DNA of 64,000 nucleotides from Terriglobia bacterium (GTDB taxonomy: Bacteria; Acidobacteriota; Terriglobia; JAIQFV01): positions 158,101 to 222,100 of the forward strand of contig JBGQBO010000001.1 in assembly GCA_041494885.1 (NCBI GenBank). The letters are read 5' to 3'. A model generated the notes under the pieces. The model worked only from the letters and a program-made list of their open reading frames with translations. It ran no database searches and had not been told where the DNA came from. Positions within the stretch are counted from its first letter, which is position 1. Every line of letters starts with the position of its first letter. The translations under genes were made by a program, and so were the position numbers. Of the stretch, positions 1-64,000 are shown one piece after another.

Positions 1-82
1 AACCAACCCGCAAGGGAGGAACTTGGTGGCCCGAGGCACGCGACCTTCGCCGCGGCATCCCTTAGCAGCCCAAAATTGTGAT

Positions 83-111
83 TGTCAAGGTTCAAGCAAT
101 TCCGCTATAAT
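83..111 (+). promoter_or_regulatory. Sigma70-type promoter for rpmB: TTGTCA -35, 17-nt spacer, TATAAT -10; GGAGGT RBS at 134..139
   Basis: Read directly: ttgtca at 83-88, tataat at 106-111 with an exact 17-nt spacer, about 35 nt upstream of the rpmB ATG, with a Shine-Dalgarno in between. Confidence 0.45.
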
Positions 112-146
112 GGCGGGCTTTTGAAGGCACCTCGGAGGTAAGCCAT

Positions 147-338
147 ATGGCCAGAGTTTGTGAAATCTGCGGAAAGAAACCGATGTCCGGACATCGTGTC
201 AGTCACGCCCACAACCTGACGAATCGGCGCTGGTTGCCGAACCTGCATCGAGTCCACGCGGTCGTGAACGGGACGCGCGCCACGGTCCGAGTGTGCACTC
301 GTTGCATCCGTTCCAATCGCGTTGTGAAGGCCGCCTGA
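147..338 (+). CDS. rpmB: 50S ribosomal protein L28
   Basis: 63 aa; [12 protein letters not shown]...[16 protein letters not shown] matches the conserved L28 N-terminus. Confidence 0.9.
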
Positions 339-480
339 TCGACTCTCGTAGCCTCTCCCTGCCCTGCCACGCGAATCGGGGACTTCACGACAAAGGGAGT
401 CCCTCCTGGATCCCCGCGGGGGCAAGGAGACGGGAAGATTTCCTCACATTCTCAATTCCTCGTACTCCCCCGCCGGGCCA

Positions 481-858
481 TCATGCCAACGCAATGACGT
501 CGATTTCCACACGCGCATCTCTGGGAAGACGGGCCACCCCTACCGTGGAGCGGGCGGGTCGATTCTCGCCGAAAAATCTCCCATAGACTTCGTTCATCTT
601 TGGAAATTCACTTATATCGATCAGGAAGACGGTCGTCTTGACGACCCGATCCAGACCACTACCCGCCGCCGTGAGGACTCCTTCCAGGTTTCGAAGCACC
701 CGTTCCGTCTGCATGGAGATGTCCCCCTCGATGATCTGCTGTGTCTTGGGGTCCAATGGGATTTGACCGGAGGCGAAGATCATCCCGTTGGCCTTGATGG
801 CCTGGGAATAAGGTCCGATGGCCTGGGGAGCATCGGTCGTTTGGATCACTTCTTTCAT
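481..858 (-). CDS. ridA: RidA/YjgF family reactive-intermediate deaminase
   Basis: 125 aa; TDAPQAIGPYSQA...ARSTVGVARLP...VEIDVIA are YjgF/RidA hallmarks. Confidence 0.8.
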   Translation of the reverse strand: MKEVIQTTDAPQAIGPYSQAIKANGMIFASGQIPLDPKTQQIIEGDISMQTERVLRNLEGVLTAAGSGLDRVVKTTVFLIDISEFPKMNEVYGRFFGENRPARSTVGVARLPRDARVEIDVIALA

Positions 859-918
859 GCCCTTTGACTCCTTTGATTGAAGATAAGATCAGCGAAAATA
901 AGGCATTGAGACAGGAGC

Positions 919-3111
919 TTATCCGGAGGGCCGCTCAGGGATGGCGGCATTCGGCCTCAGCACCCGCTCGACCTCGAATACGTTGTCGATTTTCTTCAAC
1001 GACCCGATTAATTTCTCGAGATGGCGCTTGTCGCTGATATCCAGGGTGACATCAATCGTCGCATTTTGATCCGGAAAGGTTCGGGCTTCAATGTTCCGAA
1101 TATTCGATCTCGTGTCCGAAATCACGGAAGTGACTTCGGCCAACAAGCCCTGACGGTCCTCTCCATGAATGGCCAGCCGGACGGTATAGGCCTCTTCGGC
1201 CGTGCCTCGCCACTCGACATCGATCTTCCGTTCGGAGTCGTAAATCAGGTTTTGGACATTCGGGCAATTCTTGGCATGGACAGCGATTCCCTTCCCGCGC
1301 GTGATATAACCCACGATATCTTCGCCCCGGATGGGATTGCAGCATCTCGCGCGATAGACCAGCAGGCCGTCCACCCCCTTGACCTCGATCGAATCGGAGC
1401 TCGAGATCCCGAAGACCTTCTTGACAACCGAGGTGAGCTTGGAGTCCTTGGGTGCCGTCAGTTCCTCGAACGCCTTGTCGGGCATCAACTTCGCCAGCAG
1501 GCTCCGGGCTGAGATTTTCCCGAATCCCATGCCGGCGTAAAGATCTTCGACAGAGTGGCACCCGTATTCCGCGGCGATTGGGCCGATGTCGATTTCGTCG
1601 ATCGTCTTCTTCAGGTTTACGCTGAAATTGCGGGCCTCTTTTTCCAGCAGCCGTTTGCCAACATCGAGGGCCCGTTCGCGCTGCTGGACGTTCAGCCAAT
1701 GGCGGATTTTGTTTCGGGCTTTTGAGGTCTTGACCCAGGAAAGCCAATCCCGGCTCGGCATGTGACCCGTCTGGGTAAGGATTTCCACGATGTCCCCATT
1801 CCGAAGCTTGTAGCGCAATGGGACGATCCGGCCGTTCACCTTCGACTGCACGCATTGATTTCCCACGTCGGTATGAATCGCATAAGCAAAATCAATCGGC
1901 GTGGCTTCCCGCGGTAGAATCACTACCTTCCCCTTGGGCGTGAAGGTGTACACCTCTTCCGGGTAGAGGTCGATCTTGAGGGTCGAGAGGAATTCGCCGG
2001 GATCGGGCATGTCCTGTTGCCATTCCACTAACTGACGCAGCCAATTGATGCGCGAATCCTCATCCTGATCAACGGTGCGCCCCTCCTTGTATTTCCAATG
2101 CGCGGCAATGCCCATTTCGGCGATACGATGCATCTCCTGGGTCCGAATCTGGACTTCGAACGCCTGCCCCGTGGAACTGATGACCGAGGTGTGCAAGGAT
2201 TGGTACAGGTTGGGCCTGGGCATGGCGATGTAATCCTTGATCCGCCCCGGGACAGGCCGCCAGGCGTTGTGAATGATGCCGAGCGCCGCATAGCAACTGC
2301 GAACAGAGTCGGTGATGATCCGGACCGCCAGCAGATCGTACACTTGATCCAGCGTGATGCGTTGCCGTTTCATCTTTTGATAGATACTGAAGATGCGCTT
2401 GATGCGGCCTTGCAGCTGAACCGGGATGTCGCTCTCCTTCATCTTTCCGGCCACCATTGACTGCACTTCGGTCAAAAACGCCTCATTCACTTTTCGCTTC
2501 TTTTCCACCTGCTCCTTCAAGTCGGCATACATACTGGGCTCGAGAAAACTGAAGGAGAGGTCTTCCAGCTCGCCGCGCATTTTCCCCATACCGAGGCGAT
2601 GGGCGATGGGCCCATAGATCTCCATGGTTTCGCGGGCGATCCGCAATTGCTTTTCGGGGGGAAGGTGCTGCAGCGTGCGCATATTGTGCAAACGGTCGGC
2701 CAGTTTGACAAGGATGACACGAATGTCATCGACAATCGCGAGCATCATCTTGCGGAAATTCTCTGCCTGCCGATCCTCCGCCGAAGTGAACTGGATCTTA
2801 CTCATCTTGGTGACGCCGTCCACGATGTGCGCCACCTCGGGGCCAAACTTGTCCTCGACGGCCTTGAGAGGAGTTCCCGTATCCTCGACAATATCGTGAA
2901 GGAGCCCCACACACACGCTCTTGGGGTCCAACTTCATTTCGGCAAGGATCGCTGCCACCGCGAGGGGATGGGAAAGGTAGGGGTCCCCCGAGGAGCGTTT
3001 TTGTCCCCGGTGCTGCGCGGCGGCAAACTCATAGGCTCTCTCGAGCAGGGAGAGATCGTCATTGGGACGATACTCGCGCACCTTGACCAGAATGTCCTCG
3101 ATGGCCGTCAT
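919..3111 (-). CDS. rel: Bifunctional (p)ppGpp synthetase/hydrolase (RelA/SpoT family)
   Basis: 730 aa; N-terminal HD hydrolase (HRGQKRSSGDPYLSHPLAVA), synthetase domain, TGS and C-terminal ACT regions are recognisable. Confidence 0.9.
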   Translation of the reverse strand: MTAIEDILVKVREYRPNDDLSLLERAYEFAAAQHRGQKRSSGDPYLSHPLAVAAILAEMKLDPKSVCVGLLHDIVEDTGTPLKAVEDKFGPEVAHIVDGVTKMSKIQFTSAEDRQAENFRKMMLAIVDDIRVILVKLADRLHNMRTLQHLPPEKQLRIARETMEIYGPIAHRLGMGKMRGELEDLSFSFLEPSMYADLKEQVEKKRKVNEAFLTEVQSMVAGKMKESDIPVQLQGRIKRIFSIYQKMKRQRITLDQVYDLLAVRIITDSVRSCYAALGIIHNAWRPVPGRIKDYIAMPRPNLYQSLHTSVISSTGQAFEVQIRTQEMHRIAEMGIAAHWKYKEGRTVDQDEDSRINWLRQLVEWQQDMPDPGEFLSTLKIDLYPEEVYTFTPKGKVVILPREATPIDFAYAIHTDVGNQCVQSKVNGRIVPLRYKLRNGDIVEILTQTGHMPSRDWLSWVKTSKARNKIRHWLNVQQRERALDVGKRLLEKEARNFSVNLKKTIDEIDIGPIAAEYGCHSVEDLYAGMGFGKISARSLLAKLMPDKAFEELTAPKDSKLTSVVKKVFGISSSDSIEVKGVDGLLVYRARCCNPIRGEDIVGYITRGKGIAVHAKNCPNVQNLIYDSERKIDVEWRGTAEEAYTVRLAIHGEDRQGLLAEVTSVISDTRSNIRNIEARTFPDQNATIDVTLDISDKRHLEKLIGSLKKIDNVFEVERVLRPNAAIPERPSG

Positions 3112-3365
3112 ATGTAGATTATACGCAGTTTAGGAAACAAATTCCAAAAACCAATCGGTCAAAGCAAAATCCAGAGGCCAAGGTTCAAATTCCAAATATA
3201 GTCCAAAGACCAGAAGCCATAGGGTCGATGTACAACTCGGGGCCCGCGACGGCTCAATCCCGGAGTTCATCTATTCAAAGTCCGAAAGTGAATGACGACA
3301 GGGCGGGCCCGGTCTTCCGTCTTCGTTTGGAGCTTGGACTCGGGCTTTTGGAACTTGCCCTACAA

Positions 3366-3412
3366 AAAAAGCCCTGATCCACAGTTTACACTGAGGAACA
3401 GGGCTCGACATA
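3366..3412 (-). terminator. Rho-independent terminator downstream of the TPR lipoprotein gene
   Basis: Minus strand reads gagccctg...cagggct followed by a run of seven T, immediately 3' of the CDS ending at 3429. Confidence 0.5.
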
Positions 3413-3428
3413 ATGATCAGGCGTGCGC

Positions 3429-4232
3429 TTATTTTGGCGCCGGTCCCGGCGTCGACTGCTGTTCTTTCTTGAACTTGATGTCCTTGGCCTTCTGGAACCA
3501 CTTGTCGGCTTCGTTCAGGTCCGCTTCGCGGGCTGAGCTATCCGATTCCATGTCCGCCTTTTGTCGATAGAGCAAGTTCAGGTACGCCATCGCGTCGTCG
3601 TAATCGGGATTAATCTCTACGCCCTTTTTAAGTGCCGCGATCCCTTCGTCCACAACCAGCCCATACTGCTCCCGGAAAGGGTCGCGTTCTTTGGGGGGCA
3701 AGGGGTCTCTAGCGGCCAGATTATTCAACTTATTGATGCGAATTTCCTGGTTGGTTTTATAGGACAGGGTCCAGTCCACCACCCCAATAGAATAGTAGGG
3801 CTCTGCATTGCCCGGTTCGATTTCCGTCCGCTTCTTGTACCATTTCTTGGCTTCTTCAAACTTTCCCATATTGAAATAAATCGAAGCGATTCCGGCAATG
3901 CTGCTGCCATTCTGCGGATCGGAGTTCAGCACATCCTGAAAGGCCTTGATGGCTTCGTCCCCTGTCCGTTTGTTCTCTTCCGACTCCACCCCGGGGACAT
4001 ACTGCGTGGCATACGCCGTGGCGAGGTAGAGTTTGGCATTCGTCAAACTCGGGTCCAGCGCCACCGCATCCTTGAAATAATCCACCGCCGCCTGGTATTT
4101 CTGATCGCGATAAGCACGGACTCCCTTGTTCAGTCGATCACGCGCCTTGAGTTGATTGCAGGCCATCGACCCGAACATGAGGGCAAGAATACCAACTAAG
4201 ATTGCGGTTTTTGTCCAATTCCGAGGGTTCAT
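3429..4232 (-). CDS. TPR-repeat lipoprotein
   Basis: 267 aa; signal peptide with a cysteine at the end of the hydrophobic stretch (LMFGSMAC), several TPR-like helical repeats; sits directly upstream of the exbD/exbB/tonB cluster. Confidence 0.6.
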   Translation of the reverse strand: MNPRNWTKTAILVGILALMFGSMACNQLKARDRLNKGVRAYRDQKYQAAVDYFKDAVALDPSLTNAKLYLATAYATQYVPGVESEENKRTGDEAIKAFQDVLNSDPQNGSSIAGIASIYFNMGKFEEAKKWYKKRTEIEPGNAEPYYSIGVVDWTLSYKTNQEIRINKLNNLAARDPLPPKERDPFREQYGLVVDEGIAALKKGVEINPDYDDAMAYLNLLYRQKADMESDSSAREADLNEADKWFQKAKDIKFKKEQQSTPGPAPK

Positions 4233-4359
4233 CCGACTGCCTCCAATGTATCAATAAGTTTATGCTTCAGAGAGGGCACAACGGGGATCTTCTCTGCATC
4301 GTGGACAGGTAAGCTCCGGGTTTTGGGAAGCGGACCGGGTTTGGCCTCTTCCCTCTCAC

Positions 4360-4788
4360 CTACTGACCCATCTGGATCTTCTCGGTGATCAGTCCAATTT
4401 TGTCGACTCCCGCCCCCTTGGCAATATCAATGATGCGGATGACCTTGTCGAACAGGGTGGAATCGTCGCCCTTGACAAACATGACACGCTCACTGCGGGT
4501 CTTGAAGATGTCATCCAGCCGGGGACCCAGGGTCTCCCACGTAGTGGGCTCCTGATTGATTTTCAGCAAGCCCTCCTTGTCGATGATCACCACAATCGTC
4601 CGGGTATCAGGTGGCGCCGCCTGCTTCTGCTGATCCTTCGGCGGTTGCGGCACCAGCGCGTCTAACCCTTTCGAGATGATTGGGGTGATCACGAGAAAGA
4701 TGATAATCAGGACGAGCAGAATGTCGATCATCGGCGTCATATTGATATCCGACTTCGGACCGTGGCCCGATCCAACTCCCATTGCCAT
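4360..4788 (-). CDS. exbD: Biopolymer transport protein ExbD/TolR
   Basis: 142 aa; INMTPMIDILLVLIIIFLV single TM followed by a periplasmic domain, typical ExbD/TolR. Confidence 0.8.
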   Translation of the reverse strand: MAMGVGSGHGPKSDINMTPMIDILLVLIIIFLVITPIISKGLDALVPQPPKDQQKQAAPPDTRTIVVIIDKEGLLKINQEPTTWETLGPRLDDIFKTRSERVMFVKGDDSTLFDKVIRIIDIAKGAGVDKIGLITEKIQMGQ

Positions 4789-5050
4789 GGCATTTCCTCC
4801 AGCAAAAATAAGTTTTGGTGGGCATCAGAATCAGGGCCTCTCTTTGTACTGACCCCACTGACTGCCGGAGGAGCCGTCGAAGCTCTCCGGCATGACCACC
4901 ATGCCAGCGCTGTCTCTTGTCAGGCGCTTAATTCACCCTGGACAGCGCTCACCTCGTTGACCTTGTAGAACTTAGGGCCGCCCCTGCTCCAATGGATAAC
5001 CTTCGGGAGGGACAGCACCTTATAAGCAGAAAAAACGGTCATCCTGCCAG

Positions 5051-5512
5051 TCACTGACCTGCAGCGGGTGGTTTGGCTCTTCTTTCTTCTTCCTTCTCCG
5101 TAATCAATCCCAGCGAATCGACACCCGCGGCACGCACTTCATCGACGACGGCAGCCACATCTCCATACTTCGCGCGGCGGTCGCTCTTGACGTAAACGGT
5201 CTTATCCCCCGCTTTTCGCTCGAGCAGGTCTTTGATTTTCTGAGTGATGGCGTCCTTCTTGACCTCATCCGAACCCAGGAAATAGTGTCCATCTCGATTG
5301 ACCGCGATGACAATGGCGTCGTCCTTGTCGCTTTCCTTCATTTCGCGTGGATTTTTAGCTTTGGACAAATCGACCGAAACGCCGTGTTGCAACATGGGCG
5401 TCACCACCATGAAGATGATCAGCAGCACAAGCATGATGTCAACCATCGGGGTGACGTTGATGTCGCTCTTGACCGCGCTCTCCTTTGTTTCTGCACCACC
5501 CAGGAAAGTCAT
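5051..5512 (-). CDS. exbD: Biopolymer transport protein ExbD/TolR (second copy)
   Basis: 153 aa; INVTPMVDIMLVLLIIFMV; paralog arranged in tandem. Confidence 0.8.
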   Translation of the reverse strand: MTFLGGAETKESAVKSDINVTPMVDIMLVLLIIFMVVTPMLQHGVSVDLSKAKNPREMKESDKDDAIVIAVNRDGHYFLGSDEVKKDAITQKIKDLLERKAGDKTVYVKSDRRAKYGDVAAVVDEVRAAGVDSLGLITEKEEERRAKPPAAGQ

Positions 5513-5572
5513 AGTTAATCTCCTCGAAAAGATGTCAATTCAAACCCCGTGTTGCATCATCTTCGCTGAGGA

Positions 5573-6304
5573 CTAATGCTTTCCGCCGCGACGCTTCAGG
5601 AAAAAGTCAATCAGTTCGGATGAGGAATTGTCCATCTCGACAGCGAAGGCTTCCACCTTGCCGGTGAAGTAATTGAACGCCATCACGGCCGGAATTGCCA
5701 CGAGCAGACCGAACGCGGTCGTCACAAGGGCCTCAGAAATTCCGCCCGCGACTGCCGACAAACCCGTTGCCTTTTCCGTCGAGATACCTTTGAAGGCGTT
5801 GATGATGCCGACGACCGTTCCAAACAAGCCGACGAATGGAGACACTGAACCGATGGTCGCCAGGCCGGAGAGTCCACGCTTTAGCTCGGCATTTACGATG
5901 GCCGCCGAGCGCTGCAGGGCCCGCTTGGATGCATCGATTTCTTCACCCGGGATTTCTGTGCTGGCTTGATGGGCCTCGAATTCCTGCAATCCGGTGATGA
6001 GTACCTTGGCCAGATGGCTCTTCTTGTTCTGCTCGCAAACACTGATCGCTTCTTCGATCTTGCCTTCCTTGAGGCAGCCGGCCACGGCGGGTGCGAAATC
6101 ACGCGACTGCTTGCGCGCTGAGGAGTACGTAAACCAACGGTCAATCATCACGCCAATCGACCACGCCGACATGATGAAGAGGATCACCACGACCGCCTTC
6201 GCGGGGACGCCCATCTGCTTCCACATGCTGACCAGATCAAATCCGACTTCACCCTGCATGAGCAGGAGCGCTAACAGATTAAGTTTGGAAAAGACGAAAA
6301 GCAT
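5573..6304 (-). CDS. exbB: MotA/TolQ/ExbB proton-channel protein
   Basis: 243 aa; three TM helices with the conserved C-terminal ExbB/TolQ region (GLLVAIPAVMAFN). Confidence 0.85.
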   Translation of the reverse strand: MLFVFSKLNLLALLLMQGEVGFDLVSMWKQMGVPAKAVVVILFIMSAWSIGVMIDRWFTYSSARKQSRDFAPAVAGCLKEGKIEEAISVCEQNKKSHLAKVLITGLQEFEAHQASTEIPGEEIDASKRALQRSAAIVNAELKRGLSGLATIGSVSPFVGLFGTVVGIINAFKGISTEKATGLSAVAGGISEALVTTAFGLLVAIPAVMAFNYFTGKVEAFAVEMDNSSSELIDFFLKRRGGKH

Positions 6305-6414
6305 AGTATTAACCTTCCTCCTAAAGAAAGTTGACCACTAGTTGTTGTTGAGCGTCAGGCCCAGTCACCCCCTGCCTCGGGCAGCGACCCACTGGGCCAG
6401 GCTAAGATCCGATC

Positions 6415-7173
6415 CTACCCGCCGGTCAGCGAGAAATTCACCGTGATGGTGGTGATCACTTCGACCGGTTCTCCGTTCAGCAGGGTCGGGCGATACCGCC
6501 ACTGCTTGACGGCGTCCAGGGCGGACTGGACCAGTAGAGGATGCCCCTGAATCACAGTCAGATTCTCGACTGTCCCTTGCTTGGAGATCACCGCCTCCAA
6601 GACCACCGACCCCTGGATACGGGCTGACTTTGCCAGCGGGGGATAAGCCGGTCTCGGCGAAGAAATCAAGTTCGCCTGCTGGACATTTCCGCCCACGCGA
6701 ATCCGCTGAACGGGCTTCGGAGCCTCAAGCCTCGGAGGGGGCGGCGGCGGTGCCGATGCATTCTTGGAAATAAGTCCCCCGATCACGCCTCCGACCGAAC
6801 CGCCGATCATCCCGCCTTCAACACCCCCGACTACACCGCCCGCGGAGGGCGGGGGTGGAGCTTCCTCTACAATTTTTGCTATTTCTTTAGGAATTTCCTT
6901 CGGTGTTTGAAGCTGTCCCTCAACAATCTGGGAGACAATCTTCTGCACCTTTATCATGGTGGCAGCCGGTGGGGGCGGTGGCGGCGGTGGCGGCGGTGGC
7001 GCCGTCAACAAGAAGGTCAACAGTTGTTGTTTGGGAAGTGCTTCAGTGTAAATCAGTGGGATCAAAATCAGGATCGCAATCACCACTGTGTGAATGATCA
7101 CCGACAGGAAAACCGTAACGGGTTTTTTCGTCGCCTCTGTGGTGCCCCCCGATTCGACGAGTTGTTCAAACAT
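6415..7173 (-). CDS. tonB: Energy transducer TonB
   Basis: 252 aa; N-terminal TM anchor, a run of 13 prolines, Gly-rich linker, C-terminal TonB domain. Confidence 0.75.
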   Translation of the reverse strand: MFEQLVESGGTTEATKKPVTVFLSVIIHTVVIAILILIPLIYTEALPKQQLLTFLLTAPPPPPPPPPPPAATMIKVQKIVSQIVEGQLQTPKEIPKEIAKIVEEAPPPPSAGGVVGGVEGGMIGGSVGGVIGGLISKNASAPPPPPPRLEAPKPVQRIRVGGNVQQANLISSPRPAYPPLAKSARIQGSVVLEAVISKQGTVENLTVIQGHPLLVQSALDAVKQWRYRPTLLNGEPVEVITTITVNFSLTGG

Positions 7174-7513
7174 GCGGTCTCCCTCCCTTCAAATCAAAAA
7201 TTACGCGCAAAACAAAGTGCCCTACCACCAGATTTCAACAACAGCGCCCACGTCAAACCTGACGAGGAGCGATGGATCGAACAGCGGAACATAGGATCAC
7301 TGCAGTGTGGAGTCTTTCTTGTGCCCTGGAAAAAAAATTCGTATGGGTATGAATCGAGGAAACTCTGCGTTGCGAACAAGCGCTGTGCTGAAACTTCAGC
7401 CTCAGGTTTCAAATCGTATGCCTTTCAACCTGGCTTGTCAATCGAGTTCTCCCTCGGTGGAGCCCCCCTCGGGGGCCCTCCCCCGTCCAGATTCTTTTGT
7501 TCACTTCTCCGGA

Positions 7514-8719
7514 TTACCGCGCTGCTGCGGCCGCCTTCACCGCCTGTTTTCTCCCGGCACGATACTCCACCCAGCCCAGTACAATGGGGGCTGCTATGGC
7601 GATGGAAGAATACGTTCCGATCAAAATCCCCACCACCAGGCAGAAGGCGAACCCGTGAATCATTTCCCCGCCAAACAGAAACAAGGACATCACTGTTAGA
7701 AAGGTCAAGCCGGATGTCAGAATGGTTCGGCTCAAGGTCTGGTTAATCGCCATGTTTATGATTCGACCCAGGGGCTCGCGCCGCATCAGCTTGACATTTT
7801 CTCGGATCCGGTCAAAAACCACGATCGTGTCGTTCATGGAGTAACCAATCAGGGTCAACAAGGCTGCAATGACCGTGAGGGTGATTTCCTTGTTAAACAG
7901 TGAAAAAAATCCGATTGTAATAATCACATCATGGAACGTCGCAATGACTGCAGCCACCCCGTAAATGGTCTCGAACCGGAAGGCAATGTAGAGCAGCATA
8001 CCCGCCAAGGCGTACAACGAGGCCTGCAAAGCCTGACGGCGCAAGTCCTTTCCGACCTTTGGTCCGACCGCCTCGCTATCCTTGATGGCATAATCGGAGA
8101 GGAAAAAATCATTGCGAAGGGCGGCGGCCAGTTCCTTGCTAATCCCCGCTCCCGTCACCAACTCATCCATCGAGGCGATCAACCCGCCATGCAAGTCCCT
8201 GTATTTGATAATCTTATCCGCCGCCTCTTTATAATACTCCTGAGCTTGAGTCTGTCCCTTTGAAGGGGCCAGCTTCAAGGAATCCAAGGCGGTCAAACGA
8301 TCCGCAAAGGTGGCCGGCCCGACATTGTTGAGATCCAGCTTGCCTTCCGCTGCAGCCGAATTCGGATAAATGGCTCTCAATGTCGCTAAGATTTCCTGCC
8401 GGCCGACGTCGATATCCTGTTGTGACTCGCCTGACAGGTCGAGCCCAATCATCACTTCGTGGTTTGCTTGCACGCCAAACTGCTGGATTGAATTCTCCCC
8501 CTTCACACGCGTTTTCAACTCAGTACGGATACGCTCGATGGGCAGCTGGTCCTTGAATTTGACATAGACATTTGTCCCGCCGCGAAAATCGATGCCGTAC
8601 CGGGGGCCGCCCCTAGCAATCAGCGAAATGATCCCGGCCACACTCAAAACCAGAGAGAGTCCGATCAACACCCACTTGTACTTGAGAAAATCAAAATTTG
8701 GATTATGAAAAAATTCCAT
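7514..8719 (-). CDS. secF: Protein translocase subunit SecF
   Basis: 401 aa; SecF motifs (GIDFRGGT, SecD/SecF TM bundle); gene order tgt-yajC-secD-secF. Confidence 0.9.
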   Translation of the reverse strand: MEFFHNPNFDFLKYKWVLIGLSLVLSVAGIISLIARGGPRYGIDFRGGTNVYVKFKDQLPIERIRTELKTRVKGENSIQQFGVQANHEVMIGLDLSGESQQDIDVGRQEILATLRAIYPNSAAAEGKLDLNNVGPATFADRLTALDSLKLAPSKGQTQAQEYYKEAADKIIKYRDLHGGLIASMDELVTGAGISKELAAALRNDFFLSDYAIKDSEAVGPKVGKDLRRQALQASLYALAGMLLYIAFRFETIYGVAAVIATFHDVIITIGFFSLFNKEITLTVIAALLTLIGYSMNDTIVVFDRIRENVKLMRREPLGRIINMAINQTLSRTILTSGLTFLTVMSLFLFGGEMIHGFAFCLVVGILIGTYSSIAIAAPIVLGWVEYRAGRKQAVKAAAAAR

Positions 8720-8826
8720 CGAACCTGAGACTCCTTCAACGGCAGAGCTTCCAAATCTCGATCATCCCACTGAGTTTAGACACCGATCAAAATCTGGAAG
8801 TTCCAAAATTTTCAAGGTTGAACAAC

Positions 8827-10443
8827 CTAAATGCTCAAGGTGGCGCTGCGTGACTGATGGCTCACATGCCAATCAAAAATCAACCGGGACACATACACTG
8901 CCGTAAACACGTTGGCGGCCAGTCCGACCGTCAGGGTGACGGCAAACCCCTTGACGGGGCCTGTTCCAAACAAGAACAGGAAAAGTGCAGAAACGATGGT
9001 CGTTACGTGCGTATCGATGATGGTCCGGAAGGCATTGGAAAAGCCACGATCGATCGCGGAGACTACATTCTTACCCAACCGAAGTTCCTCGCGAATGCGT
9101 TCAAAAACAAGAACATTCGAATCCACGGCCATACCAATGGTCAAAATGACCCCAGCGATTCCCGGCAGGGTGAGAGTCGCTCCAAAATACGCCAGGGCGG
9201 CAAGAAGAATAATCAGATTGAAGAACAACGCCGAAACGGCGTTCACCCCTGACAGCTTGTAATAGATCACCATGAAAATCACAACCAAAGCGAGCCCCAC
9301 GATCGACGCCAGAATGCCCTGCCGGATTGAGTCATTTCCGAGAGAGGGGCCCACGGTGGCCTTATGAAGGTACTTGAGACTGGCCGGCAATGCCCCCGAT
9401 CGGAGCACCAAAGCTAATTCCTCCGCCTGGGCCTGACTGAAGTTCCCTGTAATCTGACCCGAGTCACTGATCTGACTTTGAATTTCCGGTGCGGACTGGA
9501 TTTTGCGATCCAAAACAATGGCAAGTTGCTTGTGCAGGTTTTGCTGGGTAACTTGCGAGAATCGGACGGCCCCGGCATTGTTCAACGTGAATCCCACGGC
9601 CGGACGGCCGTTCTCGTCCAATTGAGGTCGTGCGCCCTTTAGATCGCGACCGGTGATCGAGGCGATCCGATCAACAAAATACCATTGCTCTGTAGAAGGC
9701 TGGCCGGGCGCCGACTTCTCGACTGATTTCAAAAGTTCCACGTCGGGAGAGGCCGTGTTTCCGTGAGCCGCAAGCGCTCCCTGCTGGGTCGGAAAAGGGC
9801 CATCTCTGACGATCTTCAATTCGAGAATCGCGGGCTGACCGATGACACGGTCCACCTTTTCCGGATCATCCACCCCGGGCAACTGCACCAGGACCTCGTA
9901 CGATCCCGCGGACCGCTCCTGGATGACCGGTTCGGTAACCCCCAACGCATCAATCCGGTTGCGTAAGGTTTGAACGGTTTGTTTGACCGCCTCGGAGCGC
10001 AGTTCGGATTCCACGGAGGGTTTCATCCCCAGCGTAAAGCCGCCGATATCGCCGGCTAATGAGGAGAGATCCCACGAGACTGAAAACTTGTCGGTGAACA
10101 TCTCCCGGAAGTCGCCGGTGCGCGAGGAGTCAATCCCCCGGACTTCGATATGGTTCAGATCGCGCTTTCGCAGGTCGGCTGACGTGATTTGTCGGTTTAA
10201 CAGTTCTGTCCGAATCAGTTCAATGGTCTGATCTGTTTCGGCATTGATCGCATCATCCGTCATGACTTGGATGATGAGGTAGGTGCCCCCCTTGAGATCC
10301 AGGCCGAGGTGGATCCGCTCGGCGAAGTTCAGTTTAATGGCATTCAACGAACTTGGGATATGCGGATACCCGAGGAATCCATAAAGACATCCTAGAATGA
10401 TCAAACCATAGATCAGGGCTTTCCATTTCAAAGTCTTGTTCAT
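8827..10443 (-). CDS. secD: Protein translocase subunit SecD
   Basis: 538 aa; LGLDLKGG motif, large periplasmic domain, 6-TM C-terminus. Confidence 0.9.
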   Translation of the reverse strand: MNKTLKWKALIYGLIILGCLYGFLGYPHIPSSLNAIKLNFAERIHLGLDLKGGTYLIIQVMTDDAINAETDQTIELIRTELLNRQITSADLRKRDLNHIEVRGIDSSRTGDFREMFTDKFSVSWDLSSLAGDIGGFTLGMKPSVESELRSEAVKQTVQTLRNRIDALGVTEPVIQERSAGSYEVLVQLPGVDDPEKVDRVIGQPAILELKIVRDGPFPTQQGALAAHGNTASPDVELLKSVEKSAPGQPSTEQWYFVDRIASITGRDLKGARPQLDENGRPAVGFTLNNAGAVRFSQVTQQNLHKQLAIVLDRKIQSAPEIQSQISDSGQITGNFSQAQAEELALVLRSGALPASLKYLHKATVGPSLGNDSIRQGILASIVGLALVVIFMVIYYKLSGVNAVSALFFNLIILLAALAYFGATLTLPGIAGVILTIGMAVDSNVLVFERIREELRLGKNVVSAIDRGFSNAFRTIIDTHVTTIVSALFLFLFGTGPVKGFAVTLTVGLAANVFTAVYVSRLIFDWHVSHQSRSATLSI

Positions 10444-10607
10444 GGGGCCATCATACCTTCCCGGAATGATCTCGTAAAACCCAACAAAATATTAGCCTTA
10501 ACCCTTATTTATACACGGATCCGTCGTTCGTGACTCCATTCGCCAGGTGCCTCGCGGGTTGCCCGGAGTCGTTTGCCCCTCGGTCCCCCGGGAAGTCCAT
10601 CGTCCGA

Positions 10608-10928
10608 CTATTCTTTGGCATCCTCGGGAGATTGCATGCCCACGATCGCGCTCTTGAGCATGCGCACTTTCACCTGATCGGCCACGCGAAGCGACACTGT
10701 GCTGTCGTCCAGGCTGACAATGGTTCCGAACATCCCACCTGAAGTAACGACCTTATCGCCGGACTTGAGGCCTGTCAGCATTTCGCGGGTTTTCTTTTGA
10801 CGTCGCTGCGCGGGGAGAATAAGGAGGAAGTAGAAAATAAAGCCGATGGCTATCAGTGGAAGAAAACCAACTAGCGTGGAGCTGCCTCCTGACGCTTGGG
10901 CCAGTAAATTCAAGATCGCACTACTCAA
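10608..10928 (-). CDS. yajC: Preprotein translocase subunit YajC
   Basis: 106 aa; single TM followed by PAQRRQKK...GDKVVTSGG, typical YajC. Confidence 0.85.
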   Translation of the reverse strand: MSSAILNLLAQASGGSSTLVGFLPLIAIGFIFYFLLILPAQRRQKKTREMLTGLKSGDKVVTSGGMFGTIVSLDDSTVSLRVADQVKVRMLKSAIVGMQSPEDAKE

Positions 10929-11060
10929 TGGGCATTCCTCAACTCAGATGGGATTTGGGATTTCAAACAGGACTATTTCGGGTCGTGTGCGGGTTGTGCG
11001 CTTCGCAGCCAATCCCAGGGTGGAACCTTTCGACTCCCCCGAAACGGGAACAACGGAACC

Positions 11061-12206
11061 TCAAACCGATGTCCCTGATTGTCTCCACTCCGACAGGAAT
11101 TGCGTCGCGAACTCTGCGAAGCGAGAAGACGCAATAGATTGCCTGATTCGCCTCATAGTGTCAAGATAAAAGTAGATGTTATGGTAGGTGTTGAGGACTG
11201 CGGAAAGCACCTCATTCTGGTGATAGAGATGCCGCAAATAGGCGCGGGAATACCTCCTGCAAACAAAGCATTCACAACGCTCGTCGATCGGTATTTCGCT
11301 CCCCTTGTGAATTTCATTTTTGATGACGATATGCCCGCTGTGGGTGAACAGCCATCCATTCCGGGCATTCCGCGTGGGCAGGACACAATCGAACATATCC
11401 ATGCCCCGGCGGACCCCTTCAACCAAATCACCCGGGGTCCCGACTCCCATCAAGTATCGGGGCCGGTCCGCCGGCAATAGCGGCGCAGTGGTCTCGACCA
11501 GTTCAAGCATTTTTTCCTTTGATTCTCCAACGCTGAGCCCCCCGATGGCATATCCGGGGAACTCCTGGGCGAGCAAATGGTCAGCGCAATCTCTGCGCAA
11601 ATCGGGATAGACGCTGCCTTGCACAATCCCAAACAAGGCCTGGTGACCTCCGCCCTCCGGCAGCCGATGCTGGTCGAAGTAATTCCTGCATCGCTCGGCC
11701 CAACGCACTGTCCTCAACATCGATTGTTTCGCATGTTCATGAGAACAGGGAAAGGGAGTGCACTCATCGAAACACATGAGGATGTCCGCGCCGAGGTTCA
11801 TCTGAACTTCCACGGAACGTTCCGGCGAGAAAAAATGGGCTGAGCCGTCATAGTGAGACCGGAAGCGCACCCCCTCTTCAGTAATCTCCCGCAGATCGCT
11901 CATGGAAAAAACCTGAAATCCCCCGCTGTCGGTCAGCAAGGCTCGCGGCCAGGAGATAAACCGGTGAAGGCCGCCCATCTTGCGTATGAGCTCATCTCCG
12001 GGCCGCAAATATAAATGGTAGGTGTTGGCTAAAAAGATCGGGACATCCAGTTCTTCCAGTTGCTCCTGTGTAAGGGCTTTGACAGTCCCCGAGGTGCCCA
12101 CCGGCATGAACACGGGCGTGTCGATGTCGTGGTGCGCCGTGACCAGCTTCCCCAATCGTGCTGCGCCATCGGTGTGCACTATCTGAAACTGGAATGATGA
12201 ATTCAT
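11061..12206 (-). CDS. tgt: Queuine tRNA-ribosyltransferase
   Basis: 381 aa; TPVFMPVGT, LANTYHL, catalytic DLREI..., and a CxCxxC...H zinc site near the C-terminus (CECFVCRRYSRAYLRH). Confidence 0.9.
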   Translation of the reverse strand: MNSSFQFQIVHTDGAARLGKLVTAHHDIDTPVFMPVGTSGTVKALTQEQLEELDVPIFLANTYHLYLRPGDELIRKMGGLHRFISWPRALLTDSGGFQVFSMSDLREITEEGVRFRSHYDGSAHFFSPERSVEVQMNLGADILMCFDECTPFPCSHEHAKQSMLRTVRWAERCRNYFDQHRLPEGGGHQALFGIVQGSVYPDLRRDCADHLLAQEFPGYAIGGLSVGESKEKMLELVETTAPLLPADRPRYLMGVGTPGDLVEGVRRGMDMFDCVLPTRNARNGWLFTHSGHIVIKNEIHKGSEIPIDERCECFVCRRYSRAYLRHLYHQNEVLSAVLNTYHNIYFYLDTMRRIRQSIASSRFAEFATQFLSEWRQSGTSV

Positions 12207-12344
12207 TGGAGCATGAAGTTCGATGCAACCTCAAGGGAGGCCGGTCTCACCATCACCCCCCGGTACAGAAAAAAGCGCTCCGATCCGCCACGACGGATCC
12301 GGAGCGCTCCCTCGAGACGCCATAAAAATCAAGCTGGAACGGCT

Positions 12345-13082
12345 CTACTTCTTGATCGCCGCCCATCCGACCACACAGGCCACCACGATCGCCCAGATAA
12401 TGATGATGGTGGTGAGCGACTTCTTAAAGGTCAGGTTCTTCGAGACCCCGACCACGCCTATCGCCAGCACGATGAGGTACCAGAGGACGAAGAGATCAAT
12501 CGATTTCCCCAGGGCGTACAACGCCTTATTGCTGGGATCGATCAGGATCGAAAGATTGGATTGCACAATATCGGCGGGATTGCCAAATTCCGTGGGCTGT
12601 TTGACAAACAAGATGGGAATCGCGATGATCGACTTTAACAGGCTCGGCATGGACGCATAAGCGTTCATCGCAAACATCTTTTTGAACGTCGTCTCCGCCC
12701 CCATCATGAAACCAAAAATCGCGTAAAGCACCCCCGACACGACAACCAGGCTGAGTGGGACCACCACCACAACCACAACATAACTGAAGATCATGCTCAC
12801 CTTCAATCCAGATTGAAGGGCCTCATCGGGTGGCACGGGCCGCCCCGATTTCTCAATCTGGGCCTTGATCAGCTCGAGCATGTCCGCGTGTGAAAGAAAC
12901 ACATACGTGATGGCCAAGGCCACCAGCAAAATCAAGACCGCGGGCACAATCCAGTCCGGCTTGCGATTGATGTCTTCAAATGTAGCTTTCGGGGAGATGA
13001 ACACTCCAATGATTCGTTCCAAGGGGCTCTTGGTCGGTTCGGGTTGAACGGGTAATGCGCTGCCCGGCATTTCCTGACTCAT
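12345..13082 (-). CDS. Yip1-domain membrane protein
   Basis: 245 aa; polytopic membrane protein with N-terminal soluble segment, Yip1-like topology. Confidence 0.55.
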   Translation of the reverse strand: MSQEMPGSALPVQPEPTKSPLERIIGVFISPKATFEDINRKPDWIVPAVLILLVALAITYVFLSHADMLELIKAQIEKSGRPVPPDEALQSGLKVSMIFSYVVVVVVVPLSLVVVSGVLYAIFGFMMGAETTFKKMFAMNAYASMPSLLKSIIAIPILFVKQPTEFGNPADIVQSNLSILIDPSNKALYALGKSIDLFVLWYLIVLAIGVVGVSKNLTFKKSLTTIIIIWAIVVACVVGWAAIKK

Positions 13083-13121
13083 AAGACCTCTCCTTTTGAG
13101 AATTGGGATCCAATAGACTCT

Positions 13122-14138
13122 TCACTTAATGGGAAGTTGGCCGGCGTCTTTGAACTTGAAGCAAGCCGACCAGTGCGTTGCCGAGATTGCTTCCCGCGCA
13201 GGCTCAGCCGCCGCACACGCCTCATCGGCAATCGGGCAACGAGGATGAAATCGACAACCACTTGGAACCTTGACCGCGGAAGGAATCTCTCCCCGTAATA
13301 CGAGCCGATTTGATTTTGGTTTCGGATCGGGCTCCGGAACCGCCGAAAGAAGCGCCCGGGTGTAGGGATGAGCGCTATTAAAAAAGACCTCCCGGGTCGT
13401 GCCTTCCTCGACAATCTTGCCCAGATACATGACGGCGATCCGGTCGCACAGGTGCGCCACCACAGGAAGACTGTGAGAGATAAACAGGAAGGTGAGTTGA
13501 AACTGGTCTCTGAGATCAGCCAGCAGATTGATGATCTGTGCCTGGACGGAGACGTCAAGGGATGAAACCGGCTCGTCAGCAACAATGAACTTCGGCTTAA
13601 GCGCGATCGCGCGTGCAATGGCGATCCGCTGCCTTTGACCTCCACTGAATTCGTGGGGAAAACGGTCCAGCACATCCGGCTCAAATCCCACGGTCTCGAG
13701 CAACATTTTCAAGCGTTCTTCGATTTCCTTTTTCTTGCAGACGCCATGGACAATGAAAGGCTCAGCCAGAGTGGTCCGGATGCGAAGGCGCGGATTGAGT
13801 GATGAATAGGGGTCCTGGAAGATAATCTGCATGGAACGGCGTTTCCGGCGGAGGCTCTCACGATCGAGCGATAACAGATCGACGGAATCAAATATAACCC
13901 CTCCCGAGGTGGGCTCAATCAAACGCAATACGAGCCGTCCCGTGGTGGACTTGCCGCATCCGGATTCCCCCACCAAGCCAAAGACCTCTCCGTTCCCGAT
14001 GGAGAAGGTGATGTCGTCGACCGCATGGACAAACTCCTTCCCTCTTCCAAACAGGAGTCGCCGGCCCGATGGGAAGTACTTCTTCAGTTGATCGACTTGG
14101 AGCAAAACGTTATTTTCTGCCATCAAGGTAATAGCCAT
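13122..14138 (-). CDS. Oligopeptide/dipeptide ABC transporter ATP-binding protein (OppF/DppF-like)
   Basis: 338 aa; Walker A GESGCGKST, signature LSGGQRQR, Walker B FIVADEP, C-terminal oligopeptide-ABC extension. Confidence 0.85.
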   Translation of the reverse strand: MAITLMAENNVLLQVDQLKKYFPSGRRLLFGRGKEFVHAVDDITFSIGNGEVFGLVGESGCGKSTTGRLVLRLIEPTSGGVIFDSVDLLSLDRESLRRKRRSMQIIFQDPYSSLNPRLRIRTTLAEPFIVHGVCKKKEIEERLKMLLETVGFEPDVLDRFPHEFSGGQRQRIAIARAIALKPKFIVADEPVSSLDVSVQAQIINLLADLRDQFQLTFLFISHSLPVVAHLCDRIAVMYLGKIVEEGTTREVFFNSAHPYTRALLSAVPEPDPKPKSNRLVLRGEIPSAVKVPSGCRFHPRCPIADEACAAAEPAREAISATHWSACFKFKDAGQLPIK

Positions 14139-14202
14139 GAATTAGGCTGTTTGTTGCACGTTTACCTATGTTTTGATTCACGCAAAGCCGCCAGCCAGCC
14201 CC

Positions 14203-14278
14203 CTCTTTTTCCGGCCCCTGACACCCGACACCTGGCACCCTCTCTTCCGCACCCTGCCCGCCGACCACTGCCCATTTT
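14203..14278. repeat. REP-like intergenic repeat, copy 1 (core ACCCGACACCTGGCACC)
   Basis: About 75 nt with high similarity to 17978..18050; shared 18-nt core differing at 1 position (17/18) plus flanking similarity (cttttccggc ... cactgccca). Confidence 0.5.
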
Positions 14279-14279
14279 C

Positions 14280-15314
14280 CTACCGACACAGCACACACCG
14301 TGCCCAATGGTTCTCCCCGACGGGATAGAGGGGAGGATCAAAATCCTTACATTCCTCCAATCGAACCGTGCAGCGCGGCTCAAATTTACAGCCGCGTGGC
14401 AGCGCCAGCAGGTTCGGAACCGTTCCCGGAATCGCATCCAGCTTCCGCGTTGGCAGATCCCCCGGCCGGAATGTTGGGAGTGAGCGCAATAGCCCCTGTG
14501 TGTACGGGTGTCGTGGATTGGAAAAGATCTCGGAGACAGGGGCCTGTTCCACAATCTTTCCTGAATACATCACCGCCACCTCATCCGCCACCGCGGCGAT
14601 GACGCCTAAATCATGCGAGATGAAGAGCATTGATAGGGCGAATCGCTCGCGCATGGATTGAAGCAGTTCAAGGATCTGCGCCTGGACTGTGACGTCCAGC
14701 GCCGTCGTGGGCTCGTCGGCGATCAGGAGTTGAGGATGACACACCAGGGCCATTGCAATCATCACGCGCTGGCGCAGGCCCCCCGAGAGCTGGTGGGGAT
14801 ACTCCTTGGCGCGACGCGAAGCATCCGGTATAGAAACGGCCTCCATGACCTCGACCGCCTGATTCCATGCCTCCCGACGTCGCACTCGGGCATGGGCGCG
14901 GACGGTCTCAGCAATCTGCTCGCCAACGGTGAAGACCGGGTCCAGGGCGGTGGAGGGTTCTTGAAACACCATGGCGATTTCAGCCCCGCGAACCTTGCGC
15001 ATCTCGCGCTCCGGGATCGAAAGAAGCTCCACCGCCGGTGAGGGCGGATTCTCCGGGGATTTGGGGGGATTGGAATTTCCACTCAGCCTTCGGGAATGAA
15101 AGAGAATTCTGCCTCCCTCAATGCGCGCCGGCGGCTGCAGCAACCGCAAAATGGAGAGAGCGGTCACGGTCTTGCCGCACCCGGATTCTCCAACCAGTCC
15201 GAGTGTCCGCCGGGCAGGGATTGCAAAAGAAACGTCATCAACCGCCCGCACCGTCCCTTCCGCGGTGTCAAACACCGAACGCAGATTTTCTACGGTGAGA
15301 AGGTCGGAATTCAT
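14280..15314 (-). CDS. Oligopeptide/dipeptide ABC transporter ATP-binding protein (OppD/DppD-like)
   Basis: 344 aa; Walker A GESGCGKT, LSGGLRQR, Walker B LLIADEPTTALD. Confidence 0.85.
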   Translation of the reverse strand: MNSDLLTVENLRSVFDTAEGTVRAVDDVSFAIPARRTLGLVGESGCGKTVTALSILRLLQPPARIEGGRILFHSRRLSGNSNPPKSPENPPSPAVELLSIPEREMRKVRGAEIAMVFQEPSTALDPVFTVGEQIAETVRAHARVRRREAWNQAVEVMEAVSIPDASRRAKEYPHQLSGGLRQRVMIAMALVCHPQLLIADEPTTALDVTVQAQILELLQSMRERFALSMLFISHDLGVIAAVADEVAVMYSGKIVEQAPVSEIFSNPRHPYTQGLLRSLPTFRPGDLPTRKLDAIPGTVPNLLALPRGCKFEPRCTVRLEECKDFDPPLYPVGENHWARCVLCR

Positions 15315-15661
15315 GCGGATGTTGGAAGTATCCTGGCGCCCCTCAGAGCGCAGGAGGCACGCGCTATCTTATCGCGAAAAAGAAGGCCTGCAAGTGAAAT
15401 CTCAACCCATGAAGGGCCCCTCTCGTCAAGGGATGCCGCGTTTGACGACAGGAGCCACGCTTGAATTTCTTGCTTTCCTGGCGTAAAGCTCTTTCCATTG
15501 ACGGCATCCAATGAACCGTCTTAAGGCTATACGGGCGGGCCCTCACAATAATTTCTTACTTCGGGAAGGGGGGAGCTCCTTCTAGGCCTCTCGCAGTTTT
15601 TCTGTTTTGAGGAGTGAATATTTGGTAGAATCGCGTTTCTCTTGAGAAAGAAGATAAGGAA

Positions 15662-16213
15662 ATGCCAATACTAACCACACTGGAAAAAAACGTCGTCACC
15701 GGAGCAAACCCTTTTTCCGAGCACAACACGGAATTTGGTGCCGGGGTGGTCACCACCACGTTCGACAAGGTGGTCAATTGGGCCCGGAAGTCTTCCATTT
15801 GGCCCATGACTTTTGGCCTGGCATGTTGTGCCATTGAAATGATGGCCATGGGGGCGTCCCGATATGACATCGCGCGCTTTGGAGCGGAGGTGTTTCGCGG
15901 ATCACCTCGCCAGTCGGACTTGATGATTGTGGCCGGTCGAGTTTCCAAGAAAATGGCACCGATTGTGCGCCAGCTGTATGATCAAATGCCGGAACCCAAG
16001 TGGGTCATTTCCATGGGGGTGTGCGCCACGGCGGGCGGCATCTTCAACAACTACGCCATCGTGCAAGGCGTCAATCAAGTCGTCCCGGTGGATGTGTATA
16101 TCCCCGGCTGTCCTCCCCGGCCGGAACAGCTTATTTATGGGATCATGAAGCTTCAAGAGAAAATCGATCGGCAGCGCGGCAGCTTCAAGGACGTCCTTCC
16201 GTTCAGCCGTTGA
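15662..16213 (+). CDS. nuoB: NADH-quinone oxidoreductase subunit B (NuoB, 20-kDa N2 Fe-S subunit)
   Basis: 183 aa; [27 protein letters not shown] cluster-N2 cysteine motifs; no other nuo genes nearby. Confidence 0.85.
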
Positions 16214-16477
16214 GCCTCAGTACAGAGCGGATCTGCAATTTAGTTTTTCGATCGGCGGAACTTTCCGGATGTGATCGTCGAGAACGGGTTTCAAGAGGTT
16301 GTGACCCGGATCGGCTGGTTCAATCATCGGTTTCCTACACCTTGACGACCGCTTCCTGAGCTATTCTCTTCCCCCTCATCTGCGTGGGATCCCCGTTGAC
16401 CCACTCCCCTCTGGTATAATCCATCCGCGTTTTCAGACTAACCTTCAAACTCAATTCAGGACCAAGGGAGGATTCCC

Positions 16478-16915
16478 ATGTTATCACCCGGAGAGCAGGC
16501 GCCCGATTTCAAGGTGAAGACCCATGAAGGAAATGAAGTTTCGCTGAGCCAATTTGGAGGGAGTAAAGTTGTCCTATGGTTTTACCCAAAGGCAGACACC
16601 CCCGGCTGAACCAACGAAGGCAAAGGATTCCGTGATCGAATCCGAGAGTATGAGGCGAAAAACACAAAGATCCTTGGCATCAGTTTTGACACCGTCGAAG
16701 AAAATGCGGCTTTTGCGAAGAAGTTTCAATTTCCATTCCCCCTGTTGTGCGATACGGACAGGAAAATAGGATTGGCTTACGGGGCGTGCGAATCGGCCCA
16801 CGATGAATATGCCAAGCGCATCACTTATGTGATCGGCGAGAATGGAAAGATCCTCCAGGCCTATCCCAAAGTCGATGCCGCACGCCATCCGAACGAGCTG
16901 CTGGAGAAGCTGTAG
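16478..16915 (+). CDS. bcp: Selenocysteine-containing peroxiredoxin (Bcp/PrxQ-like); in-frame TGA at 16607..16609 read as Sec
   Basis: ATG 16478 with AGGGAGGA Shine-Dalgarno. 43 codons (…VVLWFYPKADTPG), then TGA, then 101 in-frame codons (TNEGKGFRD…ISFDT…LLCDTD…). This aligns residue-for-residue with E. coli Bcp ([23 protein letters not shown]) with the TGA at the peroxidatic Cys. The two halves appear only as sub-threshold ORFs in the track. Confidence 0.7.
16625..16643 (+). promoter_or_regulatory. Putative bacterial SECIS hairpin for the Sec-Bcp UGA
   Basis: GGAUUC-CGUGAUC-GAAUCC: 6-bp stem with a 7-nt loop containing GU, starting 15 nt 3' of the UGA, inside the reading frame. Confidence 0.45.
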
Positions 16916-17059
16916 GAGCGCACCCATCGACGCAGCCCATTTCCGTCGGCAACGTCAGCAGGGCCTTTGTGCCTTTCCGTCTTCGGGTGAAATCGATGTA
17001 CCGATCCGGCGAGAAGTTACCGGCCCGGACCGCGGCTTGGGGGACAGAAAATTCAAGAG

Positions 17060-17905
17060 TCAGTAGAACACCTTTTCGAGGAACAAACCAAACGGAGGGG
17101 CTGTCCACTCAGCCGGCTTGGGAGAGGGTTTATAGAAAAACGAACCAAATTCATCCCGAGTACAATGGCCCGCGCTTAATTCCACCATGCTCCCCACCAG
17201 GCGCCGGACCATCTTCCACAGGAATCGGTCCGCACGGATGTGAAAGGTCAACAGCTCGGCATAGCAGGGCCGCGTAATACGAATCTGCCGCCACTCGCAT
17301 TCATCCACCGTACATTGAAAGGAGCGCTCTTCCTCCTCATCCGGATCACAAAAAGACCGGAAGCTATGTCTTCCCACGACGAGCTTCGCAGCCTCCTGGA
17401 GCACAGGCAGTTTGATCTCGCGCCTCGGACACCAGGCATGACGCCGCAAGAAGGGGGTGTACGATTCAACCAGTTGATAGCGGTAACTGCGGGACCGTGC
17501 GTCATGGCGTGAATGAAAATTCAGGGGGACAAACGAGGCTTGGGTTACTGTGAGGTCAGCAGGAAGGCCGCTGTTGAGTTCCTGCATGATCTTCCCTGCG
17601 GACCACAGGCGCGGATCATTGGCATGGTCCCCGGCATGAAAAGCTGTGTTTAAAAGGGGGATGTCACGGCTCCGGGAGGCGGACCTTTCAACCGGAGGAT
17701 CCCCGTGAAGGACTGCATTCACGACCTGGGCCTCGGCATGGACGCCCCGATCGGTGCGGCCCGCCGCGATGATCCTTGGCTTTTCCCGCAGGACGTCGAT
17801 CATCGCCGTCAGTAGCTGACCCTGGACGGTGCGCACGTCCTTTTGAATCTGCCAGCCGGAAAATCGCGTGCCTTCGTATGCTAGCGTGAGCTTCAGGTTT
17901 CTCAT
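17060..17905 (-). CDS. truA: tRNA pseudouridine(38-40) synthase TruA
   Basis: 281 aa; LAYEGTRFSGWQ...GRTDRGVHA catalytic Asp motif. Confidence 0.9.
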   Translation of the reverse strand: MRNLKLTLAYEGTRFSGWQIQKDVRTVQGQLLTAMIDVLREKPRIIAAGRTDRGVHAEAQVVNAVLHGDPPVERSASRSRDIPLLNTAFHAGDHANDPRLWSAGKIMQELNSGLPADLTVTQASFVPLNFHSRHDARSRSYRYQLVESYTPFLRRHAWCPRREIKLPVLQEAAKLVVGRHSFRSFCDPDEEEERSFQCTVDECEWRQIRITRPCYAELLTFHIRADRFLWKMVRRLVGSMVELSAGHCTRDEFGSFFYKPSPKPAEWTAPPFGLFLEKVFY

Positions 17906-17977
17906 TTCAATGGTTACCGACAGTCTTCATTGATGCTGATTTGTGAAGGGGGCACGTCTATAGGTTACCTTGCATCT

Positions 17978-18050
17978 CTATTCCTGCTTTTCCCCGGCAC
18001 CCGACACCTGGCGCCTTCCACACTTCCCACTGCGCACTGCCCACAGCTCA
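17978..18050. repeat. REP-like intergenic repeat, copy 2 (core ACCCGACACCTGGCGCC)
   Basis: Matches 14203..14278 (see copy 1). Confidence 0.5.
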
Positions 18051-18452
18051 CTCCTCTTTCAACACCGCCCACGTCGCACCCCACCCTCCCGCTTCCGGCC
18101 TCGCATCTCTGAACGACACAACCTGCGGATGGTTCGAAAGGACTGATCGGACAATTTCGCGCTGCACTCCAATTCCACGTCCGTGAATGATCCGAACCGT
18201 ATGAATGCCCTTCTCGTGAGCCTCTCGGAGATATTCTTCAAGGACGACCTTTATATCTCTGGGTGAAAAAGCATGCAGATCGATCGAATCTTCGATAGGA
18301 ATGGCGACGGGGGCTCCGGAGGGGAAGGCCTCCTCATGATTTCGGAGCTTGGCATTCTGGCCTCCGGCCTCAGGCTTCCGACCTCTGACCTCTGACTTTT
18401 GACTTCCCTCTTCAGAGGATGGAGAACTTTGCGATCCGGGCTTCCTTTCCAA
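18048..18452 (-). CDS. Smr-domain protein
   Basis: 134 aa; C-terminal IDLHAF...TVRIIHGRGIG...VLSNHPQVVSF is a Smr (MutS2 C-terminal-like) domain. Confidence 0.6.
   Translation of the reverse strand: MERKPGSQSSPSSEEGSQKSEVRGRKPEAGGQNAKLRNHEEAFPSGAPVAIPIEDSIDLHAFSPRDIKVVLEEYLREAHEKGIHTVRIIHGRGIGVQREIVRSVLSNHPQVVSFRDARPEAGGWGATWAVLKEE
18352..18420. repeat. Partial copy of the TCTGAC(C/T)T tandem-repeat element (lies inside the 3' part of the Smr-domain ORF)
   Basis: ccgacctctgacctctgacttttgacttcc resembles the tandem heptamer blocks at 27990..28060 and, inverted, 24900..24990. Confidence 0.35.
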
Positions 18453-18461
18453 AAGTGCTCC

Positions 18462-20060
18462 TTAGATCACGATGGCTTCCTGGTATTCACCGAACACCCG
18501 TCGCATGGCGTCCGAGATTTCCCCCACGGTGGCATACGCCTCCACTGCACTGAGGATGGGCGGCAAGAGGTTCTCTTTGGGATCCCCTGCGGTCGCTTCG
18601 ATTAGCTTCAGTGCACTTTGAGTCTTAGCTGTGTCCCGCTCCGCTCTCAAGGCAGCGAGGCTTTTCTTCTGCTGCTCTTCCAAGGCGGGGTCAATTCGTA
18701 AGATGGGAATGGGCTTTTCGTGTTCCGAAACAAAAGCGTTGACGCCCGTTACAATCTGGTCCTTGGATTCGATAGCGCGTTGATATTGGTAGGCCGACTC
18801 CTGAATCTCCTTCTGGACGAATCCCGATTCAATGGCCTGGAGCATCCCTCCCATCTGTTCGATCCGTTCGATGTACTCTTCCGCGCGCCGTTCGATCTCG
18901 TTGGTCATCGACTCGATGAAATAAGAGCCGCCGAGTGGATCCACGACATCAGCGACACCGCTTTCCTGGGCGATGACCTGCTGGGTGCGGAGGGCGAGCA
19001 GTGCGGATTCTTCCGTGGGGAGGGCCAGTGCCTCGTCGCGCGAGTTGGTGTGCAGTGACTGCGTGCCCCCGAGCACGGCGGCCAACGCCTGCAGGGCCAC
19101 GCGGATGACGTTGACCTCGGGCTGCTGGGCGGTCAGGGTCGCCCCCGACGTTTGGGAGTGAAATCGCAGCATCCAGGATTTCGGCTTGCTCGCCCGAAAA
19201 CGGTCACGCATGATCCTCGCCCACATCCGACGTGCGGCCCTGAACTTTGCCACTTCCTCCAGGATATTGTTGTGCGCGTTAAAGAAAAAAGATAGCCGGG
19301 GAGCAAACAGGTCCACATCCAGGCCCGCCTCGATCGCCGCCTTCACATAAGTGATTCCGTTCATCAGCGTGAAGGCCACCTCCTGGACAGCGGAGGAGCC
19401 GGCTTCGCGGATATGATATCCGCTGATTGAAATCGTGTTCCATTCCGGCAGGTGCTTGGCGCAATACTCGAAGATATTGGCAACGATGCGAAGGGAATGC
19501 CTGGGGGGATAGATATAGGTCCCGCGCGCTATATATTCCTTCAAGATATCATTCTGCACCGTGCCCGAAAGCTTTGCCGGCGCCACCCCTTGTTTCTTTC
19601 CCACTGCAACGTACAGCGCCAACAGGATCGCGGCAGTGGAGTTGATGGTCATAGAGGTTGAAACCTTGTCGAGCGGGATGCCATCGAACAAGGTCTCCAT
19701 GTCTCGCAGTGAATCGATCGCCACTCCCACCTTCCCGACTTCCCCCGATGCCAGCGGATGATCGGAATCGAGTCCGATCTGGGTGGGAAGATCGAATGCC
19801 ACTGATAAGCCCATTTGTCCCTGTGAAAGGAGAAACTTGTACCGGCGGTTCGATTCGGCTGCTGAACCAAACCCGGCATACTGGCGCATGGTCCAGAAAC
19901 GCCCCCGGTACATGTTGGGTTGAATACCCCGAGTGAAGGGAAGCTCGCCCGGCTGACCCAGCGAGGGCCCGGCCTCGAATCCGGACAGGTCTTCCGCGGA
20001 GTAAAAGCGTTTCAACTCGATGTGCGAAGTCGTCTCGAATTTTGGTTTACGCTCAGGCAT
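18462..20060 (-). CDS. Methylmalonyl-CoA mutase family protein, large-subunit N-terminal (substrate-binding) domain
   Basis: 532 aa; [24 protein letters not shown]..., [11 protein letters not shown], strongly conserved across acyl-CoA mutases; no B12-binding domain in this ORF. Confidence 0.85.
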
Positions 20061-20154
20061 GGCTAATCCCCGGTTCAGATAAGAAAACGTCGAACCAATA
20101 CACTGAATGGAATGCCCTGCTGGACCGTCGCAGCGCCCTGCGGTGAGCGGCTGC

Positions 20155-20484
20155 TTACTGCTTCTTTCTCACGGCGCGAGCCCGCAAGAGCGAGGTCACC
20201 GCGAAGGTCAGCAAGAGGACGGCAAATCCCGCAGAGGTGTAGAACCGAATACCGGATGAAGCGATTTCCGGGGTGTAATCTTTATATTCCTTCCACGCCG
20301 CGAAGGCGGCGCTCAGCCCCAGCATGAAAAAAAAGAGGCTCATGAACTGATGAAAAATGACCTTGAGCGATCGGATGAACCCGGCAAAGGAATGCTTTAA
20401 TATCCTCCAAATCATCTCGCGTATGTTAGGGAGAAAGCAGAGGGATGTCAAATGAGCATATCTGAGAACCGAGCCCCGCGACAA
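20155..20484 (-). CDS. Hypothetical small membrane protein
   Basis: 109 aa, two predicted TM segments; no recognisable motif. Confidence 0.3.
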
Positions 20485-20574
20485 GTCTGAGCGAGGTTTC
20501 CAGATACTTGGAAGCAGACTTTAAATCTTGGTGAGATCGAGGAGGATGGCTCCTGGGTTGTCTGACGACAGGGC

Positions 20575-22092
20575 TTATTTTTCAGGCCGGAGTTTTTCAC
20601 CAAACGGCTTTTCCAGTCCGCGCTTGGCGGCGGCGAGGGCCCCCCGGGAGTCATCACCGATCTGGACCGCTGCGGCATACTCACGGACGGCGGCGTCGCG
20701 CTCTCCCTCCAGATCGAACAGCCGGCCTAGAAAAATATGCGACCAGGCCTTCGTGGCGTTGTCGGCGTTCTTCTCCTTCAGGGCCTGCTCGAAATAGGAT
20801 CGCGCGTCGTCGGTGTTCCGCTGCAAGCTGCACGCGACTCCCAATCCGTACAAGGCCTTTGCCCGCAAAGTTTCATCCGACTCGGCGATTTGCTTGAAGA
20901 TCCTCTTGGCAGGTTCGTATTTCTCCTCACTGATCAGATCCTCCGCCTCATCCAGCTTTTTTTCATTCTCAGTCAGGATGCGCTTGGGAACCGTGGGCGG
21001 CGGGGGGAGGGTCACAAGAGCTAATGAGGCGACGTACTTCTTTTCCGCGTCCATATCGATCGACTCCACCATATCGCCGAGCGACTCTCGAATCCCCTGC
21101 TCGCTCTTCTCGAACTCCTTGAACTCGTTGTAAAAATGTCGGATCAGGAAATAACCGGAGGCCGCATTTCGGGTGAGTTCGTCGTTTGCTTTGGCCGGCG
21201 GCAGTTTTCGAAGGCGAAGCTCTGCGGCCCGAATAATGCACTCGATGGCAAAGAGCATGAAATCCTTCTTGAACTGGGGATCGAGATTCGGATTGTTTGT
21301 CGCCAAATCCATCAGCGTCCTCTTGCCGTAAAAGCGGTTGGCAAATTTCAAGCTCAGCGGGTCAAGAACAAAATGGAAAAATTGGTGGCGGATCTCGTCC
21401 AAGGTGGTATGCGGGGCCGGGGGAACCACCAGGTAGTAGTCCTCGCCGTAGTTGCGCGCCAGCGCCGCGGAACTCGCTCCCAGGACATCAATCACGATGT
21501 AGTAGTGTCGCCCAAGGTAGGAGGAGGACGGCATCCGGAGGTAAGCCTCGGTTTGCTGAATCGTCCGCATGACCATAGCCTGCTGGGCCTCCACAGAGCT
21601 ATCCAGGGTGGGTTGTGCTCTTCCCCATTCCCTTTCCAGGTGTGTCGTTTCATAGAATTCCTTCACCAGAGGTTCAAACTCCTGGATCGGGAGGACATCC
21701 GGCGGCAACTTCTCATGACTCCATACGAATCCCCATTTCGGGGGTTGATCCAGGACCAGCGCCAGCGAAACGTACTTGGACAATTCGGCGCTGCGATCTG
21801 TCCCTTCCTGATGCGACACGAAGAACTGTTTCAATCGTTCACGAAGATCCGCCGGGAGATTCCTTTCAAGTGCATTCTGGACCTGCTCCCGAACCGCGCT
21901 TGTGCCCGGAGTAACCGTCGAACTGAAATTCAACCCGGCAGCGCGAAGCGCGGAGAGTACCGTGAACAAGCGAACATCGCCATCCATGGTGATCATCGAC
22001 TTCTGCGCCCACAGGGGAGAAACCAGCAGCCATCCGAAACAACAGACCCCCGCCAGCACTCGTGTGGCCCCTCTCATCGTTGTTGAACTCAT
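20575..22092 (-). CDS. Hypothetical secreted protein with C-terminal TPR repeats
   Basis: 505 aa; N-terminal signal peptide, C-terminal 120 aa TPR-like (AKALYGLGVACSLQRN...). Confidence 0.5.
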   Translation of the reverse strand: MSSTTMRGATRVLAGVCCFGWLLVSPLWAQKSMITMDGDVRLFTVLSALRAAGLNFSSTVTPGTSAVREQVQNALERNLPADLRERLKQFFVSHQEGTDRSAELSKYVSLALVLDQPPKWGFVWSHEKLPPDVLPIQEFEPLVKEFYETTHLEREWGRAQPTLDSSVEAQQAMVMRTIQQTEAYLRMPSSSYLGRHYYIVIDVLGASSAALARNYGEDYYLVVPPAPHTTLDEIRHQFFHFVLDPLSLKFANRFYGKRTLMDLATNNPNLDPQFKKDFMLFAIECIIRAAELRLRKLPPAKANDELTRNAASGYFLIRHFYNEFKEFEKSEQGIRESLGDMVESIDMDAEKKYVASLALVTLPPPPTVPKRILTENEKKLDEAEDLISEEKYEPAKRIFKQIAESDETLRAKALYGLGVACSLQRNTDDARSYFEQALKEKNADNATKAWSHIFLGRLFDLEGERDAAVREYAAAVQIGDDSRGALAAAKRGLEKPFGEKLRPEK

Positions 22093-22252
22093 TCAGGCAT
22101 TCCGTCCTGTCGAAAGTAATCGTTCACGACCCGGCTGTGTTGATTGCAGGCGAAACAGCCTCGCAAATATTTAATGAAATTGCAAGTCTCACTTCCGCCT
22201 TGCGCATTCCAGGAGTCGAATCCGACACTCAATATGGTAAGATAACTTTGTT

Positions 22253-22828
22253 ATGAAAATAGCCCCGGGAACTGCCCTGTTACTTCTCGCTGGAATGCTG
22301 ACGATTTCATGCGGAGCCCGCCAGGAGAAGCGGCTCGCTCAAAACCTGGAATCGCTCCAGATTGCCGACCTGGGGGCGAAGGACGTGAAAGTCAGTTCGT
22401 TTCTTCCGCACGGAAAAGATGAAGCCATCCTCGTGGCCGATCTTCATACCGCCTTTCTCATGAAGAGAAATGCAAAAGGTCAATGGGAGATCCGATCGGT
22501 TCGCCTGGGTGATCGGAATTGGGAGGATGCGAAGGAACTTGCGCAAGCGCTTCGTCAGGTGAGGCTCGAACACGTCAAGAGTGATTTTGAAAAACTCGCG
22601 AACGGCATCGAAAAATACGAGAGCCAAACAAAATCCTTGCCCGCCGTGCAGGGAATCGAACCCCTGGTGGATCTCCTTTTTCCCACCTATATGCCCGAAG
22701 CTGTGCGGGTGGACCCCTGGTCAGTCGAGTACAACTACCTGCTCAAATCGCCCACATCCTATACCCTCATCTCCGCAGGTCCGGACCGCAAGTTTGGCAC
22801 TGCCGACGACATTCGGTTCGAGCGCTGA
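22253..22828 (+). CDS. Lipoprotein with a C-terminal domain resembling T2SS pseudopilin GspG (GspG_C-like)
   Basis: 191 aa; lipobox LTISC; C-terminus YNYLLKSPTSYTLISAGPDRKFGTADDIRF resembles the GspG C-terminal motif but lacks an N-terminal prepilin signal. Confidence 0.45.
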   Translation: MKIAPGTALLLLAGMLTISCGARQEKRLAQNLESLQIADLGAKDVKVSSFLPHGKDEAILVADLHTAFLMKRNAKGQWEIRSVRLGDRNWEDAKELAQALRQVRLEHVKSDFEKLANGIEKYESQTKSLPAVQGIEPLVDLLFPTYMPEAVRVDPWSVEYNYLLKSPTSYTLISAGPDRKFGTADDIRFER

Positions 22829-22985
22829 TCGGACACTGACAACGCAGACGACACAGAGAAGTGACAACAATCGTCCATGGGTTTGAGTCTCGTCTGCGTA
22901 AGGAGTGTCCAAAATGAAAACCGGCTGGAAATGACATGATTTCTGCCAGACCAGCCGGAGAACTGCAACAAACTACCCTCTTGCT

Positions 22986-23561
22986 TCACGGAAACTTCGT
23001 CACGGCCTCAATGACCTGCTGATCAGGCAACAGCTTTCCTTCCACGTTTTCCCAAAGGATCTTACCGTCTGCTCCTACCAGAAAGTAAGTTCTCTTGGCC
23101 ACTACGGAGTGGATGCCCGGGACGTTGATTTCATGTTCGATGTGATAGTCCTTAACGACCTTGCGTTCCATGTCACTCAACAGCGGGAACGGCAGACTCA
23201 GGCTCTCCCTGAATTTATCCTGTGAGAAGGGTGTATCCGTGCTGATGCCCCACACTTCAATGTTCTTGGCCTTGAGTTTTTCATAATTCTCTCTGAACCC
23301 AGAGAGTTCGGTCGTTCAACCTCCCGTGAAATCGAACACGTAAAAGGCCAGGAGAACCTTCTTCTTGCCTCGCATATCGCTCAATTTCACAGGAGTGAGT
23401 TTGCCCCCCGAAGGAAGGGTAAAATCCGGGGCCAGGTCACCCACTTTGGGGGGCTGCCCATTGGCGCTCGGGGGAGGAGATGTAGTTTGAGCCACTGACA
23501 GTGTCGCGCCCATGAGGCATGTCGCTACAAGCAGTAACCCGACAAAAAAGAGTTTTTTCAT
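22986..23561 (-). CDS. Selenocysteine-containing secreted peroxiredoxin (AhpC/TSA-like); in-frame TGA at 23318..23316 read as Sec
   Basis: Track ORFs 23316..23645 (-) and 22986..23255 (-) are in the same frame, separated only by one TGA. The joined protein is signal peptide MKKLFFVGLLLVATCLMG … VLLAFYVFDFTGG-U-TTELSGFRENYEKLKAKNIEVWGISTDTPFSQ… This is the Prx FDFTFVCPTE motif with Sec in place of the peroxidatic Cys. Start ATG chosen at the signal peptide (23561), preceded by a GAAAGG Shine-Dalgarno. Confidence 0.7.
23289..23306 (-). promoter_or_regulatory. Putative bacterial SECIS hairpin for the Sec-Prx UGA
   Basis: mRNA: UGA + 9 nt + CUCUCUG-GGUU-CAGAGAG (perfect 7-bp stem, GGUU apical loop). 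Confidence 0.5.
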
Positions 23562-23717
23562 CGTGGCCTTTCTCAAAAAATGAGATTCAGAATCGATTTT
23601 CAATTGGAGCCATGACACTATATCGAATCCCCCGGGAACATGCAAGCGACGAGTGGGCCTTCAGGCCTTCAACAAAGGATTCGAGCTCCGTCAAGACCGA
23701 ATCTCAAAAACTACGGC

Positions 23718-24728
23718 TTAACCTTTGGCCGCGATGCCCTCGAGTCTTTTGAGGTGGGAGGGATCCCCCATCGCGATCAGGCAGTCGCCGGCCTCGATGC
23801 GCGTCTCCGAAGTGGGGTTAAACACCATGTTTCCATCCGCTTTCTTCATGGCCAGGACAATGATGTTCATTTCCTGACGGATCCCGGAATCCTGCAAGGT
23901 TCGGTTGGAGAGGGCACAACCTGTGCTGATAGGAATCTCTTCGATCGCCAGATTCAATTTCTCAGCGCCCAGGGTCGATGTGGCCACGTCAAGAAAGTCG
24001 TAGACGTTGGGACGCAGCATTGCCTGGGCAATGCGGTGCCCCGTAAAAATATAAGGCGAGATGACCTCGGTGGCGCCCGCCCGTCGCAGCTTTTCCTCGG
24101 CATCTTCTTCACTGGCCCGCGCGATAATGGGCAAATTTTGTCTCAAGCCACGCGCGGTCAGGGTCACATAGACGTTGTCGGCATCAGAGGTGATGACACT
24201 GATTAACCCCCTCGCTCGTTCGATACCGGCATCTCTCAACACCGTCTCTTTGGTGGAATCCCCCAAAATGACCAGGGCGCCCTCTTCACGAATACGGTTG
24301 GCCTTTGCCTCATCCCTTTCGATGACGACAAAAGCGACTGAGTGGGACCGAAATTCCTTGGCCACTCTTCGACCCACCCGCCCGGCCCCGCAGATGATGA
24401 AATGATCTTTAATTTGCTGAATATCCTTTTCCATACGCCTCCGCCCCAGAATCGTATGGACTTCCAGGCTGATAAAATACTGGACCAAGCTGGTCACCGC
24501 AAAACCCGCGGATCCGATGCCCAACACCACCAGCACCACCGTAAGGAATTTTCCCGCCGGGCTGATCTCCAGGATGCCGTCGTAACCCAGTGTGCTCACG
24601 GTGATGACCGTGACGTAGAAGCTACGCCCCAGGCTCCAGTGCTCAATGTAGTGAAACCCCAGCGTGCCGATGCCGTTCACGATCAGCATGAGGGAGAGGA
24701 TGAGGTAGATTCTGTAAGTTAACTTCAA
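23718..24728 (-). CDS. Potassium channel protein with TrkA/RCK regulatory domains
   Basis: 336 aa; two TM helices plus pore region SFYVTVITVSTLGYDGI, then Rossmann GxGxxG (ICGAGRVGRR) RCK-N and RCK-C. Confidence 0.8.
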   Translation of the reverse strand: MKLTYRIYLILSLMLIVNGIGTLGFHYIEHWSLGRSFYVTVITVSTLGYDGILEISPAGKFLTVVLVVLGIGSAGFAVTSLVQYFISLEVHTILGRRRMEKDIQQIKDHFIICGAGRVGRRVAKEFRSHSVAFVVIERDEAKANRIREEGALVILGDSTKETVLRDAGIERARGLISVITSDADNVYVTLTARGLRQNLPIIARASEEDAEEKLRRAGATEVISPYIFTGHRIAQAMLRPNVYDFLDVATSTLGAEKLNLAIEEIPISTGCALSNRTLQDSGIRQEMNIIVLAMKKADGNMVFNPTSETRIEAGDCLIAMGDPSHLKRLEGIAAKG

Positions 24729-24837
24729 GGCTGGATTCCCGGCTCGATCAACCGCGTTATGAAGGGGATGGTAAGTGAAGGTCCAATCCCCGTCAACTCT
24801 AAACTGTAGCCCTGGTTGCTTGCACTGGTGGGCTATG

Positions 24838-25056
24838 CTATAAACGGGCTTAGGTGCGAGGTTTTAGGTGTTAGGTGATGGGTGTTAGAAAGTTGGAACC
24901 GGGATTGAAAGACTGGAAGCCAAAGGCCGGAGATCAGAAGTCGGAAGTCGGAGGTCAGATGTCGGAAGCCAGAACCGAAAAAGGTGGCATTCTTGACTTT
25001 TAGCTTTGGACCTTGGACTTTGAACTGGATTTTTTTGAGCTTTGGACTCTTCTAGA
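24838..25056. repeat. Composite intergenic repeat element (TAGGTG x3; GAAGTCG-type heptamer tandem; TTGGAC/CTTTGGAC tandem), inverted copy
   Basis: Read directly; its reverse complement has the same block order as 27919..28094 (CCAAAG-type repeats followed by TCTGACYTC repeats). Confidence 0.55.
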
Positions 25057-25058
25057 CC

Positions 25059-25763
25059 ATGAAAGTTCAAGTTCTTTACTTTGCATATTGTCGTGACCTC
25101 ATGGGTTGTGAGCGCGAGTGGCTAACCCTCGATGACACGGCGAGCGTCGCAGACCTGCTGACGAAGTGTCTCTCAGAGAAACCTGCCTTGGAACCCCTCA
25201 AAAAGAATCTCCTGGTCGCTGTCAATCAGGAATACGCAAGGACTGACCACAGATTGGTAGATGGGGATGAAGTCGCCATCTTTCCTCCGGTGAGCGGGGG
25301 AGCTGCAGAGATCGATGTCCTGCATGATTTTTTTGCCATCACGAAGTCACCCATCGACACTGCGCACATACTTCAGGCCTTGAAACAGCCCCAGGATGGA
25401 GCCGTCGTGGCCTTTGAGGGAATTGTCCGAAACAACTCCCGGGGCAAGCAAACGCGCTACGTGGAATATCATGGCTATGAACCCATGGCACTTAAGAAGA
25501 TTCGCGAAATCGGCGAGCGTATTAAATCCATGTGGGACATCGACGGCGTCGCTATCGTGCACCGGTTGGGCCATTTGGAAATTGGTGAATCGAGTGTCCT
25601 CATTGTGGTTACTTCGCCCCACCGTAAAGCGGCATTTGATGCCTGCCACTACGCCATCGACGTTCTGAAGAAGACCGTTCCTATTTGGAAGAAAGAGTGC
25701 TTTGAGGACGGTGAAGTGTGGGTTGAAGGCGACATCCCTGTCAAGGCATGCCACGAGCACTAA
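25059..25763 (+). CDS. moaDE: Molybdopterin synthase MoaD-MoaE fusion
   Basis: 234 aa; N-terminal 81 aa ends ...IFPPVSGG (MoaD Gly-Gly). The remainder matches MoaE (VVAFEGIVRNNSRGK...YHGYEPMA...). Confidence 0.85.
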   Translation: MKVQVLYFAYCRDLMGCEREWLTLDDTASVADLLTKCLSEKPALEPLKKNLLVAVNQEYARTDHRLVDGDEVAIFPPVSGGAAEIDVLHDFFAITKSPIDTAHILQALKQPQDGAVVAFEGIVRNNSRGKQTRYVEYHGYEPMALKKIREIGERIKSMWDIDGVAIVHRLGHLEIGESSVLIVVTSPHRKAAFDACHYAIDVLKKTVPIWKKECFEDGEVWVEGDIPVKACHEH

Positions 25764-25897
25764 CAGGTTGAGTCAGCTTCCTTCACAGCCGTTTCTGGCC
25801 CTTCTGTTTTGTTTGGACCTTCATCTGAACCAACGCGCCCCCAGAATGCAGCATCCAAGGTGAATGAAAAAGATGATGAGTCGTTGATGCGGCGAGA

Positions 25898-26977
25898 ATG
25901 GAATTTCCTTATTCCTGTCCTCCAAGACTCCTGGAAAATGTACGAGGGAAGGTGAGCAAAGCTGCGATGGGTGAACGGGTAGCGCCTTTTTTGCACCTGG
26001 CGGATTCAATAAACTGTCTGCTCAGAAGGGCTTGCCTCTTTTTGATCCTCCTGTCCGGCTTCTGTTTTCCAGAGATCCTCATAAGCGCCTCCCCGCAAGC
26101 CAGTCCCGGGACGGCCAAACCGTCTACCTCAAACCAGGAGCCCCCCACGGCGAGATTCAAAGTGGATGTCAACCTGACGGTGATCCATGCCACCGTGACC
26201 AATCCGGGCGGATGGGTAGACCGTAGCCTGACACGGGAGGACTTCGAGCTCAAGGAGGAAGGGCTGAAGCAGGGGATCGCGTTCTTCAGCCGGGAGTCTG
26301 AATTGCCGTTGCGGGTCGCCTTGCTGGTGGATTCAAGTTTGAGCACGGCGCGCGATTTGAAATTCGAGTCCGAGGCGGCGGTTCGATTCTTCCGATCCGT
26401 CCTGCGGCCGCAGGATGGGGCTGCCGTCTTTGAATTCTCTTACGATGTCCACCAGCTCTCAAATTACACCAACGACATCGAATCCTTATCGCGCGGGATT
26501 AAAGCCATTACCCCCGAGACAGCCACCTCTCTTTTTGATGCCATTTATCTGGCCTCAGAGACCCTCCGGTCGCGCAAACAGAAGAAGATCATGGTCATCG
26601 TCAGCGACGGGGCAGACACCACGAGCCGGGTCAGTTATGCGGATGCGCTTCGGGCCGCCAACGAAGCGGAAGCCATAATATTTTCGATCATCATTACGCC
26701 GGTAAAAAGTGATGCGGGCAGGGCGCTGGGGGGGGAACATGCCCTGATCACGCTTTCGGAAGAGACCGGCGGGATGTCATTTTTTCCAAATTCCATTGGA
26801 GAGCTGGACAATATCTATTCCCGGATCAGCGAGGAATTGCGGACTCAGTACACGCTGGGATATTATTCCTCGGTCAGTGCCCCCTCCTCTCAACTGCGTC
26901 ACATTACGCTGACCACTCGCAATCCCCGCCTCACCGTCCGAACCCGTCGGGGATATTTCCAGAAACCGGCCCCCTGA
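25898..26977 (+). CDS. VWA-domain protein, probably secreted
   Basis: 359 aa; hydrophobic leader, vWFA domain with MIDAS-like LLVDSSLST...; true start may be an internal Met. Confidence 0.65.
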   Translation: MEFPYSCPPRLLENVRGKVSKAAMGERVAPFLHLADSINCLLRRACLFLILLSGFCFPEILISASPQASPGTAKPSTSNQEPPTARFKVDVNLTVIHATVTNPGGWVDRSLTREDFELKEEGLKQGIAFFSRESELPLRVALLVDSSLSTARDLKFESEAAVRFFRSVLRPQDGAAVFEFSYDVHQLSNYTNDIESLSRGIKAITPETATSLFDAIYLASETLRSRKQKKIMVIVSDGADTTSRVSYADALRAANEAEAIIFSIIITPVKSDAGRALGGEHALITLSEETGGMSFFPNSIGELDNIYSRISEELRTQYTLGYYSSVSAPSSQLRHITLTTRNPRLTVRTRRGYFQKPAP

Positions 26978-27135
26978 CGGAGGAACCCTCCTGCAAGTAT
27001 TTTCTATTCCCAGGCGATTTCGCAGCTATAATCAAAGCTTCAATGGTGATGCCTGTTCCGCCTGCCCGGGGACAAGTGCCCACTGGGGATTGCAGACGTT
27101 CAACTCCGTGATTCGAGGTTCGACTACTTCTTCCC

Positions 27136-27918
27136 ATGCTTCCCTTTCTTGAAACTGCACTGGATGCGGCGAAGGCAGCCGGTGAAATCCTGCTCCGGTC
27201 CTACGAAAAACCTAAGGATATTGAGTACAAGGGGGATGTCGACCTGGTCACTGAGGTGGATCGTGCGTCCGAACGGCTCATCCTCGAAAAGATCCTGGGC
27301 CAGTATCCCACTCACGCCATCGTCGCGGAGGAAAGCGGCGACCGGAAATCCGAATCGGACTATCGCTGGATCATCGACCCCCTGGATGGCACAACCAACT
27401 ATGCTCACAACCTGCCCCTCTTCTCAATATCCATTGCACTGGAATACAAGAAAGAGATCATCGTGGGTGTCGTGTACGATCCCGTTCGACCTGAACTCTT
27501 TTATGCCGAAAAGGATTGCGGAGCCTATCAGAATGGCAAACCGATTTCGGTTTCGGCTGTAAACGACCTGGGACGGTCCCTGCTCGTTACCGGGTTCCCG
27601 ATCCGGAAGCGGGAGGAAGCTGAGACCAATTTGCAGGTTTTCAGGGCGTTCACCATGCGCGCACAAGGCGTCCGCAGGCTCGGAAGTGCCGCACTCGATA
27701 TCTGCTACGTGGCCTGTGGCCGCTTTGAAGCACACTGGGAGTTCCGACTCCATGCCTGGGATACCGCCGCAGCCAGTTGCATCCTTAAGGAGGCGGGAGG
27801 GCGGATCACCGATTTTGGAGGTCAACCCTTTGACCCCTTCGGCACCGAAACGCTCGCAACCAACGGCAAGATTCATGAATCCATGATGCAGGTGCTGGCA
27901 CCCTTTCGAGACAAGTAA
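27136..27918 (+). CDS. suhB: Inositol monophosphatase family protein
   Basis: 260 aa; EESG, WIIDPLDGTTNYAH, WDTAAA motifs. Confidence 0.85.
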   Translation: MLPFLETALDAAKAAGEILLRSYEKPKDIEYKGDVDLVTEVDRASERLILEKILGQYPTHAIVAEESGDRKSESDYRWIIDPLDGTTNYAHNLPLFSISIALEYKKEIIVGVVYDPVRPELFYAEKDCGAYQNGKPISVSAVNDLGRSLLVTGFPIRKREEAETNLQVFRAFTMRAQGVRRLGSAALDICYVACGRFEAHWEFRLHAWDTAAASCILKEAGGRITDFGGQPFDPFGTETLATNGKIHESMMQVLAPFRDK

Positions 27919-28094
27919 GAAAAGTCCAAAGTCCAAAGTTCATGGAAATCCAGTTCAAAGCTCCAAGTTCAAAGTTCAAAGTCGAGAATTCCACCTTCTT
28001 CATTTCTGACCTCCGATTTCTGACTTCTGACTTCTGACTTCTGGTCCCCGGGTTCCGGCCTCTTGTCTCTGACTTCCGGCGCCTGGGCACCGAC
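27919..28094. repeat. Composite intergenic repeat element (AGTCCAAAG tandem then TCTGACYTC tandem), direct copy
   Basis: agtccaaagtccaaagttca...aagttcaaagttcaaagtc followed by tctgacctccgatttctgacttctgacttctgacttctgg; inverted homolog at 24838..25056. Confidence 0.55.
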
Positions 28095-28096
28095 AA

Positions 28097-28474
28097 ATGA
28101 CGATTAACAAAATGGCAGACCGAATCCTCACGCTGATCCCGGACATGTTCTTTGCGGCAAAGGTGGAAGAAACTGCAAAGCACCTGGGGATTTCTCTCGT
28201 GACCCTCCTATCAGAAGAATCCTTGATTGCAGAAGTGAGACGAGAAAGCCCATCTATAGTCATCATTGATCTGAATTTCGATGCTGCCAGATCGCCAGAA
28301 GTAATCAAAAATGTCAAGCTGGCGTGTAGCCCCAATCCCGTACGGGTACTGGCCTTCCTTTCTCACGTTCAGGCAGACCTGGCTGATTCCGCACGGAGGG
28401 CGGGAGCTTATGTGGTGGTGCCAAGATCCTACTTTTCAAAGCACCTGCCTGAGATACTCCAAGGAAACTTCTAG
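28097..28474 (+). CDS. Hypothetical protein with a CheY-like pattern of conserved hydrophobics but no clear phospho-acceptor
   Basis: 125 aa; alternating hydrophobic beta/alpha pattern (ILTLIPD...IVIIDLNFD...VLAF...YVVVP); weak call. Confidence 0.35.
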   Translation: MTINKMADRILTLIPDMFFAAKVEETAKHLGISLVTLLSEESLIAEVRRESPSIVIIDLNFDAARSPEVIKNVKLACSPNPVRVLAFLSHVQADLADSARRAGAYVVVPRSYFSKHLPEILQGNF

Positions 28475-28478
28475 CCCC

Positions 28479-29216
28479 ATGTCTCCCCCACTAAGCCGCG
28501 TCCTCACTGAAAAAGCTCGAGCCCTCGAACAGATTCAAAAAGAGGTGATTCGATGCCGGCGCTGTCCCCGTCTCGTGCGGTGGCGGGAAAAGGTGGCACA
28601 GGAGAAGGTGGCGCGGTATAGGGATCAGCGGTACTGGGGAAAGCCGGTTCCGAGTTTTGGAGATCGCAACGCCCATTTATGGGTCATCGGTCTCGCCCCC
28701 GCCGCCCACGGAGGAAACCGGACCGGACGAATGTTCACTGGGGATCGAAGTGGAGACTGGCTTTACCGCGTCTTGAACCGATTTGGATTCTCAAACCGGC
28801 TAATGTCGATCTCTCGAAATGACGGGTTGATACTCGTCGACTGCTACATCACTGCCTCGGCCCGATGTGCCCCACCTGTGAATAAACTACTCCTGAAGGA
28901 ACTGGAAAATTGCCGCCCCTTCCTGCTCCGGGAATTGAAGGTACTGGGAGGCAATACCCCCGGAGAAGAACGATTTGTTGTGATTACTTTGGGGAGAATT
29001 GCCTTTGATTCCTATTTGAAGACGTTTGATGAACTCGGAGGAGGACTGCCCCGTCCCCGACCGAAATTCTCCCACGGCGCCGAATTTCAACTCTCTGAAC
29101 AGTTGACTCTCATCGCCTCATTTCATCCAAGCCAGCAAAATACCTTTACCGGAAAGCTCACTGAACCCATGTTCGATCGAGTCTTCCGGCGCGCACGAGC
29201 GCTCATTTCAGCCTGA
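28479..29216 (+). CDS. Uracil-DNA glycosylase, family 4
   Basis: Internal start MSPPLSRV of track ORF 28311..29216; CRRCPRL (4Fe-4S Cys), GLAPAAHGGNRTGRMFTGD, family-4 UDG motifs. The upstream 56 codons overlap the previous gene and are probably not translated. Confidence 0.75.
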   Translation: MSPPLSRVLTEKARALEQIQKEVIRCRRCPRLVRWREKVAQEKVARYRDQRYWGKPVPSFGDRNAHLWVIGLAPAAHGGNRTGRMFTGDRSGDWLYRVLNRFGFSNRLMSISRNDGLILVDCYITASARCAPPVNKLLLKELENCRPFLLRELKVLGGNTPGEERFVVITLGRIAFDSYLKTFDELGGGLPRPRPKFSHGAEFQLSEQLTLIASFHPSQQNTFTGKLTEPMFDRVFRRARALISA

Positions 29217-29341
29217 GATTGCTATTCAATCCCTTCCATGCTTCCTCGACCACATCTCATGTGGAGTTGTGCCCCCCGGGTTCACCGTTCCCTGATTTTT
29301 CCTTGCTCTGAGGATTTGATTCCGCCTAAAATGCCCGCACC

Positions 29342-30538
29342 GTGGATACCCTTGTGCGCGCAGCCGACCTGCTGGGTCGGATCAAGAAAGAGAAACGGTT
29401 AAACACCGTGGTGTTCTTCGTGACCTCGATCTGCAATGAGAAATGCCGCCACTGCTTCTACTGGGAGGAGTTGAACCAACGCGGTGATCTCACCCTGGAA
29501 CAAATCAAGAGAATCTCCCAGACCATGCCCGCGATCACTGATCTGTGGATCTCCGGGGGCGAGCCCTTCATGCGAAAGGATCTCCCGGAAATCATCGAAA
29601 CCTTTTCTCGAAACAACGGCGTCCGATGGATCAATCTTCCCACCAACGGGCTCTTTAAGGACCGAGCACATGACTGGCTGCCCCGCGTTTTGGACCGCTG
29701 CCCACTGCTCCGAATTGACTTAAATGTCAGTGTGGACGGGTTCCGCGAGACGCACGAGAAGATTCGAGGCGTTCCCGGTTGTTACGGGAAGACCCTGGAA
29801 ATGATCCAGAGCCTGCCGGCACTCGTCGGGAGGTACCGCCGTCAACTCCGGGTCAATGTAAATACCTGTCTGAACAGCGACAATTACGCCGAGTTGATTG
29901 ATTTCATGAAGTTCGTCTTCAATGAACTCCCAGTAGACGGACAATACCTCCAACTCATCCGGGGGAATCCGATGGATCCCGATTTGAAAAATATCCCCCC
30001 TCGCGCACTCCAGGAGATTTATGACTTCGCCCGGGTACTTTACGAGAAGTATTCGGAGCGCATGTTCCGTCATCTGGGGGGTCTTTCAAGGGGATTGGCA
30101 AAGACGGCCTACGTGGGAACCCTTGCCCTGCACAACAAGATCCAATATGCCAATTACCTCGAGTCCACCCCATGGCCGATGGCCTGTACCGCCGGAGAGA
30201 CCTTCTGTGTGATCGATTACAATGGCGACGTCCGCGCCTGTGAACTGCGTGGAAAACTCGCTAGTCTTCGCGATTATGAGTACGATTTCTCCAGGTTCTG
30301 GTCCGACCGGCTTCGGCAGAAAGAGTTGAACCAGATCGTGTGTGACCAATGCTGGTGCACGCACGTATGCAATATCCATGATTCCTTGAGATATGCCCCC
30401 AAGGTACTCCTCTATGAGATTCCCACCACGTTCATCGAGACTCGCCCCAATGCCGCCGCGCATGCTCATTTCCACGACCCCTTCGCTGATCCAGATCGAT
30501 TGAAGGGCAAACCAACCCCTTTGCGGACAGGTCAGTAG
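29342..30538 (+). CDS. Radical SAM protein with a C-terminal Cys-rich SPASM/twitch-like region
   Basis: 398 aa; CNEKCRHC = CxxxCxxC, SGGEPF glycine motif, C-terminal CTAGETFC...C...CDQCWCTHVC cysteine cluster; substrate unknown. Confidence 0.75.
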   Translation: MDTLVRAADLLGRIKKEKRLNTVVFFVTSICNEKCRHCFYWEELNQRGDLTLEQIKRISQTMPAITDLWISGGEPFMRKDLPEIIETFSRNNGVRWINLPTNGLFKDRAHDWLPRVLDRCPLLRIDLNVSVDGFRETHEKIRGVPGCYGKTLEMIQSLPALVGRYRRQLRVNVNTCLNSDNYAELIDFMKFVFNELPVDGQYLQLIRGNPMDPDLKNIPPRALQEIYDFARVLYEKYSERMFRHLGGLSRGLAKTAYVGTLALHNKIQYANYLESTPWPMACTAGETFCVIDYNGDVRACELRGKLASLRDYEYDFSRFWSDRLRQKELNQIVCDQCWCTHVCNIHDSLRYAPKVLLYEIPTTFIETRPNAAAHAHFHDPFADPDRLKGKPTPLRTGQ

Positions 30539-30633
30539 AAAGATTCTATTTTCGTTTCGAGAGGGAGTTCTGGTGGTCGGCCAGATCGATGGAGACACCC
30601 CGTCTGCGGTAAAACAAGTTTCTTCAAGGACCG

Positions 30634-31191
30634 CTAGAAAAGGATTTTGAACGAGAGATATCGTTTATGGAGAAAGGAATCGAGCCCCCAAGACCGGCCG
30701 CCATGCGAGGAAAGAAAGATCAAGAATAACAAGGCAGGACAAAAGTGTTCCAGGTTGGCGCCAAAGTATCTCCACAGTGGCCAATCGGGTTGATATCCCG
30801 TGGAAAAGGCCAGGGCCATCATGTAAGTGAATCCGAGCATCGACGAAAGACCCACGCCAGCTCCGAGCACGAGAGACAAGCCAATCAAGAGCTCTCCCAC
30901 CCCTACGAAATAACCAAAAAAAGTAGCGTGCGGGAGAACTAAATTCTGAAGGACCGGTTTGAAGAAGGGATAGGCAGAGTCACTGATAAAGCTGTGGAGA
31001 TAGTTCTGCAGACCGCCGTGCGCAAAGGCAGGGGTCGCCACTTTGTATTGGCCGAACAACAAAAAGAAAGATCCTAAAATCACGCGGCAAAATACCAGAG
31101 TTTTTCGCCCGGCCCCTTGTTCCATCTCGCCTCCCGTTTTTTCCCCTGTCCCGTTTTCATCGCGGGCCCAAGAGTAAGTCCCTGGACCCAT
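30634..31191 (-). CDS. DoxX-family membrane protein
   Basis: 185 aa; four TM helices, typical DoxX size and topology; N-terminal ~30 aa may be an over-extension. Confidence 0.55.
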   Translation of the reverse strand: MGPGTYSWARDENGTGEKTGGEMEQGAGRKTLVFCRVILGSFFLLFGQYKVATPAFAHGGLQNYLHSFISDSAYPFFKPVLQNLVLPHATFFGYFVGVGELLIGLSLVLGAGVGLSSMLGFTYMMALAFSTGYQPDWPLWRYFGANLEHFCPALLFLIFLSSHGGRSWGLDSFLHKRYLSFKILF

Positions 31192-31445
31192 CGCTCTCCT
31201 ATTTTCCAGAGAAGACTACCCTTGAATTGACCTTGGTTCAAGGTGATTACGCCCAATAGTCCCACCCTCGGATCAAGGTCTAAGTGAAAAGGGGGGGGGC
31301 ACCTGGCCGCAAAGGCAATCGCGGAGAATAATAGAGGACCCTCCCGCGGAATAGCGGGCGAAGCCTGCCCCCCGTGATCCCTCATAGACAGGGGCTTTAC
31401 AACATTTCGTGCCATGGATAGAATGAGTCCATCGAGAAACCAATC

Positions 31446-32435
31446 ATGCAAACAACTAGGTTTGACGTAGCCATCATCGGCGCCGGGCCCGCGGGATTGG
31501 CGTGCGGGATTGAAGCCAAACGGGCGGGATTGAGTCACATTATTTTCGATAAGGGCTGCCTCGTTAATTCTCTTACTCGTTTTCCCGTGAATATGGTGTT
31601 TTTTACGACACCTGAGCTGCTCGAAATCGGCGATTTGCCGCTGGTATCTGCCCACGAGAAACCTACCCGTTTGGAAGGACTAAAGTATTACCGGCGTGCA
31701 ACGGAGACTTATGGCTTGAATGTTCACCAGTACGAGAGAGTCGAAGGAATCGCAGGGAATGACGGGGATTTCAGCATTCACACCACCACGCGATTGGGTG
31801 ATGGCCGAGTTTACGGCTCCCGGAAACTGATCGTGGCCACCGGCTATTACGACAATCCTAACAGGCTGGGGATCCCTGGCGAAGACCTTCCCAAAGTGTC
31901 GCATTACTATACAGAAGCACACCCCTTTTACAATCAGGACGTCGCGGTGATTGGGGGCCGCAACTCCGCGATTGAGGCAGCCCTGGATTTGTTTCGAAAC
32001 AATTCCCATGTGACCCTGATTTACCGCGGCGCGGAATTCGGCAGCTCAGTCAAGTATTGGATCAAACCGGATATTGAAAACCGGGTCAAGCGGAATGAAA
32101 TCAAGGTTCATTTCAATACCCGGGTGGTCGAGATCAAGCCGGGCTCCATCGTTATTCAGAATTCGAATGCGAATGAAGAGCTCAAGAATGACTTCGTTTT
32201 TGCCCTGACGGGCTATCGCCCGGATGAGCGCTTCTTGCGATCGCTGGGCATCGAACTGAACCCCGTCGACTTGAAACCGAAGATCCACGCTGAGACCTTC
32301 GAAACGAACGTTCCGGGAACCTATATGGCAGGCGCGGTTGTCGCAGGCCTCAAAAACAACGAAATCTTCATCGAAAACGGACGATTCCACGGAAAGGCAG
32401 TCCTGCAATCCATCACCCGGGCTCTACGAGGCTGA
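31446..32435 (+). CDS. FAD/NAD(P)-binding oxidoreductase, YpdA-like (putative bacillithiol-disulfide/thioredoxin-reductase-like)
   Basis: 329 aa; FDVAIIGAGPAGLACG dinucleotide motif, second Rossmann VAVIGGRNSAIEAA, length and motif pattern of the YpdA family. Confidence 0.6.
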   Translation: MQTTRFDVAIIGAGPAGLACGIEAKRAGLSHIIFDKGCLVNSLTRFPVNMVFFTTPELLEIGDLPLVSAHEKPTRLEGLKYYRRATETYGLNVHQYERVEGIAGNDGDFSIHTTTRLGDGRVYGSRKLIVATGYYDNPNRLGIPGEDLPKVSHYYTEAHPFYNQDVAVIGGRNSAIEAALDLFRNNSHVTLIYRGAEFGSSVKYWIKPDIENRVKRNEIKVHFNTRVVEIKPGSIVIQNSNANEELKNDFVFALTGYRPDERFLRSLGIELNPVDLKPKIHAETFETNVPGTYMAGAVVAGLKNNEIFIENGRFHGKAVLQSITRALRG

Positions 32436-32438
32436 CCC

Positions 32439-32888
32439 ATGACCCTTCAGGAACGGATCCAAAAGGATATTCAGGACGCCATGCGCGCCAAGGATTCAAT
32501 ACGACTGGATGCACTGCGCATGACGAAGTCGGCCATCAAGAACAAAGAGGTCGAGAAAATAAGACCTTTGGATGAAAACGAATGCCTTCAAGTCCTCGCC
32601 TCGTTGATCAAACAGCGCAAGGACTCCATCGAGCAATTTACCCGGGGTGGGCGTCCGGAATTGGCCGCCAAAGAGGCGGCTGAGATCAAGATTATTGAAG
32701 CCTACATGCCCGCTGCAGCCACCGCCGAGGACCTGGAGAAGGCAGTGGCCGACGCGATTGCGGAAACAGGCGCTTCTTCAATCAAAGACATGGGGGTGGT
32801 GATGAAAGCCGCGATGGCGAAATTCGCCGGAAAGCCCGTCGATGGGAAAGCCGTAAATGAACTGGTGCGGCAAAAACTCGGATCCTGA
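32439..32888 (+). CDS. GatB/YqeY domain protein
   Basis: 149 aa; LQERIQKDIQDAMRAKD...RLDALRM..., classic YqeY. Confidence 0.8.
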   Translation: MTLQERIQKDIQDAMRAKDSIRLDALRMTKSAIKNKEVEKIRPLDENECLQVLASLIKQRKDSIEQFTRGGRPELAAKEAAEIKIIEAYMPAAATAEDLEKAVADAIAETGASSIKDMGVVMKAAMAKFAGKPVDGKAVNELVRQKLGS

Positions 32889-33401
32889 GAAGGCTTACTG
32901 GTGCCTTTTTAGTCGGGGTTCCCACCGAACACCTCTTGTGATTCAGTCGAGTGGATCCATGAAATGGTCTTACATTAATCGGATCGTTGTTGACCTGCTG
33001 GGAGCGCGGGCGTCCCGCCCGCCCTTGACAGTGAACATCGGAATGCCCGTCCTTCCTCGCGCCCCCAAGGGACTTTGTTCTGCCTCCATTATCGCTTCCT
33101 GCAAGCGGCGCTACTAAATTCCCATTCTTCAGCTCTAGAAACCAACCCGGCCCGTACCGGATTTTCATGGATGTAACGAACGGCGCATTCGAAGTGTCTG
33201 GCATTTCGAATGAACCGATCAAACTATTCAGGCTCCCAAAACTGTCCGGACTTTTCGAGAAGTCGATTTGCCTCTTTTGAGGTATAGGATTTCCAGTTTT
33301 CTCCGTTCTGGGGGAACTCGGTTTAATGGGACATTTTTTTATTTTCCAAGTCGTGCAAGCTGGTCTTGCGGAGGGCCGTGCGGGCGAGACGCCCGCGCTC
33401 C

Positions 33402-34907
33402 TCACACCCTTCTCCGGTACATCACCTGGATTCCCTCGCGCCAGCTCTCATTGATGCCCACCTTGATCACTTCAATCTCGCAAGGGAGGTACTTCAAAAT
33501 CCCTTCCGTGGTGGAGTGGAAGCGGAAGGCCGGAGAGACGAGGAATAGAATGGGTGATTGAGGTCCAGCTTTACCTCCCGAGAAGTACCCGCGGCGCTCG
33601 AAATCTCCGTGCTCGTGGTGCCACTTGACTCTCGTCCAGTAATCCAGCGCCTGCAGCGGAAGATTGATATCTTCGGCAACTTTCAGTTCGATGACCGCCA
33701 AACGTCGTTGGCGCGTCAGGGTCAGGATATCGATGACCCCTCGATCCAGTCCTGAAAAAGCAGGAACCTGTGGATACACAAAACCCGGATCGAGATCGAA
33801 GCTTATCTGTCGAATATCAGAGAGGACCAGAGACTCCAGCCACCTCTCCGATTGGAGGGAATAGTACGGGTGCATGGGGAGGAGGGATCCGGGACGTCGG
33901 ATCGACTGCAACTGGCGGATGAGAGAGGAAAGCTCTTTCTCTAGTCCTTCTACATATCTCTTCTCCATGCGACCCACTCCGAACTTGAGCTCCGACAACC
34001 TCTCATCTCCCAGCCGGGCAAATTCGAGGCCATGAAAACGGAAGGAGAAGAGACCCGAGGCGGGCCGGTGAACGATCTCGATAGAATCCAGCTGGGTACG
34101 GATCGGCAGCGGCAAGAATTCCAATGGAATCTTGTCAGAAGGCAAGGGGACCTGGTCAACCCGCGACAACTTCGTCTCTACGTTGCCAAAGTCTGCCAGA
34201 TCGATCGGGGTCACTTCTCGGATCCCATCGTCGTATTCCAACAGGTCCACCCGGAGTCCCGCACTCTGCAAATAGGCCGCCCGCGCCGCCAACGTGGCAC
34301 TTCTTCCCTCCGGAACCAGCAATTTCAAACCAACGAGAGACCCTCGATTCTTATCCTTCCGCATCTCATTGACCCAGATCAAGCCAAAGCTCAAGCAGCC
34401 ATCGATGGTGGATTGATCTTCGAAGGGATTAACTCCGAACACCGCCCAGCAACGATTCTTCTCGATCCCTACTCCCCGGCAATAATGCTCGGAAAAGGAG
34501 CGGCTTAGATCTTTACCTGAAATTATCTTATCGATGCGGACTTCAGGGTACTGTGACTGGAGTATCCTGAGGACTTGACTGGGAAATCTCCGACGCGCGG
34601 TTTTCCTTTCCAGCAGTGATTCTGAAGAGTGTGTGGCATCGAATTCCAGAGCAAAGGGACGAGAACCTCCATAGGCGGCTTGCAAAACCAGACGGTTCTT
34701 CTCGCATTCTTCCAGACTGCAAATTCGCCGCGTAAGAGATTGGTCTGAGTTCCAAAGTGTGAAGAGGAGCTTTCCAAACTGAATCTCAAAACAGAAATGC
34801 GAATCCTCAAGCTTGACCATGCCGGAACGGGTGTCACAGACGATGGTTTGAGGATGAGCGAGCAGAAACAACTCGAGCTGGTCCTTGAGTGCAGTCAGGT
34901 CGTCCAT
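33402..34907 (-). CDS. Hypothetical protein with a C-terminal PD-(D/E)xK-like motif
   Basis: 501 aa; no recognisable N-terminal domain. C-terminal GVIDILTLTRQRRLAVIELKVAE fits D...E-x-K nuclease-core spacing. Confidence 0.45.
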   Translation of the reverse strand: MDDLTALKDQLELFLLAHPQTIVCDTRSGMVKLEDSHFCFEIQFGKLLFTLWNSDQSLTRRICSLEECEKNRLVLQAAYGGSRPFALEFDATHSSESLLERKTARRRFPSQVLRILQSQYPEVRIDKIISGKDLSRSFSEHYCRGVGIEKNRCWAVFGVNPFEDQSTIDGCLSFGLIWVNEMRKDKNRGSLVGLKLLVPEGRSATLAARAAYLQSAGLRVDLLEYDDGIREVTPIDLADFGNVETKLSRVDQVPLPSDKIPLEFLPLPIRTQLDSIEIVHRPASGLFSFRFHGLEFARLGDERLSELKFGVGRMEKRYVEGLEKELSSLIRQLQSIRRPGSLLPMHPYYSLQSERWLESLVLSDIRQISFDLDPGFVYPQVPAFSGLDRGVIDILTLTRQRRLAVIELKVAEDINLPLQALDYWTRVKWHHEHGDFERRGYFSGGKAGPQSPILFLVSPAFRFHSTTEGILKYLPCEIEVIKVGINESWREGIQVMYRRRV

Positions 34908-35152
34908 TGAATTTAAGGGAGCCGATCCGGGGGAAGGGTTAAGACATCGTCAACGTTGTCATCATAGCGCGGAGTGAGTTTCAGGGGAAGAGGAAACAGC
35001 GACCGGGCGGGAAGAGTTCCTCATGGCCACAACCTCCGGGCGCAGCCACGGGGGTGAGGATTCCGACCATGAAAGAACTCCCATCGTGAGTTGAGCGGGG
35101 AGATGGGGGAGGAAAAAGAATCCTAAGGTGATGGGGCGAGAAGAAGGCCGGA

Positions 35153-37261
35153 TCAGCCTTCCTCCTCCTCCTCTTCTTTTCCAGCCCTTGCCGCCTTGGC
35201 AGCCTCAATGATTTTCAGTGAGATCTGACTGGGAACGATGTCGTAGTGTGAAAATTCCATGGAGTAGCTGCCGCGGCCCTGCGTGGCGGAGGTCAAGACG
35301 GGCGCGTAGGTCAGCATCTCCGACATGGGGACCTGGGCCTTGATAATCTGATTTCCACTGCGGGAATCCATGCCCTGGATTCGCCCCCGGCGTGAGTTCA
35401 AATCTCCCATCAGGTCGCCGGCATACTGTTCGGGAGCAATGATCTCTACATTCATGATCGGCTCGAGCAATACGGGCTTGGCCTGTTCCATCGCTTTCTT
35501 GAATGCCAGCGAACCCGCGATCTTAAAGGCCAGTTCCGAGGAGTCGACATCGTGATACGAGCCGTCGTAGAGGATGGTCCTGAAATCGACCACCGGATAT
35601 CCCGCCAGAAAACCACGGGACGCGGCATCGATAATCCCTTTTTCCACGGCCGGAATGAAGTTCCTCGGAATGGAGCCTCCAAAGATCTCATTCACGAACT
35701 CGAAGCCCTGGCCCCGCGGGAGCGGCTCCATCTTGATCTTGCAGTCTCCGTATTGCCCGTGGCCCCCGGTTTGTTTCTTGTGACGGCCCTGCGCATCAGC
35801 TTTCCCGATGACCGTCTCACGATAGGGAACTTTGGGGGTCTTCAATTTCACTTCCACCTGGTACCGACGTTTCAACCGGGAGACGATGATTTCAATGTGC
35901 TGCTGCCCGGTGCCGGAAAGCAGGAGTTCATGTGTCTGTGGATCCCGGCTGAACCGAAGCGCGAGGTCTTCTTCCAGGATTCTGTGAATGGAAGTGCCAA
36001 TCCGGTCTTCGTCCTGGCGCGACTTCGGCTCAATGGCAAAGGCAATGGCGGGCTCAGGAAACTTGACCGGCTTGTAATAAATCGGATGTGCCTTGTCCCC
36101 CAGCGAGTCGCCCGTCACAGTATCCTTCAACTTGGCGACTGCCCCGATATCTCCCGCTCTTAACTCCGGGACCGCCGTCGCATTTTTTCCCTGGAGGATG
36201 CCAATGTGCGCCATTTTTTCGGATGACCCGCGGGTGAGGTTTTGGACGGTCGCGTCATTCTTCAGTACCCCCGAATACACCCGGAAGTAGGTGACCCGGC
36301 CGGCAAAGGGATCTGCCACGGTCTTGAAGACAAAGAGGGAAAGCGGCTCATCGTCCGACACTTTGCGCGTGGTCTCTTTTTCTTCCTGGGAGGATTCAGA
36401 TCCCGCCACGGGCCGGGCGTTTGCTGCGGGCATGTAGGTGACGATGGCCTCGAGCAGGTTTTGTGCGCCGATGTTGAAATTCGCCGAAGCACAAAGGACT
36501 GGCACGATCCGGCGCTCCGCGATCGCCTGTTTCAGACCCTTTTCAAGATCTTCCAGGGGCAGGGTTCCCTTGTCAAAGAACTCCTCCATCAAGGCATCAT
36601 TTCCCTCGGCCACCTGTTCCACAAGCGCCTCATGCGCCTTTTGCGCAGCTTCCTGCAAATCTCCCGGGATGTCACTTTCCGTTGCCTTGCCGCTTCCCGT
36701 CGTGTCATAAAGGTAGGCCTTCAAGCTGACGAGATCGATGACCCCGCGAAAAGCCTTTTCAAGACCAATGGGAAGTTGGATGGCCATGGCCGCGCGGCCA
36801 AAGTTCTCCCGGATCGATTCAAGGGAGCGCTCAAAACTGGCCCGCTCGCGATCCAGCTTATTCATGATGATCAATCGAGGAAGGCTGAATTCATCCGCGA
36901 AAGACCATACCCTTTCAGTTTGCACCTCGACACCGGCCACCGCATCGACGATGACCGCTGCCGCGTCGGCCACGCGCAGCGCCGCCCGCGTATCATTGAT
37001 GAAAAAGCCATATCCCGGAGTGTCAAGGAAGTTGATTTTGGCCTTATTCCATTCCGCGTAGGCCATTGAGGTGCTGATAGTGATCTTCCGTTCAATCTCC
37101 TCTTCGTCGTAATCCGTGACGGTAGTTCCCTCGTCGACACGACCCAGCCGGTTCACCATCCCCGCCGTAAACAGCAAACCTGAAACAATCGAGGTCTTGC
37201 CTGAGCTCCCGTGTCCGACAAAACAAAGATTGCGAATATTTGCCCCCTCGTAGACCTTCAC
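35153..37261 (-). CDS. Elongation factor G paralog (EF-G2-like GTPase)
   Basis: 702 aa; G1 GHGSSGKTS, G3 DTPGYGFF, G4 NKLD, domains II-V; unusual acidic tail KEEEEEEG. Confidence 0.85.
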   Translation of the reverse strand: MKVYEGANIRNLCFVGHGSSGKTSIVSGLLFTAGMVNRLGRVDEGTTVTDYDEEEIERKITISTSMAYAEWNKAKINFLDTPGYGFFINDTRAALRVADAAAVIVDAVAGVEVQTERVWSFADEFSLPRLIIMNKLDRERASFERSLESIRENFGRAAMAIQLPIGLEKAFRGVIDLVSLKAYLYDTTGSGKATESDIPGDLQEAAQKAHEALVEQVAEGNDALMEEFFDKGTLPLEDLEKGLKQAIAERRIVPVLCASANFNIGAQNLLEAIVTYMPAANARPVAGSESSQEEKETTRKVSDDEPLSLFVFKTVADPFAGRVTYFRVYSGVLKNDATVQNLTRGSSEKMAHIGILQGKNATAVPELRAGDIGAVAKLKDTVTGDSLGDKAHPIYYKPVKFPEPAIAFAIEPKSRQDEDRIGTSIHRILEEDLALRFSRDPQTHELLLSGTGQQHIEIIVSRLKRRYQVEVKLKTPKVPYRETVIGKADAQGRHKKQTGGHGQYGDCKIKMEPLPRGQGFEFVNEIFGGSIPRNFIPAVEKGIIDAASRGFLAGYPVVDFRTILYDGSYHDVDSSELAFKIAGSLAFKKAMEQAKPVLLEPIMNVEIIAPEQYAGDLMGDLNSRRGRIQGMDSRSGNQIIKAQVPMSEMLTYAPVLTSATQGRGSYSMEFSHYDIVPSQISLKIIEAAKAARAGKEEEEEEG

Positions 37262-37527
37262 GCGTAACTCCTTTCAGGACAAGTGAATTCGAGATCGAAA
37301 TTGAGAGATGATGGTCTTACTGAGAATTCATGAACGGGCGAAAAGCGAGCATCCTATCATAGGAATTCGAATCGATTCAACCGAAATGGCGCGTCCTTGC
37401 ACAACACCCGAGGCCCTGCGCTGTGGATTGATTGATTGAATTTTCCCGGTAAATCGGTACAATCAGGGCGCTTCGGCAGGCTTGTGACGTGTCGCCCCGC
37501 AAGTCTTAAGTAGGATCCGCCACTTCC

Positions 37528-38151
37528 ATGCAACAAATCTTCCAAGAGATGGTTCATCTTTTTGTCCTGTATGGATACTGGACCGTCTTCTTCGGAGTCA
37601 TGCTCGAGAACACGGGAATCCCCGTACCCGGTGAAACGGTCCTGCTGGTGGCCAGTTTCCTGTCGGCTCACAGCAATGCCGTGGAACTGAAGATCGAGTG
37701 GATTATCATCATTGCCATTTGTGGCGCCACCCTGGGAGACAACTTAGGTTACTGGATTGGACGCCGGGGAGGCCGCCCTTTCCTGGAACGGCACGCCAAG
37801 CGCTTTTTCATCCGGAAACATCATATTGAGCAAGCCGAGGGGGTTTTCCAGCGCTATGGAACCTGGACAGTTTTCTTTGCACGGTTTATTACCGGCCTTC
37901 GTGTTGTCGCCGGACCGTTTGCGGGGGTGCTCCAACTGCCCTGGCCTCGTTTCTTGCTGTTCAATTTTTCCGGCGCGGTGCTGTGGGCCACGGCAATCTC
38001 TTTGGCGGGATACTTCTTCGGCAGTGAATGGCCCCTTCTCCTAAAGATCATCAAGCGGTTCAACCTGGTGGTCCTGGTCGCTTTTATCCTCCTGGTCTGC
38101 TTCCTATACCTGCGGCATCGATCCAGGCACCCGGGAAAGACGCCCCCATGA
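37528..38151 (+). CDS. DedA/SNARE-associated family membrane protein
   Basis: 207 aa; YGYWTVFFGVMLENTGIPVPGE... DedA signature. Confidence 0.8.
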   Translation: MQQIFQEMVHLFVLYGYWTVFFGVMLENTGIPVPGETVLLVASFLSAHSNAVELKIEWIIIIAICGATLGDNLGYWIGRRGGRPFLERHAKRFFIRKHHIEQAEGVFQRYGTWTVFFARFITGLRVVAGPFAGVLQLPWPRFLLFNFSGAVLWATAISLAGYFFGSEWPLLLKIIKRFNLVVLVAFILLVCFLYLRHRSRHPGKTPP

Positions 38152-38163
38152 CAAATCCTTCTC

Positions 38164-38775
38164 TCACTCCCTTCCCTTCCGAACCTTGTCCTGCATGGAA
38201 CCGAGAAGTTTATTGGCCGTTTCATCGAGGCACTGTTGGATCCCCTGGACCACGGCGGCGACCGTCCGGACTGTCACCGGCCGCGAGCACGATTCCTCTC
38301 CACGCCAGACGTTCAGGCCGGTTTTGTTATCGAACAGTTCAGCCTCGACTTCCACTTCCGCCGAGACCTGTTTCCCCCGATCCACTTCCTCAAAGCGTCG
38401 CACCCGCCCTCTCAGCTTATAGTCGGCCTTATCGGCATCCCGGCTGCTAGTGACACTGGCATAGGCCCCGGAGTCTTTCAAATGGTGGGTAAAATAATTA
38501 CTCACCAGGTCGACCGGTGGGCTCGTCCAGCGCTCGTATTCGTAGTAATTCACTTCGTTCTCGTTTTCGCGGTAAAGGATGCGGTCCTCGAGGAGCACGT
38601 GGTTGGCGCGGAAGCGTTCAACGGTAATCGTCTTGGGGATAGCCGCCGCACTGTTGGATTGGACGTGTGGAGATTCCACGATGTAATAATGCGTCTTGGG
38701 GATGCCGCAGTTCACAGACATCGACAAGGACAAAGCCGCCAAACCTCCCGCAAGCTTCTTGTTCATGCTTTGCAC
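38164..38775 (-). CDS. ABC-type transport auxiliary lipoprotein (PqiC/YmbA-like, DUF330) associated with the MCE system
   Basis: 203 aa; lipobox SVNCG; size and position immediately downstream of mlaD-like gene. Confidence 0.55.
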   Translation of the reverse strand: MQSMNKKLAGGLAALSLSMSVNCGIPKTHYYIVESPHVQSNSAAAIPKTITVERFRANHVLLEDRILYRENENEVNYYEYERWTSPPVDLVSNYFTHHLKDSGAYASVTSSRDADKADYKLRGRVRRFEEVDRGKQVSAEVEVEAELFDNKTGLNVWRGEESCSRPVTVRTVAAVVQGIQQCLDETANKLLGSMQDKVRKGRE

Positions 38776-38871
38776 TCCTGCTCAACACGATTTTTGGATT
38801 CATCGGATCCCGGGAAAATTCCAGGGATCCTGCCTAGCGATGTCCCTTCGTGACCGACCCTCGTTCCCTTT

Positions 38872-39849
38872 TCACTTGGGTACTTTCCGGTCCGGAACCG
38901 GCTTGACGCGGATCAGGCTGAAGGGCCGCTGCTTAATCGTCCCGGTGAATTGCGAAAGATTTTCCGAACTGCGTCGAAAATTCTCTATCATGGCATCGAT
39001 GTCGCTGCGGTTGGACAACAGGGTGGAGTCGATCTCCTCCATCAGTTTTCTCGCCTGGAGCAGGGTCGTCTCCAGCTCGGCGAGGTCCGTCTTAATCTGG
39101 GGGCGATCCTCGATGACGGTGTTGTCCAGGTGCCCGACCAGCGCATCGAGCTTTGATGTGGCCTTCCGGATATCATCCATCAAGGGATCCAGTTTCTTTG
39201 TGGTCGCCTGCAGGTTCGAGGTGATGGCATTGATCCGAGGGGAATTCTGAGCAATCAGAGAATTCGTTTTTTCAAGTGTCTCCGACAAATTCCTCCGGTT
39301 TTTTTCGTTCGTCACCTCATTCAGATTTGAGAGCAACAGATCCGCCCTCGAAGAAATCTGGTTGATGTTCTTGTCCAGGTCTTTGATCAACTTCTGGGCA
39401 TCGTCGGAAAGCCCGTTGAACTTCGTCAGTAGCGCACTGAATTCCGGGGTCTCTTCAGAACGGATCCGGTCGCCTGGTTTAAGCACCGGCGAGTTCTTGT
39501 CGCCCGGGCTGATTTCAATGTAATTTTCCCCCAGCGCATTGAGTGAGGCCAACCGGGCAACGCTGTCCGTCTTCAGCGGAACTCCTTCCCGAAGGCGAAG
39601 ATCCACCTCGATGAGGGATGGGTCGTTGGGGGCGAAATGCACACTGGCGACCTTCCCGACCTTGATTCCTCCAAAGCGCACAATACTGTCGCTTTCAAGT
39701 CCTCCCGCAAACTTGAAATAGGTCATATAGGCCTTACTCGCCGGGCGGAAGGGGTTGTAGTGAACCATCATGGAAATGGCAAGGATCAAGATCACACCCG
39801 CCACCATCACCATGATTCCCACCTTCACTTCATCGGATCTATTTGCCAT
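38872..39849 (-). CDS. mlaD: MCE-family protein (MlaD-like substrate-binding component)
   Basis: 325 aa; N-terminal TM, MCE domain (GIKVGKV...), long C-terminal coiled-coil. Confidence 0.8.
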   Translation of the reverse strand: MANRSDEVKVGIMVMVAGVILILAISMMVHYNPFRPASKAYMTYFKFAGGLESDSIVRFGGIKVGKVASVHFAPNDPSLIEVDLRLREGVPLKTDSVARLASLNALGENYIEISPGDKNSPVLKPGDRIRSEETPEFSALLTKFNGLSDDAQKLIKDLDKNINQISSRADLLLSNLNEVTNEKNRRNLSETLEKTNSLIAQNSPRINAITSNLQATTKKLDPLMDDIRKATSKLDALVGHLDNTVIEDRPQIKTDLAELETTLLQARKLMEEIDSTLLSNRSDIDAMIENFRRSSENLSQFTGTIKQRPFSLIRVKPVPDRKVPK

Positions 39850-39871
39850 GATCTATCCCATCCTCCGTGGG

Positions 39872-40678
39872 TCACGCCTCTTCCGTTAGGCTATTCAAGT
39901 ACTTCTCGGCATCCTGCACCTCATGGTCCGGCTGCCGCTGCAAGAACTGTTGAACGCGTGGGAGGGTGCTGTTGCGAATCTCGTCGGGCGTCCCCGCGGC
40001 GAGAATGGACCCTTTATCGAGGACCACAAGGCGGTCCGCAATCAGAAAGGCACTGGTCAATTCATGGGTCACCACGACGATCGTCATATGGAACGCATGC
40101 TTGAGTTTGAGGATCAGATCATCGATTCCGGCGGCGATGATCGGGTCGAGTCCCGCCGAAGGCTCATCGAACAGCAAGATTTCGGGGTCCATGGCAAGAG
40201 CCCTCGCAATCCCCGCACGTTTTCTCATCCCTCCACTCAACTGGGAGGGGGCGAAAGATTCAAACCCGGAAAGGCCCACCTGTTCCAGTTTGATCCGTGT
40301 CATGATCTGAATGGTCGAGTCTTCGAGATCGGTGTGTTCGTGCAACGGTAGGGCCACATTGTCACCCACACTCATCGAATTCAACAGGGCCGAACTCTGA
40401 AACGCCATCCCGATTTTCTTCCGTATTTCATTGAACTCATCTTCCGAAATGCGATTAATGTTCTTGCCAAAGAGAAAGACCTCTCCCGCCGTGGGCATCT
40501 CCAAGCCCACGATATGCCGGAGGAGCGTGGATTTTCCGGACCCGCTGCCGCCGAGAATGACCAGGGTTTCCCCCCGGCGGACTTCGAGATTAATCTCTCG
40601 CAAGACCTCCCGCCCGCCCAGCGTGCTGGACAGGTTCCTAATGAGAATAGCGTTGTGATTTTCCGTCGTCTCTGGCAT
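39872..40678 (-). CDS. mlaF: ABC transporter ATP-binding protein MlaF-like
   Basis: Walker A GGSGSGKST, LSGGMRKR, Walker B LLFDEPSAGLD. Start set at internal MPETTENH (track ORF extends to 40861 with a Cys/Arg-rich, non-conserved N-terminus). Confidence 0.8.
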   Translation of the reverse strand: MPETTENHNAILIRNLSSTLGGREVLREINLEVRRGETLVILGGSGSGKSTLLRHIVGLEMPTAGEVFLFGKNINRISEDEFNEIRKKIGMAFQSSALLNSMSVGDNVALPLHEHTDLEDSTIQIMTRIKLEQVGLSGFESFAPSQLSGGMRKRAGIARALAMDPEILLFDEPSAGLDPIIAAGIDDLILKLKHAFHMTIVVVTHELTSAFLIADRLVVLDKGSILAAGTPDEIRNSTLPRVQQFLQRQPDHEVQDAEKYLNSLTEEA

Positions 40679-40905
40679 ACACTCCGCCACCGGCCATTGC
40701 CTTACAATTTTCCTGAGGTGCCGCCCCGATCTCGTCCCCGCATGCTCGACGGTCAACCTTTTTGTATACCCCTGCGGCGGGGAGCATAGTCCGAGGGACC
40801 TGCCCCGTCCGATGATCGAAAGAGCTTTCCAAAGGACAAGGCATTGAACTCGGGCACTCAAACGACCCGGATCAATTCCTCCGGAAGGAGTTGATCTCCG
40901 GTGGA

Positions 40906-41706
40906 TCAGCTCCCACTGGTAAAATAGAAAATCGCCGTGAAAATCATATCGGCCGCAATGATGCTGAATATCGATTTGACTACTGCAGCGGTTGTCGATC
41001 GCCCGACGCCTTCGGCTCCACCCCGTACGGAAAATCCTTCATAGCAGCCGATTTTTGTGATAATCACCGCAAAGACCCCACTCTTGATCAGCCCGGTAAC
41101 GATATCGCGCATCACCAGGGAGTCAACCGTGGCCAGCAAATAACCCGACAGGCTGGAATCGAGATTGGTGATGGCAAAGAAGGCCCCGCCCAGCACCCCA
41201 GCGGTATCCGCGATGATCGTAAGACACGGCATCATCACCAACATCGCCAGGTATTTCGGGACGACAAGAAACCTGATCGGATTCAAGCCCATGGTTTGGA
41301 GCGCGTCAACCTCCTCGCCCACCTCCATGGTCCCAATCTCGGCGGCAAAGGCCGATCCGGACCGGCCAATCACAATGATGGCAGTCAGGAGCGGCGCCAA
41401 TTCGCGCGTAACCGTGATGGCCACCATGTCGACCACATAATTCAGGGCCCCGAACTTCCGCAGTTCGTAGGCACCCTGGAGCGCAATAATAATCCCAATA
41501 AAGGCGGAAATTAAGGAGACGATGGGGACTGCATCGAAGCCCACCACAACCATCTGTCGGAGGGTGGCCTGCCACCGGATCCCTTTGCCGCGCAATGGCG
41601 CCACGAAAGTCCAGTAGGTGGCCTTGGAAAACATCTCCGCGAGACCCCCCAGGTATCTCGCAAAGGCAATCGATTGTCGGCCGACAAATGCGGGTAGTGA
41701 TAGCAT
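40906..41706 (-). CDS. mlaE: ABC transporter permease MlaE-like
   Basis: 266 aa; five TM, conserved MlaE family core (VVGFDAVPIV..., IGRSGSAFAAEIGTM). Confidence 0.85.
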   Translation of the reverse strand: MLSLPAFVGRQSIAFARYLGGLAEMFSKATYWTFVAPLRGKGIRWQATLRQMVVVGFDAVPIVSLISAFIGIIIALQGAYELRKFGALNYVVDMVAITVTRELAPLLTAIIVIGRSGSAFAAEIGTMEVGEEVDALQTMGLNPIRFLVVPKYLAMLVMMPCLTIIADTAGVLGGAFFAITNLDSSLSGYLLATVDSLVMRDIVTGLIKSGVFAVIITKIGCYEGFSVRGGAEGVGRSTTAAVVKSIFSIIAADMIFTAIFYFTSGS

Positions 41707-41825
41707 AGATCCTTCAACAGATGGAGGCGGGAATCACTTCCAGGAGCCTGGCCCCGCAACGCACGCCTGCAGCGGGTCTCCCAACCCGAAACGCGCCTCC
41801 TGCCGGCCTTCAGAGGGGGTCCGCC

Positions 41826-42158
41826 CTAACTGTCGAGCGCCTCCCGCTCGTCCACGCGGATTTCGAAGACCTTGTCGAGGCGCGCCAATTCAAGCACCTC
41901 GCGGGGGGCCTGTTGCAGCCCAAATATCACAAAATGGCAGCTTCTGGCGCGCGCCAGCTGCAACCCTTCAACCAGCGTAGCGATCCCCGAGCTGTCGATG
42001 TAACTCACCTCGGTCAGATTCACCGCCACGCGAAGGGCCCCCTTGGCCTTGATGGCCTCAAGCACCGCAGTTCGCATTTTCGATGAAGAAGAAAGGTCGA
42101 TCTGACCTTTCAAGTCGATCACCGACGCCACTCCTACTTTGCGAGTTCTGACTTCCAT
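41826..42158 (-). CDS. STAS-domain anti-sigma-factor antagonist (SpoIIAA/RsbV-like)
   Basis: 110 aa; LTEVSYIDSSGIATL with conserved phosphorylatable Ser. Confidence 0.8.
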   Translation of the reverse strand: MEVRTRKVGVASVIDLKGQIDLSSSSKMRTAVLEAIKAKGALRVAVNLTEVSYIDSSGIATLVEGLQLARARSCHFVIFGLQQAPREVLELARLDKVFEIRVDEREALDS

Positions 42159-42182
42159 ATCCGCTGCCTTTTCGGCGAATTC

Positions 42183-42605
42183 TCAGGTCAATTCGCCCGG
42201 GTTGTTCCGGTGGAGAAACTTGACCATTCTCAAGGTATTCCCGCAGCCCGCAACGTGTTCGTATTTTACCTCGTCCATGATGGTGCGAATGAAATGAGTG
42301 CCCAACCCACCGGGTCTTAATTCGTCCAGAGGACGAGGTTTGATTTTCCCCGGATCGATGGGCGGGCCGCAATCCTTAAGGACAAACTCAATCTTATCCC
42401 GAGCGCTTTCACACCGGATCTCGATCGATTGCCCCAAGTCTCCATGATAAGTGTGTTTCATGATGTTAGAGCACGCTTCGTCCACCGCCAGGATTATCTT
42501 GTTCTTCTCCTCGACGGAGCATTCCACCAGCTCGCATACCTTCCCCACCATGGCCCGCACGATGGTCAGGAACTTGGGGTCGGAGGAGATCTTGATTTCA
42601 ATCAT
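42183..42605 (-). CDS. Anti-sigma regulatory factor (RsbW/SpoIIAB-like Ser kinase, HATPase_c)
   Basis: 140 aa; ...DEACSNIMKHTY N-box and G-boxes (GGLGTHFI). Confidence 0.75.
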   Translation of the reverse strand: MIEIKISSDPKFLTIVRAMVGKVCELVECSVEEKNKIILAVDEACSNIMKHTYHGDLGQSIEIRCESARDKIEFVLKDCGPPIDPGKIKPRPLDELRPGGLGTHFIRTIMDEVKYEHVAGCGNTLRMVKFLHRNNPGELT

Positions 42606-42618
42606 CGTCGAACTCGAT

Positions 42619-43524
42619 TCAATTCGTATGGCCGGTCAGCGAAAAACTCAATTTCATGTTCTTCGCATAGGCCGCTCCGATCATCGCGGGCATGACTGAA
42701 TTGAGAAGATACGATAGAAAGGTGGCATTAAATGCGACCGCTGATGAGATTCCAAATAAGGCCAGCAGCGCGATTGCCGTCCCCTCCCGCACCCCCAATC
42801 CGCTGAGCGTGATCGGGGCAACGTTTGTGAGGAGGACCAGCGGAAACACAAACAGGATCACCGAGAAAGGGACGGCGACGAAGCATCGCAGGAGAACGTA
42901 AAAAGTCACCAAATCGACGAAGGTCATGCAGCAGCTCAAAAGGAAGTTCTGCGCGATGGCTCCACGACTCAAGTTTCTCTCCACCTGTTCAACCGTGGAG
43001 AGACGGGTGCCCAGCCAACCCTTCTTGAAGCACCGCCGGAGCAACCCCAGGAACGATTCAAAACGGACGACAATAAGCCCCATCACCCCCATGGTCAGCG
43101 CCAGCACAATCCGAAAAGCAGGGCTGACCCGTGACGTCGCGCCCACCGAGGCAAACAAGAGGACCACAAAAAGATCCACGAGGCGATCAAGAAAGGTCAG
43201 CGCCCCAACCTGGGTCTTGGTCCCGTTTCCAAAGAACAAGGCCCGGCTCAATTCCCCCACCCGAGCGGGCGTCACTAAAGCGAAGGCCATGCCCCCGAGC
43301 AGACTCACCAGGGATTGTTTGGGGGTGCAGATTCGAAGGCCGCCCTTGACCAGGATATGCCACTTCCACCAGCGCAGGGAAAGCATCACGAACCCGAGTC
43401 CGACCGCAATGATCAAGCCGTCGAAATTGGCCGCTTGCAGGGTTTGAAAGATCTGGCGCGGATGAATCTTCCAGAGTAAGAAGGTGAGCAGAACTGCCGA
43501 AATGAAGATCTTGAGTTTTGTCAT
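42619..43524 (-). CDS. Flippase-like (lysylphosphatidylglycerol-synthase TM-region-like) membrane protein
   Basis: 301 aa; about 8 TM helices, UPF0104-type pattern. Confidence 0.5.
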   Translation of the reverse strand: MTKLKIFISAVLLTFLLWKIHPRQIFQTLQAANFDGLIIAVGLGFVMLSLRWWKWHILVKGGLRICTPKQSLVSLLGGMAFALVTPARVGELSRALFFGNGTKTQVGALTFLDRLVDLFVVLLFASVGATSRVSPAFRIVLALTMGVMGLIVVRFESFLGLLRRCFKKGWLGTRLSTVEQVERNLSRGAIAQNFLLSCCMTFVDLVTFYVLLRCFVAVPFSVILFVFPLVLLTNVAPITLSGLGVREGTAIALLALFGISSAVAFNATFLSYLLNSVMPAMIGAAYAKNMKLSFSLTGHTN

Positions 43525-43957
43525 GAATCCCGGGTATTGATTGGTGCCCGATCACTGGCCGTGAACCGGTGACGTGATTGGTCGAATCACACTGCGGCGG
43601 CGGTTTGTGACGAAAGGAACCGAACCGCCCTACGACTGCCAATTGAAGTAGTGCAGGGACTTGCCATGAATGGTATAAGGACCTCGTCTCAATCCTGTGA
43701 AGTGTGTCAACGGGCCCCAGTAATGTAACAAAAAACCGCGCCGATTCAAACCGAAAAGCCGAAGACCCCGCCCACCCTCTCCATCCTCCGCCAACAAACC
43801 CTGATTTCTCCAGGTGGCAAAGCAAGGTGTCGTCCGACACGGTTAGTTGATTCAACCGGGCACAAGCTGGGATATAATCGGGAGGCTCCATCACCATCAC
43901 TCCATCCGTCAGGAAGGGCACGTCCCAACGAGGGGAATTCGTTGTTGAGGGGAATCC

Positions 43958-45346
43958 ATGAAGACCTATGACCTCATCGTGATAGGAAGCGGCCCGGCGG
44001 GCCACCATGCGGCCATCCAGGCAGCCAAGCTAGGCAAGCATGTGGCCATCATCGAAAAGAGAGAGATGATGGGAGGCGTTTCGGTCCATACGGGTACGAT
44101 TCCCAGCAAGACTCTTCGGGAGGCGGTCCTTTACCTGTCGGGGTTCCGTCAGCGCGGGCTTTACGGCATCAGCTACGCGGTCAAGAGAGACATCACGATG
44201 GAAGATCTTGTCTTCCGCGTTAATCATGTCATCAAGAATGAAACCGAGGTTTGTAACGCACAGTTGTCACGCAACGGAGTCGACGTGCTGAACGGGCACG
44301 CTACTTTCCTGGATGCGCATCACCTCCATCTGGAGGGCTCGCGCCTAACGGATGATTACGAAGCCGAATTCATCATTATCGCAACCGGAACGGTGCCGGC
44401 GCACTCCTCAACCGTTCCTATTGATGGGACGACCATCCTCGACAGCGACATGCTCCCAAGATTACCGGTGATTCCCAAGACCATGACCGTTGTCGGGGCC
44501 GGGGTGGTCGGGGTGGAATTCAGCTGCATGATGGCAACTCTCGGAGTGTCTGTGACTCTACTCGACCTCCGTCCGCGTATGCTGGAATTTGTGGACCAGC
44601 AGATCATCAACGAATTGAGCTATCACATGCAGGAAATCGGCGTCACGATGCGGCTGGGGGAGGAGATGGAGAGCGTGGACAAGTCCACCTCCGGACGCGT
44701 GGTGGCTCACCTGAAGAGCAAGAAGGAGGTTTACTCCGACGTGGTTCTCTACGCGGTGGGGCGCCTAGGGAACACGGTGGATCTCCATCTCGAAAGAGTG
44801 GGATTGGAGCCGGACGAGCGGGGGCGGATCGCCGTCAACGGGAGCTTTCAGACGGCTGCTCCCAATATTTATGCGGTGGGTGATGTCATTGGCTTCCCGA
44901 GCCTGGCCTCGGTTTCCATGGAGCAAGGGCGATTGGCCTCCTGCCACGCCTTCCATTCGGCCTGTTCCACCATGCCAAACCTCTTCCCCTATGGGATCTA
45001 CACCATCCCCGAAATCTCCTATGTCGGACAGAACGAAGAGCAGCTCACCGCCGCCGGTATCCCATACGAAGTGGGGGTCGCACGCTACCGTGAGATCGCC
45101 CGCGGGCAGATCATCGGCGACAATACCGGTATCTTGAAACTCCTCTTCCACTGCGAATCGAGAAAACTGCTGGGAGTTCACATCCTGGGAGAGGGGGCGG
45201 CAGAATTGATTCACATCGGGCAGGCTGTTCTGACTTACGAGGGGACGATCGATTATTTCATCAACAATGTCTTTAACTATCCCACTCTCGCCGAGTGCTA
45301 CAAAGTGGCCGCGCTTGCAGGAATGAACAAACTATTGGCGAGATGA
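43958..45346 (+). CDS. sthA: Soluble pyridine nucleotide transhydrogenase (SthA/UdhA-like)
   Basis: 462 aa; MKTYDLIVIGSGPAG, GGVSVHTGTIPSKTL (no redox disulfide CxxxxC), second Rossmann, dimerisation domain. Confidence 0.8.
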   Translation: MKTYDLIVIGSGPAGHHAAIQAAKLGKHVAIIEKREMMGGVSVHTGTIPSKTLREAVLYLSGFRQRGLYGISYAVKRDITMEDLVFRVNHVIKNETEVCNAQLSRNGVDVLNGHATFLDAHHLHLEGSRLTDDYEAEFIIIATGTVPAHSSTVPIDGTTILDSDMLPRLPVIPKTMTVVGAGVVGVEFSCMMATLGVSVTLLDLRPRMLEFVDQQIINELSYHMQEIGVTMRLGEEMESVDKSTSGRVVAHLKSKKEVYSDVVLYAVGRLGNTVDLHLERVGLEPDERGRIAVNGSFQTAAPNIYAVGDVIGFPSLASVSMEQGRLASCHAFHSACSTMPNLFPYGIYTIPEISYVGQNEEQLTAAGIPYEVGVARYREIARGQIIGDNTGILKLLFHCESRKLLGVHILGEGAAELIHIGQAVLTYEGTIDYFINNVFNYPTLAECYKVAALAGMNKLLAR

Positions 45347-45398
45347 TTTATGCGGGATTGGGAAGGGGCCCCGCCGCGTGAATCATGTTACAAGAGAG

Positions 45399-46904
45399 TT
45401 ATTGCTGTCTTCCCCTCTGTCCGCTCTCCCACTCCGACCACAGCCCGAAGGTCTTCATCTGTTGATCCAACTGCGTCTCCGCAAGCAGTGCCTCTACCTG
45501 TGCGCGGGATTGCCGCATCCCGACCCGCTCGGGCCGCTCCGCGATCCCAAACACGGTCACGGCCGCATAGGCCTCCTGCACTTTGAGTTCACGCAAATCC
45601 ACCTTGTCCAGAGTGTCTGAGGAGGCATGATAATTGGGCAAATAATCAGTGGGATCCTGGTTGGCTACCAGCGTGGGGATTCCTTCCAGGAGAAAATCAA
45701 AATTATCGGTTCCGATAAAGGCATCCGTGGTCTGTATGTTTGACCCCCAACCCTGAACCGGTCTCAGGATTTCCGCCATGGGCGGCTCAGTGTCCTTCCT
45801 CCCGCCCAGCGAGTATCCGGACACACGCCCCACGCCTTCATCGAAGATTGTAACAGCCACAATCTTGTCCATTTCATCGCGGTGCTGGTGGACGTAGGCC
45901 TGGGAACCCAGGAGGCCTTGTTCCTCACCACTGAAAAGAATAAACCGCAAGGTACGGCGGGGGCGGACTTTGGCATCGTGGATGGCCCGCGCCACGTCGA
46001 TCACCAGCGCCGCGTTGCATCCGTTGTCCAGTGCCCCGGTCCCGAGTTCCCACGAGTCCAAATGAGCACCCAGGATAACCACTTCGTCCGGTCTTTCGCT
46101 GCCACGAATCTCTGCGACCACGTTTTCGGCTTCAAACGGGCCCCCAATCTTGTTGGGAAGCGAGATGTTCATCCTCACCAGGCCCCTTGACTCAATCAGA
46201 CGCGCCACTCGCATGGCATCCTCCCGCGCGAGAATGGCCATGGGCAATCGATCTAACTGGCCTCGTTGTGAATTGGTGTGGCGGTAGAGCAGGTTGCGCG
46301 GACGTGTGGACATGAAGACCAGCGCTGCGGCACCCACCCGAACAGCCTCGTTGACGATCCCGGGAGCCTTGATGTATTCGTTGAACAGATCATCGAGCGA
46401 CACCATCGGTCGGGAATGAACCAGCAGGATTGCCCCTCTGGCGCTGGCTTCCAGTTTTGAGAAATCAGCCAGTGTGCCCTCTCCCACATCCCGGACGGGG
46501 GCATCAAGACCAGAAATAGAAGGAGCCCACGCCACCGAGACCGCCTTGACCTCAAAATGAACAGGTGAAGTCACCTCAACCTTGGTTGCCCCTTCCTGCC
46601 ACGATTGGGGGACGATGAATTTTTCCGTGTGGACATCGTCCACCCCGGCTTTGCGGAAGTTTTCAACGCCCCAGGACACCGCCCGGCCCAAGGCGGCGGT
46701 CCCCGTGGGACGTCCACCAATTTCATCACAGAGGATACGCAGAGTTTCTGCGAGAGGCGAAGGACCCAGGGCCTGGGCGATGAGCACATCCGCACCAGCC
46801 ACCCCGGATGGCGGGGCCGATCGGACAGGTCGAATGAATTCAGTCGAGAGAGAAGCGATCAAAAGGAGCAGGGATGCGGTGATAGCAATTCTTAGTTTGC
46901 TCAT
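45399..46904 (-). CDS. M28-family peptidase with PA domain, secreted
   Basis: Start at signal-peptide Met MSKLRIAITASLLLL (track ORF over-extends to 47141); HLDSW, DNGCNAAL, GEEQGLLGS Zn-ligand motifs. Confidence 0.75.
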   Translation of the reverse strand: MSKLRIAITASLLLLIASLSTEFIRPVRSAPPSGVAGADVLIAQALGPSPLAETLRILCDEIGGRPTGTAALGRAVSWGVENFRKAGVDDVHTEKFIVPQSWQEGATKVEVTSPVHFEVKAVSVAWAPSISGLDAPVRDVGEGTLADFSKLEASARGAILLVHSRPMVSLDDLFNEYIKAPGIVNEAVRVGAAALVFMSTRPRNLLYRHTNSQRGQLDRLPMAILAREDAMRVARLIESRGLVRMNISLPNKIGGPFEAENVVAEIRGSERPDEVVILGAHLDSWELGTGALDNGCNAALVIDVARAIHDAKVRPRRTLRFILFSGEEQGLLGSQAYVHQHRDEMDKIVAVTIFDEGVGRVSGYSLGGRKDTEPPMAEILRPVQGWGSNIQTTDAFIGTDNFDFLLEGIPTLVANQDPTDYLPNYHASSDTLDKVDLRELKVQEAYAAVTVFGIAERPERVGMRQSRAQVEALLAETQLDQQMKTFGLWSEWESGQRGRQQ

Positions 46905-47269
46905 GGCGTCTCCATTGCAGATGGCGATATAAGTCGAGCCGCGAATGCAGCCCTGTCGAAACCTGTTAAGTGAACCGACTGAGAATTTAACCTGAATTCC
47001 GCGACTTGAACAAGGGGGAAGGCTAGGCCAACACCTTGGAACGCAAGGTTTCGACGGCCCCCTAGATCCGGGCCGAGACAGAGCACGGGCGGCCCCATCC
47101 CCATCGAACCGCCGACGGAGTGCGCTGGTCGAGCGGAACATCGCGCGCCCACCCGCGTCATTATTGGATGTAAGGATTAGTTCTCAAGGGCCAAAACGTT
47201 GGTTACAACGGGAATTGCCCATGACATCGCGGCAATAAAATCTGTGCACGACCTTATCGCACTGATCAA

Positions 47270-50200
47270 TTAATCTTTAATGATCTGCAATTGCTGGTCC
47301 CCCGCCTCCGATGGGACCTCCTCATCGACCTTCAACAACAGATGTCGATCCGCCTTGGCGAGCGGAATCGCGGACCCGTCATCAGCGAAAAAATTCAACC
47401 GGAGACTCTGCAAGGGGCCCGAGTTGAGAAAGAAAAATTGGGTCTTGTAGCCTCCCCCCTCGGTAATCTGGGGGAAGATCATAGAGGGTGAAGGAGATTG
47501 CCTTGCAATTCCCACGGGAAAAGTGGTGAGCAGAAAATCTCCCCGCGAATTGGTAAACGCTCGCATCGTCAGCACAGCAAAAGGCGTTGCTGACGAAAGG
47601 TCAACGACCCCGATGAACTCGTCAGGCAAGCCTCCCGGTATCAATTCCTCAAGAAACCGTGATTGATGGCCCATCGCGCTCACGTCGAGCGATCCGCTCC
47701 CGGCCCCACTCACTCCATTCCGCTCATACACATTGATGCCGACTCGCAGTGGAATCGGCCCCGGATTTGCCACCGCCAGTCCCGTGTCGTGCCCCTCCGA
47801 CTTGTCCACGAAGACCCGCGCATGTGTGGTCAGGGATGCGGAAGGGATTCCGGACTCGGTGACGACAACCCCACCCTGGGAATAACTCAAGACGCCCGCA
47901 CCGACCGGAGTTAGCCGCGCTGGGTCGGGGAGGACTTGAACCAACCCCGAGTTGACATGAGTCGGGGAGCCGTCAGTCTGAAAGACGTAGAGGCCGCCTG
48001 GAGGGATGGCATAGGGAAAAGACGAGTCTGCCCGCCCGTTGATCTGTTGAACCGTAAGCGATGATCCATTGTCCCCCAAGATCCGCAATTCCCCCGTTTC
48101 AAGCGTAGCCGATGGGTTCATCAGAATCAGTGTGGTCTTGTATCCGCCTCCGTCGACGAGGTGCGGAAAGTAGAGCGGATCGACTGCAGGTGCCTGACTC
48201 AGATCCGCGACTGGAGTGCTCGTCATTAATGCTTCACCGCGGGAGTTGTTCGTTAATCTCAACGCCAGCAGGGCAAGGGGCTGACTACTCTTGATTTCAA
48301 GCGTCCCAAACTGGATGGCGGAAGAAAAGTCGGGCGGAAAAACAAATCCGCGGGCAAGGTCGCTGAGCTGATCGATAAACCGTGACACGTGGCTATTCGC
48401 AAGGAGCGTTCCGAACCCAACCGCTAGCGGCGAACCATCGACGCCCCTCAGTGTAAACTTGACATCCGCCGAGAGGTTGTTTCCATTGACGATGGCAAGA
48501 CCTGTGTTGGTCTCGATCTTAGTGGCATCGAGACGACCTGTTTTTGCGGAAAAACTCGATCGGTAATCGATAAAAATCTGGGCCGCGGTCGTTGGCTGAG
48601 AGGGAGGTACTCCCACCTCACTCACCACGACTCCATTCTGAGTCAAGGCGAAGACCGCCGTCCCATAGGGGAGTGCCCCCGTCTTCGGGGACAACGTTGC
48701 ATAACCCGCCTGCGCCGCCCCTCCATTGCCTGAGGTAGCATGGATAGCCATTCCGGCGGCCGGAAGATCCAGATCTACTTCGGAGCTGCCGGGTGTAGAG
48801 AGGACGGAAATGATTCGGAAATCACTTGCCAACCCTGATCGATCCTGAAGTTGGACCTGGATCTGGCGCGTGTCGGCTAGGCGATTGGAGCCGGTAAAAG
48901 CAATCTCGGAAACAAATGAGGTCTTATTATCGACTCTCGTCCCGATGTCAAAGCTCCCCGTGCCCAAAACCTGTCCCTGCGCATCAAACCGGGTCTCGGT
49001 CAATCCGACCACGTCGCCTTGCCCATCCCTGCCATAGAACTGTATCCGGATCACTCCATTCGCAGAATCGGCTTGGAAACTTGCGGTCGCGGTGTCGAGG
49101 ATGGGGGGCCCGCTTTCAACGACGCCCCGGATCATCAGGTTGACCGGGGTTCCTTCATTCCACATCCTGGATCCCCCGAACGTCGCCCCGTTGTCCGTAG
49201 AAACATATCCCCCCTGTCTATCCGGGCCGCTCGAATCCAGGGCCGCAGAAACGGCCCCAGAGGCAGGGTACTGGAATCCGATGTACCAATCTCCCGAATC
49301 GATCGCAGGCCCGTTCACAATGGGGAAATCGACATATCCGTTATTGCCATGAATGACCGCCCACTGGTCGACCAGAAGAACGGGAGAATCCGGGGAACGA
49401 TTTGTGGCAGTACGATCGGTGAATGCGACCAAGCGTATTGATTGCCCCAGAGAACCCTGGGCATTCAAGTCCTGAGGGATAAAGATTCGAATGGCTTTCA
49501 ACTTTGAAGGATAGCGACGCGGTGTCAAACGGTTGACCACCATCAAGCCGGTCCCAGGCAAGCTGCTTTCCATCGATCCATCATCGACCAACAACTCCTC
49601 GGTCTTCAGCGCACTGGAAGGGTTCACCAGACTTGCCCGCAAGGCAAAACTGGTCTGGGAGTTGCTGCAGTTGGCCACGGCGATATAATAGGTTCCTGGA
49701 ACCAGGGGAGGAGTGGTCTGGTCGTTGACATAAAGGCTTTGATCGGGAAGAGTGGTCTCCGACTTGTAATCAGCGGTGATCCGTCCCCCCGCAAGAACAA
49801 CCGATTGATCCCGCCGCAAAAACAAATTCACGTTTTGATTCCCTGAGAGTGTGACAATGAGTTGCAGTGTGCCGGCGGGGACATCAATAGTGTATTGTGA
49901 AGGGCCGAGCGTGCAGGTGGTGGCCGAGGAACCGGGCGAAAGGACAGCGGAGGTCTGAACCCCCGAAACGAGATTCACGATTCCGGTATCCGACAGGTTG
50001 GAAGCGAAGCTTTGAACAAAAAGATCTCCATTGAAAGAACCCCAACCCGTCACCTGATCATAAGCGACCTCAGCGGAGAACCCCGGCACGGCGCCCGTGC
50101 TGTTGCTCCCGACTGTCACATCGTGAAACGTTTGGAGGCCGCCCGAAGTCAGCTGGGTCCGGCCCATTTCATAGATTCGGGTGTTCGCCAAACCGACGCC

Positions 50201-51658
50201 GTCACTGCTCGTCCCAGGAACGGCAACAACCTGATTGACTAAACCGAAAAGACCCGCCCACAAGGGAGCGCTCAAACTGGTTCCCCCAATGCAACATCGG
50301 AGGGTCCCTCCCTGGTACCAGTAAACACCCTGTTGGCCCGGATTTCCCATAGCCGCTACATCCGGGACATCCCGCATTCCATCCTTTGGAACCCCGGGAC
50401 CGAACTGGTAAGCGGGTTTTGCATAAAACTTCGATTTTCCTCCGCCGCTTCCACTCCAAGCCGTTTCCTCGCCATACTCAGTGACATTCCCATCAACATC
50501 GAGTACCGGATTGAGATTGGTCCCACCCACACAGGTGGCGTATGGTGAGGAACAAAGACGGTTCACGTCCGGGCCCGAACTGAGTTGAGAGCCCGCGGCA
50601 AACTGCTGAACTCCATTGTCACCGGACGCCACGAAAACCGATTGACCCTGGGAAGCCGCTTGCATGTAACGCTGGTCACTTTGAATCAGTGTCAGATCGG
50701 AAACCATGCTTTCCCCGCCGCCAAAACTGATGCTTACGACGTGCGACGAGGGAAGTCGGTTCACAATGTAATCGAGCGAAGGACTAATGCTGGCGTTGGT
50801 GGGAGCAATGACGACCTGAATGCTCGCTGCCGGAGCCATCGCCCCCGACCATTCGGCATCGAGCAAGACCTCCGTCACCTCGCTGGGGTTGCTCATCCCC
50901 GGATTTTGACCCGGAACCACAAATATCTTTTGGGGGTCGCTGGGGGGCAACCCGAAGAAATTGCGAAAAGCCTGGACATCGCCAATGTCGAAATCACTGC
51001 GCGCCACAATGGCAATGCTCTGCCCTGCTCCGTCGATCCCGATGTTATAGAGGGGGAGGAGGTTGTAGGCGCGATGAAGGTCAGCCGGCGCCATCGAAGT
51101 TCGTGTTCCGCTCCGGTAAAGGGGTTGCTCATCGGGAAAATTATCGAGGCCGAACACCCCCAGCGCACGGTCTTGAAATGGCTCCGAAATCTGCGGGGCG
51201 CGATCGTTGCCGTAAAACCGCTTCCCTTCAAACTCATACGTCCCCATACTAATCTTGAAGGCGCGTTCCACCTGCGCCACCGTCCCGTCAAAATACACCG
51301 AAAGCCGATTCGGATAGGCGTGCGTCACCACCATCCCATTCTGCTGCAGCCATCGAATGACACGTTGAAATTCATCCTCGGAAACTCCGAACCGCGCTCC
51401 AAATTCTTCCGGCGTCAGCCATCGATGATATTGGGCCGATCGGGGGTTCTGTTGTTCTTCCAGAAGCTGCTGCAATCCGGCCAGGTTCTGGATCCTGAAA
51501 GCGAGCAGCATCGACTTGAGTTCCATGGAGGGTTCCGCCCTGCTGACAAAGCGGCTCTGCTTCAAGAAAACCGGCGCCTTCTCTGCTGAGGGGTTGACTG
51601 AGGGTACGATCAAGAACGACAAGAACAGCAAAAGGAATGAAGAACGCTTCGAATTCAT
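47270..51658 (-). CDS. Sedolisin (S53) peptidase with about 1000-aa C-terminal tandem beta-rich domains
   Basis: Start at MNSKRSSFLLLFLSFL signal peptide (track ORF extends to 51823); pro-kumamolisin activation domain, catalytic GGTSLSAPLWAG serine motif; C-terminal two-thirds is repetitive Gly/Ser/Thr-rich domains. Confidence 0.75.
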   Translation of the reverse strand: MNSKRSSFLLLFLSFLIVPSVNPSAEKAPVFLKQSRFVSRAEPSMELKSMLLAFRIQNLAGLQQLLEEQQNPRSAQYHRWLTPEEFGARFGVSEDEFQRVIRWLQQNGMVVTHAYPNRLSVYFDGTVAQVERAFKISMGTYEFEGKRFYGNDRAPQISEPFQDRALGVFGLDNFPDEQPLYRSGTRTSMAPADLHRAYNLLPLYNIGIDGAGQSIAIVARSDFDIGDVQAFRNFFGLPPSDPQKIFVVPGQNPGMSNPSEVTEVLLDAEWSGAMAPAASIQVVIAPTNASISPSLDYIVNRLPSSHVVSISFGGGESMVSDLTLIQSDQRYMQAASQGQSVFVASGDNGVQQFAAGSQLSSGPDVNRLCSSPYATCVGGTNLNPVLDVDGNVTEYGEETAWSGSGGGKSKFYAKPAYQFGPGVPKDGMRDVPDVAAMGNPGQQGVYWYQGGTLRCCIGGTSLSAPLWAGLFGLVNQVVAVPGTSSDGVGLANTRIYEMGRTQLTSGGLQTFHDVTVGSNSTGAVPGFSAEVAYDQVTGWGSFNGDLFVQSFASNLSDTGIVNLVSGVQTSAVLSPGSSATTCTLGPSQYTIDVPAGTLQLIVTLSGNQNVNLFLRRDQSVVLAGGRITADYKSETTLPDQSLYVNDQTTPPLVPGTYYIAVANCSNSQTSFALRASLVNPSSALKTEELLVDDGSMESSLPGTGLMVVNRLTPRRYPSKLKAIRIFIPQDLNAQGSLGQSIRLVAFTDRTATNRSPDSPVLLVDQWAVIHGNNGYVDFPIVNGPAIDSGDWYIGFQYPASGAVSAALDSSGPDRQGGYVSTDNGATFGGSRMWNEGTPVNLMIRGVVESGPPILDTATASFQADSANGVIRIQFYGRDGQGDVVGLTETRFDAQGQVLGTGSFDIGTRVDNKTSFVSEIAFTGSNRLADTRQIQVQLQDRSGLASDFRIISVLSTPGSSEVDLDLPAAGMAIHATSGNGGAAQAGYATLSPKTGALPYGTAVFALTQNGVVVSEVGVPPSQPTTAAQIFIDYRSSFSAKTGRLDATKIETNTGLAIVNGNNLSADVKFTLRGVDGSPLAVGFGTLLANSHVSRFIDQLSDLARGFVFPPDFSSAIQFGTLEIKSSQPLALLALRLTNNSRGEALMTSTPVADLSQAPAVDPLYFPHLVDGGGYKTTLILMNPSATLETGELRILGDNGSSLTVQQINGRADSSFPYAIPPGGLYVFQTDGSPTHVNSGLVQVLPDPARLTPVGAGVLSYSQGGVVVTESGIPSASLTTHARVFVDKSEGHDTGLAVANPGPIPLRVGINVYERNGVSGAGSGSLDVSAMGHQSRFLEELIPGGLPDEFIGVVDLSSATPFAVLTMRAFTNSRGDFLLTTFPVGIARQSPSPSMIFPQITEGGGYKTQFFFLNSGPLQSLRLNFFADDGSAIPLAKADRHLLLKVDEEVPSEAGDQQLQIIKD

Positions 51659-52229
51659 TGCCGGTGGATTCCGCCTCCAGGTTGGCGCTCTTGTACCACA
51701 CCCCGCGTGAGCGCGCAAGTAAACAGCGTCGCCATGTTCAATGAAAATGTTTGCAGGAATGTCACTGCGAGCAGATTTTGAGAAATCACAACGGGGTCTT
51801 GCGTTGGCCAAAATGGGTCTCATGCCAGGAGAGCGTCACACTTTGGCGGGATGCAATCCCGATCTTAACCCCCATGAACCTGATCTCTAAATCATCCTGT
51901 TGCCCAAAGCCAGCATGTTTTCCGGTGGATAGAGTTAGTCCTGGGCTCAAGACGGTCATGAAATGGATTGGCTTTAGCAGTCGGGTGAATGCTGCTCACC
52001 TCGTCAGCCCTGGAGGCAGCCATGAGAAGGCCATTGGATGGAGACAGAAACGCATCCTTCCGTGATGTGCCGAATGCCTGCTGCCCGCCCTTATATTTTT
52101 TCCTCGCACACAAGGAGAATGATTTTACCCCTTAACTCTTGGGCTGGTTTTTGGGTATACTGTAAGCAAGAGGCTGAGAACTTCGACAACACGCTCTTCT
52201 GAACACGCAAGCGTATAGATCATACGCTC

Positions 52230-55200
52230 TTGCCAGAGCCGCTGGAGAACAACGAGATGAAGTGGTCCATTGAACACAAGGTGATTGTGGGTTTTGGACT
52301 TGCCTTGCTCATTCTGATGTTCATCAGCGTCATCTCCTACCGAACCACAACCCGCCTGGTTGAGAACACTCAGTTGGAGTCCCAGTCCTTTCAGCAACTG
52401 GAGTTACTCGTATCCTTGATGGCCCGATTAACGGATGCTGAATCCGGACAGCGCGGATACCTCATTTCGGGAGATGAACTTTATCTGGAGCCGTACAATA
52501 CTGCCACCGTTGTGATCGAACAGCAGATCGAAGATTTCAGGAAGTTGAATGATGACGATCCTGAAGAATTGCCGAGGATCGACGTCCTTCACTCCCTGGT
52601 TCGTCAGCGATTTCTCCTCCTCCAAAAATCGATCGATCTGAAGAAGGCGAACCCTTCGATTTCCCCCAATCAAATTGCCTTACCGGACGAGGGAAGGAAG
52701 GTCCACGATCAGATTCGAAAGTTAATTCTCGAAATGAAGGATCATGAGAATGAGGTGTTCATCGAGCGGTCGAAGGCAGAGAAGGTCACTGCTCGCAATG
52801 CCATCAGGGCCATCATCCTGGGAGGGCTTTTATCTTTCGCGCTGGTCGCCATCTCGATTGTGATCATCCGTCGTGACTTCGCCCAACGCAGCCGGGTCGA
52901 AGAATCACTTCGACGCCTCAGCGCGATCCTTGAGGCCACCCCTGACTTTGTGGGCACGGCCAACAAGCAGGGGCAGGTCCTTTCGGTAAACAAAGCTTGG
53001 CGGAAGATTCGTGGGATCGCCGAAGACGTCGATATCTCCGCGCTCCGCATCGCTGACTTCCATCCCCGATGGGCCACCGAGGTGATCAAGAAAGAGGCCA
53101 TCCCCACGGCGATTCGCGAAGGGACCTGGAGTGGCGAAACTGCCCTGTTGGGACGGGATGGGAGCGAAATCCCTGTCTCCCAGGTCATCATCGCTCACAA
53201 GTCGGAACAGGGAGAGGTGGTGTATCTATCGACCATCGCGCGCGATATCACAGAACGGAAACAGACGCAGCTCGCCCTGCAAAAGGCTCGCGACGAGATG
53301 GAAGTTCGCGTCGAGGAGCGCACCGCTGAACTGGCCAAGACGAATGCGTTGCTCCTCCGCACGAACCGGGCGCTGCGGATGATCAGCGAGTGCAATCAAA
53401 TTCTCGTCCACTCTGCCAACGAAAAAGCCCTGCTGAATGAAACCTGCCAGGCTCTCGTGGAGATCGGAGGGTATTGCCTGTCCTGGATTGGCTTTGCGCA
53501 GCAGGATGACAGGAAAAGCGTCCTTCAGGTGGCCTCGGCTGGAGATGAAGAAGCTTACGCGAAGTCCCTCGATTTGACCTGGGCCGACACTGGGCCCGGG
53601 CAAGGACCTACCGGGACGGCGATCCGCACGGGAACGCCTGCCATCGCGAACGACGTTCAGTCGGATCCGTTTTTCCTGCCCTGGCGGGAGGAGATCGTCA
53701 GGCGGGGGATCGCCTCGTCCATCGCTCTGCCTTTGACCCTCGACGGGAAAACTCTGGGGGCTTTGAATATTTATTCCAAAACGCCAGAGGCCTTTGACGT
53801 GGCCGAGGTCAACCTGCTCACGGAACTGGCGAGCGACCTGGTCTATGGCATCGCCACCTTCCGCGCCCGGGCCGAGCGTGAACGCATGGTGAATGCTCTT
53901 CAGGAGAGCGAGGAACGCTTCCGTCTGTTTGTCGTCGGCGTGGAAGATTATGCGATCTTCATGCTGGATCCGGAGGGACGCATTGTCAGTTGGAACACTG
54001 CGGCTGAGCGCATGAAGGGATATACCGCGGCGGAGATTATTGGCAAACATTTCTCTCTCTTTTACACGGCGACAGACCTTGAACACGACTGGCCCGGGCA
54101 CCTCCTGGAGGTGGCAAAGGCCAAGGGCTACGTGAAGGATGAAGGCTGGCGGCTGCGCAAGGACGGATCGCGGTTTTCAGCCGACGTGGTCATTACCGCC
54201 TTGCGTGAGAAGAATGGCTCCCTGCGCGGCTTTGCCGAGGTGACGCGCGACATCACGGAGCGCAAACGCGCAGAAGAAGAACTCAAATTCAGAAACCTCC
54301 TCCTCAATACGCAGCAGGAAGCAGCGATCGATGGAATCCTTGTCGTGGATGAAAACGGCAAGATGATTTCCTTCAACCAGCGGTTTGTGGAGATGTGGGG
54401 GATTCCGCGCGAGGTGATTGAGAGCCGGTCCGACGAGCGCGCCCTGAAGTCGGTGCTTGAAAGGCTGAATGAGCCGGACCAATTTATTAAGAAGGTAAAA
54501 TATCTGTACGAGCACCCGAACGAGACGAGCCAGGATGAGATTGCCCTTCGTGACGGAAAAATCTTCGATCGTTACTCCGCGCCGATGGTCGGAACCGACG
54601 GGAAGTATTACGGGAGGGTCTGGTATTTTCACGATGTCACTGAGCGCACGCGGATGGAGGAGGCGCTCAAGGGTTCGGAAAAGGGATACCGAAATCTCGT
54701 GGAGACCGCACTCGTGGGGGTCTATAAGATCAATATGCAGGGAGACATTCTTTATCTTAATGACGCTCTCGCGAGAATGTTGGGGTTTGTCTCCCCCGTC
54801 GAAATGATTGCCGACCACGCCCAGATGAGATTCAGGAATCCGAAGGACCGGGAAACACTCCTCGACCTTCTCCGGAGAAAAGGCCGGGTGGAGGGGTATG
54901 ACGCGGAGATTCTCACCAAAAAAGGGCAACCCAAGAACGTGATGATCAGCGCCATCCGCGAGGGGGACATCCTCTCGGGCATGGTGATTGACATTACGGC
55001 ACGCAAGCAGGCCGAGAAGGCCCTCTTGAAGAGCCAGGCGCGCCTGCAGCTTCAGATTGATCGCATGCCGATCGCGTGCATCGTTTGGAGTCCGGAATTC
55101 CGGGCTCTCTCGTGGAATCCCGCGGCAGAAAGAATTTTTGGCTTTGCAGCCAACGAAATCCTGGGGAAGGGCCCGTACGGGCTCATTGTGCAGAAGGGGA

Positions 55201-55412
55201 TCCAGCCCCAGGTGGAGGTGATTTGGGAACGTCTCCTGAAAGGCGACAGCGCGGCCCATAGTATCAATGAAAATCTTACCAAAGACGGCCGAACCATCCT
55301 CTGTGACTGGACCAATACCCCGCTGCTCGGAGAGGACGGCATCGTCGTCGGCGTTCTCTCGATGGTCCAGGATATAACAGAAAAATGGAAACCCCTGGAG
55401 GAGGTCCAGTGA
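52230..55412 (+). CDS. CHASE3 / multi-PAS / GAF sensor protein lacking any output domain
   Basis: 1060 aa; CHASE3 N-terminus with flanking TMs, then at least five PAS/PAC and one GAF; no H-box, HATPase, GGDEF, EAL or HTH found by eye. Confidence 0.7.
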   Translation: MPEPLENNEMKWSIEHKVIVGFGLALLILMFISVISYRTTTRLVENTQLESQSFQQLELLVSLMARLTDAESGQRGYLISGDELYLEPYNTATVVIEQQIEDFRKLNDDDPEELPRIDVLHSLVRQRFLLLQKSIDLKKANPSISPNQIALPDEGRKVHDQIRKLILEMKDHENEVFIERSKAEKVTARNAIRAIILGGLLSFALVAISIVIIRRDFAQRSRVEESLRRLSAILEATPDFVGTANKQGQVLSVNKAWRKIRGIAEDVDISALRIADFHPRWATEVIKKEAIPTAIREGTWSGETALLGRDGSEIPVSQVIIAHKSEQGEVVYLSTIARDITERKQTQLALQKARDEMEVRVEERTAELAKTNALLLRTNRALRMISECNQILVHSANEKALLNETCQALVEIGGYCLSWIGFAQQDDRKSVLQVASAGDEEAYAKSLDLTWADTGPGQGPTGTAIRTGTPAIANDVQSDPFFLPWREEIVRRGIASSIALPLTLDGKTLGALNIYSKTPEAFDVAEVNLLTELASDLVYGIATFRARAERERMVNALQESEERFRLFVVGVEDYAIFMLDPEGRIVSWNTAAERMKGYTAAEIIGKHFSLFYTATDLEHDWPGHLLEVAKAKGYVKDEGWRLRKDGSRFSADVVITALREKNGSLRGFAEVTRDITERKRAEEELKFRNLLLNTQQEAAIDGILVVDENGKMISFNQRFVEMWGIPREVIESRSDERALKSVLERLNEPDQFIKKVKYLYEHPNETSQDEIALRDGKIFDRYSAPMVGTDGKYYGRVWYFHDVTERTRMEEALKGSEKGYRNLVETALVGVYKINMQGDILYLNDALARMLGFVSPVEMIADHAQMRFRNPKDRETLLDLLRRKGRVEGYDAEILTKKGQPKNVMISAIREGDILSGMVIDITARKQAEKALLKSQARLQLQIDRMPIACIVWSPEFRALSWNPAAERIFGFAANEILGKGPYGLIVQKGIQPQVEVIWERLLKGDSAAHSINENLTKDGRTILCDWTNTPLLGEDGIVVGVLSMVQDITEKWKPLEEVQ

Positions 55413-55452
55413 CATGACGCCGCACTCGACAAGGGTCAGTGAAGGAGAGGAG

Positions 55453-56061
55453 ATGAGATTCGCAGGCAGAACGATCTCGGTCTTAATGGTGAGCCTAAGT
55501 ATGTTCGGAGGAAGCCTGCTGTATGCTGCGCAACCCGCACCGCCCACAACCGATCTGAGTAAATGGAACAGCGCCTCCGAATTGTTGGATGCCCAAGGTA
55601 ACCTTCTCACGAAGGTCACGGTCAGGAATGGAAAGATCGACTTCTCTCGAGCTCCCGGCCAAAGCCGTGAGGCGCTCCTGAAGGCGCTCTACGCATCGGG
55701 AGCCCGTCGTGTGTACAACTCTATCCTGAGCCCCCTTACCATTACTTCACAAGGCCGCCTGGGTGTGAATTTTGAAGGCCAGGGTGGGTTTCAAGCCCCC
55801 AGGGAAACCGATGACGGGTTCGATCTGGCAAATGGGGAAGGTTCGCAGATTCTAGATGCAACGGGGACACTTCTGGCCACGGTCACGACAACGGGTGGCA
55901 AACCCGCGTTAGTGTTCCCTCCTGAAAAGTCTCTCAAAACCCTATATGAAGAAGGCGTCCGATCCTTCTATTACAAATTTGAGCCCATCAAAGGCGAATT
56001 GAAACTGCACGGAGTCAAAATCGTCAAGGACGATAAGGGCGCGTTCATCTTGGAGCCCTAA
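55453..56061 (+). CDS. Hypothetical secreted protein
   Basis: Signal peptide MRFAGRTISVLMVSLSMFGGSLLYAA; starts 2 nt after the sensor stop (track ORF 55414..56061). Confidence 0.4.
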   Translation: MRFAGRTISVLMVSLSMFGGSLLYAAQPAPPTTDLSKWNSASELLDAQGNLLTKVTVRNGKIDFSRAPGQSREALLKALYASGARRVYNSILSPLTITSQGRLGVNFEGQGGFQAPRETDDGFDLANGEGSQILDATGTLLATVTTTGGKPALVFPPEKSLKTLYEEGVRSFYYKFEPIKGELKLHGVKIVKDDKGAFILEP

Positions 56062-56102
56062 TTTGGATATCGACAACGCTGAGAGTTCCAGGGAGGCTTC
56101 AC

Positions 56103-56267
56103 ATGCCAATCTACGAATTTGAATGTCTCAAGTGCAAAAAGATATTCTCGCTTGTGCTCTCGCTGGCCGAATACGAAAAGAAAAAGCCTGCGTGCCCCAA
56201 GTGTGGGAGCAAGCAGGTTGAGCAACTGGTCGAGCAATTTTTTGTGGTCACCTCCAAGAAGAGCTGA
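56103..56267 (+). CDS. FmdB-family zinc-ribbon protein
   Basis: 54 aa; MPIYEFECLKCKKIF...CPKCGS two CxxC pairs; below the ORF-track size cut-off. Confidence 0.6.
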   Translation: MPIYEFECLKCKKIFSLVLSLAEYEKKKPACPKCGSKQVEQLVEQFFVVTSKKS

Positions 56268-56645
56268 ACCTCGGCGGGAGGCCCTCGATTCTCCGTGTGC
56301 CGCAGGCATGCGCTTTTTGCACGGGTGCCGCAGGCGCGTCCGCCACGGCGGACATGCCTGCGAACCATCCCCCAACAAGGCTTCACTCCCGCCAAGTAAT
56401 CAGCCGGATCTCCCCTGCATCCGATAAGGTTCGGTGAAGGCTCGCGAGGGCCTTGATCCCAAGCGCACGCCCCGATGGACCGGGGCATGCGGCACCCAAG
56501 CTCAGTCCAAATACTCTCCCCTCCACGTCGTTGTTTAATCCATTGATTCAGATTTGCGGTCTGCCCGACATGCAATGGTCCCGGGGTCGACGCATGAAGC
56601 ACAAGAGCAGCGCGCGTCCCGGGGGTAAAAAATATGGAGGGAAAT

Positions 56646-56673
56646 TGGCTCCTGAGGCAGGGATCGAACCTGC
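56646..56673 (-). other. tRNA 3'-end fragment (T-arm GCAGG-TTCGATC-CCTGC plus acceptor CTCAGGA-G-CCA); probable att-site remnant at the island boundary
   Basis: Perfect T-stem/T-loop and acceptor 3' strand with encoded CCA. The upstream 46 nt cannot be folded into D or anticodon arms. Confidence 0.45.
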
Positions 56674-57530
56674 AACCCACCACGGTGGATTAACAGTTGC
56701 GGCGAGCGGATTCTCAAAATGTGTCACACTGTTCCATATGCTGTTCTTTTGTCGCTTGCTTATTGATGATTTCCCGCTCACCCCGTCTAATATCATCTGC
56801 CACCATTTCTGAGCGTGGTGGGGCACAAAATGGGACACAGTTTTTGTAGAGTGAGAATTCGCCCTGACCGGCCCATGACCCACCACCCATGCTCCCTCAT
56901 GGTCATCGCTCAATTTAGGGACTTTCTTCTTGAAGTTGTGTCCGGTAAGCTTTACACTTTTTCTCGGAAAGTTGCTCCCCCATGTCGGCCTTTGAACACA
57001 ATGACGATTGGCTGGCACTTGAAGCTTTCGATAAAACGATCCCATTCCCCGAACAGAGCGAAAAAGAAGTTGGGAAGCCGGAATCATTTGGTGTGGGAGT
57101 ATTCCACTCATGTCCTCATTTCATTGCGACACGCCGGCTTGCATCGGGGTTCTCAATCGGGATAGGAGGGGATTTTGCGGTCCGGCGGACATCCCGTGAA
57201 ATTCTGTAACGCGATTTCCGTCAAGGACTGCAGGACTTGTCTTAGCATGCAGAATGGGCTGTGTTTGTTTCGACGTTGCCGCCTGATTATGAATTAGGTG
57301 CACAAACGGCAGCCATTGGCCGCGTGAATTGATTGGTCATTTATGGGCAGTCTGTTGTGCAAGGACAAAATGTACATGGGAGCAATGATCACGTCCTGCT
57401 ACATTAGGCTGTGGAGACCGCAGTGTTTGGCTCTACGTGAGAGCAATCTAATACGGCTTCATGTATTAGATCGGCTTCAACACCATTGATCCACATGAAG
57501 GAGCACCTGCCACATAGGTCTGAGCAGCAC

Positions 57531-58463
57531 ATGAGCGGAGAGCGCGGGCCCGCTATTTTGAAACTGCGCCTCCCCACCAATTGGATCGTTCGCGAGCAAC
57601 CGACGAGCGACTATGGAATTGACGTTGAAGTGGAACTCGCCTCGGATACAGTAAGCGGCATCCTGTGCAAAGGCCAAGTCAAATCCAAGACTCCTATTGC
57701 TTGGCGGCAAGATGGCACTTTTCGCGAAGTCGTTGGGAAGAAGAAGCTGGTCTACTGGCAGATTCTCGCTCTGCCAGTTGTCGTATTTCTAGTCGACAAT
57801 ACCACGGAGGAGGTATTTTGGGCGCCGGTCACGTCATCAGCGCCCGCTGAGCTAGTGATTACAGACTCAGTGACGATCGAGAGGCGGATGAACCTTCCCC
57901 AAACAACAGATGCTCTCGAGCGCCATATACGAGGTTATGTCCATTATGCCACTGCGAAGCGGTCGCTGTACCGTCTTCCCGGCACATTGGAACGCTGGCA
58001 GCGCCGCCTTGAATCCACGGACCGGGATTTCTTTCTCCCCGTCGATGAAGAATTCTATCGCGAAACCCATGAATTCTTCGACGAGCTTTTGACCCTGCGC
58101 GAGGCCGTTGGACTTTCCAACGCTGACATCCTGCCATGGATCATTTGGACAGAGCGGTCCCGGTTATTCTTCCCTGACGGTGGCGGGTTGTTGTATTGGG
58201 GCATCTACGATGAGCTTGTCACGTACCTCAAACCTTTTATTGAAGAGACGGTCGAACGGGCGAAGACGCTGCTTGAGAGGGAAGACCCAACGCCTGCGAA
58301 TGCGGCAGCCAAAGCGTTAGTCGACAAGGAAAAGAGGGGGTATGCGGTCTCGTATCGATTTGACTTTGGTCTTCAGGACAGCTTGGACTGGAACAAGATT
58401 GAGCGCATCCTGGACGAAAAGGGTGCTTTGTTCATGCGAATGAAAAAGAAGCAACCAGTATAA
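57531..58463 (+). CDS. DUF4365-like restriction-endonuclease-fold protein with unknown C-terminal domain
   Basis: Start at internal Met MSGERGPAIL; N-terminus ...LPTNWIVREQPTSDYGIDVEVEL...ILCKGQVKSK...YWQILALPVVVFLVD matches the DUF4365 PD-(D/E)xK pattern (D-YGID-xExE...Q.K); about 200 aa C-terminal region with no recognised motif; lower GC than neighbours. Confidence 0.55.
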   Translation: MSGERGPAILKLRLPTNWIVREQPTSDYGIDVEVELASDTVSGILCKGQVKSKTPIAWRQDGTFREVVGKKKLVYWQILALPVVVFLVDNTTEEVFWAPVTSSAPAELVITDSVTIERRMNLPQTTDALERHIRGYVHYATAKRSLYRLPGTLERWQRRLESTDRDFFLPVDEEFYRETHEFFDELLTLREAVGLSNADILPWIIWTERSRLFFPDGGGLLYWGIYDELVTYLKPFIEETVERAKTLLEREDPTPANAAAKALVDKEKRGYAVSYRFDFGLQDSLDWNKIERILDEKGALFMRMKKKQPV

Positions 58464-58542
58464 GTGCCGAACGTGGTGTTGAAACCGACGCGAAAAGAAA
58501 GCGTGCGGCTGACAATCGGCGTTAGATTTATTAGGGGGCGCA

Positions 58543-59466
58543 GTGGAGTACGGTCTTACGCTAATGGTTTTGGGAGCACCGGAGTTCGTCCGAATATCGG
58601 AAGCGGATTATCAAACAATCATCGAGGCGAAACGTGGGTTGTTCGAGTGTCTTTATGTTGAAGAGAAGTTCGACCTTGTGGTCGAGAACTACTTCGAACT
58701 GGAGATATCCCTCCTCGAGTCGGCTGCAAATCATATGGTATTCGGCCGACTGGACTATCGTTACATCCAGGTCGAGCGAGGGTTGTACAATCGGCGACTC
58801 GCGAACCTCCTATCTGCTGGTCGGATCTATGCAGATCATGTGAAACAGCACATCGAGCGGATCTTTCCGCCCGACTCAAATAACGTTCAAGAATTGATTG
58901 CAAAGTTCAGTGAGCAATACGACAAACGACTGGGCTATCGTTCCATGGAAGCCCTTAGAAACTTCATACAGCATCGTGGGCTTCTCGTCCACTCGATGGC
59001 TTACAAAATCAAGCGAGTCAAGCGAACGGGAGAGGACGGGCTGCTCTTCATGGTCACCCCCTATCTAGTGCCAGAGGAACTGCGTGCTGATGGTGATTTC
59101 AAAATGGCAGTGCTTGAGGAGCTCGAGAGTCTCGGAGAAAAGATTGATTTGAAGGAGTTGGTTCGCGACTACATAGAGGGACTGTGGACCGTGCACGAGA
59201 AGATTCGCGAACGTATTCGCCCTTTGACCGAGGCATGGGATTATACGATGCGCAAGGCAGTAGGCCGCTTCCACTCAAACTATCCAGACAAAGATACGGC
59301 TGGTCTCGCAGCTGTCGCTCGCGATGCCGACGACCACTACCTGGATGCGATACCTGTGTTCACTGATTTCATAGAGTACCGTCAGAACTTGGAAGGGAAG
59401 AACAGAAATCTTGTCAACCTTGTGAACCGGTACGTGACGAATGAAGTCGTCGATAAGAAACTCTAA
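58543..59466 (+). CDS. Hypothetical protein, possible HEPN-like (Rx4H: RNFIQH)
   Basis: 307 aa, all-alpha prediction, ALRNFIQHRG motif; no other recognisable domain. Confidence 0.35.
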   Translation: MEYGLTLMVLGAPEFVRISEADYQTIIEAKRGLFECLYVEEKFDLVVENYFELEISLLESAANHMVFGRLDYRYIQVERGLYNRRLANLLSAGRIYADHVKQHIERIFPPDSNNVQELIAKFSEQYDKRLGYRSMEALRNFIQHRGLLVHSMAYKIKRVKRTGEDGLLFMVTPYLVPEELRADGDFKMAVLEELESLGEKIDLKELVRDYIEGLWTVHEKIRERIRPLTEAWDYTMRKAVGRFHSNYPDKDTAGLAAVARDADDHYLDAIPVFTDFIEYRQNLEGKNRNLVNLVNRYVTNEVVDKKL

Positions 59467-59542
59467 CCACTGCGTCCAGACTGTCGGGCGCTGCTGCGCC
59501 AGCCGCTGACGCCTGACGTTAGGCGCCCTCGGGGGGGTATCT

Positions 59543-60196
59543 ATGGCTCAAGATCTACTGAACAGTCTCGCGAATCCGATCATCGCGGTCGGAACACTCG
59601 TCACCGCAATCGCAACCCTTATTGTGGCCATCTACACGACGGGTCTTTGGCGCGAGATTAGGAAACAAAGGAAGGCGATGCAAAAGCCTATATTGGTAGC
59701 ATCCAGGCTTCCGAAAGACGTCGACAATTCTAAAAGCGTCTTTGTTGGCAATTTTGAGTACCCACGCTTTGACTCTTTTGAAACTTCTAGGCTCTACTAC
59801 CTTGGCTTAAAAAACATCGGTCAAGGTCACGCACTCAATGTGCGAGTAGATTCTCTCTTGGTAAATGGCAAGGGCATAGCAATCGGCATTCCGCCTGCGT
59901 GCCACGTTCAGGCTAACGAAACGGTCGCGCTGATAGCAAGATTTGGTTATAACGAACCCGTCTCTGATCTCGAACACAACCCATACCAAGTTGTCATTTC
60001 CTATAGTGATACAGAGGCCAACGAATATGTCTTAAATCTCAATCTCTGGTTCCCGTGGGCTGACCAAGAAGAGGCGATTCAAGCTGTTGTGCTCGGCTCA
60101 CTTGATTCCAGGGCTGAGTTCGGTGCGATCACCGGATCTCTGTCTCGTTATGCGGAATCAATGGGCTACTTCGAACTGCAGCGTCTCATTAGCTGA
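59543..60196 (+). CDS. Hypothetical membrane-anchored protein (single N-terminal TM)
   Basis: 217 aa; IIAVGTLVTAIATLIVAIYTTGLW TM then KQRK; no recognisable domain. Confidence 0.35.
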   Translation: MAQDLLNSLANPIIAVGTLVTAIATLIVAIYTTGLWREIRKQRKAMQKPILVASRLPKDVDNSKSVFVGNFEYPRFDSFETSRLYYLGLKNIGQGHALNVRVDSLLVNGKGIAIGIPPACHVQANETVALIARFGYNEPVSDLEHNPYQVVISYSDTEANEYVLNLNLWFPWADQEEAIQAVVLGSLDSRAEFGAITGSLSRYAESMGYFELQRLIS

Positions 60197-60376
60197 GGGA
60201 ATAATGAAAAGGCCACCGAACAAGATGATGAGACTGACGAAGCCGGAGCTGCACCCGTCGGCCCCGACGAGGCGCGGTTGATGATTTTCGGAAACGCTGA
60301 GATGCTCTGCACATGAGGGCCGATTATTCGCCAGGATGAAAACGCGGCGATGATTAGCGGGATGGAATAGAGAATC

Positions 60377-63300
60377 ATGCCAGAGAACCTGATAGAGCTT
60401 TACTTGACCGACATGGGAGAAATCCGAGGGACAGGATCTAACGTCCCGGAGACTTCGTTCTATCCAGCATTGGAAAGGCTGCTCTCCAGCATCGGAAAAG
60501 ACCTTTCTCCCAAGGTCCGCTGCGTCATCAACCTTTCCAACCGAGGCGCTGGCCTACCGGACGGCGGCTTGTTCTCCGCCGAGCAGTTCCGCCGCAAGAC
60601 GCGAGACGTGGTTCGCCGAGGCTCAACACAGGCGGACGCCAAGGAGAATCCGTTCCTGGTTCAGAACCCGTCGCGTGGCGTGATTGAAGCCAAGCCGCCG
60701 GCTGAGGATGTGCACCGGGTGGCCGGGAGCGAGCAGGTGGAGCGATACTGGAAGCGTTACGGCATGGTGCTCGTCACCAATTTCCGCGCCTTCGCCCTCA
60801 TCGGCAAAGGCCCAAACGGGCAGCCAAGCGCCCTGGAATCCTTCACGCTGGCCGAGTCCGAGAGTGAATTCTGGCGTCTGACCGCCCATCCTCGACGGGC
60901 GGCGGCAGAACACGGCGAACGCATGGTGGAGTATTTGAAGCGGGTGCTGCTCCATAATGCGCCACTGGCCGCTCCGCAAGACGTGGCCGGCATTCTTGCC
61001 TCCTACGCCCACGACGCGCGCCTGCGCATCGAAAAGGCTGACCTTCCAGCCCTGGCCACCCTCCGGCAGGCACTCGAAGATGCCCTTGGCCTGCATTTCG
61101 AGGGCGAGAAGGGCGAGCATTTCTTCCGTTCGACGCTCATCCAGACGCTTTACTATGGCGTCTTCTCTGCTTGGGTCTTGTGGGCGCGACAGCATGACGT
61201 CAACCGCGAAGAGAAGACTCGCTTCGCCGATGCCATCCGCGAGTCTGCGGCACCGTATACCGTCTCCGGCGGCTTTGACTGGCGCTCAGCCCACTTTCTT
61301 CTACGCGTTCCCATGCTCCGCGCCCTTTTCGTTCAAGTCGCCGACCCCGCCCGGCTAGGTGCGTTGGGGCTCATCGAAGCTCTCGATTGGACCGCCGCTG
61401 CCCTCAATAGAGTTGACCGCGACGAGTTCTTCAAATCCTTCGACGAGGGGCATGCCGTCCAGTATTTCTATGAGCCCTTCCTGCACGCGTTCGATCCCGA
61501 ACTGCGCAAGGAACTCGGCGTCTGGTACACCCCCGAAGAGATCGTTCGCTACCAAGTCGAACGCGTGGACGCCGTCCTCCGCTCTGAACTCGGTCTCGCC
61601 GATGGACTCGCGGACCCGAAAGTGATCGTCCTGGATCCCTGTTGCGGGACCGGCGCATATCTGCGGGCTGTCCTTCGCCGCATCGCTGTCACCCTGCATG
61701 ACAAAGGCGGCGATGCCCTTGTCGCGAACGATCTCAAGAAAGCCGCCATGGAGCGCATCTTTGGTTTCGAGATCCTGCCAGCGCCATTCGTCATTGCCCA
61801 TCTCCAACTCGGTCTGGAACTGGGAACACTCGGAGCGCCGCTGAGTGACCGCTGCGATCCGCCCGAACGAGCGGGCGTCTATCTAACCAACGCCCTCACC
61901 GGCTGGGAGCCACCCAAGGAAAAACCCAAACAGATAGCCTTCCCCGGTTTCGAGGACGAGCGCGACGCCGCCGGCGAGGTAAAGCAGAATAAGCCCATCC
62001 TCGTGATCCTCGGCAACCCGCCCTACAATGGATACGCGGGCATGGCTATGGATGAGGAACGCGACTTATCGAACGCATACCGCACGGCAAAGAAGGTCGC
62101 GACGCCGCAGGGCCAGGGCCTGAACGATCTCTATGTCCGCTTCTACCGCATGGCCGAACGCCGCATAGTAGAGAAGAACGGGCAAGGCATCGTCTCCTTC
62201 ATCTCAAATTATTCCTGGCTCGATGGTCTCTCTTTTACCGGCATGCGTGAACACTACCTCGCCGCCTTCGACCGCATCTGGATCGATAACCTGCATGGCG
62301 ACCGGATTATTTCCGAGTATGCGCCCGACGGCCACACCAGCGAAACCATTTTTGCCATCGAAGGCAACTCACCGGGGATTAAGATTGGCACGGCCATCAG
62401 CTTGCTCGTCAAGAGCGGCACGGGACAAGCCAAAGTCCTTTACCGCGACATGAACCAAGCTCGTGCCGCAGAACGCCGTTCCGCGTTGCTCGCCAGTCTT
62501 GAGGGCTACGAACCGTTGAAGCCCGTTCTCGAAATTGGCTTGCCGTTCAAGCCCCGAGTAGTCTCGAACGCGTACCTCGGCGGGCCGTTGCTTCCAAAGT
62601 TGTTTCCGATTTGGTTCCCTGGCGTGAAGACCAGCCGCGACGATGTGGTCGTGGACATTGACCGCGACCGGCTGGTGAACCGCATGAAAGAGTACTTCGA
62701 CCCGGAGATCACACACGAGCAGATGCGTCAAATTTCGCCATCAGCTATGACCAGCACCAACCGCTTCAAAGCGGAAGCGGTGCGCGATCAGCTCCGCAAA
62801 CGCGGTTTTCTTGCAAAGAACATCGTCCGTTACTGCTATCGCCCCTTTGACGTCCGCTGGCTTTACTGGGAACCCGAGACCAAGTTGCTCGACGAAAAGC
62901 GTAGCGAGTACTTCCTACACGCCGTCGAAGGGAACATCTGGCTCAGTGCCGGTCAGCGCAACCGCAAAGAAGACTTCTATCAGCCACAGGTCACCTCGTT
63001 ACTCGCCGATCACCACATCGTCGAGTCGAATGTGGGCATGTTCCCACTCTACCTGTACGCGCGGACAGAGCACGCGCTCCTGTTACAGCAAGCGGGCCGC
63101 AATCCGAACCTCACCGACGCGGTGGCGGCGTATCTCGCCGCGTTGAAGGCGACGCCTGAAGACCTGTTCTACCACACGCTGGCGATCCTACATGCCCCGG
63201 CCTACCGCGGGGAAAACGCCGGAGCCTTGCGCCAGGACTGGCCGCGGATACCGCTACCAGGGGGAAAGGATGCTCTGCTCGCCTCTCCCATGCTCGGGCG

Positions 63301-63793
63301 GGAGGTGGCAGCGTTGCTGGACACGGAGACGCTCGTGCCCGGCGTGACCGTTGGCAAGATTCGTGAGGACCTCAAGCACATCGCGGTCTTTCAGCGCCTG
63401 GACGGCAAACCGGCACGACCCGAAGCCGGCGACTTGGATCTGACCGCCGGCTGGGGCCACGCTGGCAAGGGCGGAGTGACTATGCCGGGCAAAGGGAAAC
63501 CTATTCGACGGGACGACGGCGCCAACGACATTTTTCTCAACGATATTGCTTCCTGGCGGAACGTACCCGAGGCGGTGTGGGAGTACACCATCGGCGGTTA
63601 CCAAGTCATCAAGAAATGGCTATCGTACCGGGAAAAGCCACTCCTTGGCCGTAGCCTGACCCCCGACGAAGTCCGTTATGTAACGGAAATGGCGCGGCGT
63701 ATTGCAGCGCTTGTCTCTTTGCAAGCCAAATTGGACGAGAACTACCGACTTGCGGTCAAGGCGATGCACAAATGGCCAATGCAGCACAAATGA
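60377..63793 (+). CDS. Type IIG/IIL-like restriction-modification enzyme (or PglX-like): gamma-class N6-adenine DNA methyltransferase in an 1138-aa polypeptide with possible N-terminal PD-ExK nuclease
   Basis: Motif I VLDPCCGTGAYL precedes motif IV ILGNPPYNGY (gamma order); N-terminal LPDGGLF...VIEAKPP could be a PD-(D/E)xK; about 500 aa C-terminal TRD-like region. Confidence 0.7.
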   Translation: MPENLIELYLTDMGEIRGTGSNVPETSFYPALERLLSSIGKDLSPKVRCVINLSNRGAGLPDGGLFSAEQFRRKTRDVVRRGSTQADAKENPFLVQNPSRGVIEAKPPAEDVHRVAGSEQVERYWKRYGMVLVTNFRAFALIGKGPNGQPSALESFTLAESESEFWRLTAHPRRAAAEHGERMVEYLKRVLLHNAPLAAPQDVAGILASYAHDARLRIEKADLPALATLRQALEDALGLHFEGEKGEHFFRSTLIQTLYYGVFSAWVLWARQHDVNREEKTRFADAIRESAAPYTVSGGFDWRSAHFLLRVPMLRALFVQVADPARLGALGLIEALDWTAAALNRVDRDEFFKSFDEGHAVQYFYEPFLHAFDPELRKELGVWYTPEEIVRYQVERVDAVLRSELGLADGLADPKVIVLDPCCGTGAYLRAVLRRIAVTLHDKGGDALVANDLKKAAMERIFGFEILPAPFVIAHLQLGLELGTLGAPLSDRCDPPERAGVYLTNALTGWEPPKEKPKQIAFPGFEDERDAAGEVKQNKPILVILGNPPYNGYAGMAMDEERDLSNAYRTAKKVATPQGQGLNDLYVRFYRMAERRIVEKNGQGIVSFISNYSWLDGLSFTGMREHYLAAFDRIWIDNLHGDRIISEYAPDGHTSETIFAIEGNSPGIKIGTAISLLVKSGTGQAKVLYRDMNQARAAERRSALLASLEGYEPLKPVLEIGLPFKPRVVSNAYLGGPLLPKLFPIWFPGVKTSRDDVVVDIDRDRLVNRMKEYFDPEITHEQMRQISPSAMTSTNRFKAEAVRDQLRKRGFLAKNIVRYCYRPFDVRWLYWEPETKLLDEKRSEYFLHAVEGNIWLSAGQRNRKEDFYQPQVTSLLADHHIVESNVGMFPLYLYARTEHALLLQQAGRNPNLTDAVAAYLAALKATPEDLFYHTLAILHAPAYRGENAGALRQDWPRIPLPGGKDALLASPMLGREVAALLDTETLVPGVTVGKIREDLKHIAVFQRLDGKPARPEAGDLDLTAGWGHAGKGGVTMPGKGKPIRRDDGANDIFLNDIASWRNVPEAVWEYTIGGYQVIKKWLSYREKPLLGRSLTPDEVRYVTEMARRIAALVSLQAKLDENYRLAVKAMHKWPMQHK

Positions 63794-64000
63794 AGAAAGC
63801 CACCCCAAGAATGGGATGCAATGATGATCCTGGGATCGCATCTTTGCATTTGGTCTTGTAAGGGTGGGAAGCCATGGAGGGATGATGAAACCTCGCGGGC
63901 GATGGTTTCCTCTTTTGTGACGGGAGGATGAGATATAGGCGCGTCAATTCTGGCGCTAGGAATCCCCATGTGAGAGAATTCGAATCGCCGCAGCAAACTT

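What the first reader, a model, noticed from the sequence alone, without database searches (positions are those of the whole stretch)
16478..16915. Bcp-type peroxiredoxin with an in-frame UGA at the peroxidatic-cysteine position (selenocysteine)
The reading frame from ATG 16478 is intact except for one TGA at 16607..16609. The TGA falls exactly where Bcp/PrxQ proteins have the catalytic Cys (…FYPKADTPG-U-TNEGKGFRD… versus E. coli …[19 protein letters not shown]…). A GC-clamped stem-loop with a GU-containing loop (16625..16643) lies 15 nt downstream, as expected for a bacterial SECIS. Ordinary ORF calling splits the gene and it would be annotated as a pseudogene or missed. A Sec-peroxiredoxin implies selA/selB/selC/selD elsewhere in the genome.
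Basis: partly seen in the sequence, partly recalled or inferred. Interest (0 to 1): 0.75.

Follow-up and report, generated by a model that had tools for sequence, protein, structure and literature searches.

The report
Selenocysteine Bcp-type peroxiredoxin gene, mis-annotated
This is a real but ordinary member of a long-known family of bacterial selenoproteins: a small peroxide-destroying enzyme whose catalytic cysteine is replaced by selenocysteine encoded by an in-frame UGA, which is why public gene calls cut it to a 43-residue stub.

Summary

- **Gene:** ATG 16478 to TAG 16915 encodes a 145-codon AhpC/TSA peroxiredoxin of the Bcp/PrxQ type. Its only interruption is TGA 16607-16609, at the peroxidatic-Cys position (PxxxTxxU).
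- **Main evidence (comparative):** 74 of the 80 best-matching loci from species-representative genomes carry TGA at this codon. They come from Acidobacteriota classes, Binatia, Planctomycetales and Bdellovibrionaceae; the other 6 carry TGC/TGT. The 45 codons after the TGA have no in-frame restart, yet synonymous changes outnumber non-synonymous ones (13:2, 19:4, 18:5). TGA is also the commonest normal stop in the window.
- **Hairpin 16625-16643:** it exists, is kept 6/6 in all 13 sequences of its clade, and shows two compensatory pairs. On its own it is weak: dG is -6.6 kcal/mol and it has a 26% chance of forming given the peptide. Most relatives use a different, stronger hairpin 6 nt upstream.
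- **Second candidate:** a secreted Prx gene (23561-22986, minus strand) has TGA at the same catalytic position.
- **Not found:** Sec machinery genes are not in the window.
- **Novelty:** Sec-peroxiredoxin (COG1225, TxxU) has been listed since 2005, so this is a new, mis-annotated member of a known kind.

The parts
16478..16915 (+). Complete coding sequence of the Sec-containing Bcp/PrxQ-type peroxiredoxin: 145 codons including UGA-Sec at codon 44, then a TAG stop
   Evidence: PF00578, E=1.4e-36. Searches give Bcp/PrxQ structures as the closest solved structures. Searches show purifying selection on both sides of the TGA.
16466..16471 (+). Shine-Dalgarno-like GGGAGG, 6 nt before the ATG
   Evidence: Read directly from the sequence.
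16412..16420 (+). TGGTATAAT, a possible extended -10 promoter element. Seen by eye only; the sigma-70 scan found no canonical two-hexamer promoter.
   Evidence: sequence. One search found 0 promoter-like sites under its criteria.
16607..16609 (+). In-frame UGA at the peroxidatic position (T41-P-G-U44), read as selenocysteine
   Evidence: aligns with Cys. (TGA in 74 of 80 related loci).
16625..16643 (+). Candidate bacterial SECIS, 'design B': a 6-bp stem GGAUUC/GAAUCC with the 7-nt loop CGUGAUC. There are 21 nt between the UGA and the loop.
   Evidence: dG -6.6 kcal/mol. (100% paired in 16 sequences; 2 pairs changed on both sides). (6/6 in all 13 clade members). (meets bSECIS criteria i-iii but not the energy criterion).
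22986..23561 (-). Second candidate selenoprotein gene: an AhpC/TSA peroxiredoxin with a signal peptide, 191 codons, and in-frame TGA at codon 82 (FYVFDFTGG-U-T)
   Evidence: (PF00578, E=9.1e-35). (9 of 10 metagenome relatives carry TGA there). (55 synonymous to 9 non-synonymous differences downstream of the TGA against L093).
23316..23318 (-). In-frame UGA of the second peroxiredoxin gene
23289..23306 (-). SECIS-like hairpin of the second gene: CUCUCUG-GGUU-CAGAGAG, starting 9 nt after its UGA
   Evidence: MFE -11.4 kcal/mol for the 64-nt stretch. (7/7 pairs in 2.3% of synonymous resamplings). (hairpin alone -10.2 kcal/mol; meets all four bSECIS criteria).

Best explanation
Window 16478-16915 is one gene for a 145-residue Bcp/PrxQ-type peroxiredoxin whose peroxidatic residue is selenocysteine.

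Inferred mechanism of decoding: during translation the UGA at 16607 is not read as stop. A SelB-type elongation factor carrying Sec-tRNA(Sec) is recruited by a stem-loop just downstream in the coding sequence, most likely 16625-16643, and inserts Sec at position 44.

Inferred mechanism of catalysis: the enzyme has the complete Prx active site (P37, T41, U44, R114). The selenolate attacks a peroxide to give a selenenic acid. This is then reduced through a selenenylsulfide with a protein Cys, or directly by thioredoxin. The protein Cys would probably be the family-invariant C91 or C104, because the Bcp-type +5 Cys is Lys here.

Shown here: the gene, the family and fold, the position and deep conservation of the UGA, selection across it, and RNA-level constraints specific to the UGA forms. 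Inferred, not shown: SelB/SECIS recruitment in this organism, actual selenium incorporation, and the resolving residue.
For: (1) Family. PF00578 matches at E=1.4e-36. The best NCBIfam models are Bcp and PrxQ. The closest PDB sequences are Bcp1 3DRN and Xanthomonas BCP. An AF2 model of the 67%-identical Cys proxy (pLDDT 95.8) matches Bcp1, BcpB and PrxQ at TM 0.88-0.92.

(2) The UGA aligns with the peroxidatic Cys. It is TGA in 74 of 80 loci from many lineages. The remaining forms carry verified TGC/TGT.

(3) Selection. Synonymous to non-synonymous codon differences against L001-L003 are 12:6, 17:10 and 22:5 upstream of the TGA and 29:10, 51:11 and 46:22 downstream. In codons 45-89, which have no in-frame restart, they are 13:2, 19:4 and 18:5.

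(4) TGA terminates 20 of 38 Pfam-supported genes in the window, so UGA is not reassigned genome-wide.

(5) RNA. All 73 distinct Sec contexts have a hairpin meeting bSECIS criteria i-iii. By a stricter stem count, 70 of 73 Sec forms have a hairpin against 7 of 13 Cys forms (p=2.4e-4). Design A is 96.4% paired with a CG/GC switch in 27 of 56 sequences, reached by 0 of 500 shuffles. Design B is 100% paired with two pairs changed on both sides. At synonymous sites, Phe+7 is TTC:TTT = 69:0 in Sec forms against 7:5 in Cys forms (p=3e-5), and Gly+6 is GGR:GGY = 73:0 against 6:3 (p=9e-4).

(6) A second Prx gene 6.4 kb away has UGA at the same catalytic position followed by a GGUU-loop hairpin, and 9 of its 10 relatives carry TGA.

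(7) Sec-Prx with a TXXU motif (COG1225 / PF00578) is an established bacterial selenoprotein family, and Acidobacteria are recorded as having selenoproteins.
Against: No selA, selB, selD or tRNA-Sec lies in the 64-kb window, and the rest of the genome could not be searched.

The window's own hairpin is weak. It has dG -6.6 kcal/mol and a z-score of +0.57. It would form in 26% of synonymous recodings of the same peptide. It misses the published <= -7.5 kcal/mol criterion.

Cys forms closely related to Sec forms keep the same hairpin (L047, L081, L082, L086), so design B is not exclusive to Sec genes. Its two-sided changes come from only two sister sequences.

The Sec-versus-Cys statistics ignore phylogenetic relatedness, and only 13 distinct Cys contexts were available. 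No Rfam SECIS model matches. There is no direct evidence of selenium in the protein.
Confidence: 0.9

Rival explanations
1. The gene is a selenoprotein, but the hairpin named by the first reader (16625-16643) is not the functional SECIS. SelB would recognise some other element, such as the longer-range pairing of 16620-16629 with 16669-16678, or a structure these tools did not find.
For: Hairpin B is weak: -6.6 kcal/mol, z +0.57, and 26% expected given the peptide. It misses the bSECIS energy criterion. With a longer context RNAfold prefers a long-range pairing at -13.3 kcal/mol. Most orthologues use a different hairpin (design A), and the second Sec gene in the same genome also uses an A-like GGUU-loop hairpin at a different spacing.
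Against: Hairpin B is 6/6 in all 13 clade members, whereas the long-range pairing falls to 5-9 of 9 and does not follow the GGGCUC/GAGCCC compensatory change. Hairpin B meets the loop, stem, loop-G and spacing criteria. Design A cannot form in the window sequence (5 of 8 pairs).
Confidence: 0.15
2. The UGA is read through without selenium, by near-cognate tRNA (Trp or Cys) or some other suppression, giving a Cys/Trp-44 protein.
For: Sec machinery was not found in the window, and there are no selenium data. Cys forms of the same family are functional and interconvert with UGA forms.
Against: UGA is the commonest true stop in the window (20 of 38 genes), so general suppression would be costly. 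UGA forms carry hairpin-preserving constraints at synonymous sites that Cys forms lack. The position is exactly the redox-active Cys, as in all known Sec/Cys pairs. A Trp at the peroxidatic position would inactivate the enzyme (established Prx chemistry). Two different Prx genes in the window share the feature.
Confidence: 0.04
3. The gene is a pseudogene or carries a sequencing error: a nonsense mutation inactivated a Cys-peroxiredoxin.
For: Public annotation treats it as a 43-aa fragment. The ORF is formally interrupted.
Against: The same TGA is present in 74 of 80 loci from independent assemblies and lineages, with only one extra stop among them. There is strong purifying selection on codons 45-89, which cannot be translated without read-through. 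Identical sequence occurs in three independent records.
Confidence: 0.01

Closest known systems
Bacterial Sec-containing peroxiredoxin family ('Prx', TXXU motif; COG1225 / PF00578) of the prokaryotic selenoproteome catalogues (Zhang, Fomenko & Gladyshev 2005, PMC1088965; Zhang et al. 2006, PMC1794560; 2026 review PMC13188914)
   Same: It has the same domain (PF00578) and the same T-x-x-U motif, with Sec replacing the peroxidatic Cys. Cys homologues are widespread, a hairpin follows the UGA, and Cys/Sec interconversion is frequent.
   Different: This member comes from an uncultured, probably Terriglobia (Acidobacteriota) MAG and is not annotated as a selenoprotein in the public records. Its SECIS candidate is a weaker design than the one in most orthologues and lies 6 nt further downstream. 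I did not verify that the catalogued sequences are orthologous to this clade. The equation of COG1225 with Bcp rests on my own knowledge.
E. coli Bcp / plant and bacterial PrxQ (thioredoxin-dependent thiol peroxidase; structures 3DRN, 3GKK, 5IIZ, 3IXR, 5EPF)
   Same: The fold and the active-site tetrad are the same, as is the FYPKxxTPG-C/U-T signature. The size is similar (about 145-160 aa) and the family is typically monomeric.
   Different: Sec replaces Cys at the peroxidatic site. The score is below the NCBIfam Bcp equivalog cutoff (101.3 against 140 bits). There is no Cys at +5 (Lys49) and no Cys at the Xanthomonas C84 position (it aligns with Ala80). Instead there is a subfamily-invariant Cys91 in the LLCD motif.
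PrxU of Eubacterium acidaminophilum (Sohling et al. 2001; NCBIfam NF040737), the experimentally characterised Sec-peroxiredoxin
   Same: It is a Sec-containing peroxiredoxin with Sec at the peroxidatic position.
   Different: It belongs to a different Prx subfamily with a profile of about 233 positions. The window protein scores 40.7 bits against a cutoff of 270, so it is not a PrxU orthologue.
E. coli fdhF SECIS / consensus bSECIS model (bSECISearch; criteria quoted in PMC13188914)
   Same: It is a stem-loop inside the coding sequence immediately 3' of the UGA. There is a G followed by U near the start of a small apical loop, and the loop lies 16-37 nt from the UGA.
   Different: The window hairpin has a 7-nt loop, CGUGAUC, and only 6 bp. 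Its energy (-6.6 to -7.1 kcal/mol) is slightly above the model's threshold. No bulged U like that of fdhF is evident. SelB binding was not tested.

Membership tests
Peroxiredoxin, AhpC/TSA (PF00578) | Domain match above the Pfam gathering score | tested here: met
   125.6 bits against a cutoff of 26, E=1.4e-36, covering residues 4-126.
Peroxiredoxin, AhpC/TSA (PF00578) | Active-site PxxxTxxC(U) motif plus the conserved Arg | tested here: met
   P37, T41, U44 and R114 are present. R114 is invariant in 74 of 74 Sec and 18 of 18 Cys relatives.
BCP/PrxQ subfamily | Closest sequences and folds among solved structures are BCP/PrxQ proteins | tested here: met
   By sequence, 3DRN Bcp1 at 6.3e-22, 5ENU, and Xanthomonas BCP. 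Foldseek of the proxy model gives Bcp1, BcpB, Bcp4 and PrxQ at TM 0.87-0.92, with AhpE close behind. The fold test used the 67%-identical Cys homologue P0002, not the window protein itself.
BCP/PrxQ subfamily | Reaches the NCBIfam equivalog cutoff for Bcp (NF006960) or PrxQ (NF053650) | tested here: not met
   101.3 against 140 bits, and 96.7 against 260 bits. It is a related but distinct subfamily.
BCP/PrxQ subfamily | Resolving Cys five residues after the peroxidatic residue (E. coli Bcp type) | tested here: not met
   Residue 49 is Lys. Only 17 of 74 Sec forms have Cys there, against 12 of 18 Cys forms.
Bacterial selenoprotein (Sec-Prx, TXXU) | In-frame TGA aligned with a conserved redox Cys of homologues (a Cys/Sec pair) | tested here: met
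Bacterial selenoprotein (Sec-Prx, TXXU) | TGA-containing orthologues in other organisms, with the ORF conserved on both sides | tested here: met
   74 of 80 loci. Synonymous excess on both sides of the TGA.
Bacterial selenoprotein (Sec-Prx, TXXU) | bSECIS criteria i-iii: loop of 3-9 nt, stem of 4-16 bp, G in the first two loop positions, 16-37 nt from the UGA to the loop | tested here: met
   The loop CGUGAUC is 7 nt with G at position 2, the stem is 6 bp, and the spacing is 21 nt.
Bacterial selenoprotein (Sec-Prx, TXXU) | bSECIS criterion iv: MFE <= -7.5 kcal/mol | tested here: not met
   -6.6 kcal/mol for the hairpin alone and -7.1 for 54-66 nt. 64 of 73 Sec relatives pass. The margin is small and depends on the energy parameters used.
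Bacterial selenoprotein (Sec-Prx, TXXU) | Sec machinery (selA, selB, selD, tRNA-Sec) in the same genome | not testable with these tools
   None lies in the 64-kb window. There is indirect support from a second UGA-Prx gene in the window.
Bacterial selenoprotein (Sec-Prx, TXXU) | Selenium actually incorporated at the UGA | not testable with these tools
   This needs 75Se labelling or mass spectrometry.
PrxU (NF040737) | Equivalog score cutoff | tested here: not met
   40.7 against 270 bits.
Rfam RNA families (including any SECIS models) | Covariance-model match | tested here: not met
   No gathering-score hit in the window. No SECIS hit at E<=10 in 16400-17000.

The most novel reading that the evidence does not exclude
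Within a single orthologous Sec-peroxiredoxin family the SECIS has been replaced in place. Most lineages use a strong 8-bp hairpin with a GUU loop 17 nt after the UGA. The window's Terriglobia clade and a few others have lost it and rely on a weak 6-bp hairpin 6 nt further downstream. That weaker hairpin is largely encoded by the conserved G-F-R-D-R-I peptide and is also present in sister Cys genes. If so, a peptide-imposed 'proto-SECIS' would explain why this family flips between Cys and Sec so readily, and SelB in these bacteria would tolerate two loop types and two spacings, since the second Sec gene in the same genome uses the other type. Separately, Sec forms have mostly dropped the +5 resolving Cys while keeping the invariant C91, which may indicate a different resolving chemistry.
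Probability: 0.3. Interest if true: 0.45.

Novelty: new member of a known kind. Interest (0 to 1): 0.3.

Why it matters
The practical value is for annotation. This gene, its second Sec-Prx neighbour, and at least 74 orthologues in species-representative genomes of Acidobacteriota, Binatia and others would be truncated or missed by standard gene callers. That under-counts both antioxidant enzymes and the selenium dependence of abundant soil and sediment bacteria.

Biologically it adds little that is new. Sec-peroxiredoxins with a TxxU motif have been catalogued since 2004-2005. The modest points of interest are how dominant the Sec form is in this clade, the two alternative SECIS designs within one orthologous family, and the repeated Sec/Cys switching. 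Together these make the family a convenient natural system for studying SECIS evolution inside coding sequence.

Tried and rejected
- **Single-sequence folding of 16607-16660.** The hairpin is no more stable than shuffled sequence, so it cannot carry the argument. I replaced it with comparative analysis.
- **Rfam.** There was no SECIS match at gathering score on the whole window or at E<=10 around the gene.
- **tRNA scan and Pfam map of 47 window ORFs.** These found no tRNA-Sec, SelA, SelB or SelD. The only EF-like GTPase is EF-G at 35153-37261.
- **Was the 'C' in database homologues a converted U?** No. The codons are real TGC/TGT.
- **Cys-form control.** Only 13 distinct Cys contexts could be gathered, because two look-ups returned no DNA.
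- **AlphaFold of the window protein with C at position 44.** I used proxy P0002 instead, but the coordinates are not exposed, so the Cp-C91 and Cp-C104 distances could not be measured.
- **Long-range alternative pairing.** Rejected as less conserved than hairpin B.
- **Minus-strand 'terminator' hit at 16643-16625.** It is the same palindrome read backwards, 417 nt past the truA stop, and within the shuffle expectation.
- **Genome-wide UGA reassignment.** Rejected, because TGA ends 20 of 38 genes.
- **Other in-frame-TGA candidates in the window.** These were overlapping-frame noise or adjacent same-frame genes. The exception was the second Prx gene.

Full report
**Observation.** The + strand frame from ATG 16478 is open to TAG 16913-16915, apart from one TGA at 16607-16609. 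A GGGAGG Shine-Dalgarno sequence sits 6 nt before the ATG. The mechanical ORF list splits the frame into a 43-aa ORF (16478-16609) and a TTG-started 56-aa ORF (16745-16915). With Cys placed at the stop, the 145-aa product matches Pfam AhpC-TSA PF00578 across residues 4-126 (125.6 bits, E=1.4e-36). The best NCBIfam models are the Bcp and PrxQ thiol peroxidases, but both score below their equivalog cutoffs (101.3 against 140 and 96.7 against 260 bits). The experimentally characterised selenoprotein PrxU scores only 40.7 against 270. The hairpin GGAUUC-CGUGAUC-GAAUCC lies at 16625-16643, 15 nt after the TGA, as described.

**Is it more than chance?** The hairpin alone is not. It folds at -6.6 kcal/mol, the 54-nt stretch is no more stable than shuffled sequence (z=+0.57), and resampling synonymous codons for the same peptide with the window's codon usage gives the full 6/6 stem 26% of the time. 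The decisive evidence is comparative.

A scan of one genome per species returned 80 loci encoding relatives. At the peroxidatic codon, 74 carry TGA, 5 carry TGC and 1 carries TGT. The TGA forms come from Terriglobia (L001-L003, 81-88% identical to the window protein), Thermoanaerobaculia, Marinacidobacterales, Polarisedimenticolia, Vicinamibacteria, Blastocatellia, Binatia, Bdellovibrionaceae, Planctomycetales and deltaproteobacterial MAGs. Only one of the 74 has any additional stop.

The full-length homologues in the protein database (59-69% identity) are genuine Cys forms. Their DNA reads TGC or TGT.

Against L001-L003, synonymous codon differences outnumber non-synonymous ones both upstream of the TGA (12:6, 17:10, 22:5) and downstream (29:10, 51:11, 46:22). 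In codons 45-89, which have no in-frame ATG, GTG or TTG and so can only be translated by reading through the TGA, the ratios are 13:2, 19:4 and 18:5.

TGA is also the commonest ordinary stop codon in the window (20 of 38 Pfam-supported genes), so UGA is not reassigned genome-wide. A pseudogene, a sequencing error or a general code change can therefore be dismissed.

**The RNA element.** Two hairpin designs occur downstream of the UGA in this orthologous family. They share the GGRUUC segment and so cannot both form.

- *Design A.* The stem pairs nt 12-19 with nt 23-30, counted from the U of UGA, and the loop is G-U-U. It is present in most lineages. In 56 sequences 96.4% of cells pair, and one pair switches between C-G (28), G-C (24) and G-U (3). 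This switch links the second base of the +5 codon (Ser, Cys or Arg) to the synonymous third base of the Arg codon. No shuffle out of 500 reaches the observed covariation, and slid registers collapse to 29-61% paired.
- *Design B.* The stem pairs nt 18-23 with nt 31-36, and the loop is CGUGAUC. It is used by the window, L001-L003 and some Blastocatellia, Planctomycetales, Marinacidobacterales and delta lineages. In 16 sequences every cell pairs, and two pairs change on both sides (GGAUUC/GAAUCC to GGGCUC/GAGCCC). Those changes come from only two sister sequences.

Design A cannot form in the window sequence (5 of 8 pairs). A long-range alternative that RNAfold prefers in longer context is less well conserved than design B (5-9 of 9 pairs against 6/6 in all 13 clade members) and does not follow the compensatory change.

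Sec forms differ from Cys forms at the RNA level:
- A hairpin (A with at least 7 of 8 pairs, or B with 6 of 6) is present in 70 of 73 distinct Sec contexts and 7 of 13 Cys contexts (p=2.4e-4).
- The Phe codon in the stem and loop is TTC:TTT = 69:0 in Sec forms and 7:5 in Cys forms (p=3e-5).
- The preceding Gly codon is GGR:GGY = 73:0 against 6:3 (p=9e-4).

These tests ignore relatedness, and the Cys sample is small.

I also scored the published bSECIS criteria, quoted from the 2026 review: a loop of 3-9 nt, a stem of 4-16 bp, a G in the first two loop positions, 16-37 nt from the UGA to the loop, and MFE <= -7.5 kcal/mol. The window hairpin meets the first three groups (7-nt loop with G second, 6 bp, 21 nt). 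It misses the energy threshold narrowly, at -6.6 to -7.1 kcal/mol. By the same scoring, 64 of 73 Sec relatives pass all criteria, with a median hairpin energy of -14.2 kcal/mol against -6.9 for Cys forms. Rfam has no matching model.

**Cys forms that keep the hairpin.** The Cys forms closest to Sec forms retain design B: L082 is 99% identical to the Sec form L055, L047 is 96% identical to L055, and L081 is 82% identical to L067. This fits recent and repeated Sec/Cys interconversion, which has been reported for Prx before (5 Cys-to-Sec events in Zhang et al. 2006). It also fits a hairpin that is partly imposed by the conserved G-F-R-D-R-I peptide. Either way, design B is not by itself diagnostic of Sec.

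**A second case in the same window.** A scan for in-frame TGAs outside called genes found one more candidate. On the minus strand, 23561-22986 encodes a 191-codon protein with a signal-peptide-like N-terminus and an AhpC-TSA domain (E=9.1e-35). It has TGA at 23318-23316, again at the peroxidatic position (AFYVFDFTGG-U-TTE). Nine nucleotides later comes the hairpin CUCUCUG-GGUU-CAGAGAG. It folds at -10.2 kcal/mol on its own, meets all four bSECIS criteria, and reaches 7/7 pairs in only 2.3% of synonymous resamplings. Nine of ten metagenome relatives carry TGA at that codon, and the tenth is a distant Cys form. Against the 80%-identical L093, the region downstream of the TGA shows 55 synonymous and 9 non-synonymous differences. 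Two different Prx genes with UGA at the catalytic residue in one 64-kb stretch is independent support that this organism decodes UGA as Sec.

**Context and source.** The gene stands alone between a NuoB-like gene (15662-16213, + strand) and truA (17060-17905, - strand), in ordinary chromosomal surroundings. These include relA/spoT, exbBD-tonB, secDF-yajC-tgt, oligopeptide ABC ATPases, methylmalonyl-CoA mutase, EF-G and mlaDEF. No selA, selB, selD or tRNA-Sec is present in the window.

The same sequence is found on JGI contig Ga0534156_0000002 (307 kb) and in NCBI MAG GCA_041484385.1. In those records only the 43-aa stub and a spurious antisense ORF are called, and the second gene is split into 81-aa and 89-aa pieces. 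The taxon is inferred only from the nearest relatives, which are Terriglobia MAGs.

**Mechanism.** The protein has the full Prx catalytic set: P37, T41, U44 and R114, with R114 invariant in all 92 relatives. The closest solved structures are Bcp1 of S. solfataricus, Burkholderia and Xanthomonas BCP/PrxQ. A confident model of the 67%-identical Cys proxy P0002 (pLDDT 95.8) superposes on Bcp1, M. tuberculosis BcpB and Xylella PrxQ at TM 0.88-0.92.

The inferred chemistry is that the selenolate of U44 reduces a peroxide, and the resulting selenenic acid is then resolved by a thiol. The window protein lacks the Bcp +5 Cys (it has Lys49) and lacks the Xanthomonas C84 equivalent. It does have Cys91, in the LLCD motif, which is conserved in 73 of 74 Sec and 18 of 18 Cys relatives. 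It also has Cys104, conserved in 42 of 74 Sec relatives. Which residue resolves could not be tested, because model coordinates are not exposed.

**Comparison with what is known.** Sec-peroxiredoxin is an established bacterial selenoprotein family:
- The Sargasso Sea selenoproteome lists 'Peroxiredoxin (Prx), COG1225, TXXU', with 43 sequences.
- Zhang et al. 2006 list 12 Prx selenoproteins across bacteria, and 3 selenoprotein families in Acidobacteria.
- The 2026 review lists Prx (PF00578, TxxU) among confirmed families, citing PrxU of E. acidaminophilum.

To my knowledge COG1225 is the Bcp-type peroxiredoxin COG, but I did not verify this with a tool. The window gene therefore works like that family and passes its sequence-level tests. 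It is not a PrxU orthologue and not an E. coli Bcp equivalog.

**Verdict.** The finding is a new, publicly mis-annotated member of a known kind. Interest is modest (0.3). The residual points of curiosity are the dominance of the Sec form in this clade, the two alternative SECIS designs within one orthologous family, the weak design in the window's own lineage, and the loss of the +5 resolving Cys in most Sec forms.

Noticed in passing
window 22986-23561 (- strand); TGA at 23316-23318; hairpin 23289-23306: A second peroxiredoxin-family gene, with a signal peptide and an AhpC-TSA domain (E=9.1e-35), has an in-frame TGA at the peroxidatic position (FYVFDFTGG-U-T), followed by a 7-bp hairpin with a GGUU loop. 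Nine of ten metagenome relatives also carry TGA. Public records split it into 81-aa and 89-aa ORFs.
   Followed up: yes
L103 10817-11227; L104 4215-4625; L105 1320-1730 (public records of the same locus): JGI, NCBI and Logan gene calls for this locus consist of a 43-aa Redoxin/AhpC-TSA stub plus a 104-aa antisense ORF covering the real C-terminal two-thirds of the gene. This is a concrete example of a selenoprotein gene being replaced by a spurious call.
   Followed up: yes
Loci L004-L080, nt 12-36 after the TGA, compared with window 16619-16643: The same orthologous family uses two mutually exclusive SECIS-like hairpins offset by 6 nt. Design A has 8 bp and a GUU loop. Design B has 6 bp and the loop CGUGAUC. 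Some sequences (L007, L008, L025) can form either.
   Followed up: partly
Residue 49 (window 16622-16624) and residue 91 (window 16748-16750): The Bcp-type resolving Cys at +5 is present in only 17 of 74 Sec forms, against 12 of 18 Cys forms. Its codon lies inside the design A stem. Cys91 in the LLCD motif is nearly invariant in both forms and is Ser in E. coli and Xanthomonas Bcp.
   Followed up: partly
L047, L081, L082, L086: Genuine TGC forms that are 82-99% identical to TGA forms keep hairpin B intact. This suggests very recent Sec/Cys switches, or a hairpin imposed by the G-F-R-D-R-I (or G-L-R-D-R-A) peptide.
   Followed up: partly
L019, L021, L029 (all from chromosome OZ240210.1, Marinacidobacterales): One genome carries three copies of the TGA-form gene. 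The L029 copy has an extra in-frame stop near codon 15 (SV*DHTGN) and may be a decaying paralogue.
   Followed up: no
window 16625-16643, - strand: The terminator scan flags the reverse complement of the SECIS-like hairpin followed by TTTGCCTT as a terminator-like site. It is within the shuffle expectation (1 found, 1.4 expected) and lies 417 nt beyond the truA stop, so it is probably meaningless.
   Followed up: yes
window 15662-16213 (+ strand): A stand-alone NuoB-like (Oxidored_q6, 20-kDa subunit) gene lies directly upstream of the Sec-Prx gene, with no other nuo genes nearby. The Sargasso paper lists a TXXU 'NADH:ubiquinone oxidoreductase' selenoprotein family, but this ORF shows no long in-frame extension past its TGA stop.
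   Followed up: partly
window 57486-63793: DUF4365 and several ORFs with no Pfam hit are followed by an 1138-aa Type ISP restriction-modification enzyme. GC shifts from 0.52 (56-60 kb) to 0.59 (60-64 kb). This may be a defence or mobile island at the window edge.
   Followed up: no
window 47270-51823 (- strand): A very large ORF (1517 aa) whose only Pfam match is an N-terminal pro-kumamolisin activation domain. The rest is unassigned.
   Followed up: no
window 32782-34907 (- strand) and 38236-38853 (+ strand): ORFs of 207, 501 and 205 aa have no Pfam match even at E<=0.001.
   Followed up: no

Follow-up and report, generated by a model that had tools for sequence, protein, structure and literature searches.

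A probable exported selenocysteine-containing peroxiredoxin encoded across an in-frame UGA codon in a Terriglobia bacterium

Segment 23561..22986 (minus strand) of a 64-kb stretch of Terriglobia (Acidobacteriota) DNA, referred to below as the window, is very likely a functional gene for an exported, selenocysteine (Sec)-containing peroxiredoxin (Prx) of the BCP/PrxQ type. A single domain ran across an in-frame UGA codon, the UGA occupied the column of the catalytic Cys, and both the UGA and a hairpin just behind it were conserved. The features of the locus were as follows.

22986..23561, minus strand: probable complete selenoprotein gene, with ATG at 23561..23559, in-frame UGA at codon 82 and terminal TGA at 22988..22986
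23567..23574, minus strand: candidate ribosome-binding site, purine-rich GAGAAAGG, 5 nt 5′ of the ATG (read from sequence)
23487..23561, minus strand: predicted Sec-pathway signal peptide, codons 1–25, MKK / LFFVGLLLVATCLMGATL / SVA, cleavage before Q26 (sequence inspection)
23307..23345, minus strand: active-site motif F73-Y-V-F-D-F-T79-G-G-U82-T-T-E85 (two alignments, 120 homologues, 80 genomic loci)
23316..23318, minus strand: UGA codon 82, probably read as Sec, at the peroxidatic Cys position (homologue alignment, orthologue TGA, two assemblies)
23289..23306, minus strand: hairpin CUCUCUG-GGUU-CAGAGAG, starting 9 nt past the UGA, with its loop starting 16 nt past the UGA
23091..23093, minus strand: Arg157 codon, the conserved catalytic Arg of peroxiredoxins (invariant column in both alignments)
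22911..22958, minus strand: stem-loop resembling a terminator, CCGGCUGG...CCAGCCGG with UUUUCAUUUU behind it, 28 nt past the stop codon (RNA fold)

A peroxiredoxin reading frame across UGA codon 82

The original prediction had joined two minus-strand ORFs (23316..23645 and 22986..23255), and they did share one frame, the sole stop between them being TGA 23318..23316. From ATG 23561 the frame translated as MKKLFFVGLLLVATCLMGATLSVAQ...AFYVFDFTGG*TTELSGFRENYEKLKAKNIEVWGISTDTPF... and ended at TGA 22988..22986, giving a single 191-codon reading frame and a precursor of 190 residues. GAGAAAGG may serve as the ribosome-binding site of the Prx gene; a sigma-70 promoter scan 5′ of the gene gave no match. 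The stem-loop behind the gene was missed by a simple terminator scan because its loop exceeded 8 nt. In the JGI and Logan gene calls it was split into a piece of 81 aa and another of 89 aa. A separate gene starting at GTG 23255 was rejected: the 60 nt from the TGA to this GTG encoded a conserved in-frame Prx helix.

By six-frame translation, well over a hundred in-frame TGA triplets in the window had 40 open codons on both sides. Such a TGA is common by chance and, taken alone, carried no weight. What stood above chance was a single Pfam domain across the TGA, the TGA in the peroxidatic-Cys column, and conservation of the TGA in orthologues.

The protein matched Pfam AhpC-TSA (PF00578; 9.1e-35, 119.7 bits vs a cut-off of 26) over residues 40–169, across the UGA, covering profile positions 1–122 of 124. 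The best PDB match was the PrxQ/Bcp entry 2ywn (E = 4.5e-26), with an alignment passing through the UGA site, and the top NCBIfam and PDB matches were BCP/PrxQ. With the domain spanning the TGA and the TGA aligned to the Cys column of homologues, the proposal of an AhpC/TSA peroxiredoxin with UGA at the peroxidatic Cys was borne out. The accompanying description of the active site as the typical 2-Cys form, FTFVCPTE, was wrong; it was of the BCP/PrxQ type, F-T-G-G-U-T (TxxU). The NCBIfam cut-offs for PrxU (NF040737, 61.5 vs 270) and Prx-SUH (NF045827, 24.9 vs 298) were not reached, and relatives likewise fell below both; neither the window gene nor its relatives scored above the cut-off of any NCBIfam model.

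An AlphaFold2 model had a pLDDT of 87.5, with values >90 for most of residues 38–191. By Foldseek the predicted model resembled 3hjp Bcp4 (TM 0.85, rmsd 2.2 Å) and also PrxQ (TM 0.85). Both the PDB alignment and the predicted model placed the start of the Prx fold only at about residue 38. One continuous chain is thus predicted by the model to form a thioredoxin-like Prx fold.

The motif T79-G-G-U82 supplied the catalytic Thr, with Sec in the TxxC position. The Pro of the PxxxTxxC motif was absent, Val75 standing in its place. Sec-type relatives mostly had Val or Ile there (FYV, FYI, FFV), with FFP at 5 of 68 sites, and Val at the Pro position was also found in some Cys forms (FYVFDFTGVC). The mature chain held no Cys in the window protein and its two close orthologues. 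Nearly all relatives had a Cys 99–105 residues after the Sec; since this conserved downstream Cys was lacking in the window protein, it would be a “1-Sec” enzyme.

Conservation of the UGA codon and the downstream hairpin

Of 120 database homologues, 89 had Cys in the UGA column; 13 JGI proteins, whose relatives carry TGA at the DNA level, had “W” there. The original prediction had proposed asking whether orthologues use Cys or Sec. In its own clade the answer was TGA: syntenic orthologue L081 (with its duplicate, L106) was 80% identical at the amino acid level, kept the internal TGA and ended in TAG, and syntenic orthologue L104 was 72% identical, kept the TGA and ended in TAA. Hence the terminal stops differed among the three sequences compared (window, L081 and L104; TGA in the window) while the internal TGA was constant. 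These orthologues (L081, L106 and L104) came from three other metagenome samples; among species-representative genomes the closest locus found by a genome contig scan was 49% identical. More distantly, 80 genomic loci were compared. About 66 of them, mostly from Acidobacteriota, had TGA at the active-site motif, at 68 sites in all, two loci carrying tandem pairs; TGC stood at the motif in 2 of the 80.

Codon differences between the window and L081 were 55 synonymous and 9 non-synonymous 3′ of the TGA, and 24 synonymous and 11 non-synonymous in the mature part 5′ of it; between the window and L104, the counts 3′ of the TGA were 47 and 19. These results showed purifying selection on both halves of the Prx frame. 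The JGI and Logan assemblies of the sample had the same sequence at the locus. A sequencing error or pseudogene had been called unlikely beforehand; the identical assemblies, the TGA kept across metagenomes and at the 68 distant sites, and the purifying selection downstream excluded both more firmly.

The perfect 7-bp hairpin with a GGUU loop, described earlier as SECIS-like, was present at 23306..23289, 9 nt 3′ of the TGA. Of 2367 TGA triplets across the window, only 6 (0.25%) were followed by a perfect hairpin of at least 7 bp at the SECIS position with G as the first two loop bases. The hairpin core CUCUCUGGGUUCAGAGA was nucleotide-identical in the three orthologous sequences, and synonymous third positions were fixed at 5/5 sites in the core vs 23/80 elsewhere downstream (Fisher p = 0.003). 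Across these three own-clade sequences the hairpin displayed conservation without covariation; its seventh base pair occurred only in the window, the orthologues having 6 bp. Since the folding energy of the 63-nt stretch was unremarkable (MFE z = −1.15), the significance of the hairpin lay in its position, perfection and conservation. A window gathering scan and an E-value scan of 23200..23400 against Rfam found neither SECIS nor any other credible family.

In relatives, a type A hairpin occupied the same place in 36 sequences, with 91.7% pairing and compensatory substitutions, 6 of 9 pairs having double changes; none of 500 shuffles scored as high. A second, type B hairpin was 94% paired and, being almost invariant, was uninformative on covariation. 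The SECIS-like character claimed for the window hairpin fitted its correct distance from the UGA, the G in its apical loop, its rarity by chance and its fixed synonymous sites, and it probably functions as a bacterial SECIS, which would bind SelB.

A second Prx-like gene using TGA at the same catalytic position had been claimed within 7 kb. It was found 6.7 kb away on the plus strand (16478..16915, in-frame TGA 16607..16609), with the active-site motif FYPKADTPG*T.

Clustering of the ORFs lying up to 3.5 kb from the Sec site in 66 loci gave no conserved neighbour or redox partner gene; apart from the downstream half of the Prx itself, the clusters were just clade-specific synteny and spurious ORFs. 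Genes for ScsB, DsbD or TlpA neither adjoined the window gene nor were conserved beside its relatives. A search through the neighbouring TrkA-like gene yielded one new orthologue (L104) and the duplicate of L081. In four loci (L100–L103) the Prx gene was absent at the same locus, and in L105 the contig ended too early to reach the Prx position. The gene appeared dispensable, because it was absent at the same locus in relatives with 75–76% TrkA identity.

Decoding, export and alternative readings

In the proposed mechanism, UGA codon 82 would not be taken as a stop in translation. The hairpin 9 nt downstream would act as the SECIS, recruiting SelB-GTP and Sec-tRNA(Sec) so that Sec is inserted; this role for the hairpin is suggested by its anatomy and conservation. 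The 25-residue signal peptide would direct the chain to the Sec translocon and be cut after SVA, releasing a periplasmic protein of about 165 residues. There the U82 selenolate, activated by Thr79 and Arg157, would attack H2O2 or organic hydroperoxides and become a selenenic acid. In relatives, the Cys 99–105 residues after the Sec could form a resolving selenenylsulfide, and the window enzyme, as a “1-Sec” form, may be re-reduced directly by a putative external thiol partner. Sec insertion, export, peroxidase activity and the reductant are thus what we infer for the window protein.

Annotation with Pfam of about 40 window genes and inspection of gene tables for the 10-kb flanks detected no selA, selB or selD across the 64-kb window and 10 kb beyond either end, and no tRNA-Sec was seen in this region. 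With ARAGORN, the window gave no tRNA at all, and the flanks of 60 related loci likewise yielded no tRNA-Sec. The TGT of the host was 99% identical to that of a Terriglobia MAG, in keeping with its class, and the phylum Acidobacteriota has reported Sec users (PMC1794560, Table 2; PMC12013277).

There is hardly any chance that the TGA arose by nonsense mutation or through a mistake in sequencing or assembly, so that the locus would be a pseudogene or encode a normal Cys peroxiredoxin. The splitting of the gene into 81-aa and 89-aa fragments in public calls, the lack of Sec machinery within the window and its 10-kb flanks, and the missing Prx gene at the locus in some relatives would suit such a reading. 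It was essentially refuted already: the JGI and Logan sequences were identical, the TGA persisted in L081, L106 and L104 as well as at the 68 sites of more remote loci, codon changes after the TGA were mostly synonymous (55 vs 9), and the hairpin was conserved at the nucleotide level. Decoding of the UGA by other means was judged very improbable, be it a reassigned code (Trp/Gly), near-cognate Trp/Cys read-through, or mainly termination to give an 81-residue peptide. JGI does give W at the UGA position in 13 relatives, and the window and its 10-kb flanks showed no Sec machinery. These “W” proteins were code-4 artefacts, however, because they overran true TGA stops (P0008 vs P0003, P0035 vs P0028), relatives ending in TGA. 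TGA also terminated 19 of the 37 Pfam-supported genes in the window, the Prx gene itself included, indicating a standard code with TGA as an ordinary stop; TGA was the commonest true stop here, and a code 4/25 reading of UGA was rejected. Moreover, the UGA replaced exactly the redox-active Cys, a hallmark of Sec, at a place where Trp or Gly would abolish catalysis, and a conserved hairpin stood at SECIS distance.

Selenocysteine at codon 82 being the preferred reading, the location of the protein was considered. By inspection, the N-terminus had the build of a type I signal peptide: a positive n-region (MKK), a hydrophobic h-region within the usual length of 10–20 residues (LFFVGLLLVATCLMGATL) and SVA before Q, which puts small side chains at −3 and −1. 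The Kyte-Doolittle maximum was 2.70 (over 12 residues). An equivalent hydrophobic N-terminus was present in L081, L104 and nearly all Sec-type relatives, their sequence divergence notwithstanding. Of the earlier claim of a secreted protein, the resemblance of the N-terminus to a signal peptide (MKK, hydrophobic core, SVA) stood, and “secreted” here most likely means periplasmic. From its N-terminal sequence, the Sec-type peroxiredoxin is probably exported and periplasmic. It is unlikely that the protein is instead kept from release, whether by an uncleaved anchor or, with Cys15 in LVATC, by a lipoprotein signal, or that it begins at another start. The signal peptide was judged by inspection alone, a Cys lies inside the hydrophobic segment, and lipobox-like LLVAGC, LLLAGC and AAQGC occurred in some relatives (L006, L016, L041); yet VATC is a poor lipobox, and Cys15 was absent from L081 and L104. 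An uncleaved anchor is opposed by the small-x-small pattern before Q or T-Q in all three sequences (SVA-Q, ASA-Q and, a poorer fit, SWT-Q in L104). As for the start, an in-frame TTG lay upstream at 23645, but it was ATG 23561 that had the purine-rich stretch 5 nt upstream, and the region 5′ of this ATG was not conserved with L081.

Relation to known selenoproteins and peroxiredoxins

Peroxiredoxins of the COG1225/BCP type with Sec in a TxxU motif have long been recognized as a family of selenoproteins (PMC1088965, PMC1794560, PMC13188914), of which the window gene is a further member. With this family (Zhang, Gladyshev; COG1225/PF00578) it shared the AhpC/TSA BCP-type fold, T-x-x-U, and a hairpin with an apical-loop G just past the UGA; Cys homologues are widespread. 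The window protein differed in its predicted signal peptide, export being unmentioned in those three papers by text search; in Val where the “PxxxTxxU” of PMC13188914 has Pro; in a mature protein without other Cys; and in its Terriglobia host. PrxU of Eubacterium acidaminophilum is an experimentally shown Sec peroxiredoxin (Sohling et al. 2001, via PMC13188914). The two were alike in general chemistry; the window protein was no equivalog (NF040737, 61.5 vs 270 bits), and PrxU is cytoplasmic, about 233 residues long and from an anaerobic Firmicute.

Some 66 of the 80 species-level loci had UGA at the site, and almost all of these had predicted signal peptides. It is possible, though we hold it only tentatively, that they form an undescribed exported selenoperoxiredoxin branch common in Acidobacteriota, with the window clade as a “1-Sec” periplasmic form in which the downstream Cys was lost and Val replaced Pro. 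In that case selenium would contribute to peroxide defence of the envelope in one of the dominant soil phyla, and the genes of the branch, for want of a curated family model, would be systematically mis-annotated (split or W-translated); a model for the exported Sec-Prx branch would mend many entries. Many Acidobacteriota appear to put a selenoenzyme in the periplasm against peroxide, which would tie soil selenium to envelope oxidative-stress tolerance. For enzymology, a Sec form without a resolving Cys and with Val for Pro would be a natural test of the effect of Sec on Prx chemistry. The window gene does not overturn current understanding.

Among Cys BCP/PrxQ structures, those of S. tokodaii PrxQ (2ywn/4g2e), S. 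solfataricus Bcp4 (3hjp), A. pernix (2cx3/4gqf) and B. ambifaria (5enu) gave the best sequence matches (E = 4.5e-26, ~38–40% identity) and the best fold matches (TM 0.85) to the window protein, sharing the catalytic Thr and Arg and the “PG..VAKR” insertion. At the active site they carry Cys in place of Sec and retain the Pro, and they have no signal peptide. PprX, a periplasmic peroxiredoxin of Caulobacter crescentus reduced via ScsB and TlpA (PMC3322552), offers a precedent for an exported peroxiredoxin in the cell envelope that depends on an envelope reductase chain; PprX uses Cys.

In E. coli fdhF, the minimal SECIS is a stem-loop of 17 nt that lies 11 nt past the UGA; its features include U17, G23 and U24, of which G23/U24 are loop bases (PMC8659212). 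The window stem differed in being a perfect 7 bp (6 in orthologues) with no bulged U, the hairpins of relatives being of types A and B. Like the fdhF element, the 18-nt window hairpin lay just behind the UGA, at 9 nt, and its 4-nt GGUU loop held a G-U step.

Reading frame and hairpin at the in-frame TGA

23561..22986, minus strand, peroxiredoxin (Prx) gene, in-frame TGA at 23318..23316 (codon 82, U82)

A frame of 191 codons was read on the minus strand, running from ATG at 23561 to a terminal TGA at 22988..22986 and interrupted solely by the TGA at 23318..23316 (translation MKKLFFVGLLLVATCLMGATLSVAQTTSPPPSANGQPPKVGDLAPDFTLPSGGKLTPVKLSDMRGKKKVLLAFYVFDFTGG*TTELSGFRENYEKLKAKNIEVWGISTDTPF...VTKFP). 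The two ORFs of the original prediction (23316..23645 and 22986..23255), all of whose coordinates were correct, were the two halves of this one frame. A single Pfam AhpC-TSA domain (residues 40–169, 119.7 bits against a cut-off of 26) spanned the TGA. The best solved relatives were PrxQ of S. tokodaii (2ywn/4g2e, E = 4.5e-26) and BCP of A. pernix, and both alignments ran through the site, placing a peroxidatic Cys opposite the TGA. An AlphaFold2 model with X at position 82 was one domain predicted with confidence (mean pLDDT 87.5; >90 for most of 38–191) and superposed on Bcp4 and PrxQ structures with a TM of 0.85; neither half taken singly contains the complete fold. TGA triplets flanked by open frames on both sides were frequent in a six-frame translation of the window, but the domain across this TGA, the Cys opposite it in solved structures and the confident single-domain model set it above chance.

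As had been predicted, a perfect hairpin (CUCUCUG-GGUU-CAGAGAG, 23306..23289) began 9 nt past the TGA. A perfect hairpin of at least 7 bp in the SECIS position (that of a Sec-insertion hairpin; Sec, selenocysteine), with a G early in the loop, followed 6 of the 2367 TGA triplets in the window; the minimum free energy of the surrounding 63 nt was unremarkable (z = −1.15). The hairpin core, CUCUCUGGGUUCAGAGA, was identical in three orthologues, the seventh base pair being found in the window only, and among these three sequences there was no covariation to report. Synonymous third positions were fixed at 5/5 sites in the core, against 23/80 elsewhere downstream of the TGA and 7/32 upstream (Fisher p = 0.003, core versus elsewhere downstream), a nucleotide-level constraint on the core in excess of the protein code.

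More distant relatives had different hairpins in the same relative place. Of the 9 pairs of type A (GGCGUAUCA-GGC-UGAUA-U-CGCC; 36 sequences, 91.7% paired), 6 had undergone compensatory double changes, a score reached in 0 of 500 shuffles; type B (CUUCCAGC, 13 nt, GCUGGAAG; 31 sequences, 94% paired) was nearly invariant and thus uninformative. The family therefore conserves the presence of a structure and not one sequence, which is what a SECIS requirement predicts.

Sequencing error, pseudogene and genetic code

The window was part of the JGI metagenome contig Ga0534156_0000002 (307,582 bp). Over 9.4 kb including the Prx gene it was identical to an independent assembly of SRR29604912 from Logan; the gene callers of both assemblies split this gene into 81-aa and 89-aa fragments. 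A metagenome scan yielded a syntenic orthologue of 80% amino-acid identity (L081; L106 from ENA was identical to it), and a third (L104, 72%) was found via the neighbouring TrkA-like gene. All three carried TGA at the same codon, and their terminal stops were TGA, TAG and TAA. Codon changes were mostly synonymous, indicating purifying selection on both halves in one frame.

Codon changes between the window gene and its orthologues
L081, downstream of TGA: synonymous 55, non-synonymous 9
L081, mature part upstream: synonymous 24, non-synonymous 11
L104, downstream of TGA: synonymous 47, non-synonymous 19

The closest relatives were aligned, and a scan of one genome per species with this alignment gave 80 loci, almost all from Acidobacteriota (Terriglobia, Pyrinomonadaceae, Bryobacterales and Thermoanaerobaculia). 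As to whether related genomes use Sec or Cys, TGA stood at the active-site motif at 68 sites in about 66 of these loci (two had tandem pairs), against TGC in 2. With identical assemblies, a TGA kept in orthologues and distant loci, and purifying selection downstream of it, a sequencing error or pseudogene is all but excluded, where the original prediction had held it unlikely. TGA was the stop of 19 of the 37 Pfam-supported genes in the window, indicating a standard code in the host, and an altered code at the Prx UGA was thereby rejected.

A “W” occupied the active site (FYVLAFTGGWT) in about 13 (13–14) JGI-predicted homologues (P0001, P0002, P0003, P0006, P0008, P0017, P0024, P0028, P0035, P0048, P0050, P0070, P0078 and P0090). 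Their genomic relatives had TGA at the site, and P0008 and P0035 extended through another “W” beyond the C-termini of near-identical partners. The likeliest reading of these proteins, from short contigs, is that UGA was translated under code 4; they look like annotation artefacts behind which selenoproteins are hidden.

Predicted protein and related Sec-type genes

Alignments placed the protein in the BCP/PrxQ type, with T79-x-x-U82 and the invariant Arg157. A peroxiredoxin with UGA at the peroxidatic Cys had thus been correctly recognized, but its site is not the “canonical” FDFTFV-C-PTE: Val75 stands in place of the usual Pro of PxxxTxxC, and Val or Ile was usual there in Sec-type relatives and also present in some Cys forms. 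By inspection, residues 1–25 had the make-up of a classical signal peptide, as first noticed: MKK, then 18 hydrophobic residues as the core, and SVA before Q. A linker rich in Pro and Ser leads from there to the fold, which begins near residue 38. A segment equivalent to the signal peptide, lipoprotein-like in a few, was present in the orthologues and in nearly all Sec-type relatives, so that export is a well-supported prediction, with the periplasm as the most likely destination.

Nearly all relatives, and the Cys forms P0004 and P0007, had a Cys 99–105 residues past the active site, while the mature chains of the window protein and two orthologues had no Cys whatsoever, suggesting a 1-Sec mechanism. 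In it, the selenolate would be oxidized to a selenenic acid, and a thiol partner from outside would reduce this directly. No conserved partner gene was found nearby among the relatives’ loci, and none was evident within the window; PprX of Caulobacter, a peroxiredoxin of the cell envelope that draws on a DsbD-like pathway, offers a precedent (PMC3322552). We consider it quite likely, from sequence, that the gene, with its predicted SECIS hairpin 9 nt past the UGA, is genuine and encodes an exported BCP-type selenoperoxiredoxin of the 1-Sec kind; the original observation was confirmed and its interpretation supported with small corrections.

16478..16915, plus strand, second Prx-like gene, TGA at 16607..16609

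This gene, 6.7 kb away, had TGA at the same catalytic position (FYPKADTPG*T), as reported initially. It is a candidate second selenoprotein gene, for a cytoplasmic BCP/PrxQ-type peroxiredoxin (FYPKADTPG-U-T) without a signal peptide. A 6-bp hairpin (GGAUUC-CGUGAUC-GAAUCC, ~16625..16643) started 15 nt past the UGA, and the JGI call covered merely the N-terminal 43 aa. When C was put in place of U, PRK09437 (thiol peroxidase) was the best match in NCBIfam; it spanned the site and scored 101 bits, short of the 140 required by its cut-off.

Among the relatives’ loci, L047 (TGA 9497 and 10154) and L069 (TGA 8156 and 8727) held tandem Sec-type Prx pairs; every gene of these pairs has an in-frame TGA and a type A hairpin of its own. 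Further FYVFDFTGG-U genes in L087 (TGA 1479) and L088 (TGA 3152) had no signal peptide and differed downstream, so this motif type has the Sec form in cytoplasmic versions as well. In several Terriglobales genomes a tRNA-Met gene lay 50–320 nt downstream of the Sec-Prx match (L005, L006, L007, L009, L016 and L021, ~10565..10931; L025, 6326..6402).

Gene neighbourhood and comparison with known systems

23718..24728, minus strand, TrkA-type K+ channel gene, upstream of Prx on the same strand
22253..22828, T2SS-G-like gene, convergent with Prx
22911..22958, minus strand, strong terminator-like stem-loop (CCGGCUGG...CCAGCCGG, with an inner helix), then UUUUCAUUUU

The Prx gene stood alone. The stem-loop and U-run at 22958..22911, between the convergent genes, is a likely intrinsic terminator, missed by a simple terminator scan because of its long loop. 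In L100–L103, relatives with a 75–76% identical TrkA, the Prx gene was absent from this exact spot (~3470..3760, or 3500..4460 in L100, compared with the TrkA/T2SS-G-like interval at 22829..23717), and the L100 slot instead held a 160-aa ORF, a PhdYeFM antitoxin and DUF5996. Prx is therefore an accessory gene in a variable intergenic slot.

Elsewhere in the window, a 234-aa MoaD (ThiS-like)-MoaE molybdopterin synthase fusion (25059..25763, plus strand) was kept in L100–L105. A 1517-aa protein (47270..51823, minus strand) had an N-terminal pro-kumamolisin (sedolisin) activation domain as its sole Pfam match. What looks like a small defence island (57486..63793, plus strand) comprised a DUF4365 protein, two proteins without a Pfam match and a 1138-aa Type ISP restriction-modification enzyme (N6_Mtase, Eco57I and Type_ISP_C).

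The host is a Terriglobia bacterium: its TGT protein matched that of an NCBI Terriglobia MAG at 99% identity, ahead of Acidobacteriia MAGs. Neither the 64-kb window nor 10 kb past either end contained selA, selB, selD or tRNA-Sec; Acidobacteria include Sec users (PMC1794560 Table 2), among them Occallatibacter riparius (PMC12013277).

The main bearing of the finding is on annotation and on what selenium does in Acidobacteriota. No NCBIfam model covered the window Prx or its relatives, and the Sec-Prx literature searched made no mention of the signal peptide, Val for Pro, loss of the downstream Cys or breadth of this branch in Acidobacteriota; earlier surveys may have counted such sequences under “Prx”. 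In geometry the hairpin of the Prx gene (18 nt, 9 nt past the UGA, loop GGUU) comes near the minimal E. coli SECIS, whose 17-nt stem-loop is 11 nt from the UGA and has G23/U24 as essential loop bases (PMC8659212), but it has no counterpart of the bulged U in E. coli. Peroxiredoxins that contain Sec form an established family of selenoproteins; PrxU of Eubacterium acidaminophilum was demonstrated experimentally (Sohling 2001, as cited in PMC13188914), and by 2006 the family counted 12 members in genomes, with Cys-to-Sec conversion inferred five times (PMC1794560). The window protein scored 61.5 against 270 bits with the PrxU model and 24.9 against 298 with the Prx-SUH model; it is an equivalog of neither, and its gene fits the definition of the Sec-containing Prx family.

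Follow-up and report, generated by a model that had tools for sequence, protein, structure and literature searches.

The right-hand end of the window analysed in this study (the whole stretch of 64,000 nucleotides) harbors a 3' fragment of a tRNA-Asn(GTT) gene, a non-coding arm beside it, and four genes encoding proteins of 310, 307, 217 and 1138 amino acids (Table 1). A public-metagenome contig, L001, was identical to the window except for 1 base and continued beyond position 64000, and an intact tRNA-Asn(GTT) gene was located on this continuation. The fragment and the intact gene are separated by 15,865 bp and both lie on the minus strand, forming a direct repeat. The interval between them is filled with accessory genes that differ among close relatives; beyond the window, these genes encode a 249-aa protein, a 507-aa protein, an HTH protein, a trypsin-TPR protease and a DUF3800 protein.

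Table 1. Features of the tRNA-Asn locus, in window positions unless L001 is named.
Feature	Position	Strand	Evidence or remark
Zn_ribbon_8 (FmdB-type) gene, 54 aa	56103..56267	+	Pfam PF09723; kept in L003, L008 and L010
Left comparative boundary	56333..56366		L008 identity 97.65% before, about 60-80% beyond
About 75 nt directly 3' of the tRNA fragment	56570..56645	-	Similar to the sequence 3' of the intact tRNA-Asn (75 nt); CTTGTGCTTCAT is common to both
tRNA-Asn(GTT) 3' fragment, displaced type	56646..56696 (L001 6270-6320)	-	Anticodon loop CTGTTAA to CCA
Non-coding arm, island side of the fragment	56697..57096		Conserved in blocks with L008, whose island is otherwise unrelated
310-aa protein, N-terminal DUF4365 (DREN-type PD-(D/E)xK)	57531..58463	+	Pfam PF14280 3e-13; PADLOC Aga_REase 4e-12
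307-aa protein	58543..59466	+	Unannotated family, at least 127 proteins
217-aa protein, one N-terminal hydrophobic helix	59543..60196	+	GC3 lower than in any other island gene inside the window
Type IIG/IIL RM enzyme, 1138 aa, single chain	60377..63793	+	PADLOC REase_MTase_IIG 1e-96; Pfam Type_ISP_C 7e-52, N6_Mtase, Eco57I
Intact tRNA-Asn(GTT)	L001 22135-22209 (window-equivalent 72511-72585)	-	Rfam 74.4 bits

The large RM-type methyltransferase/nuclease that an earlier note on this DNA had read at the locus is present. Judged from its domains and motifs, the 1138-aa protein is an intact type IIG/IIL restriction-modification (RM) enzyme, closest to DrdV and MmeI. As in MmeI and DrdV (PDB 7lo5), a single polypeptide combines an N-terminal PD...ExK nuclease, a gamma-class N6-adenine methyltransferase with the NPPY motif and a target recognition domain, here Type-ISP-like, so that all domains of a single-chain type IIG/IIL enzyme were found in one protein. 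The closest solved structures were DrdV (7lo5, 5e-36), LlaGI and LlaBIII, and the motifs D62, E104, K106, DPCCGTG (420-425) and NPPY (547-550) were invariant in 18 homologues. The target recognition domain matches Pfam Type_ISP_C, which is a feature in common with the type ISP enzymes LlaGI and LlaBIII; however, the matches to these two enzymes were confined to the methyltransferase and target recognition parts, and no helicase Pfam match was found within the 1138 aa. Lacking the helicase-like ATPase/translocase domain that type ISP enzymes have between nuclease and methyltransferase, the protein is therefore not a type ISP enzyme, despite the NCBI name of its homologues. An MmeI/DrdV-like enzyme of this kind is predicted to methylate the recognition sites of the host itself and to cut unmodified incoming DNA.

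The 310-aa protein matched SPARDA DREN-APAZ chains over approximately 135 residues (Foldseek, E 4e-7). SPARDA is composed of a short pAgo and a DREN-APAZ protein (PMC10810196, PMC12205087). The DREN/DUF4365 nuclease fold in the N-terminal ~135 residues and the conservation of acidic residues are common to both, with D27, D31, E35 and Q49 invariant in the present family and followed by K/R, but the 310-aa protein has no APAZ domain and L001 has no Argonaute gene. With the DREN fold present and both APAZ and pAgo absent, the locus does not belong to SPARDA. The C-terminal half of the protein is a helical domain without a match, and the protein is a candidate standalone nuclease effector; it has 11 homologues, and Phage_integrase genes adjoin in 2 of the 3 contexts examined. 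The 307-aa protein is probably a HEPN-fold RNase and is predicted to be LA2681-like. With the LA2681-like members of the HEPN superfamily (Pfam PF18733) it appears to share a helical-bundle core, and it shares the R-x4-H motif (RNFIQH; RNxxQH is invariant in the family) and mobile or defence contexts; the superfamily is characterised by a four-helix bundle and a conserved R-x4-6-H catalytic motif. Nine homologues were found on viral contigs, and another is encoded in a Citrifermentans island that also carries an integrase, a Gabija-like OLD/UvrD pair and a TIR protein. The 217-aa protein is a small membrane-anchored protein that matched no family in Pfam, PADLOC or NCBIfam and gave a weak PHROG match at its N-terminus only. 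The DUF4365/DREN and HEPN-like proteins are candidates for independent single-gene nucleases, each of which occurs elsewhere in mobile or defence contexts.

The description of the region as a defence island, also made in the earlier note, was upheld in a descriptive sense that implies no strict threshold: an RM enzyme, which is an established system, and two nuclease candidates are clustered in a variable locus. As in other defence islands and hotspots, the locus varies between strains, has IS and MITE-like repeats nearby and places an RM system beside single-gene candidates of the nuclease type. Unlike in these, the RM enzyme is the sole component from an experimentally established defence family, and for the five genes beyond the window, weak PADLOC domain matches are the only link to defence.

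The tRNA remnant, previously reported as a T-arm/acceptor piece at 56646-56673 on the minus strand, proved to be real, though longer. These 28 positions read GCAGG TTCGATC CCTGC (a perfect T arm), CTCAGGA (the acceptor 3' strand), G (the discriminator) and CCA, and a degenerate pattern for the tRNA piece gave 1 match in the window versus 0.00 expected from shuffles. Because the remnant starts at the Asn anticodon loop CTGTTAA, it spans 56646-56696. This loop is separated from the T arm by a 16-nt near-palindromic segment, 6 nt longer than the 10 nt of anticodon-stem 3' strand and variable loop whose place it takes; the anticodon-stem strand of the fragment shows no pairing with the 5' half of the intact tRNA-Asn as it now stands. 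Fragment and intact gene constitute a repeat family (D11) with 39 nt at 87%, and one compensatory pair in the T stem differs between them. This comparison of the two sequences indicates that simple displacement of the 3' half of the tRNA-Asn now in place does not account for the fragment. In addition, the repeat reaches approximately 75 nt past CCA, which is longer than the usual att identity block. No complete tRNA was detected within the window by ARAGORN or Rfam. The prediction, made from the sequence alone, that an intact tRNA would lie beyond 64000 proved correct, and this tRNA-Asn(GTT) has the same orientation as the fragment; an exact match to the 28 nt did not hold, as only 24 of the 28 positions agree. 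No convincing second, inner tRNA fragment was found in the repeat mosaic adjoining the intact tRNA, and the fragment and arm sequence had 0 matches among viral contigs.

The earlier observation of a 1.2-kb stretch without a clear gene was also borne out, since no believable gene was found in 56270-57530. A minus-strand ORF of 179/187 aa across the tRNA piece was rejected as a gene because it had no family match in Pfam, PADLOC or NCBIfam and showed non-triplet indels relative to the related contig L008. A seemingly conserved small ORF in the arm (56982-57209, plus strand) was likewise rejected, as L008 has no start codon there and a 1-nt indel. In the alignment of the whole arm between L001 and L008, from which the IS of L008 was removed, the indels were not multiples of three. 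The arm may contain putative sites for a recombinase or a regulator, or a promoter.

Among the genes of the conserved left flank, the Zn_ribbon_8 gene is the last, and it lies outside the island. In L008, the left flank (L001 1-5957) matched at 97.65% and was followed by short, weaker pieces only (blastn), among them L001 6266-6470 with L008 11259-11463 at 78.5% (fragment and arm), L001 6598-6676 with L008 13131-13210 at 77.5%, and L001 22066-22164, on the side of the intact tRNA, with L008 11193-11292 at 81%. L008 carries the same tRNA fragment at the same place and with the same odd structure, its version of the near-palindrome being AATCCACCGCGGTGGATT, and then an IS and wholly different genes. 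In L003, the left flank matched at 94% and the match ended at L001 6193 (window 56569), 77 nt from the fragment (blastn); the DNA to the right is unrelated, and the tRNA fragment is lacking. Since L008 and L003 share the left flank (94-98% DNA identity) and have unrelated DNA to its right, the locus varies between strains. Synteny with relatives, which had been proposed as a check on the island, gave different DNA at the locus beside a shared left flank, but a relative without the island was not found: the empty site, in which the zinc-ribbon gene would be followed directly by the intact tRNA-Asn, occurred on no contig found among genome and metagenome contigs. A search of these contigs with the 215-aa flank protein retrieved L003 and a short L004 only, and exact copies of the zinc-ribbon protein were found on the same contigs only. 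The informative relatives number three and are all MAG or metagenome contigs, so that assembly artefacts are possible.

The GC content left of 56 kb was 0.550 +/- 0.019 in 1-kb windows, and that of the whole island was 0.549 versus a background of 0.550, so that composition varies as a mosaic from gene to gene and does not shift overall. GC was low (0.49-0.51) in 56.5-57.5 kb, the 307-aa gene and the 217-aa gene, near average in the DUF4365 gene (0.533) and high in the RM gene (0.601), and the island genes ranged from 0.476 to 0.601. Inside the window, GC3 was clearly low for the 217-aa gene alone (0.518 versus 0.60-0.71 in flank genes). The change in composition earlier placed at about 56.3 kb thus holds for the gene-free stretch and the two low-GC genes, but there is no net shift; likewise, the three genes described as low in GC and unknown in function are all present, but the DUF4365 gene is near average. 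Homologues of the RM enzyme with 73-81% identity were found in MAGs labelled Deltaproteobacteria and Nitrospirota, and these inter-phylum homologues, together with the spread of gene GC, suggest a foreign origin of the cargo.

In the Islander approach, a tDNA and a displaced fragment of it mark the ends of an island (PMC4383910). At the present locus, the intact tRNA and its cognate fragment lie on the same replicon, and the fragment represents the 3' end, stands on the correct side (downstream in the tRNA direction) and has the same orientation. The strain-variable accessory interval of 15.9 kb falls in the range of 2-200 kb, and the fragment lies outside conserved protein domains, the overlapping ORF having no Pfam, PADLOC or NCBIfam match. 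Moreover, the fragment begins at the anticodon loop, as at the anticodon-centred site of Islander islands (PMC4383910). Unlike in those islands, no tyrosine integrase gene lies inside or overlaps the interval. No tyrosine or serine recombinase was found between the repeats with Pfam, PHROGs and PADLOC in all ORFs of at least 70 aa, and a six-frame translation of L001 20400-22140 (1.7 kb by the intact tRNA) gave no Pfam match at E up to 1. The island therefore does not pass the Islander integrase filter, and the tyrosine integrase that the earlier note expected beyond 64000 exists neither as a gene nor as a remnant anywhere between the repeats. The 507-aa ORF was also considered as an integrase and rejected, as it had no PDB sequence match and is unlike the weak-integrase 494-aa protein of the Citrifermentans island. 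The locus further departs from Islander islands in the 87% identity over 39 nt, the 6-nt insertion and the compensatory T-stem change of its fragment, in the extension of the repeat beyond CCA, and in an arm of approximately 0.5 kb that is kept between islands of different cargo.

The window from 56.3 to 64.0 kb is probably the left 7 kb of a tRNA-Asn(GTT) genomic island or integration hotspot of approximately 15.9 kb in a soil bacterium of the Terriglobia (Acidobacteriota). The locus is best read as an integration hotspot or a decayed or trans-mobilised island that carries a load of defence genes. One or more tRNA-targeting elements have left the usual signature at the tRNA-Asn, with the intact gene at one end and, at the other, its 3' part repeated directly with ~75 nt of downstream-like sequence (56570-56696). 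The original insertion may have been performed by a tyrosine integrase at an anticodon-centred or T-arm site, and this integrase may since have been lost or may act in trans; the interval would now be an immobile or dependent remnant. Its content may turn over as additional IS and MITE-like repeats insert and as the conserved flanks undergo homologous recombination. A tRNA-Asn island is an ordinary kind of feature and a further example of the known tDNA islands. Comparable tDNA-integrated islands occur at asn-tRNA genes in Enterobacteriaceae, the Yersinia HPI being one example. The current understanding of how genomic islands work is unchanged by the present locus, which provides a precisely mapped tRNA-Asn variable locus in Terriglobia, in a soil phylum with few described mobile elements.

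A less probable explanation is a recombination-driven defence hotspot that was never a single integrative element. The fragment and the 0.5-kb arm would then be an old fixed scar or a functional landmark, and the cargo would be swapped by homologous recombination of the flanks and by IS/MITE insertions, with no integrase acting on the present cargo. The missing integrase and the mosaic composition are consistent with this, as are the different neighbours of each cargo gene elsewhere, the fragment and arm common to L001 and L008 despite their unrelated cargo, the fall of L008 identity about 300 nt before the fragment and not at it, and the IS in L008 and MITE-like repeats in L001. However, integrase action is what specifically produces a correctly oriented and configured 3' tRNA fragment (PMC4383910), and its absence from L003 shows that the fragment is not fixed in the lineage. 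Such a hotspot accounts for the turnover and not for the origin of the repeat, and it overlaps strongly with the main explanation. It is highly improbable that the fragment is what remains of a second tRNA-Asn gene, which arose long ago by tandem or segmental duplication and decayed without any link to mobile DNA, and that the genes in between are ordinary lineage-specific ones. The similarity of both copies for ~75 nt past the tRNA 3' end would fit a duplication, and the compensatory T-stem difference suggests a once-functional tRNA as ancestor; but the 3' part alone survives, starting exactly at the anticodon loop, the interval is wholly different between genomes with 94-98% identical flanks, and the cargo consists of genes typical of mobile and defence DNA, with homologues in other phyla.

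The tRNA-Asn island preferred here might be more than a remnant if the fragment, the near-palindrome and the block-conserved arm formed a functional integrase-less docking module, at which a recombinase encoded elsewhere exchanges cargo; the locus would in that case be a live acidobacterial defence hotspot of a cassette-like kind. Separately, the DREN-domain and HEPN-like 307-aa proteins might each be a new single-gene anti-phage system. Both proposals are speculative and rather unlikely. Two unannotated families are flagged for defence testing, namely the standalone DREN nuclease and the HEPN-like protein of ~300 aa, the latter from a family of at least 127 proteins that is found on viral contigs too. 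One new multi-gene defence system comprising the DUF4365, 307-aa, 217-aa and RM genes is highly improbable. The four genes lie on one strand with gaps of 77-181 nt, but no partner gene recurred in the six homologue neighbourhoods examined, and a conserved DUF4365-307-217 operon was rejected on this basis. Furthermore, the 307-aa family is far larger than that of the DUF4365 protein, for which 11 homologues were found, and at least 8000 proteins belong to the RM family, in whose characterised relatives the single chain suffices for activity.

The left end of the island is marked by a 3' fragment of tRNA-Asn(GTT). On the minus strand, window 56646-56673 reads GCAGG-TTCGATC-CCTGC-CTCAGGA-G-CCA, which constitutes a perfect T arm, the 3' strand of the acceptor, the discriminator and CCA. 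A degenerate pattern of this stretch matched once in 64 kb, with 0.00 matches expected from shuffles, which confirmed the T-arm/acceptor remnant claimed in the earlier note. Moreover, the Asn (GTT) anticodon loop, CTGTTAA, lies 5' of this piece on the same strand, so that the remnant extends over 56646-56696. No complete tRNA was detected in the window with ARAGORN or Rfam. The 1138-aa restriction-modification (RM) enzyme is also encoded on a 307-kb JGI metagenome contig (L001) and on Logan contig L002. L001 (coordinate = window coordinate minus 50376) is identical to window 50377-64000 but for one base at 52854; the source of the window is therefore probably a sister assembly made from the same population. 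The same proteins are also encoded on an NCBI contig of 231 kb. On L001, the intact tRNA-Asn predicted to lie past 64000 was found in the orientation of the fragment, with the fragment downstream of the gene and a spacing of 15,865 bp between the copies (repeat family D11). In Islander, tDNA islands are defined by a tRNA gene and a 3' fragment downstream in the same orientation (PMC4383910).

Features of the tRNA-Asn island, its left flank and related contigs
Feature	Window or window-equivalent	Other contig	Strand	GC	Remarks
Sedolisin-type protein	47270-51823		-		Very large (1462-1517 aa); Pro-kuma_activ
CHASE3-GAF-multi-PAS sensor	52230-55412		+		1060 aa
tRNA-Asn fragment	56646-56696		-
Non-coding arm	56697-57096	L008 11310-11518, 13088-13260			Blocks common to islands with unrelated cargo
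Insertion sequence (IS) in arm		L008 ~11519-13071			443-aa HTH_23/28/32 transposase; ~47-nt inverted ends
DUF4365 protein	57531-58463			0.533	Pfam DUF4365 3e-13
307-aa protein	58543-59466			0.501	At least 127 family members, unannotated, ~300 aa
217-aa protein	59543-60196			0.488	One N-terminal hydrophobic helix
RM enzyme	60377-63793			0.601	1138 aa; PADLOC REase_MTase_IIG 1e-96; Pfam Type_ISP_C, N6_Mtase, Eco57I
249-aa, 507-aa, HTH_3 proteins	beyond window
31-nt inverted repeat		L001 17205-17235, 17438-17468			97% complementary; encloses 202 nt, 3' end of HTH gene
Trypsin-TPR protease	beyond window
Five tandem 102-nt repeats	69212-69917	L001 18836-19541			34-residue TPR repeats of trypsin-TPR protease gene
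DUF3800 protein	beyond window			0.476
Local-repeat mosaic	70836-72511	L001 20460-22135			1.7 kb, non-coding; between DUF3800 gene and intact tRNA-Asn
Intact tRNA-Asn(GTT)	72511-72585	L001 22135-22209	-		Rfam 74.4 bits

The two tRNA-Asn copies have in common the anticodon loop, GGGTTG, AGGTTCGA and CCTCAGGAGCCAA, and their likeness runs ~75 nt beyond CCA, including the CTTGTGCTTCAT block. Of the 28 nt that the earlier note expected to match, 24 agree. A compensatory T-stem pair (GCAGG/CCTGC in the fragment versus GTAGG/CCTAC in the gene) and two T-loop bases differ, and TCCACCGTGGTGGGTT in the fragment replaces CCGAAGGGTT of the intact gene. Given these differences, plain displacement of the present gene's 3' half does not account for the fragment.

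The locus differs among close relatives. The contig L008 (GCA_041490505.1) matches at 97.65% identity over 5,958 bp to window 56333, with scattered similarity beyond, and carries the same tRNA-Asn fragment and the adjoining ~0.2 kb of the arm at only 78.5% identity. The T arm of the L008 fragment equals that of the intact L001 gene, and the fragment contains an 18-nt palindrome, AATCCACCGCGGTGGATT, that is perfect in L008 and imperfect in the window. An IS follows, bounded on both sides by the direct repeat CGCAAGACATTTCACT, and then wholly different genes, encoding a 1270-aa protein, DUF6946, FRG and AAA_18. With the IS set aside, the arm is kept block-wise over ~0.45-0.5 kb and contains indels whose lengths are not divisible by three. 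A second relative, L003, is 94% identical to window 56569, i.e. 77 nt from the fragment end; the DNA after this is unrelated, includes a 149-aa membrane ORF and contains no tRNA fragment. L010, the third relative, stops just past the zinc-ribbon gene. Three different states in three closely related genomes show that the locus is variable. The synteny comparison yielded the left flank followed by different DNA in L008 and L003; an empty site was not recovered among L003, L008 and L010.

An integrase gene usually sits next to the intact tRNA. The tyrosine integrase that had been predicted was not found: Pfam, PHROGs and PADLOC detected no tyrosine or serine recombinase in ORFs between the repeats, and a six-frame Pfam scan of the 1.7 kb adjoining the intact tRNA, with an E cut-off of 1, gave no match. 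The proposed change in base composition was also weak: the genes range from 0.476 to 0.601 in GC, and the whole island (0.549) does not depart from the DNA left of 56 kb (0.550 ± 0.019, 1-kb windows). Clearly low GC3 was restricted to the 217-aa, 249-aa and DUF3800 genes, and the composition signal is a mosaic, not a shift.

The earlier observation was largely correct, and its interpretation is supported in part, by the tRNA although not by an integrase, and with a weak claim on composition. Evidence for a tRNA-Asn genomic island rich in defence genes comes from the pairing of tRNA and fragment, from the variation between strains and from cargo of foreign appearance. Since the integrase is absent, the fragment is divergent and yet structurally kept in L001 and L008, and the arm is common to islands of different cargo, what remains is probably either an island that has decayed or depends on functions in trans, or an integration hotspot of long standing that homologous recombination and small transposable elements would have reshaped; the difference between the two is mainly one of emphasis. 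That the fragment is a decayed tRNA duplicate is unlikely. It is likewise unlikely that the four adjacent cargo genes form one defence system, because no partner gene recurs across the six neighbourhoods of homologues that were compared, which argues for independent cargo rather than an operon-level system.

The claimed large RM-type methyltransferase/nuclease was borne out by the PADLOC match, with D62/E104/K106, DPCCGTG and NPPY invariant across 18 homologues. The nearest solved structures are DrdV (7lo5), LlaGI and LlaBIII; the enzyme has no helicase domain and is therefore assigned to type IIG/IIL rather than type ISP. Its family comprises at least 8000 members, and homologues of 73-81% identity in MAGs labelled Deltaproteobacteria and Nitrospirota point to horizontal spread. 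The modelled N-terminal 135 residues of the DUF4365 protein resemble the DREN nuclease (Foldseek E 4e-7) of SPARDA complexes (PMC10810196, PMC12205087), with conserved acidic residues and a QxK/R motif; unlike SPARDA, there is neither an APAZ domain nor an Argonaute gene. It has only 11 homologues, and Phage_integrase genes adjoin them in two of the three neighbourhoods examined. The 307-aa protein was modelled as a helical bundle with beta hairpins (pLDDT 93.7), and R139 and H144 of its RNFIQH (R-x4-H) motif are invariant. Its structure matches were mostly generic bundles, one HEPN toxin among them, and one family member reached Pfam HEPN_LA2681 (6e-4); a HEPN-type RNase is predicted with moderate confidence. 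In Citrifermentans, a homologue shares an island with genes for an integrase, a TIR protein and a Gabija-like pair; further homologues lie beside HicB in Nitrospira and on nine IMG/VR contigs. Database searches with the 217-aa protein returned no informative match, and the genes beyond the window gave PADLOC matches at domain level only.

The mosaic units next to the intact tRNA are ~210-245 nt long with 86-90% mutual identity and do not occur in window 1-64000; one copy gave a sub-threshold Rfam match to Acido-Lenti-1 RNA (25 bits, gathering threshold 37, E 0.06). The inverted-repeat motif GGG(C)TCAGATC(C/G)GGA(C/T) recurs at the starts of tRNA-proximal units (L001 20470, 20885 and 21783, plus strand), and the 31-nt inverted-repeat element looks like a MITE restricted to the right half of the island.

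The left flank, comprising an M28 peptidase, the sedolisin-like 1462-aa protein, the CHASE3-GAF-PAS sensor, a 215-aa protein and a zinc-ribbon protein, is common to the three relatives, and its proteins carry the label Terriglobia bacterium in NCBI MAGs. The sensor ends in a PAS domain, without a recognisable output domain, and its gene is directly followed by that of the lineage-specific 215-aa protein.

Follow-up and report, generated by a model that had tools for sequence, protein, structure and literature searches.

The restriction–modification (RM) enzymes closest to the protein described here are DrdII and DrdV. RM.DrdII is encoded on plasmid pDrdII (CP031161) of Deinococcus wulumuqiensis NEB 479 and is listed as a Type IIG enzyme with the recognition sequence GAACCA and m6A modification (PMC6430315, Table 1). 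DrdV (Type IIL; PDB 7LO5/7LVV) combines a nuclease, a helical connector, a methyltransferase and a recognition domain, in that order, with no motor. MmeI and PglX/BrxX likewise have a gamma-class methyltransferase with a large recognition region after it. MmeI, in addition, carries an N-terminal nuclease; PglX has none and depends on the BREX operon. Type ISP enzymes possess methyltransferase and recognition domains (Pfam Type_ISP_C) homologous to those of the protein studied here and differ from it in having a RecA-type ATPase between nuclease and methyltransferase. They translocate along DNA in an ATP-driven manner and cut or nick it upon colliding with another enzyme. The BBQ67/BBE02-type enzymes of Borrelia burgdorferi are RM systems encoded by one gene each; in vivo they reduce the efficiency of transformation, and loss of bbe02 and bbq67 raises it (PMC4466376).

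The gene of interest here lies close to the end of a 64,000-nucleotide stretch of DNA from a Terriglobia bacterium (the window), and we conclude that it very probably encodes a self-contained Type IIG/IIL RM enzyme of the DrdII/DrdV kind, able both to methylate and to cut DNA. The reading frame on the forward strand is exactly as the initial annotation described it, and all of the motifs quoted there (DPCCGTGAYL, NPPY, PDGGLF and IEAKPP) are found in the protein where it placed them. An identical 1138 amino acid protein is present in assemblies JGI 3300053058 and Logan SRR29604912, which are independent of each other, and full-length homologues share 60–81% identity. More than 7,900 homologues are detected at E ≤ 1e-10, so this is no chance ORF; that the homologues align from residue 1 supports the ATG start codon. 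The full-length family members listed are ~1,050–1,210 amino acids long and have the N-terminal domain at or near the N-terminus. Most likely the protein is an ordinary, intact enzyme, one more representative of a family that is already known and is very widespread. It comprises four modules in a single chain (Table 1): a domain with an E…PD…ExK…QxxxY signature, a helical connector, a methyltransferase and a Type-ISP-like recognition domain. The order of the nuclease-like, methyltransferase and recognition domains is supported by Pfam, PADLOC, alignments to PDB entries and two AlphaFold2 models.

Table 1. Features of the RM gene and its product, in window coordinates
Feature	Position	Strand	Basis
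Complete gene, 1138-aa single-chain RM enzyme (probable)	60377..63793	+	ORF list and translation; ATG start; stop 63791-63793
Nuclease-like domain (predicted), aa 1-160	60377..60856	+	AlphaFold2 topology; hhalign to DrdII N-terminus
E25, acidic, just before helix alpha1; putative additional metal ligand	60449..60451	+	Conservation
P61-D62, 'PD' of putative nuclease motif, start of strand beta2	60557..60562	+	Conservation; model strand 63-67
beta2-beta3 insertion, aa 68-99, helix and low-confidence loop	60578..60673	+	AlphaFold2; family spacing
E104-A105-K106, 'ExK' of putative nuclease motif, strand beta3	60686..60694	+	Conservation; model strand 101-105
Q120-V-E-R-Y124, QxxxY motif, helix after beta3	60734..60748	+	Invariant Q120 and Y124; model helix 119-128
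All-helical connector, aa 161-350	60857..61426	+	Helices 162-344 in both AlphaFold2 models
Gamma-class N6-adenine DNA methyltransferase domain, aa 351-640	61427..62296	+	Pfam; alignments
Motif I DPCCGTG, aa 420-426, S-adenosylmethionine-binding loop	61634..61654	+	Conservation
Motif IV NPPY, aa 547-550, catalytic motif, adenine N6 methylation	62015..62026	+	Conservation
Variable target-recognition region, aa 641-960	62297..63256	+	Identity to 113 homologues
Conserved C-terminal part, Type-ISP-like specificity domain, aa 961-1138	63257..63790	+	Median identity 76%

The initial annotation had offered two identities for the protein, a single-chain Type IIG/IIL RM enzyme with an N-terminal nuclease or a BREX PglX protein, of which the first is supported and the second is not. 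Several results bear out the first. Among PADLOC models, those for REase_MTase_IIG come out on top (E 1.3e-96 and 6.6e-75; 322.8 bits), as is also the case for DrdII, at a comparable score. RM.DrdII is the closest characterised relative by sequence (35% identity over aa 95–1123, E 7e-166): the two proteins are collinear over their full-length architecture, ours being 36 amino acids longer, their N-terminal domains are homologous and share the blocks PE.TY, GLPD, EQ..RY and LLTNF, and both are encoded by stand-alone genes. Among solved structures, DrdV is the closest (Foldseek E 4e-37, 1215 alignment columns), and it is also found by sequence (E 4.6e-36, or 1e-50 with a family profile). The sequence alignment to DrdV covers the methyltransferase and recognition domains and the Foldseek alignment almost the whole chain; identity is only ~20%, and sequence profiles detect no similarity between the two N-terminal domains. 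Other structures match less well, LlaBIII and LlaGI at ~1e-28 to 8e-32 and, far more weakly, BrxX/PglX (1e-12 to 1e-10), MmeI (1.7e-10) and BpuSI (9e-10). Membership of the MmeI family, with which the protein had also been compared, was rejected: the only MmeI model to match was MmeI_Mtase, at 21 bits and thus under the Pfam cut-off of 27, with no match to MmeI_N, MmeI_hel, MmeI_TRD or MmeI_C in the 1138 amino acid protein.

The methyltransferase domain is recognised by two Pfam models (N6_Mtase, aa 363–477; Eco57I, aa 524–627) and can be aligned to those of DrdV, LlaGI and LlaBIII. Motif I precedes motif IV and both are intact, confirming the gamma arrangement proposed earlier. Within the longer DPCCGTGAYL block (aa 420–429, nt 61634–61663), D420, P421, C422, C423, G424 and T425 are invariant in 49 sequences, at least 90% of which also retain G426; N547, P548, P549 and Y550 are invariant in the same set. 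The connector, which aligns with DrdII residues ~120–320, is the best-conserved section of the protein, with a median identity of 84%.

The nuclease assignment depends on the first 160 residues, which are predicted to adopt a PD-(D/E)xK-type fold on the strength of modelled topology and invariant residues. The AlphaFold2 model of aa 1–358 (mean pLDDT 82.8) has an alpha-beta-beta-beta-alpha-beta core, with helix 29–40, strands 47–51, 63–67 and 101–105, helix 119–128 and strand 131–134. The PD…ExK motif suggested by the initial annotation, formed by PDGGLF (aa 61–66) and IEAKPP (aa 103–108), is borne out in that its residues are invariant and are placed by the model on those strands of the predicted core where they would be expected. 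E25, D62, E104 and K106 show no variation in either the 49 close or the 27 diverse sequences and are retained in 38, 37, 38 and 36, respectively, of a diverse full-length set of 39. The QxxxY motif that follows is typical of HsdR-type restriction nucleases. The spacing between D and ExK is indeed longer than typical, as had been remarked, although it is 42 residues (D62 to E104) rather than the ~45 given; in most of the 39 diverse members it is 26–31. The extra length is due to the lineage-specific beta2–beta3 insertion, 32 residues within the putative active-site hairpin, for which pLDDT falls below 50 at aa 82–89.

Searches with this domain on its own gave a single clear match, the DrdII N-terminus, to which the family profile aligns with an hhalign probability of 97.6% (E 4e-12). 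Against PDB, Foldseek found nothing significant with the N-terminal model (best, the HsdR nuclease fragment 3h1t at E 1.8) and failed to retrieve DrdV; against BFVD there was no significant match. The N-terminal profile gave no matches to PDB sequences at E ≤ 10, Pfam gave no significant match to the domain (sub-threshold VRR_NUC and MmeI_N matches were seen in 4 of 27 members), and hhalign comparisons to Mrr and DUF4365 were not significant, with EcoKI HsdR aligning over the VEAK motif only (probability 0.3%). DrdII itself lacks the ExK lysine (GEAEAL, compared to GVIEAK in the family) and has a D-to-E spacing of ~18 rather than 42, and homology to DrdII alone is thus no proof of the role of the motif.

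These results can be read as indicating an orphan or regulatory methyltransferase, whose N-terminal domain has decayed or is non-catalytic and which does no more than methylate DNA: no fold or profile search has confirmed a nuclease fold, the nearest characterised relative is without the motif lysine and an insertion sits inside the putative active-site hairpin. We consider this decidedly improbable, since E25, D62, E104, K106, Q120 and Y124 vary little or not at all in homologues down to ~40% identity, a degree of constraint that argues for selection on catalysis. In addition, the N-terminal domain is as well conserved as the methyltransferase domain and is found in at least 1,769 clusters (at 50% identity clustering), and DrdII bears a restriction enzyme name and is listed as an RM enzyme (PMC6430315).

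Pfam Type_ISP_C (PF18135) matches aa 741–1092 with E 7.3e-52, and the conserved C-terminal part (aa 961–1138) aligns with the DrdII C-terminus; invariant blocks towards the C-terminus include W955-P956 and GGYQVIKKWLSYRE (aa 1073–1086). The variable region differs sharply from the rest of the chain, with a median identity to the 113 homologues of 35% (range 28–70%) as against 76–84% for the other domains. As the sole fast-diverging module, no more than 70% identical to any sampled homologue, it suggests that the recognition sequence is probably specific to this enzyme, albeit one that cannot be read from the protein sequence. The recognition domain differs from that of DrdII and the specificity presumably does so too. 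Having no close counterpart among the sampled relatives, this domain may add a new recognition sequence to the enzyme catalogue.

If the enzyme works as DrdV does (bioRxiv 10.1101/2021.01.06.425610), its recognition domain would bind a short asymmetric sequence, and the target adenine on one strand would flip into the NPPY pocket to receive a methyl group from S-adenosylmethionine, so that host DNA is marked. The tethered nuclease domain would spare the DNA held by its own chain, with cleavage at a fixed distance taking place only once several site-bound molecules have assembled; incoming DNA with many unmodified sites, it is proposed, would be cleaved because cutting needs such an assembly. 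We infer this oligomer-licensed mechanism by transfer from DrdV across ~20% identity. A different reading, that the N-terminal module marks out a separate, DrdII-like group within the Type IIG enzymes that cuts in a manner unlike the DrdV/MmeI paradigm, seems to us unlikely. Such a branch might differ, for example, in the make-up of its active site, or might cut at a variable position or under another form of licensing; we know of no published cleavage position for DrdII. If it did exist, a scaffold highly conserved across phyla and carrying a swappable recognition cassette would offer a platform for new specificities, and the protein described here would carry one that has not yet been sampled.

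Three further genes lie upstream of the RM gene, encoding a DUF4365 nuclease-like protein and proteins of 307 and 217 amino acids, and the four could conceivably form a larger, undescribed defence system. They are on the same strand and closely spaced in a compositionally mosaic stretch, and the DUF4365 protein matches a PADLOC nuclease-like model (E 4e-12). This is nevertheless very improbable: none of the three recurs beside homologues of the enzyme at 84 other loci, homologues of the 307 amino acid protein sit in unrelated contexts with no RM enzyme and the GC content of the upstream genes is 7–11 points lower than that of the RM gene. The contrast in composition to which the initial annotation drew attention is real (0.601, with GC3 of 0.72, for the RM gene; 0.533, 0.501 and 0.488 upstream). 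The window as a whole has a GC content of 0.551, and as the flanking core genes lie at 0.56–0.58, it is the low-GC upstream genes that are the stronger outliers.

Elsewhere, too, the enzyme appears to keep no constant company. The neighbours of its homologues differ in five other genomic contexts, and among the 28 related genome loci that have full 6-kb flanks no neighbour family is present in more than four or extends past a single related lineage; it is related taxa that contribute the largest recurring neighbour sets. Of the genes that flank the enzyme in the window, none recurs next to homologues, the sole matches being weak ones from a TPR-repeat protein, and neither a helicase gene nor a separate methyltransferase gene is present within 10 kb on either side.

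The NCBI annotation pipeline labels relatives of the protein as Type ISP enzymes of the LlaGI/LlaBIII type, and all 263 annotated plasmid relatives are so named save for one, an 'adenine specific DNA methyltransferase'. The basis for this is not hard to see, as the Type_ISP_C domain is present and LlaGI and LlaBIII are matched by sequence (E 3.7e-30 and 4.6e-23), more strongly with the family profile (1e-42 and 7e-41) and by structure. The architecture, however, makes the label scarcely tenable. Pfam, PADLOC and NCBIfam find no ATPase or helicase domain in the 1138 amino acid protein, LlaGI and LlaBIII can be aligned only from residues 671 and 835 of their chains, where their methyltransferase domains start, and there is no helicase gene nearby; with aa 1–160 nuclease-like and aa 161–350 all-helical, there is no space for a RecA-type motor of ~500 amino acids.

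An equally slender prospect is that of a PglX/BrxX protein that does no cutting of its own and works with brxA/B/C, pglZ and brxL, for although it would share the gamma-class methyltransferase and large C-terminal recognition region, and BrxX/PglX structures are retrieved by Foldseek, the PADLOC PglX match is weak (E 1.7e-5; 20.7 bits over aa 415–614 only, compared to 322.8 for REase_MTase_IIG), the matches to DrdV and DrdII are far stronger and the D/ExK motif of the N-terminal domain is invariant. The 28 related loci have no conserved neighbours, and BREX genes are absent from the surroundings of homologues. The initial annotation expected the other BREX genes just downstream of the window if the protein were PglX, but Pfam and PADLOC detect none of brxA/B/C, pglZ or brxL within 10 kb on either side, the downstream part being taken from the source contig.

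The gene is best annotated as a stand-alone Type IIG/IIL RM enzyme, neither a BREX component nor "type ISP", and beyond this its individual significance is slight. Correction of the public annotation would be worthwhile, given that hundreds of motor-less relatives carry the Type ISP label. The DrdII-like N-terminal domain is itself without a family model: Pfam has none for it and no solved structure detectably matches it, although at least 1,769 protein clusters begin with it. The host is an uncultured bacterium known from an environmental metagenome, and there the enzyme probably acts as a barrier against DNA of phages and plasmids. A distant relative is found on Borrelia lp56 (BB_RS07690, 1086 amino acids), which from the plasmid and the size we take to be bbq67; the N-terminal 335 residues of our protein do not align to it, and the two share 26.5% identity over aa 336–1121.

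The open reading frame encoding the enzyme is as the initial annotation described it, with an ATG start and 1138 codons followed by a stop codon, and the identical protein with identical flanks is present on two independent assemblies, the 307-kb JGI source contig (L001) and a Logan contig (L002). Motif I lies N-terminal to motif IV (see table), and the methyltransferase therefore has the gamma arrangement originally proposed for it. Pfam identifies two methyltransferase families in the protein (N6_Mtase and Eco57I) and a Type ISP C-terminal specificity domain (aa 741-1092, E 7e-52); the first 350 residues have no Pfam match, also when the N-terminus is scanned alone. A search of PDB sequences matched the methyltransferase and recognition regions to DrdV, LlaGI and LlaBIII and returned nothing for the N-terminal third. 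In PADLOC the two strongest matches, at E 1.3e-96 and 6.6e-75, are to restriction-methyltransferase profiles of Type IIG. No NCBIfam model covers the enzyme, and the matches in that collection all fall far below cut-off.

Locations of features in the enzyme, the window and other contigs
Feature	Location	Strand	Remarks
Enzyme gene	window 60377-63793	+	
PDGGLF	aa 61-66		enzyme N-terminus
IEAKPP	aa 103-108		enzyme N-terminus
DPCCGTGAYL	aa 420-429		enzyme motif I
NPPY	aa 547-550		enzyme motif IV
Predicted N-terminal elements	helix 29-40; strands 47-51, 63-67, 101-105; helix 119-128; strand 131-134		AlphaFold2
Three closely spaced low-GC genes	window 57486-60196	+	just upstream of enzyme; DUF4365 protein, 307-aa, 217-aa
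CHASE3-GAF-5xPAS sensor gene	window 52230-56061	+	
Island-like cargo	L001 16864-20433		3-7 kb downstream of window end
31-nt inverted repeat	L001 17205-17235 and 17438-17468		97% complementary
DUF4062 genes beside homologues	L003 11487-12668; L006 11623-12102		long contigs
DrdII N-terminus, with GEAEAL	L008 1102-1600		DrdII sequence record

Characterised relatives point the same way. A full-length AlphaFold2 model of the enzyme (pLDDT 76.5) has DrdV as its best structural match (E 4e-37, 1215 alignment columns), followed by LlaBIII and LlaGI (~1e-28 to 8e-32), with the BrxX/PglX, MmeI and BpuSI structures at least 25 orders of magnitude weaker than DrdV. Plasmid relatives were sought by tblastn, yielding 263 records, nearly all of them annotated 'type ISP restriction/modification enzyme'; full-length matches at 43-48% identity come from Rhizobium, Sphingomonas and Azospirillum, and one match is the only large gene of pDrdII from Deinococcus wulumuqiensis NEB 479. 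DrdII is 35% identical to the enzyme over aa 95-1123 (E 7e-166), and its first 115 residues match the N-terminal profile of the enzyme family with 97.6% probability, so that the whole architecture is common to both. The two differ in detail, DrdII having GEAEAL where the enzyme family has an invariant GVIEAK, and thus no lysine at the ExK position, together with a much shorter D-to-E spacing. More distant relatives (26.5% identity over aa 336-1121) are found in Borrelia, and these we take to be the bbe02/bbq67 group. Loss of bbe02/bbq67 leads to higher transformation efficiency (PMC4466376).

The domain order, the intact motifs and the absence of a motor and of partner genes are direct observations made here. 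Except for the nuclease fold, which is predicted, the enzyme agrees in all that can be tested with Type IIG/IIL enzymes like DrdII and DrdV. The first of the two identities initially offered, a single-chain Type IIG/IIL restriction-modification enzyme, is thus the right one, given the PADLOC Type IIG profiles and the DrdII and DrdV matches, with a nuclease fold that is predicted. Assignment to Type ISP, with which the protein shares its C-terminal domain, is rejected because the defining ATPase is absent. The other identity on offer, BREX PglX, was wrong: the PADLOC PglX profile scores only 20.7 bits and there is no operon, the 10 kb of source contig just downstream of the window, where the partner genes of a PglX had been anticipated, containing none. 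The MmeI family is rejected since no MmeI domain scores above threshold, and a MADS system since the NCBIfam model MADS MAD2, whose cut-off is 720, reaches only 20 bits.

RM.DrdII and the product of the Borrelia lp56 gene are among the single-chain enzymes without a motor that the NCBI pipeline labels 'type ISP'; the label probably originates in the common C-terminal domain and is misleading. A 1462-aa homologue (P0113) carries a Y1 transposase (PF01797, named RayT) within the same predicted product, which may be a genuine fusion or an artefact of gene calling.

By analogy with DrdV (bioRxiv 10.1101/2021.01.06.425610), the recognition domain would bind an asymmetric site, one adenine would be flipped into the NPPY pocket and then methylated, and the tethered putative nuclease would cut at a fixed distance only once several DNA-bound molecules had assembled. 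Such a multi-molecule requirement, if it applies as in DrdV, could allow unmodified invader DNA with multiple sites to be told apart from host DNA.

Modelled by AlphaFold2, aa 1-358 (pLDDT 82.8) are predicted to form the N-terminal helices and strands given in the table, followed by an all-helical region (162-356). D62 directly precedes the second predicted strand, E104 and K106 lie on the third, and Q120 and Y124 fall within the helix after it. HsdR-type restriction nucleases typically carry a QxxxY motif. The five residues above, along with E25, are invariant in 49 close and 27 diverse homologues; among 39 full-length representatives, with identity as low as ~40%, 36-38 retain them. The long D-to-ExK spacing remarked upon initially is borne out (42 residues from D62 to E104, against a usual 26-31 among 39 diverse members), the extra length being an insertion between two strands of the predicted fold. 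The modelled arrangement of residues and elements is as expected for a PD-(D/E)xK nuclease. The domain is present in 1,769 clusters formed at 50% identity; full-length members among those listed are ~1,050-1,210 aa, with the domain at or near the N-terminus.

The predicted nuclease fold is nevertheless the weak point, as no search confirmed it independently. Foldseek searches of PDB and BFVD with the aa 1-358 model found nothing significant, the best PDB match being an HsdR nuclease fragment at a non-significant E of 1.8. A 27-sequence N-terminal profile had no matches among PDB sequences at E <= 10, and Pfam gave the 27 diverse N-termini only sub-threshold VRR_NUC (three members, best E 0.065) and MmeI_N (one member, E 0.085). 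Comparison by hhalign with EcoKI HsdR, EcoKMrr and the neighbouring DUF4365 protein was non-significant, the EcoKI HsdR alignment being limited to its VEAK motif.

Among 113 close homologues, median identity is 79% in the nuclease domain, 84% in the connector, 79% in the methyltransferase and 76% at the C-terminus, but only 35% (28-70%) in aa 641-960. Such a distribution is the one seen when a conserved catalytic scaffold carries an exchangeable recognition module. No sampled homologue exceeds 70% identity in the recognition domain, and DrdII is ~35% identical there; no relative in the sample has a recognition region close to that of the enzyme, whose specificity is probably one so far unsampled. 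The 90%-identity cluster holding the 1138-aa enzyme otherwise contains 41-aa peptides, including its representative, a grouping that evidently arose as an artefact of how the database was clustered.

In the 10 kb on each side of the enzyme gene, Pfam and PADLOC detected neither a BREX gene nor a helicase or a further methyltransferase; the 10 kb past the window end encodes two proteins with no family match (230 and 493 aa), an HTH protein, a trypsin-TPR protein and a DUF3800 protein. A scan of species-representative genomes yielded 75 homologue loci in more than 10 phyla (35-86% identity), the closest in Nitrospiraceae genomes assembled from metagenomes. Among the 28 loci whose 6-kb flanks are complete, each neighbour family recurs in at most four, the largest recurring sets coming from related taxa, and neighbours are entirely different on three other long contigs and two plasmids. 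The window's own neighbours are absent beside homologues, the sole matches being weak ones from a TPR-repeat protein. Neighbours this varied and non-recurring mark the enzyme gene as a unit that is self-contained and horizontally mobile. No tRNA, Rfam family, tandem repeat or sigma-70-like promoter was found around it, terminator-like sites are at chance level, and flanking direct and inverted repeats are trivial. In two of the three long contigs a DUF4062 gene, absent from the window, lies directly downstream of the homologue.

The enzyme gene has, as first noticed, a higher GC content (0.601; GC3 0.72) than the three genes upstream (0.533, 0.501 and 0.488). The window as a whole is at 0.551 and core-looking genes farther upstream at 0.56-0.58, so that the low-GC genes are the larger anomaly. 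These three genes are rejected as partners because the window's neighbours do not recur beside homologues. The DUF4365 protein N-terminus matches a PADLOC nuclease-like model (E 4e-12). The 307-aa protein belongs to a family of 127 members with no Pfam domain that is found elsewhere in variable islands, for example beside TIR and OLD-like genes in Citrifermentans bremense, and there never together with the enzyme. The 1060-aa CHASE3-GAF-5xPAS sensor has no recognisable output domain, and a 215-aa ORF with zero Pfam matches begins at its stop codon. In the downstream cargo, which includes the DUF3800 protein, the trypsin-TPR protein matches the protease part of PADLOC RT-Protease_XI, and the 3' end of a capH-like HTH gene overlaps one arm of the inverted repeat.
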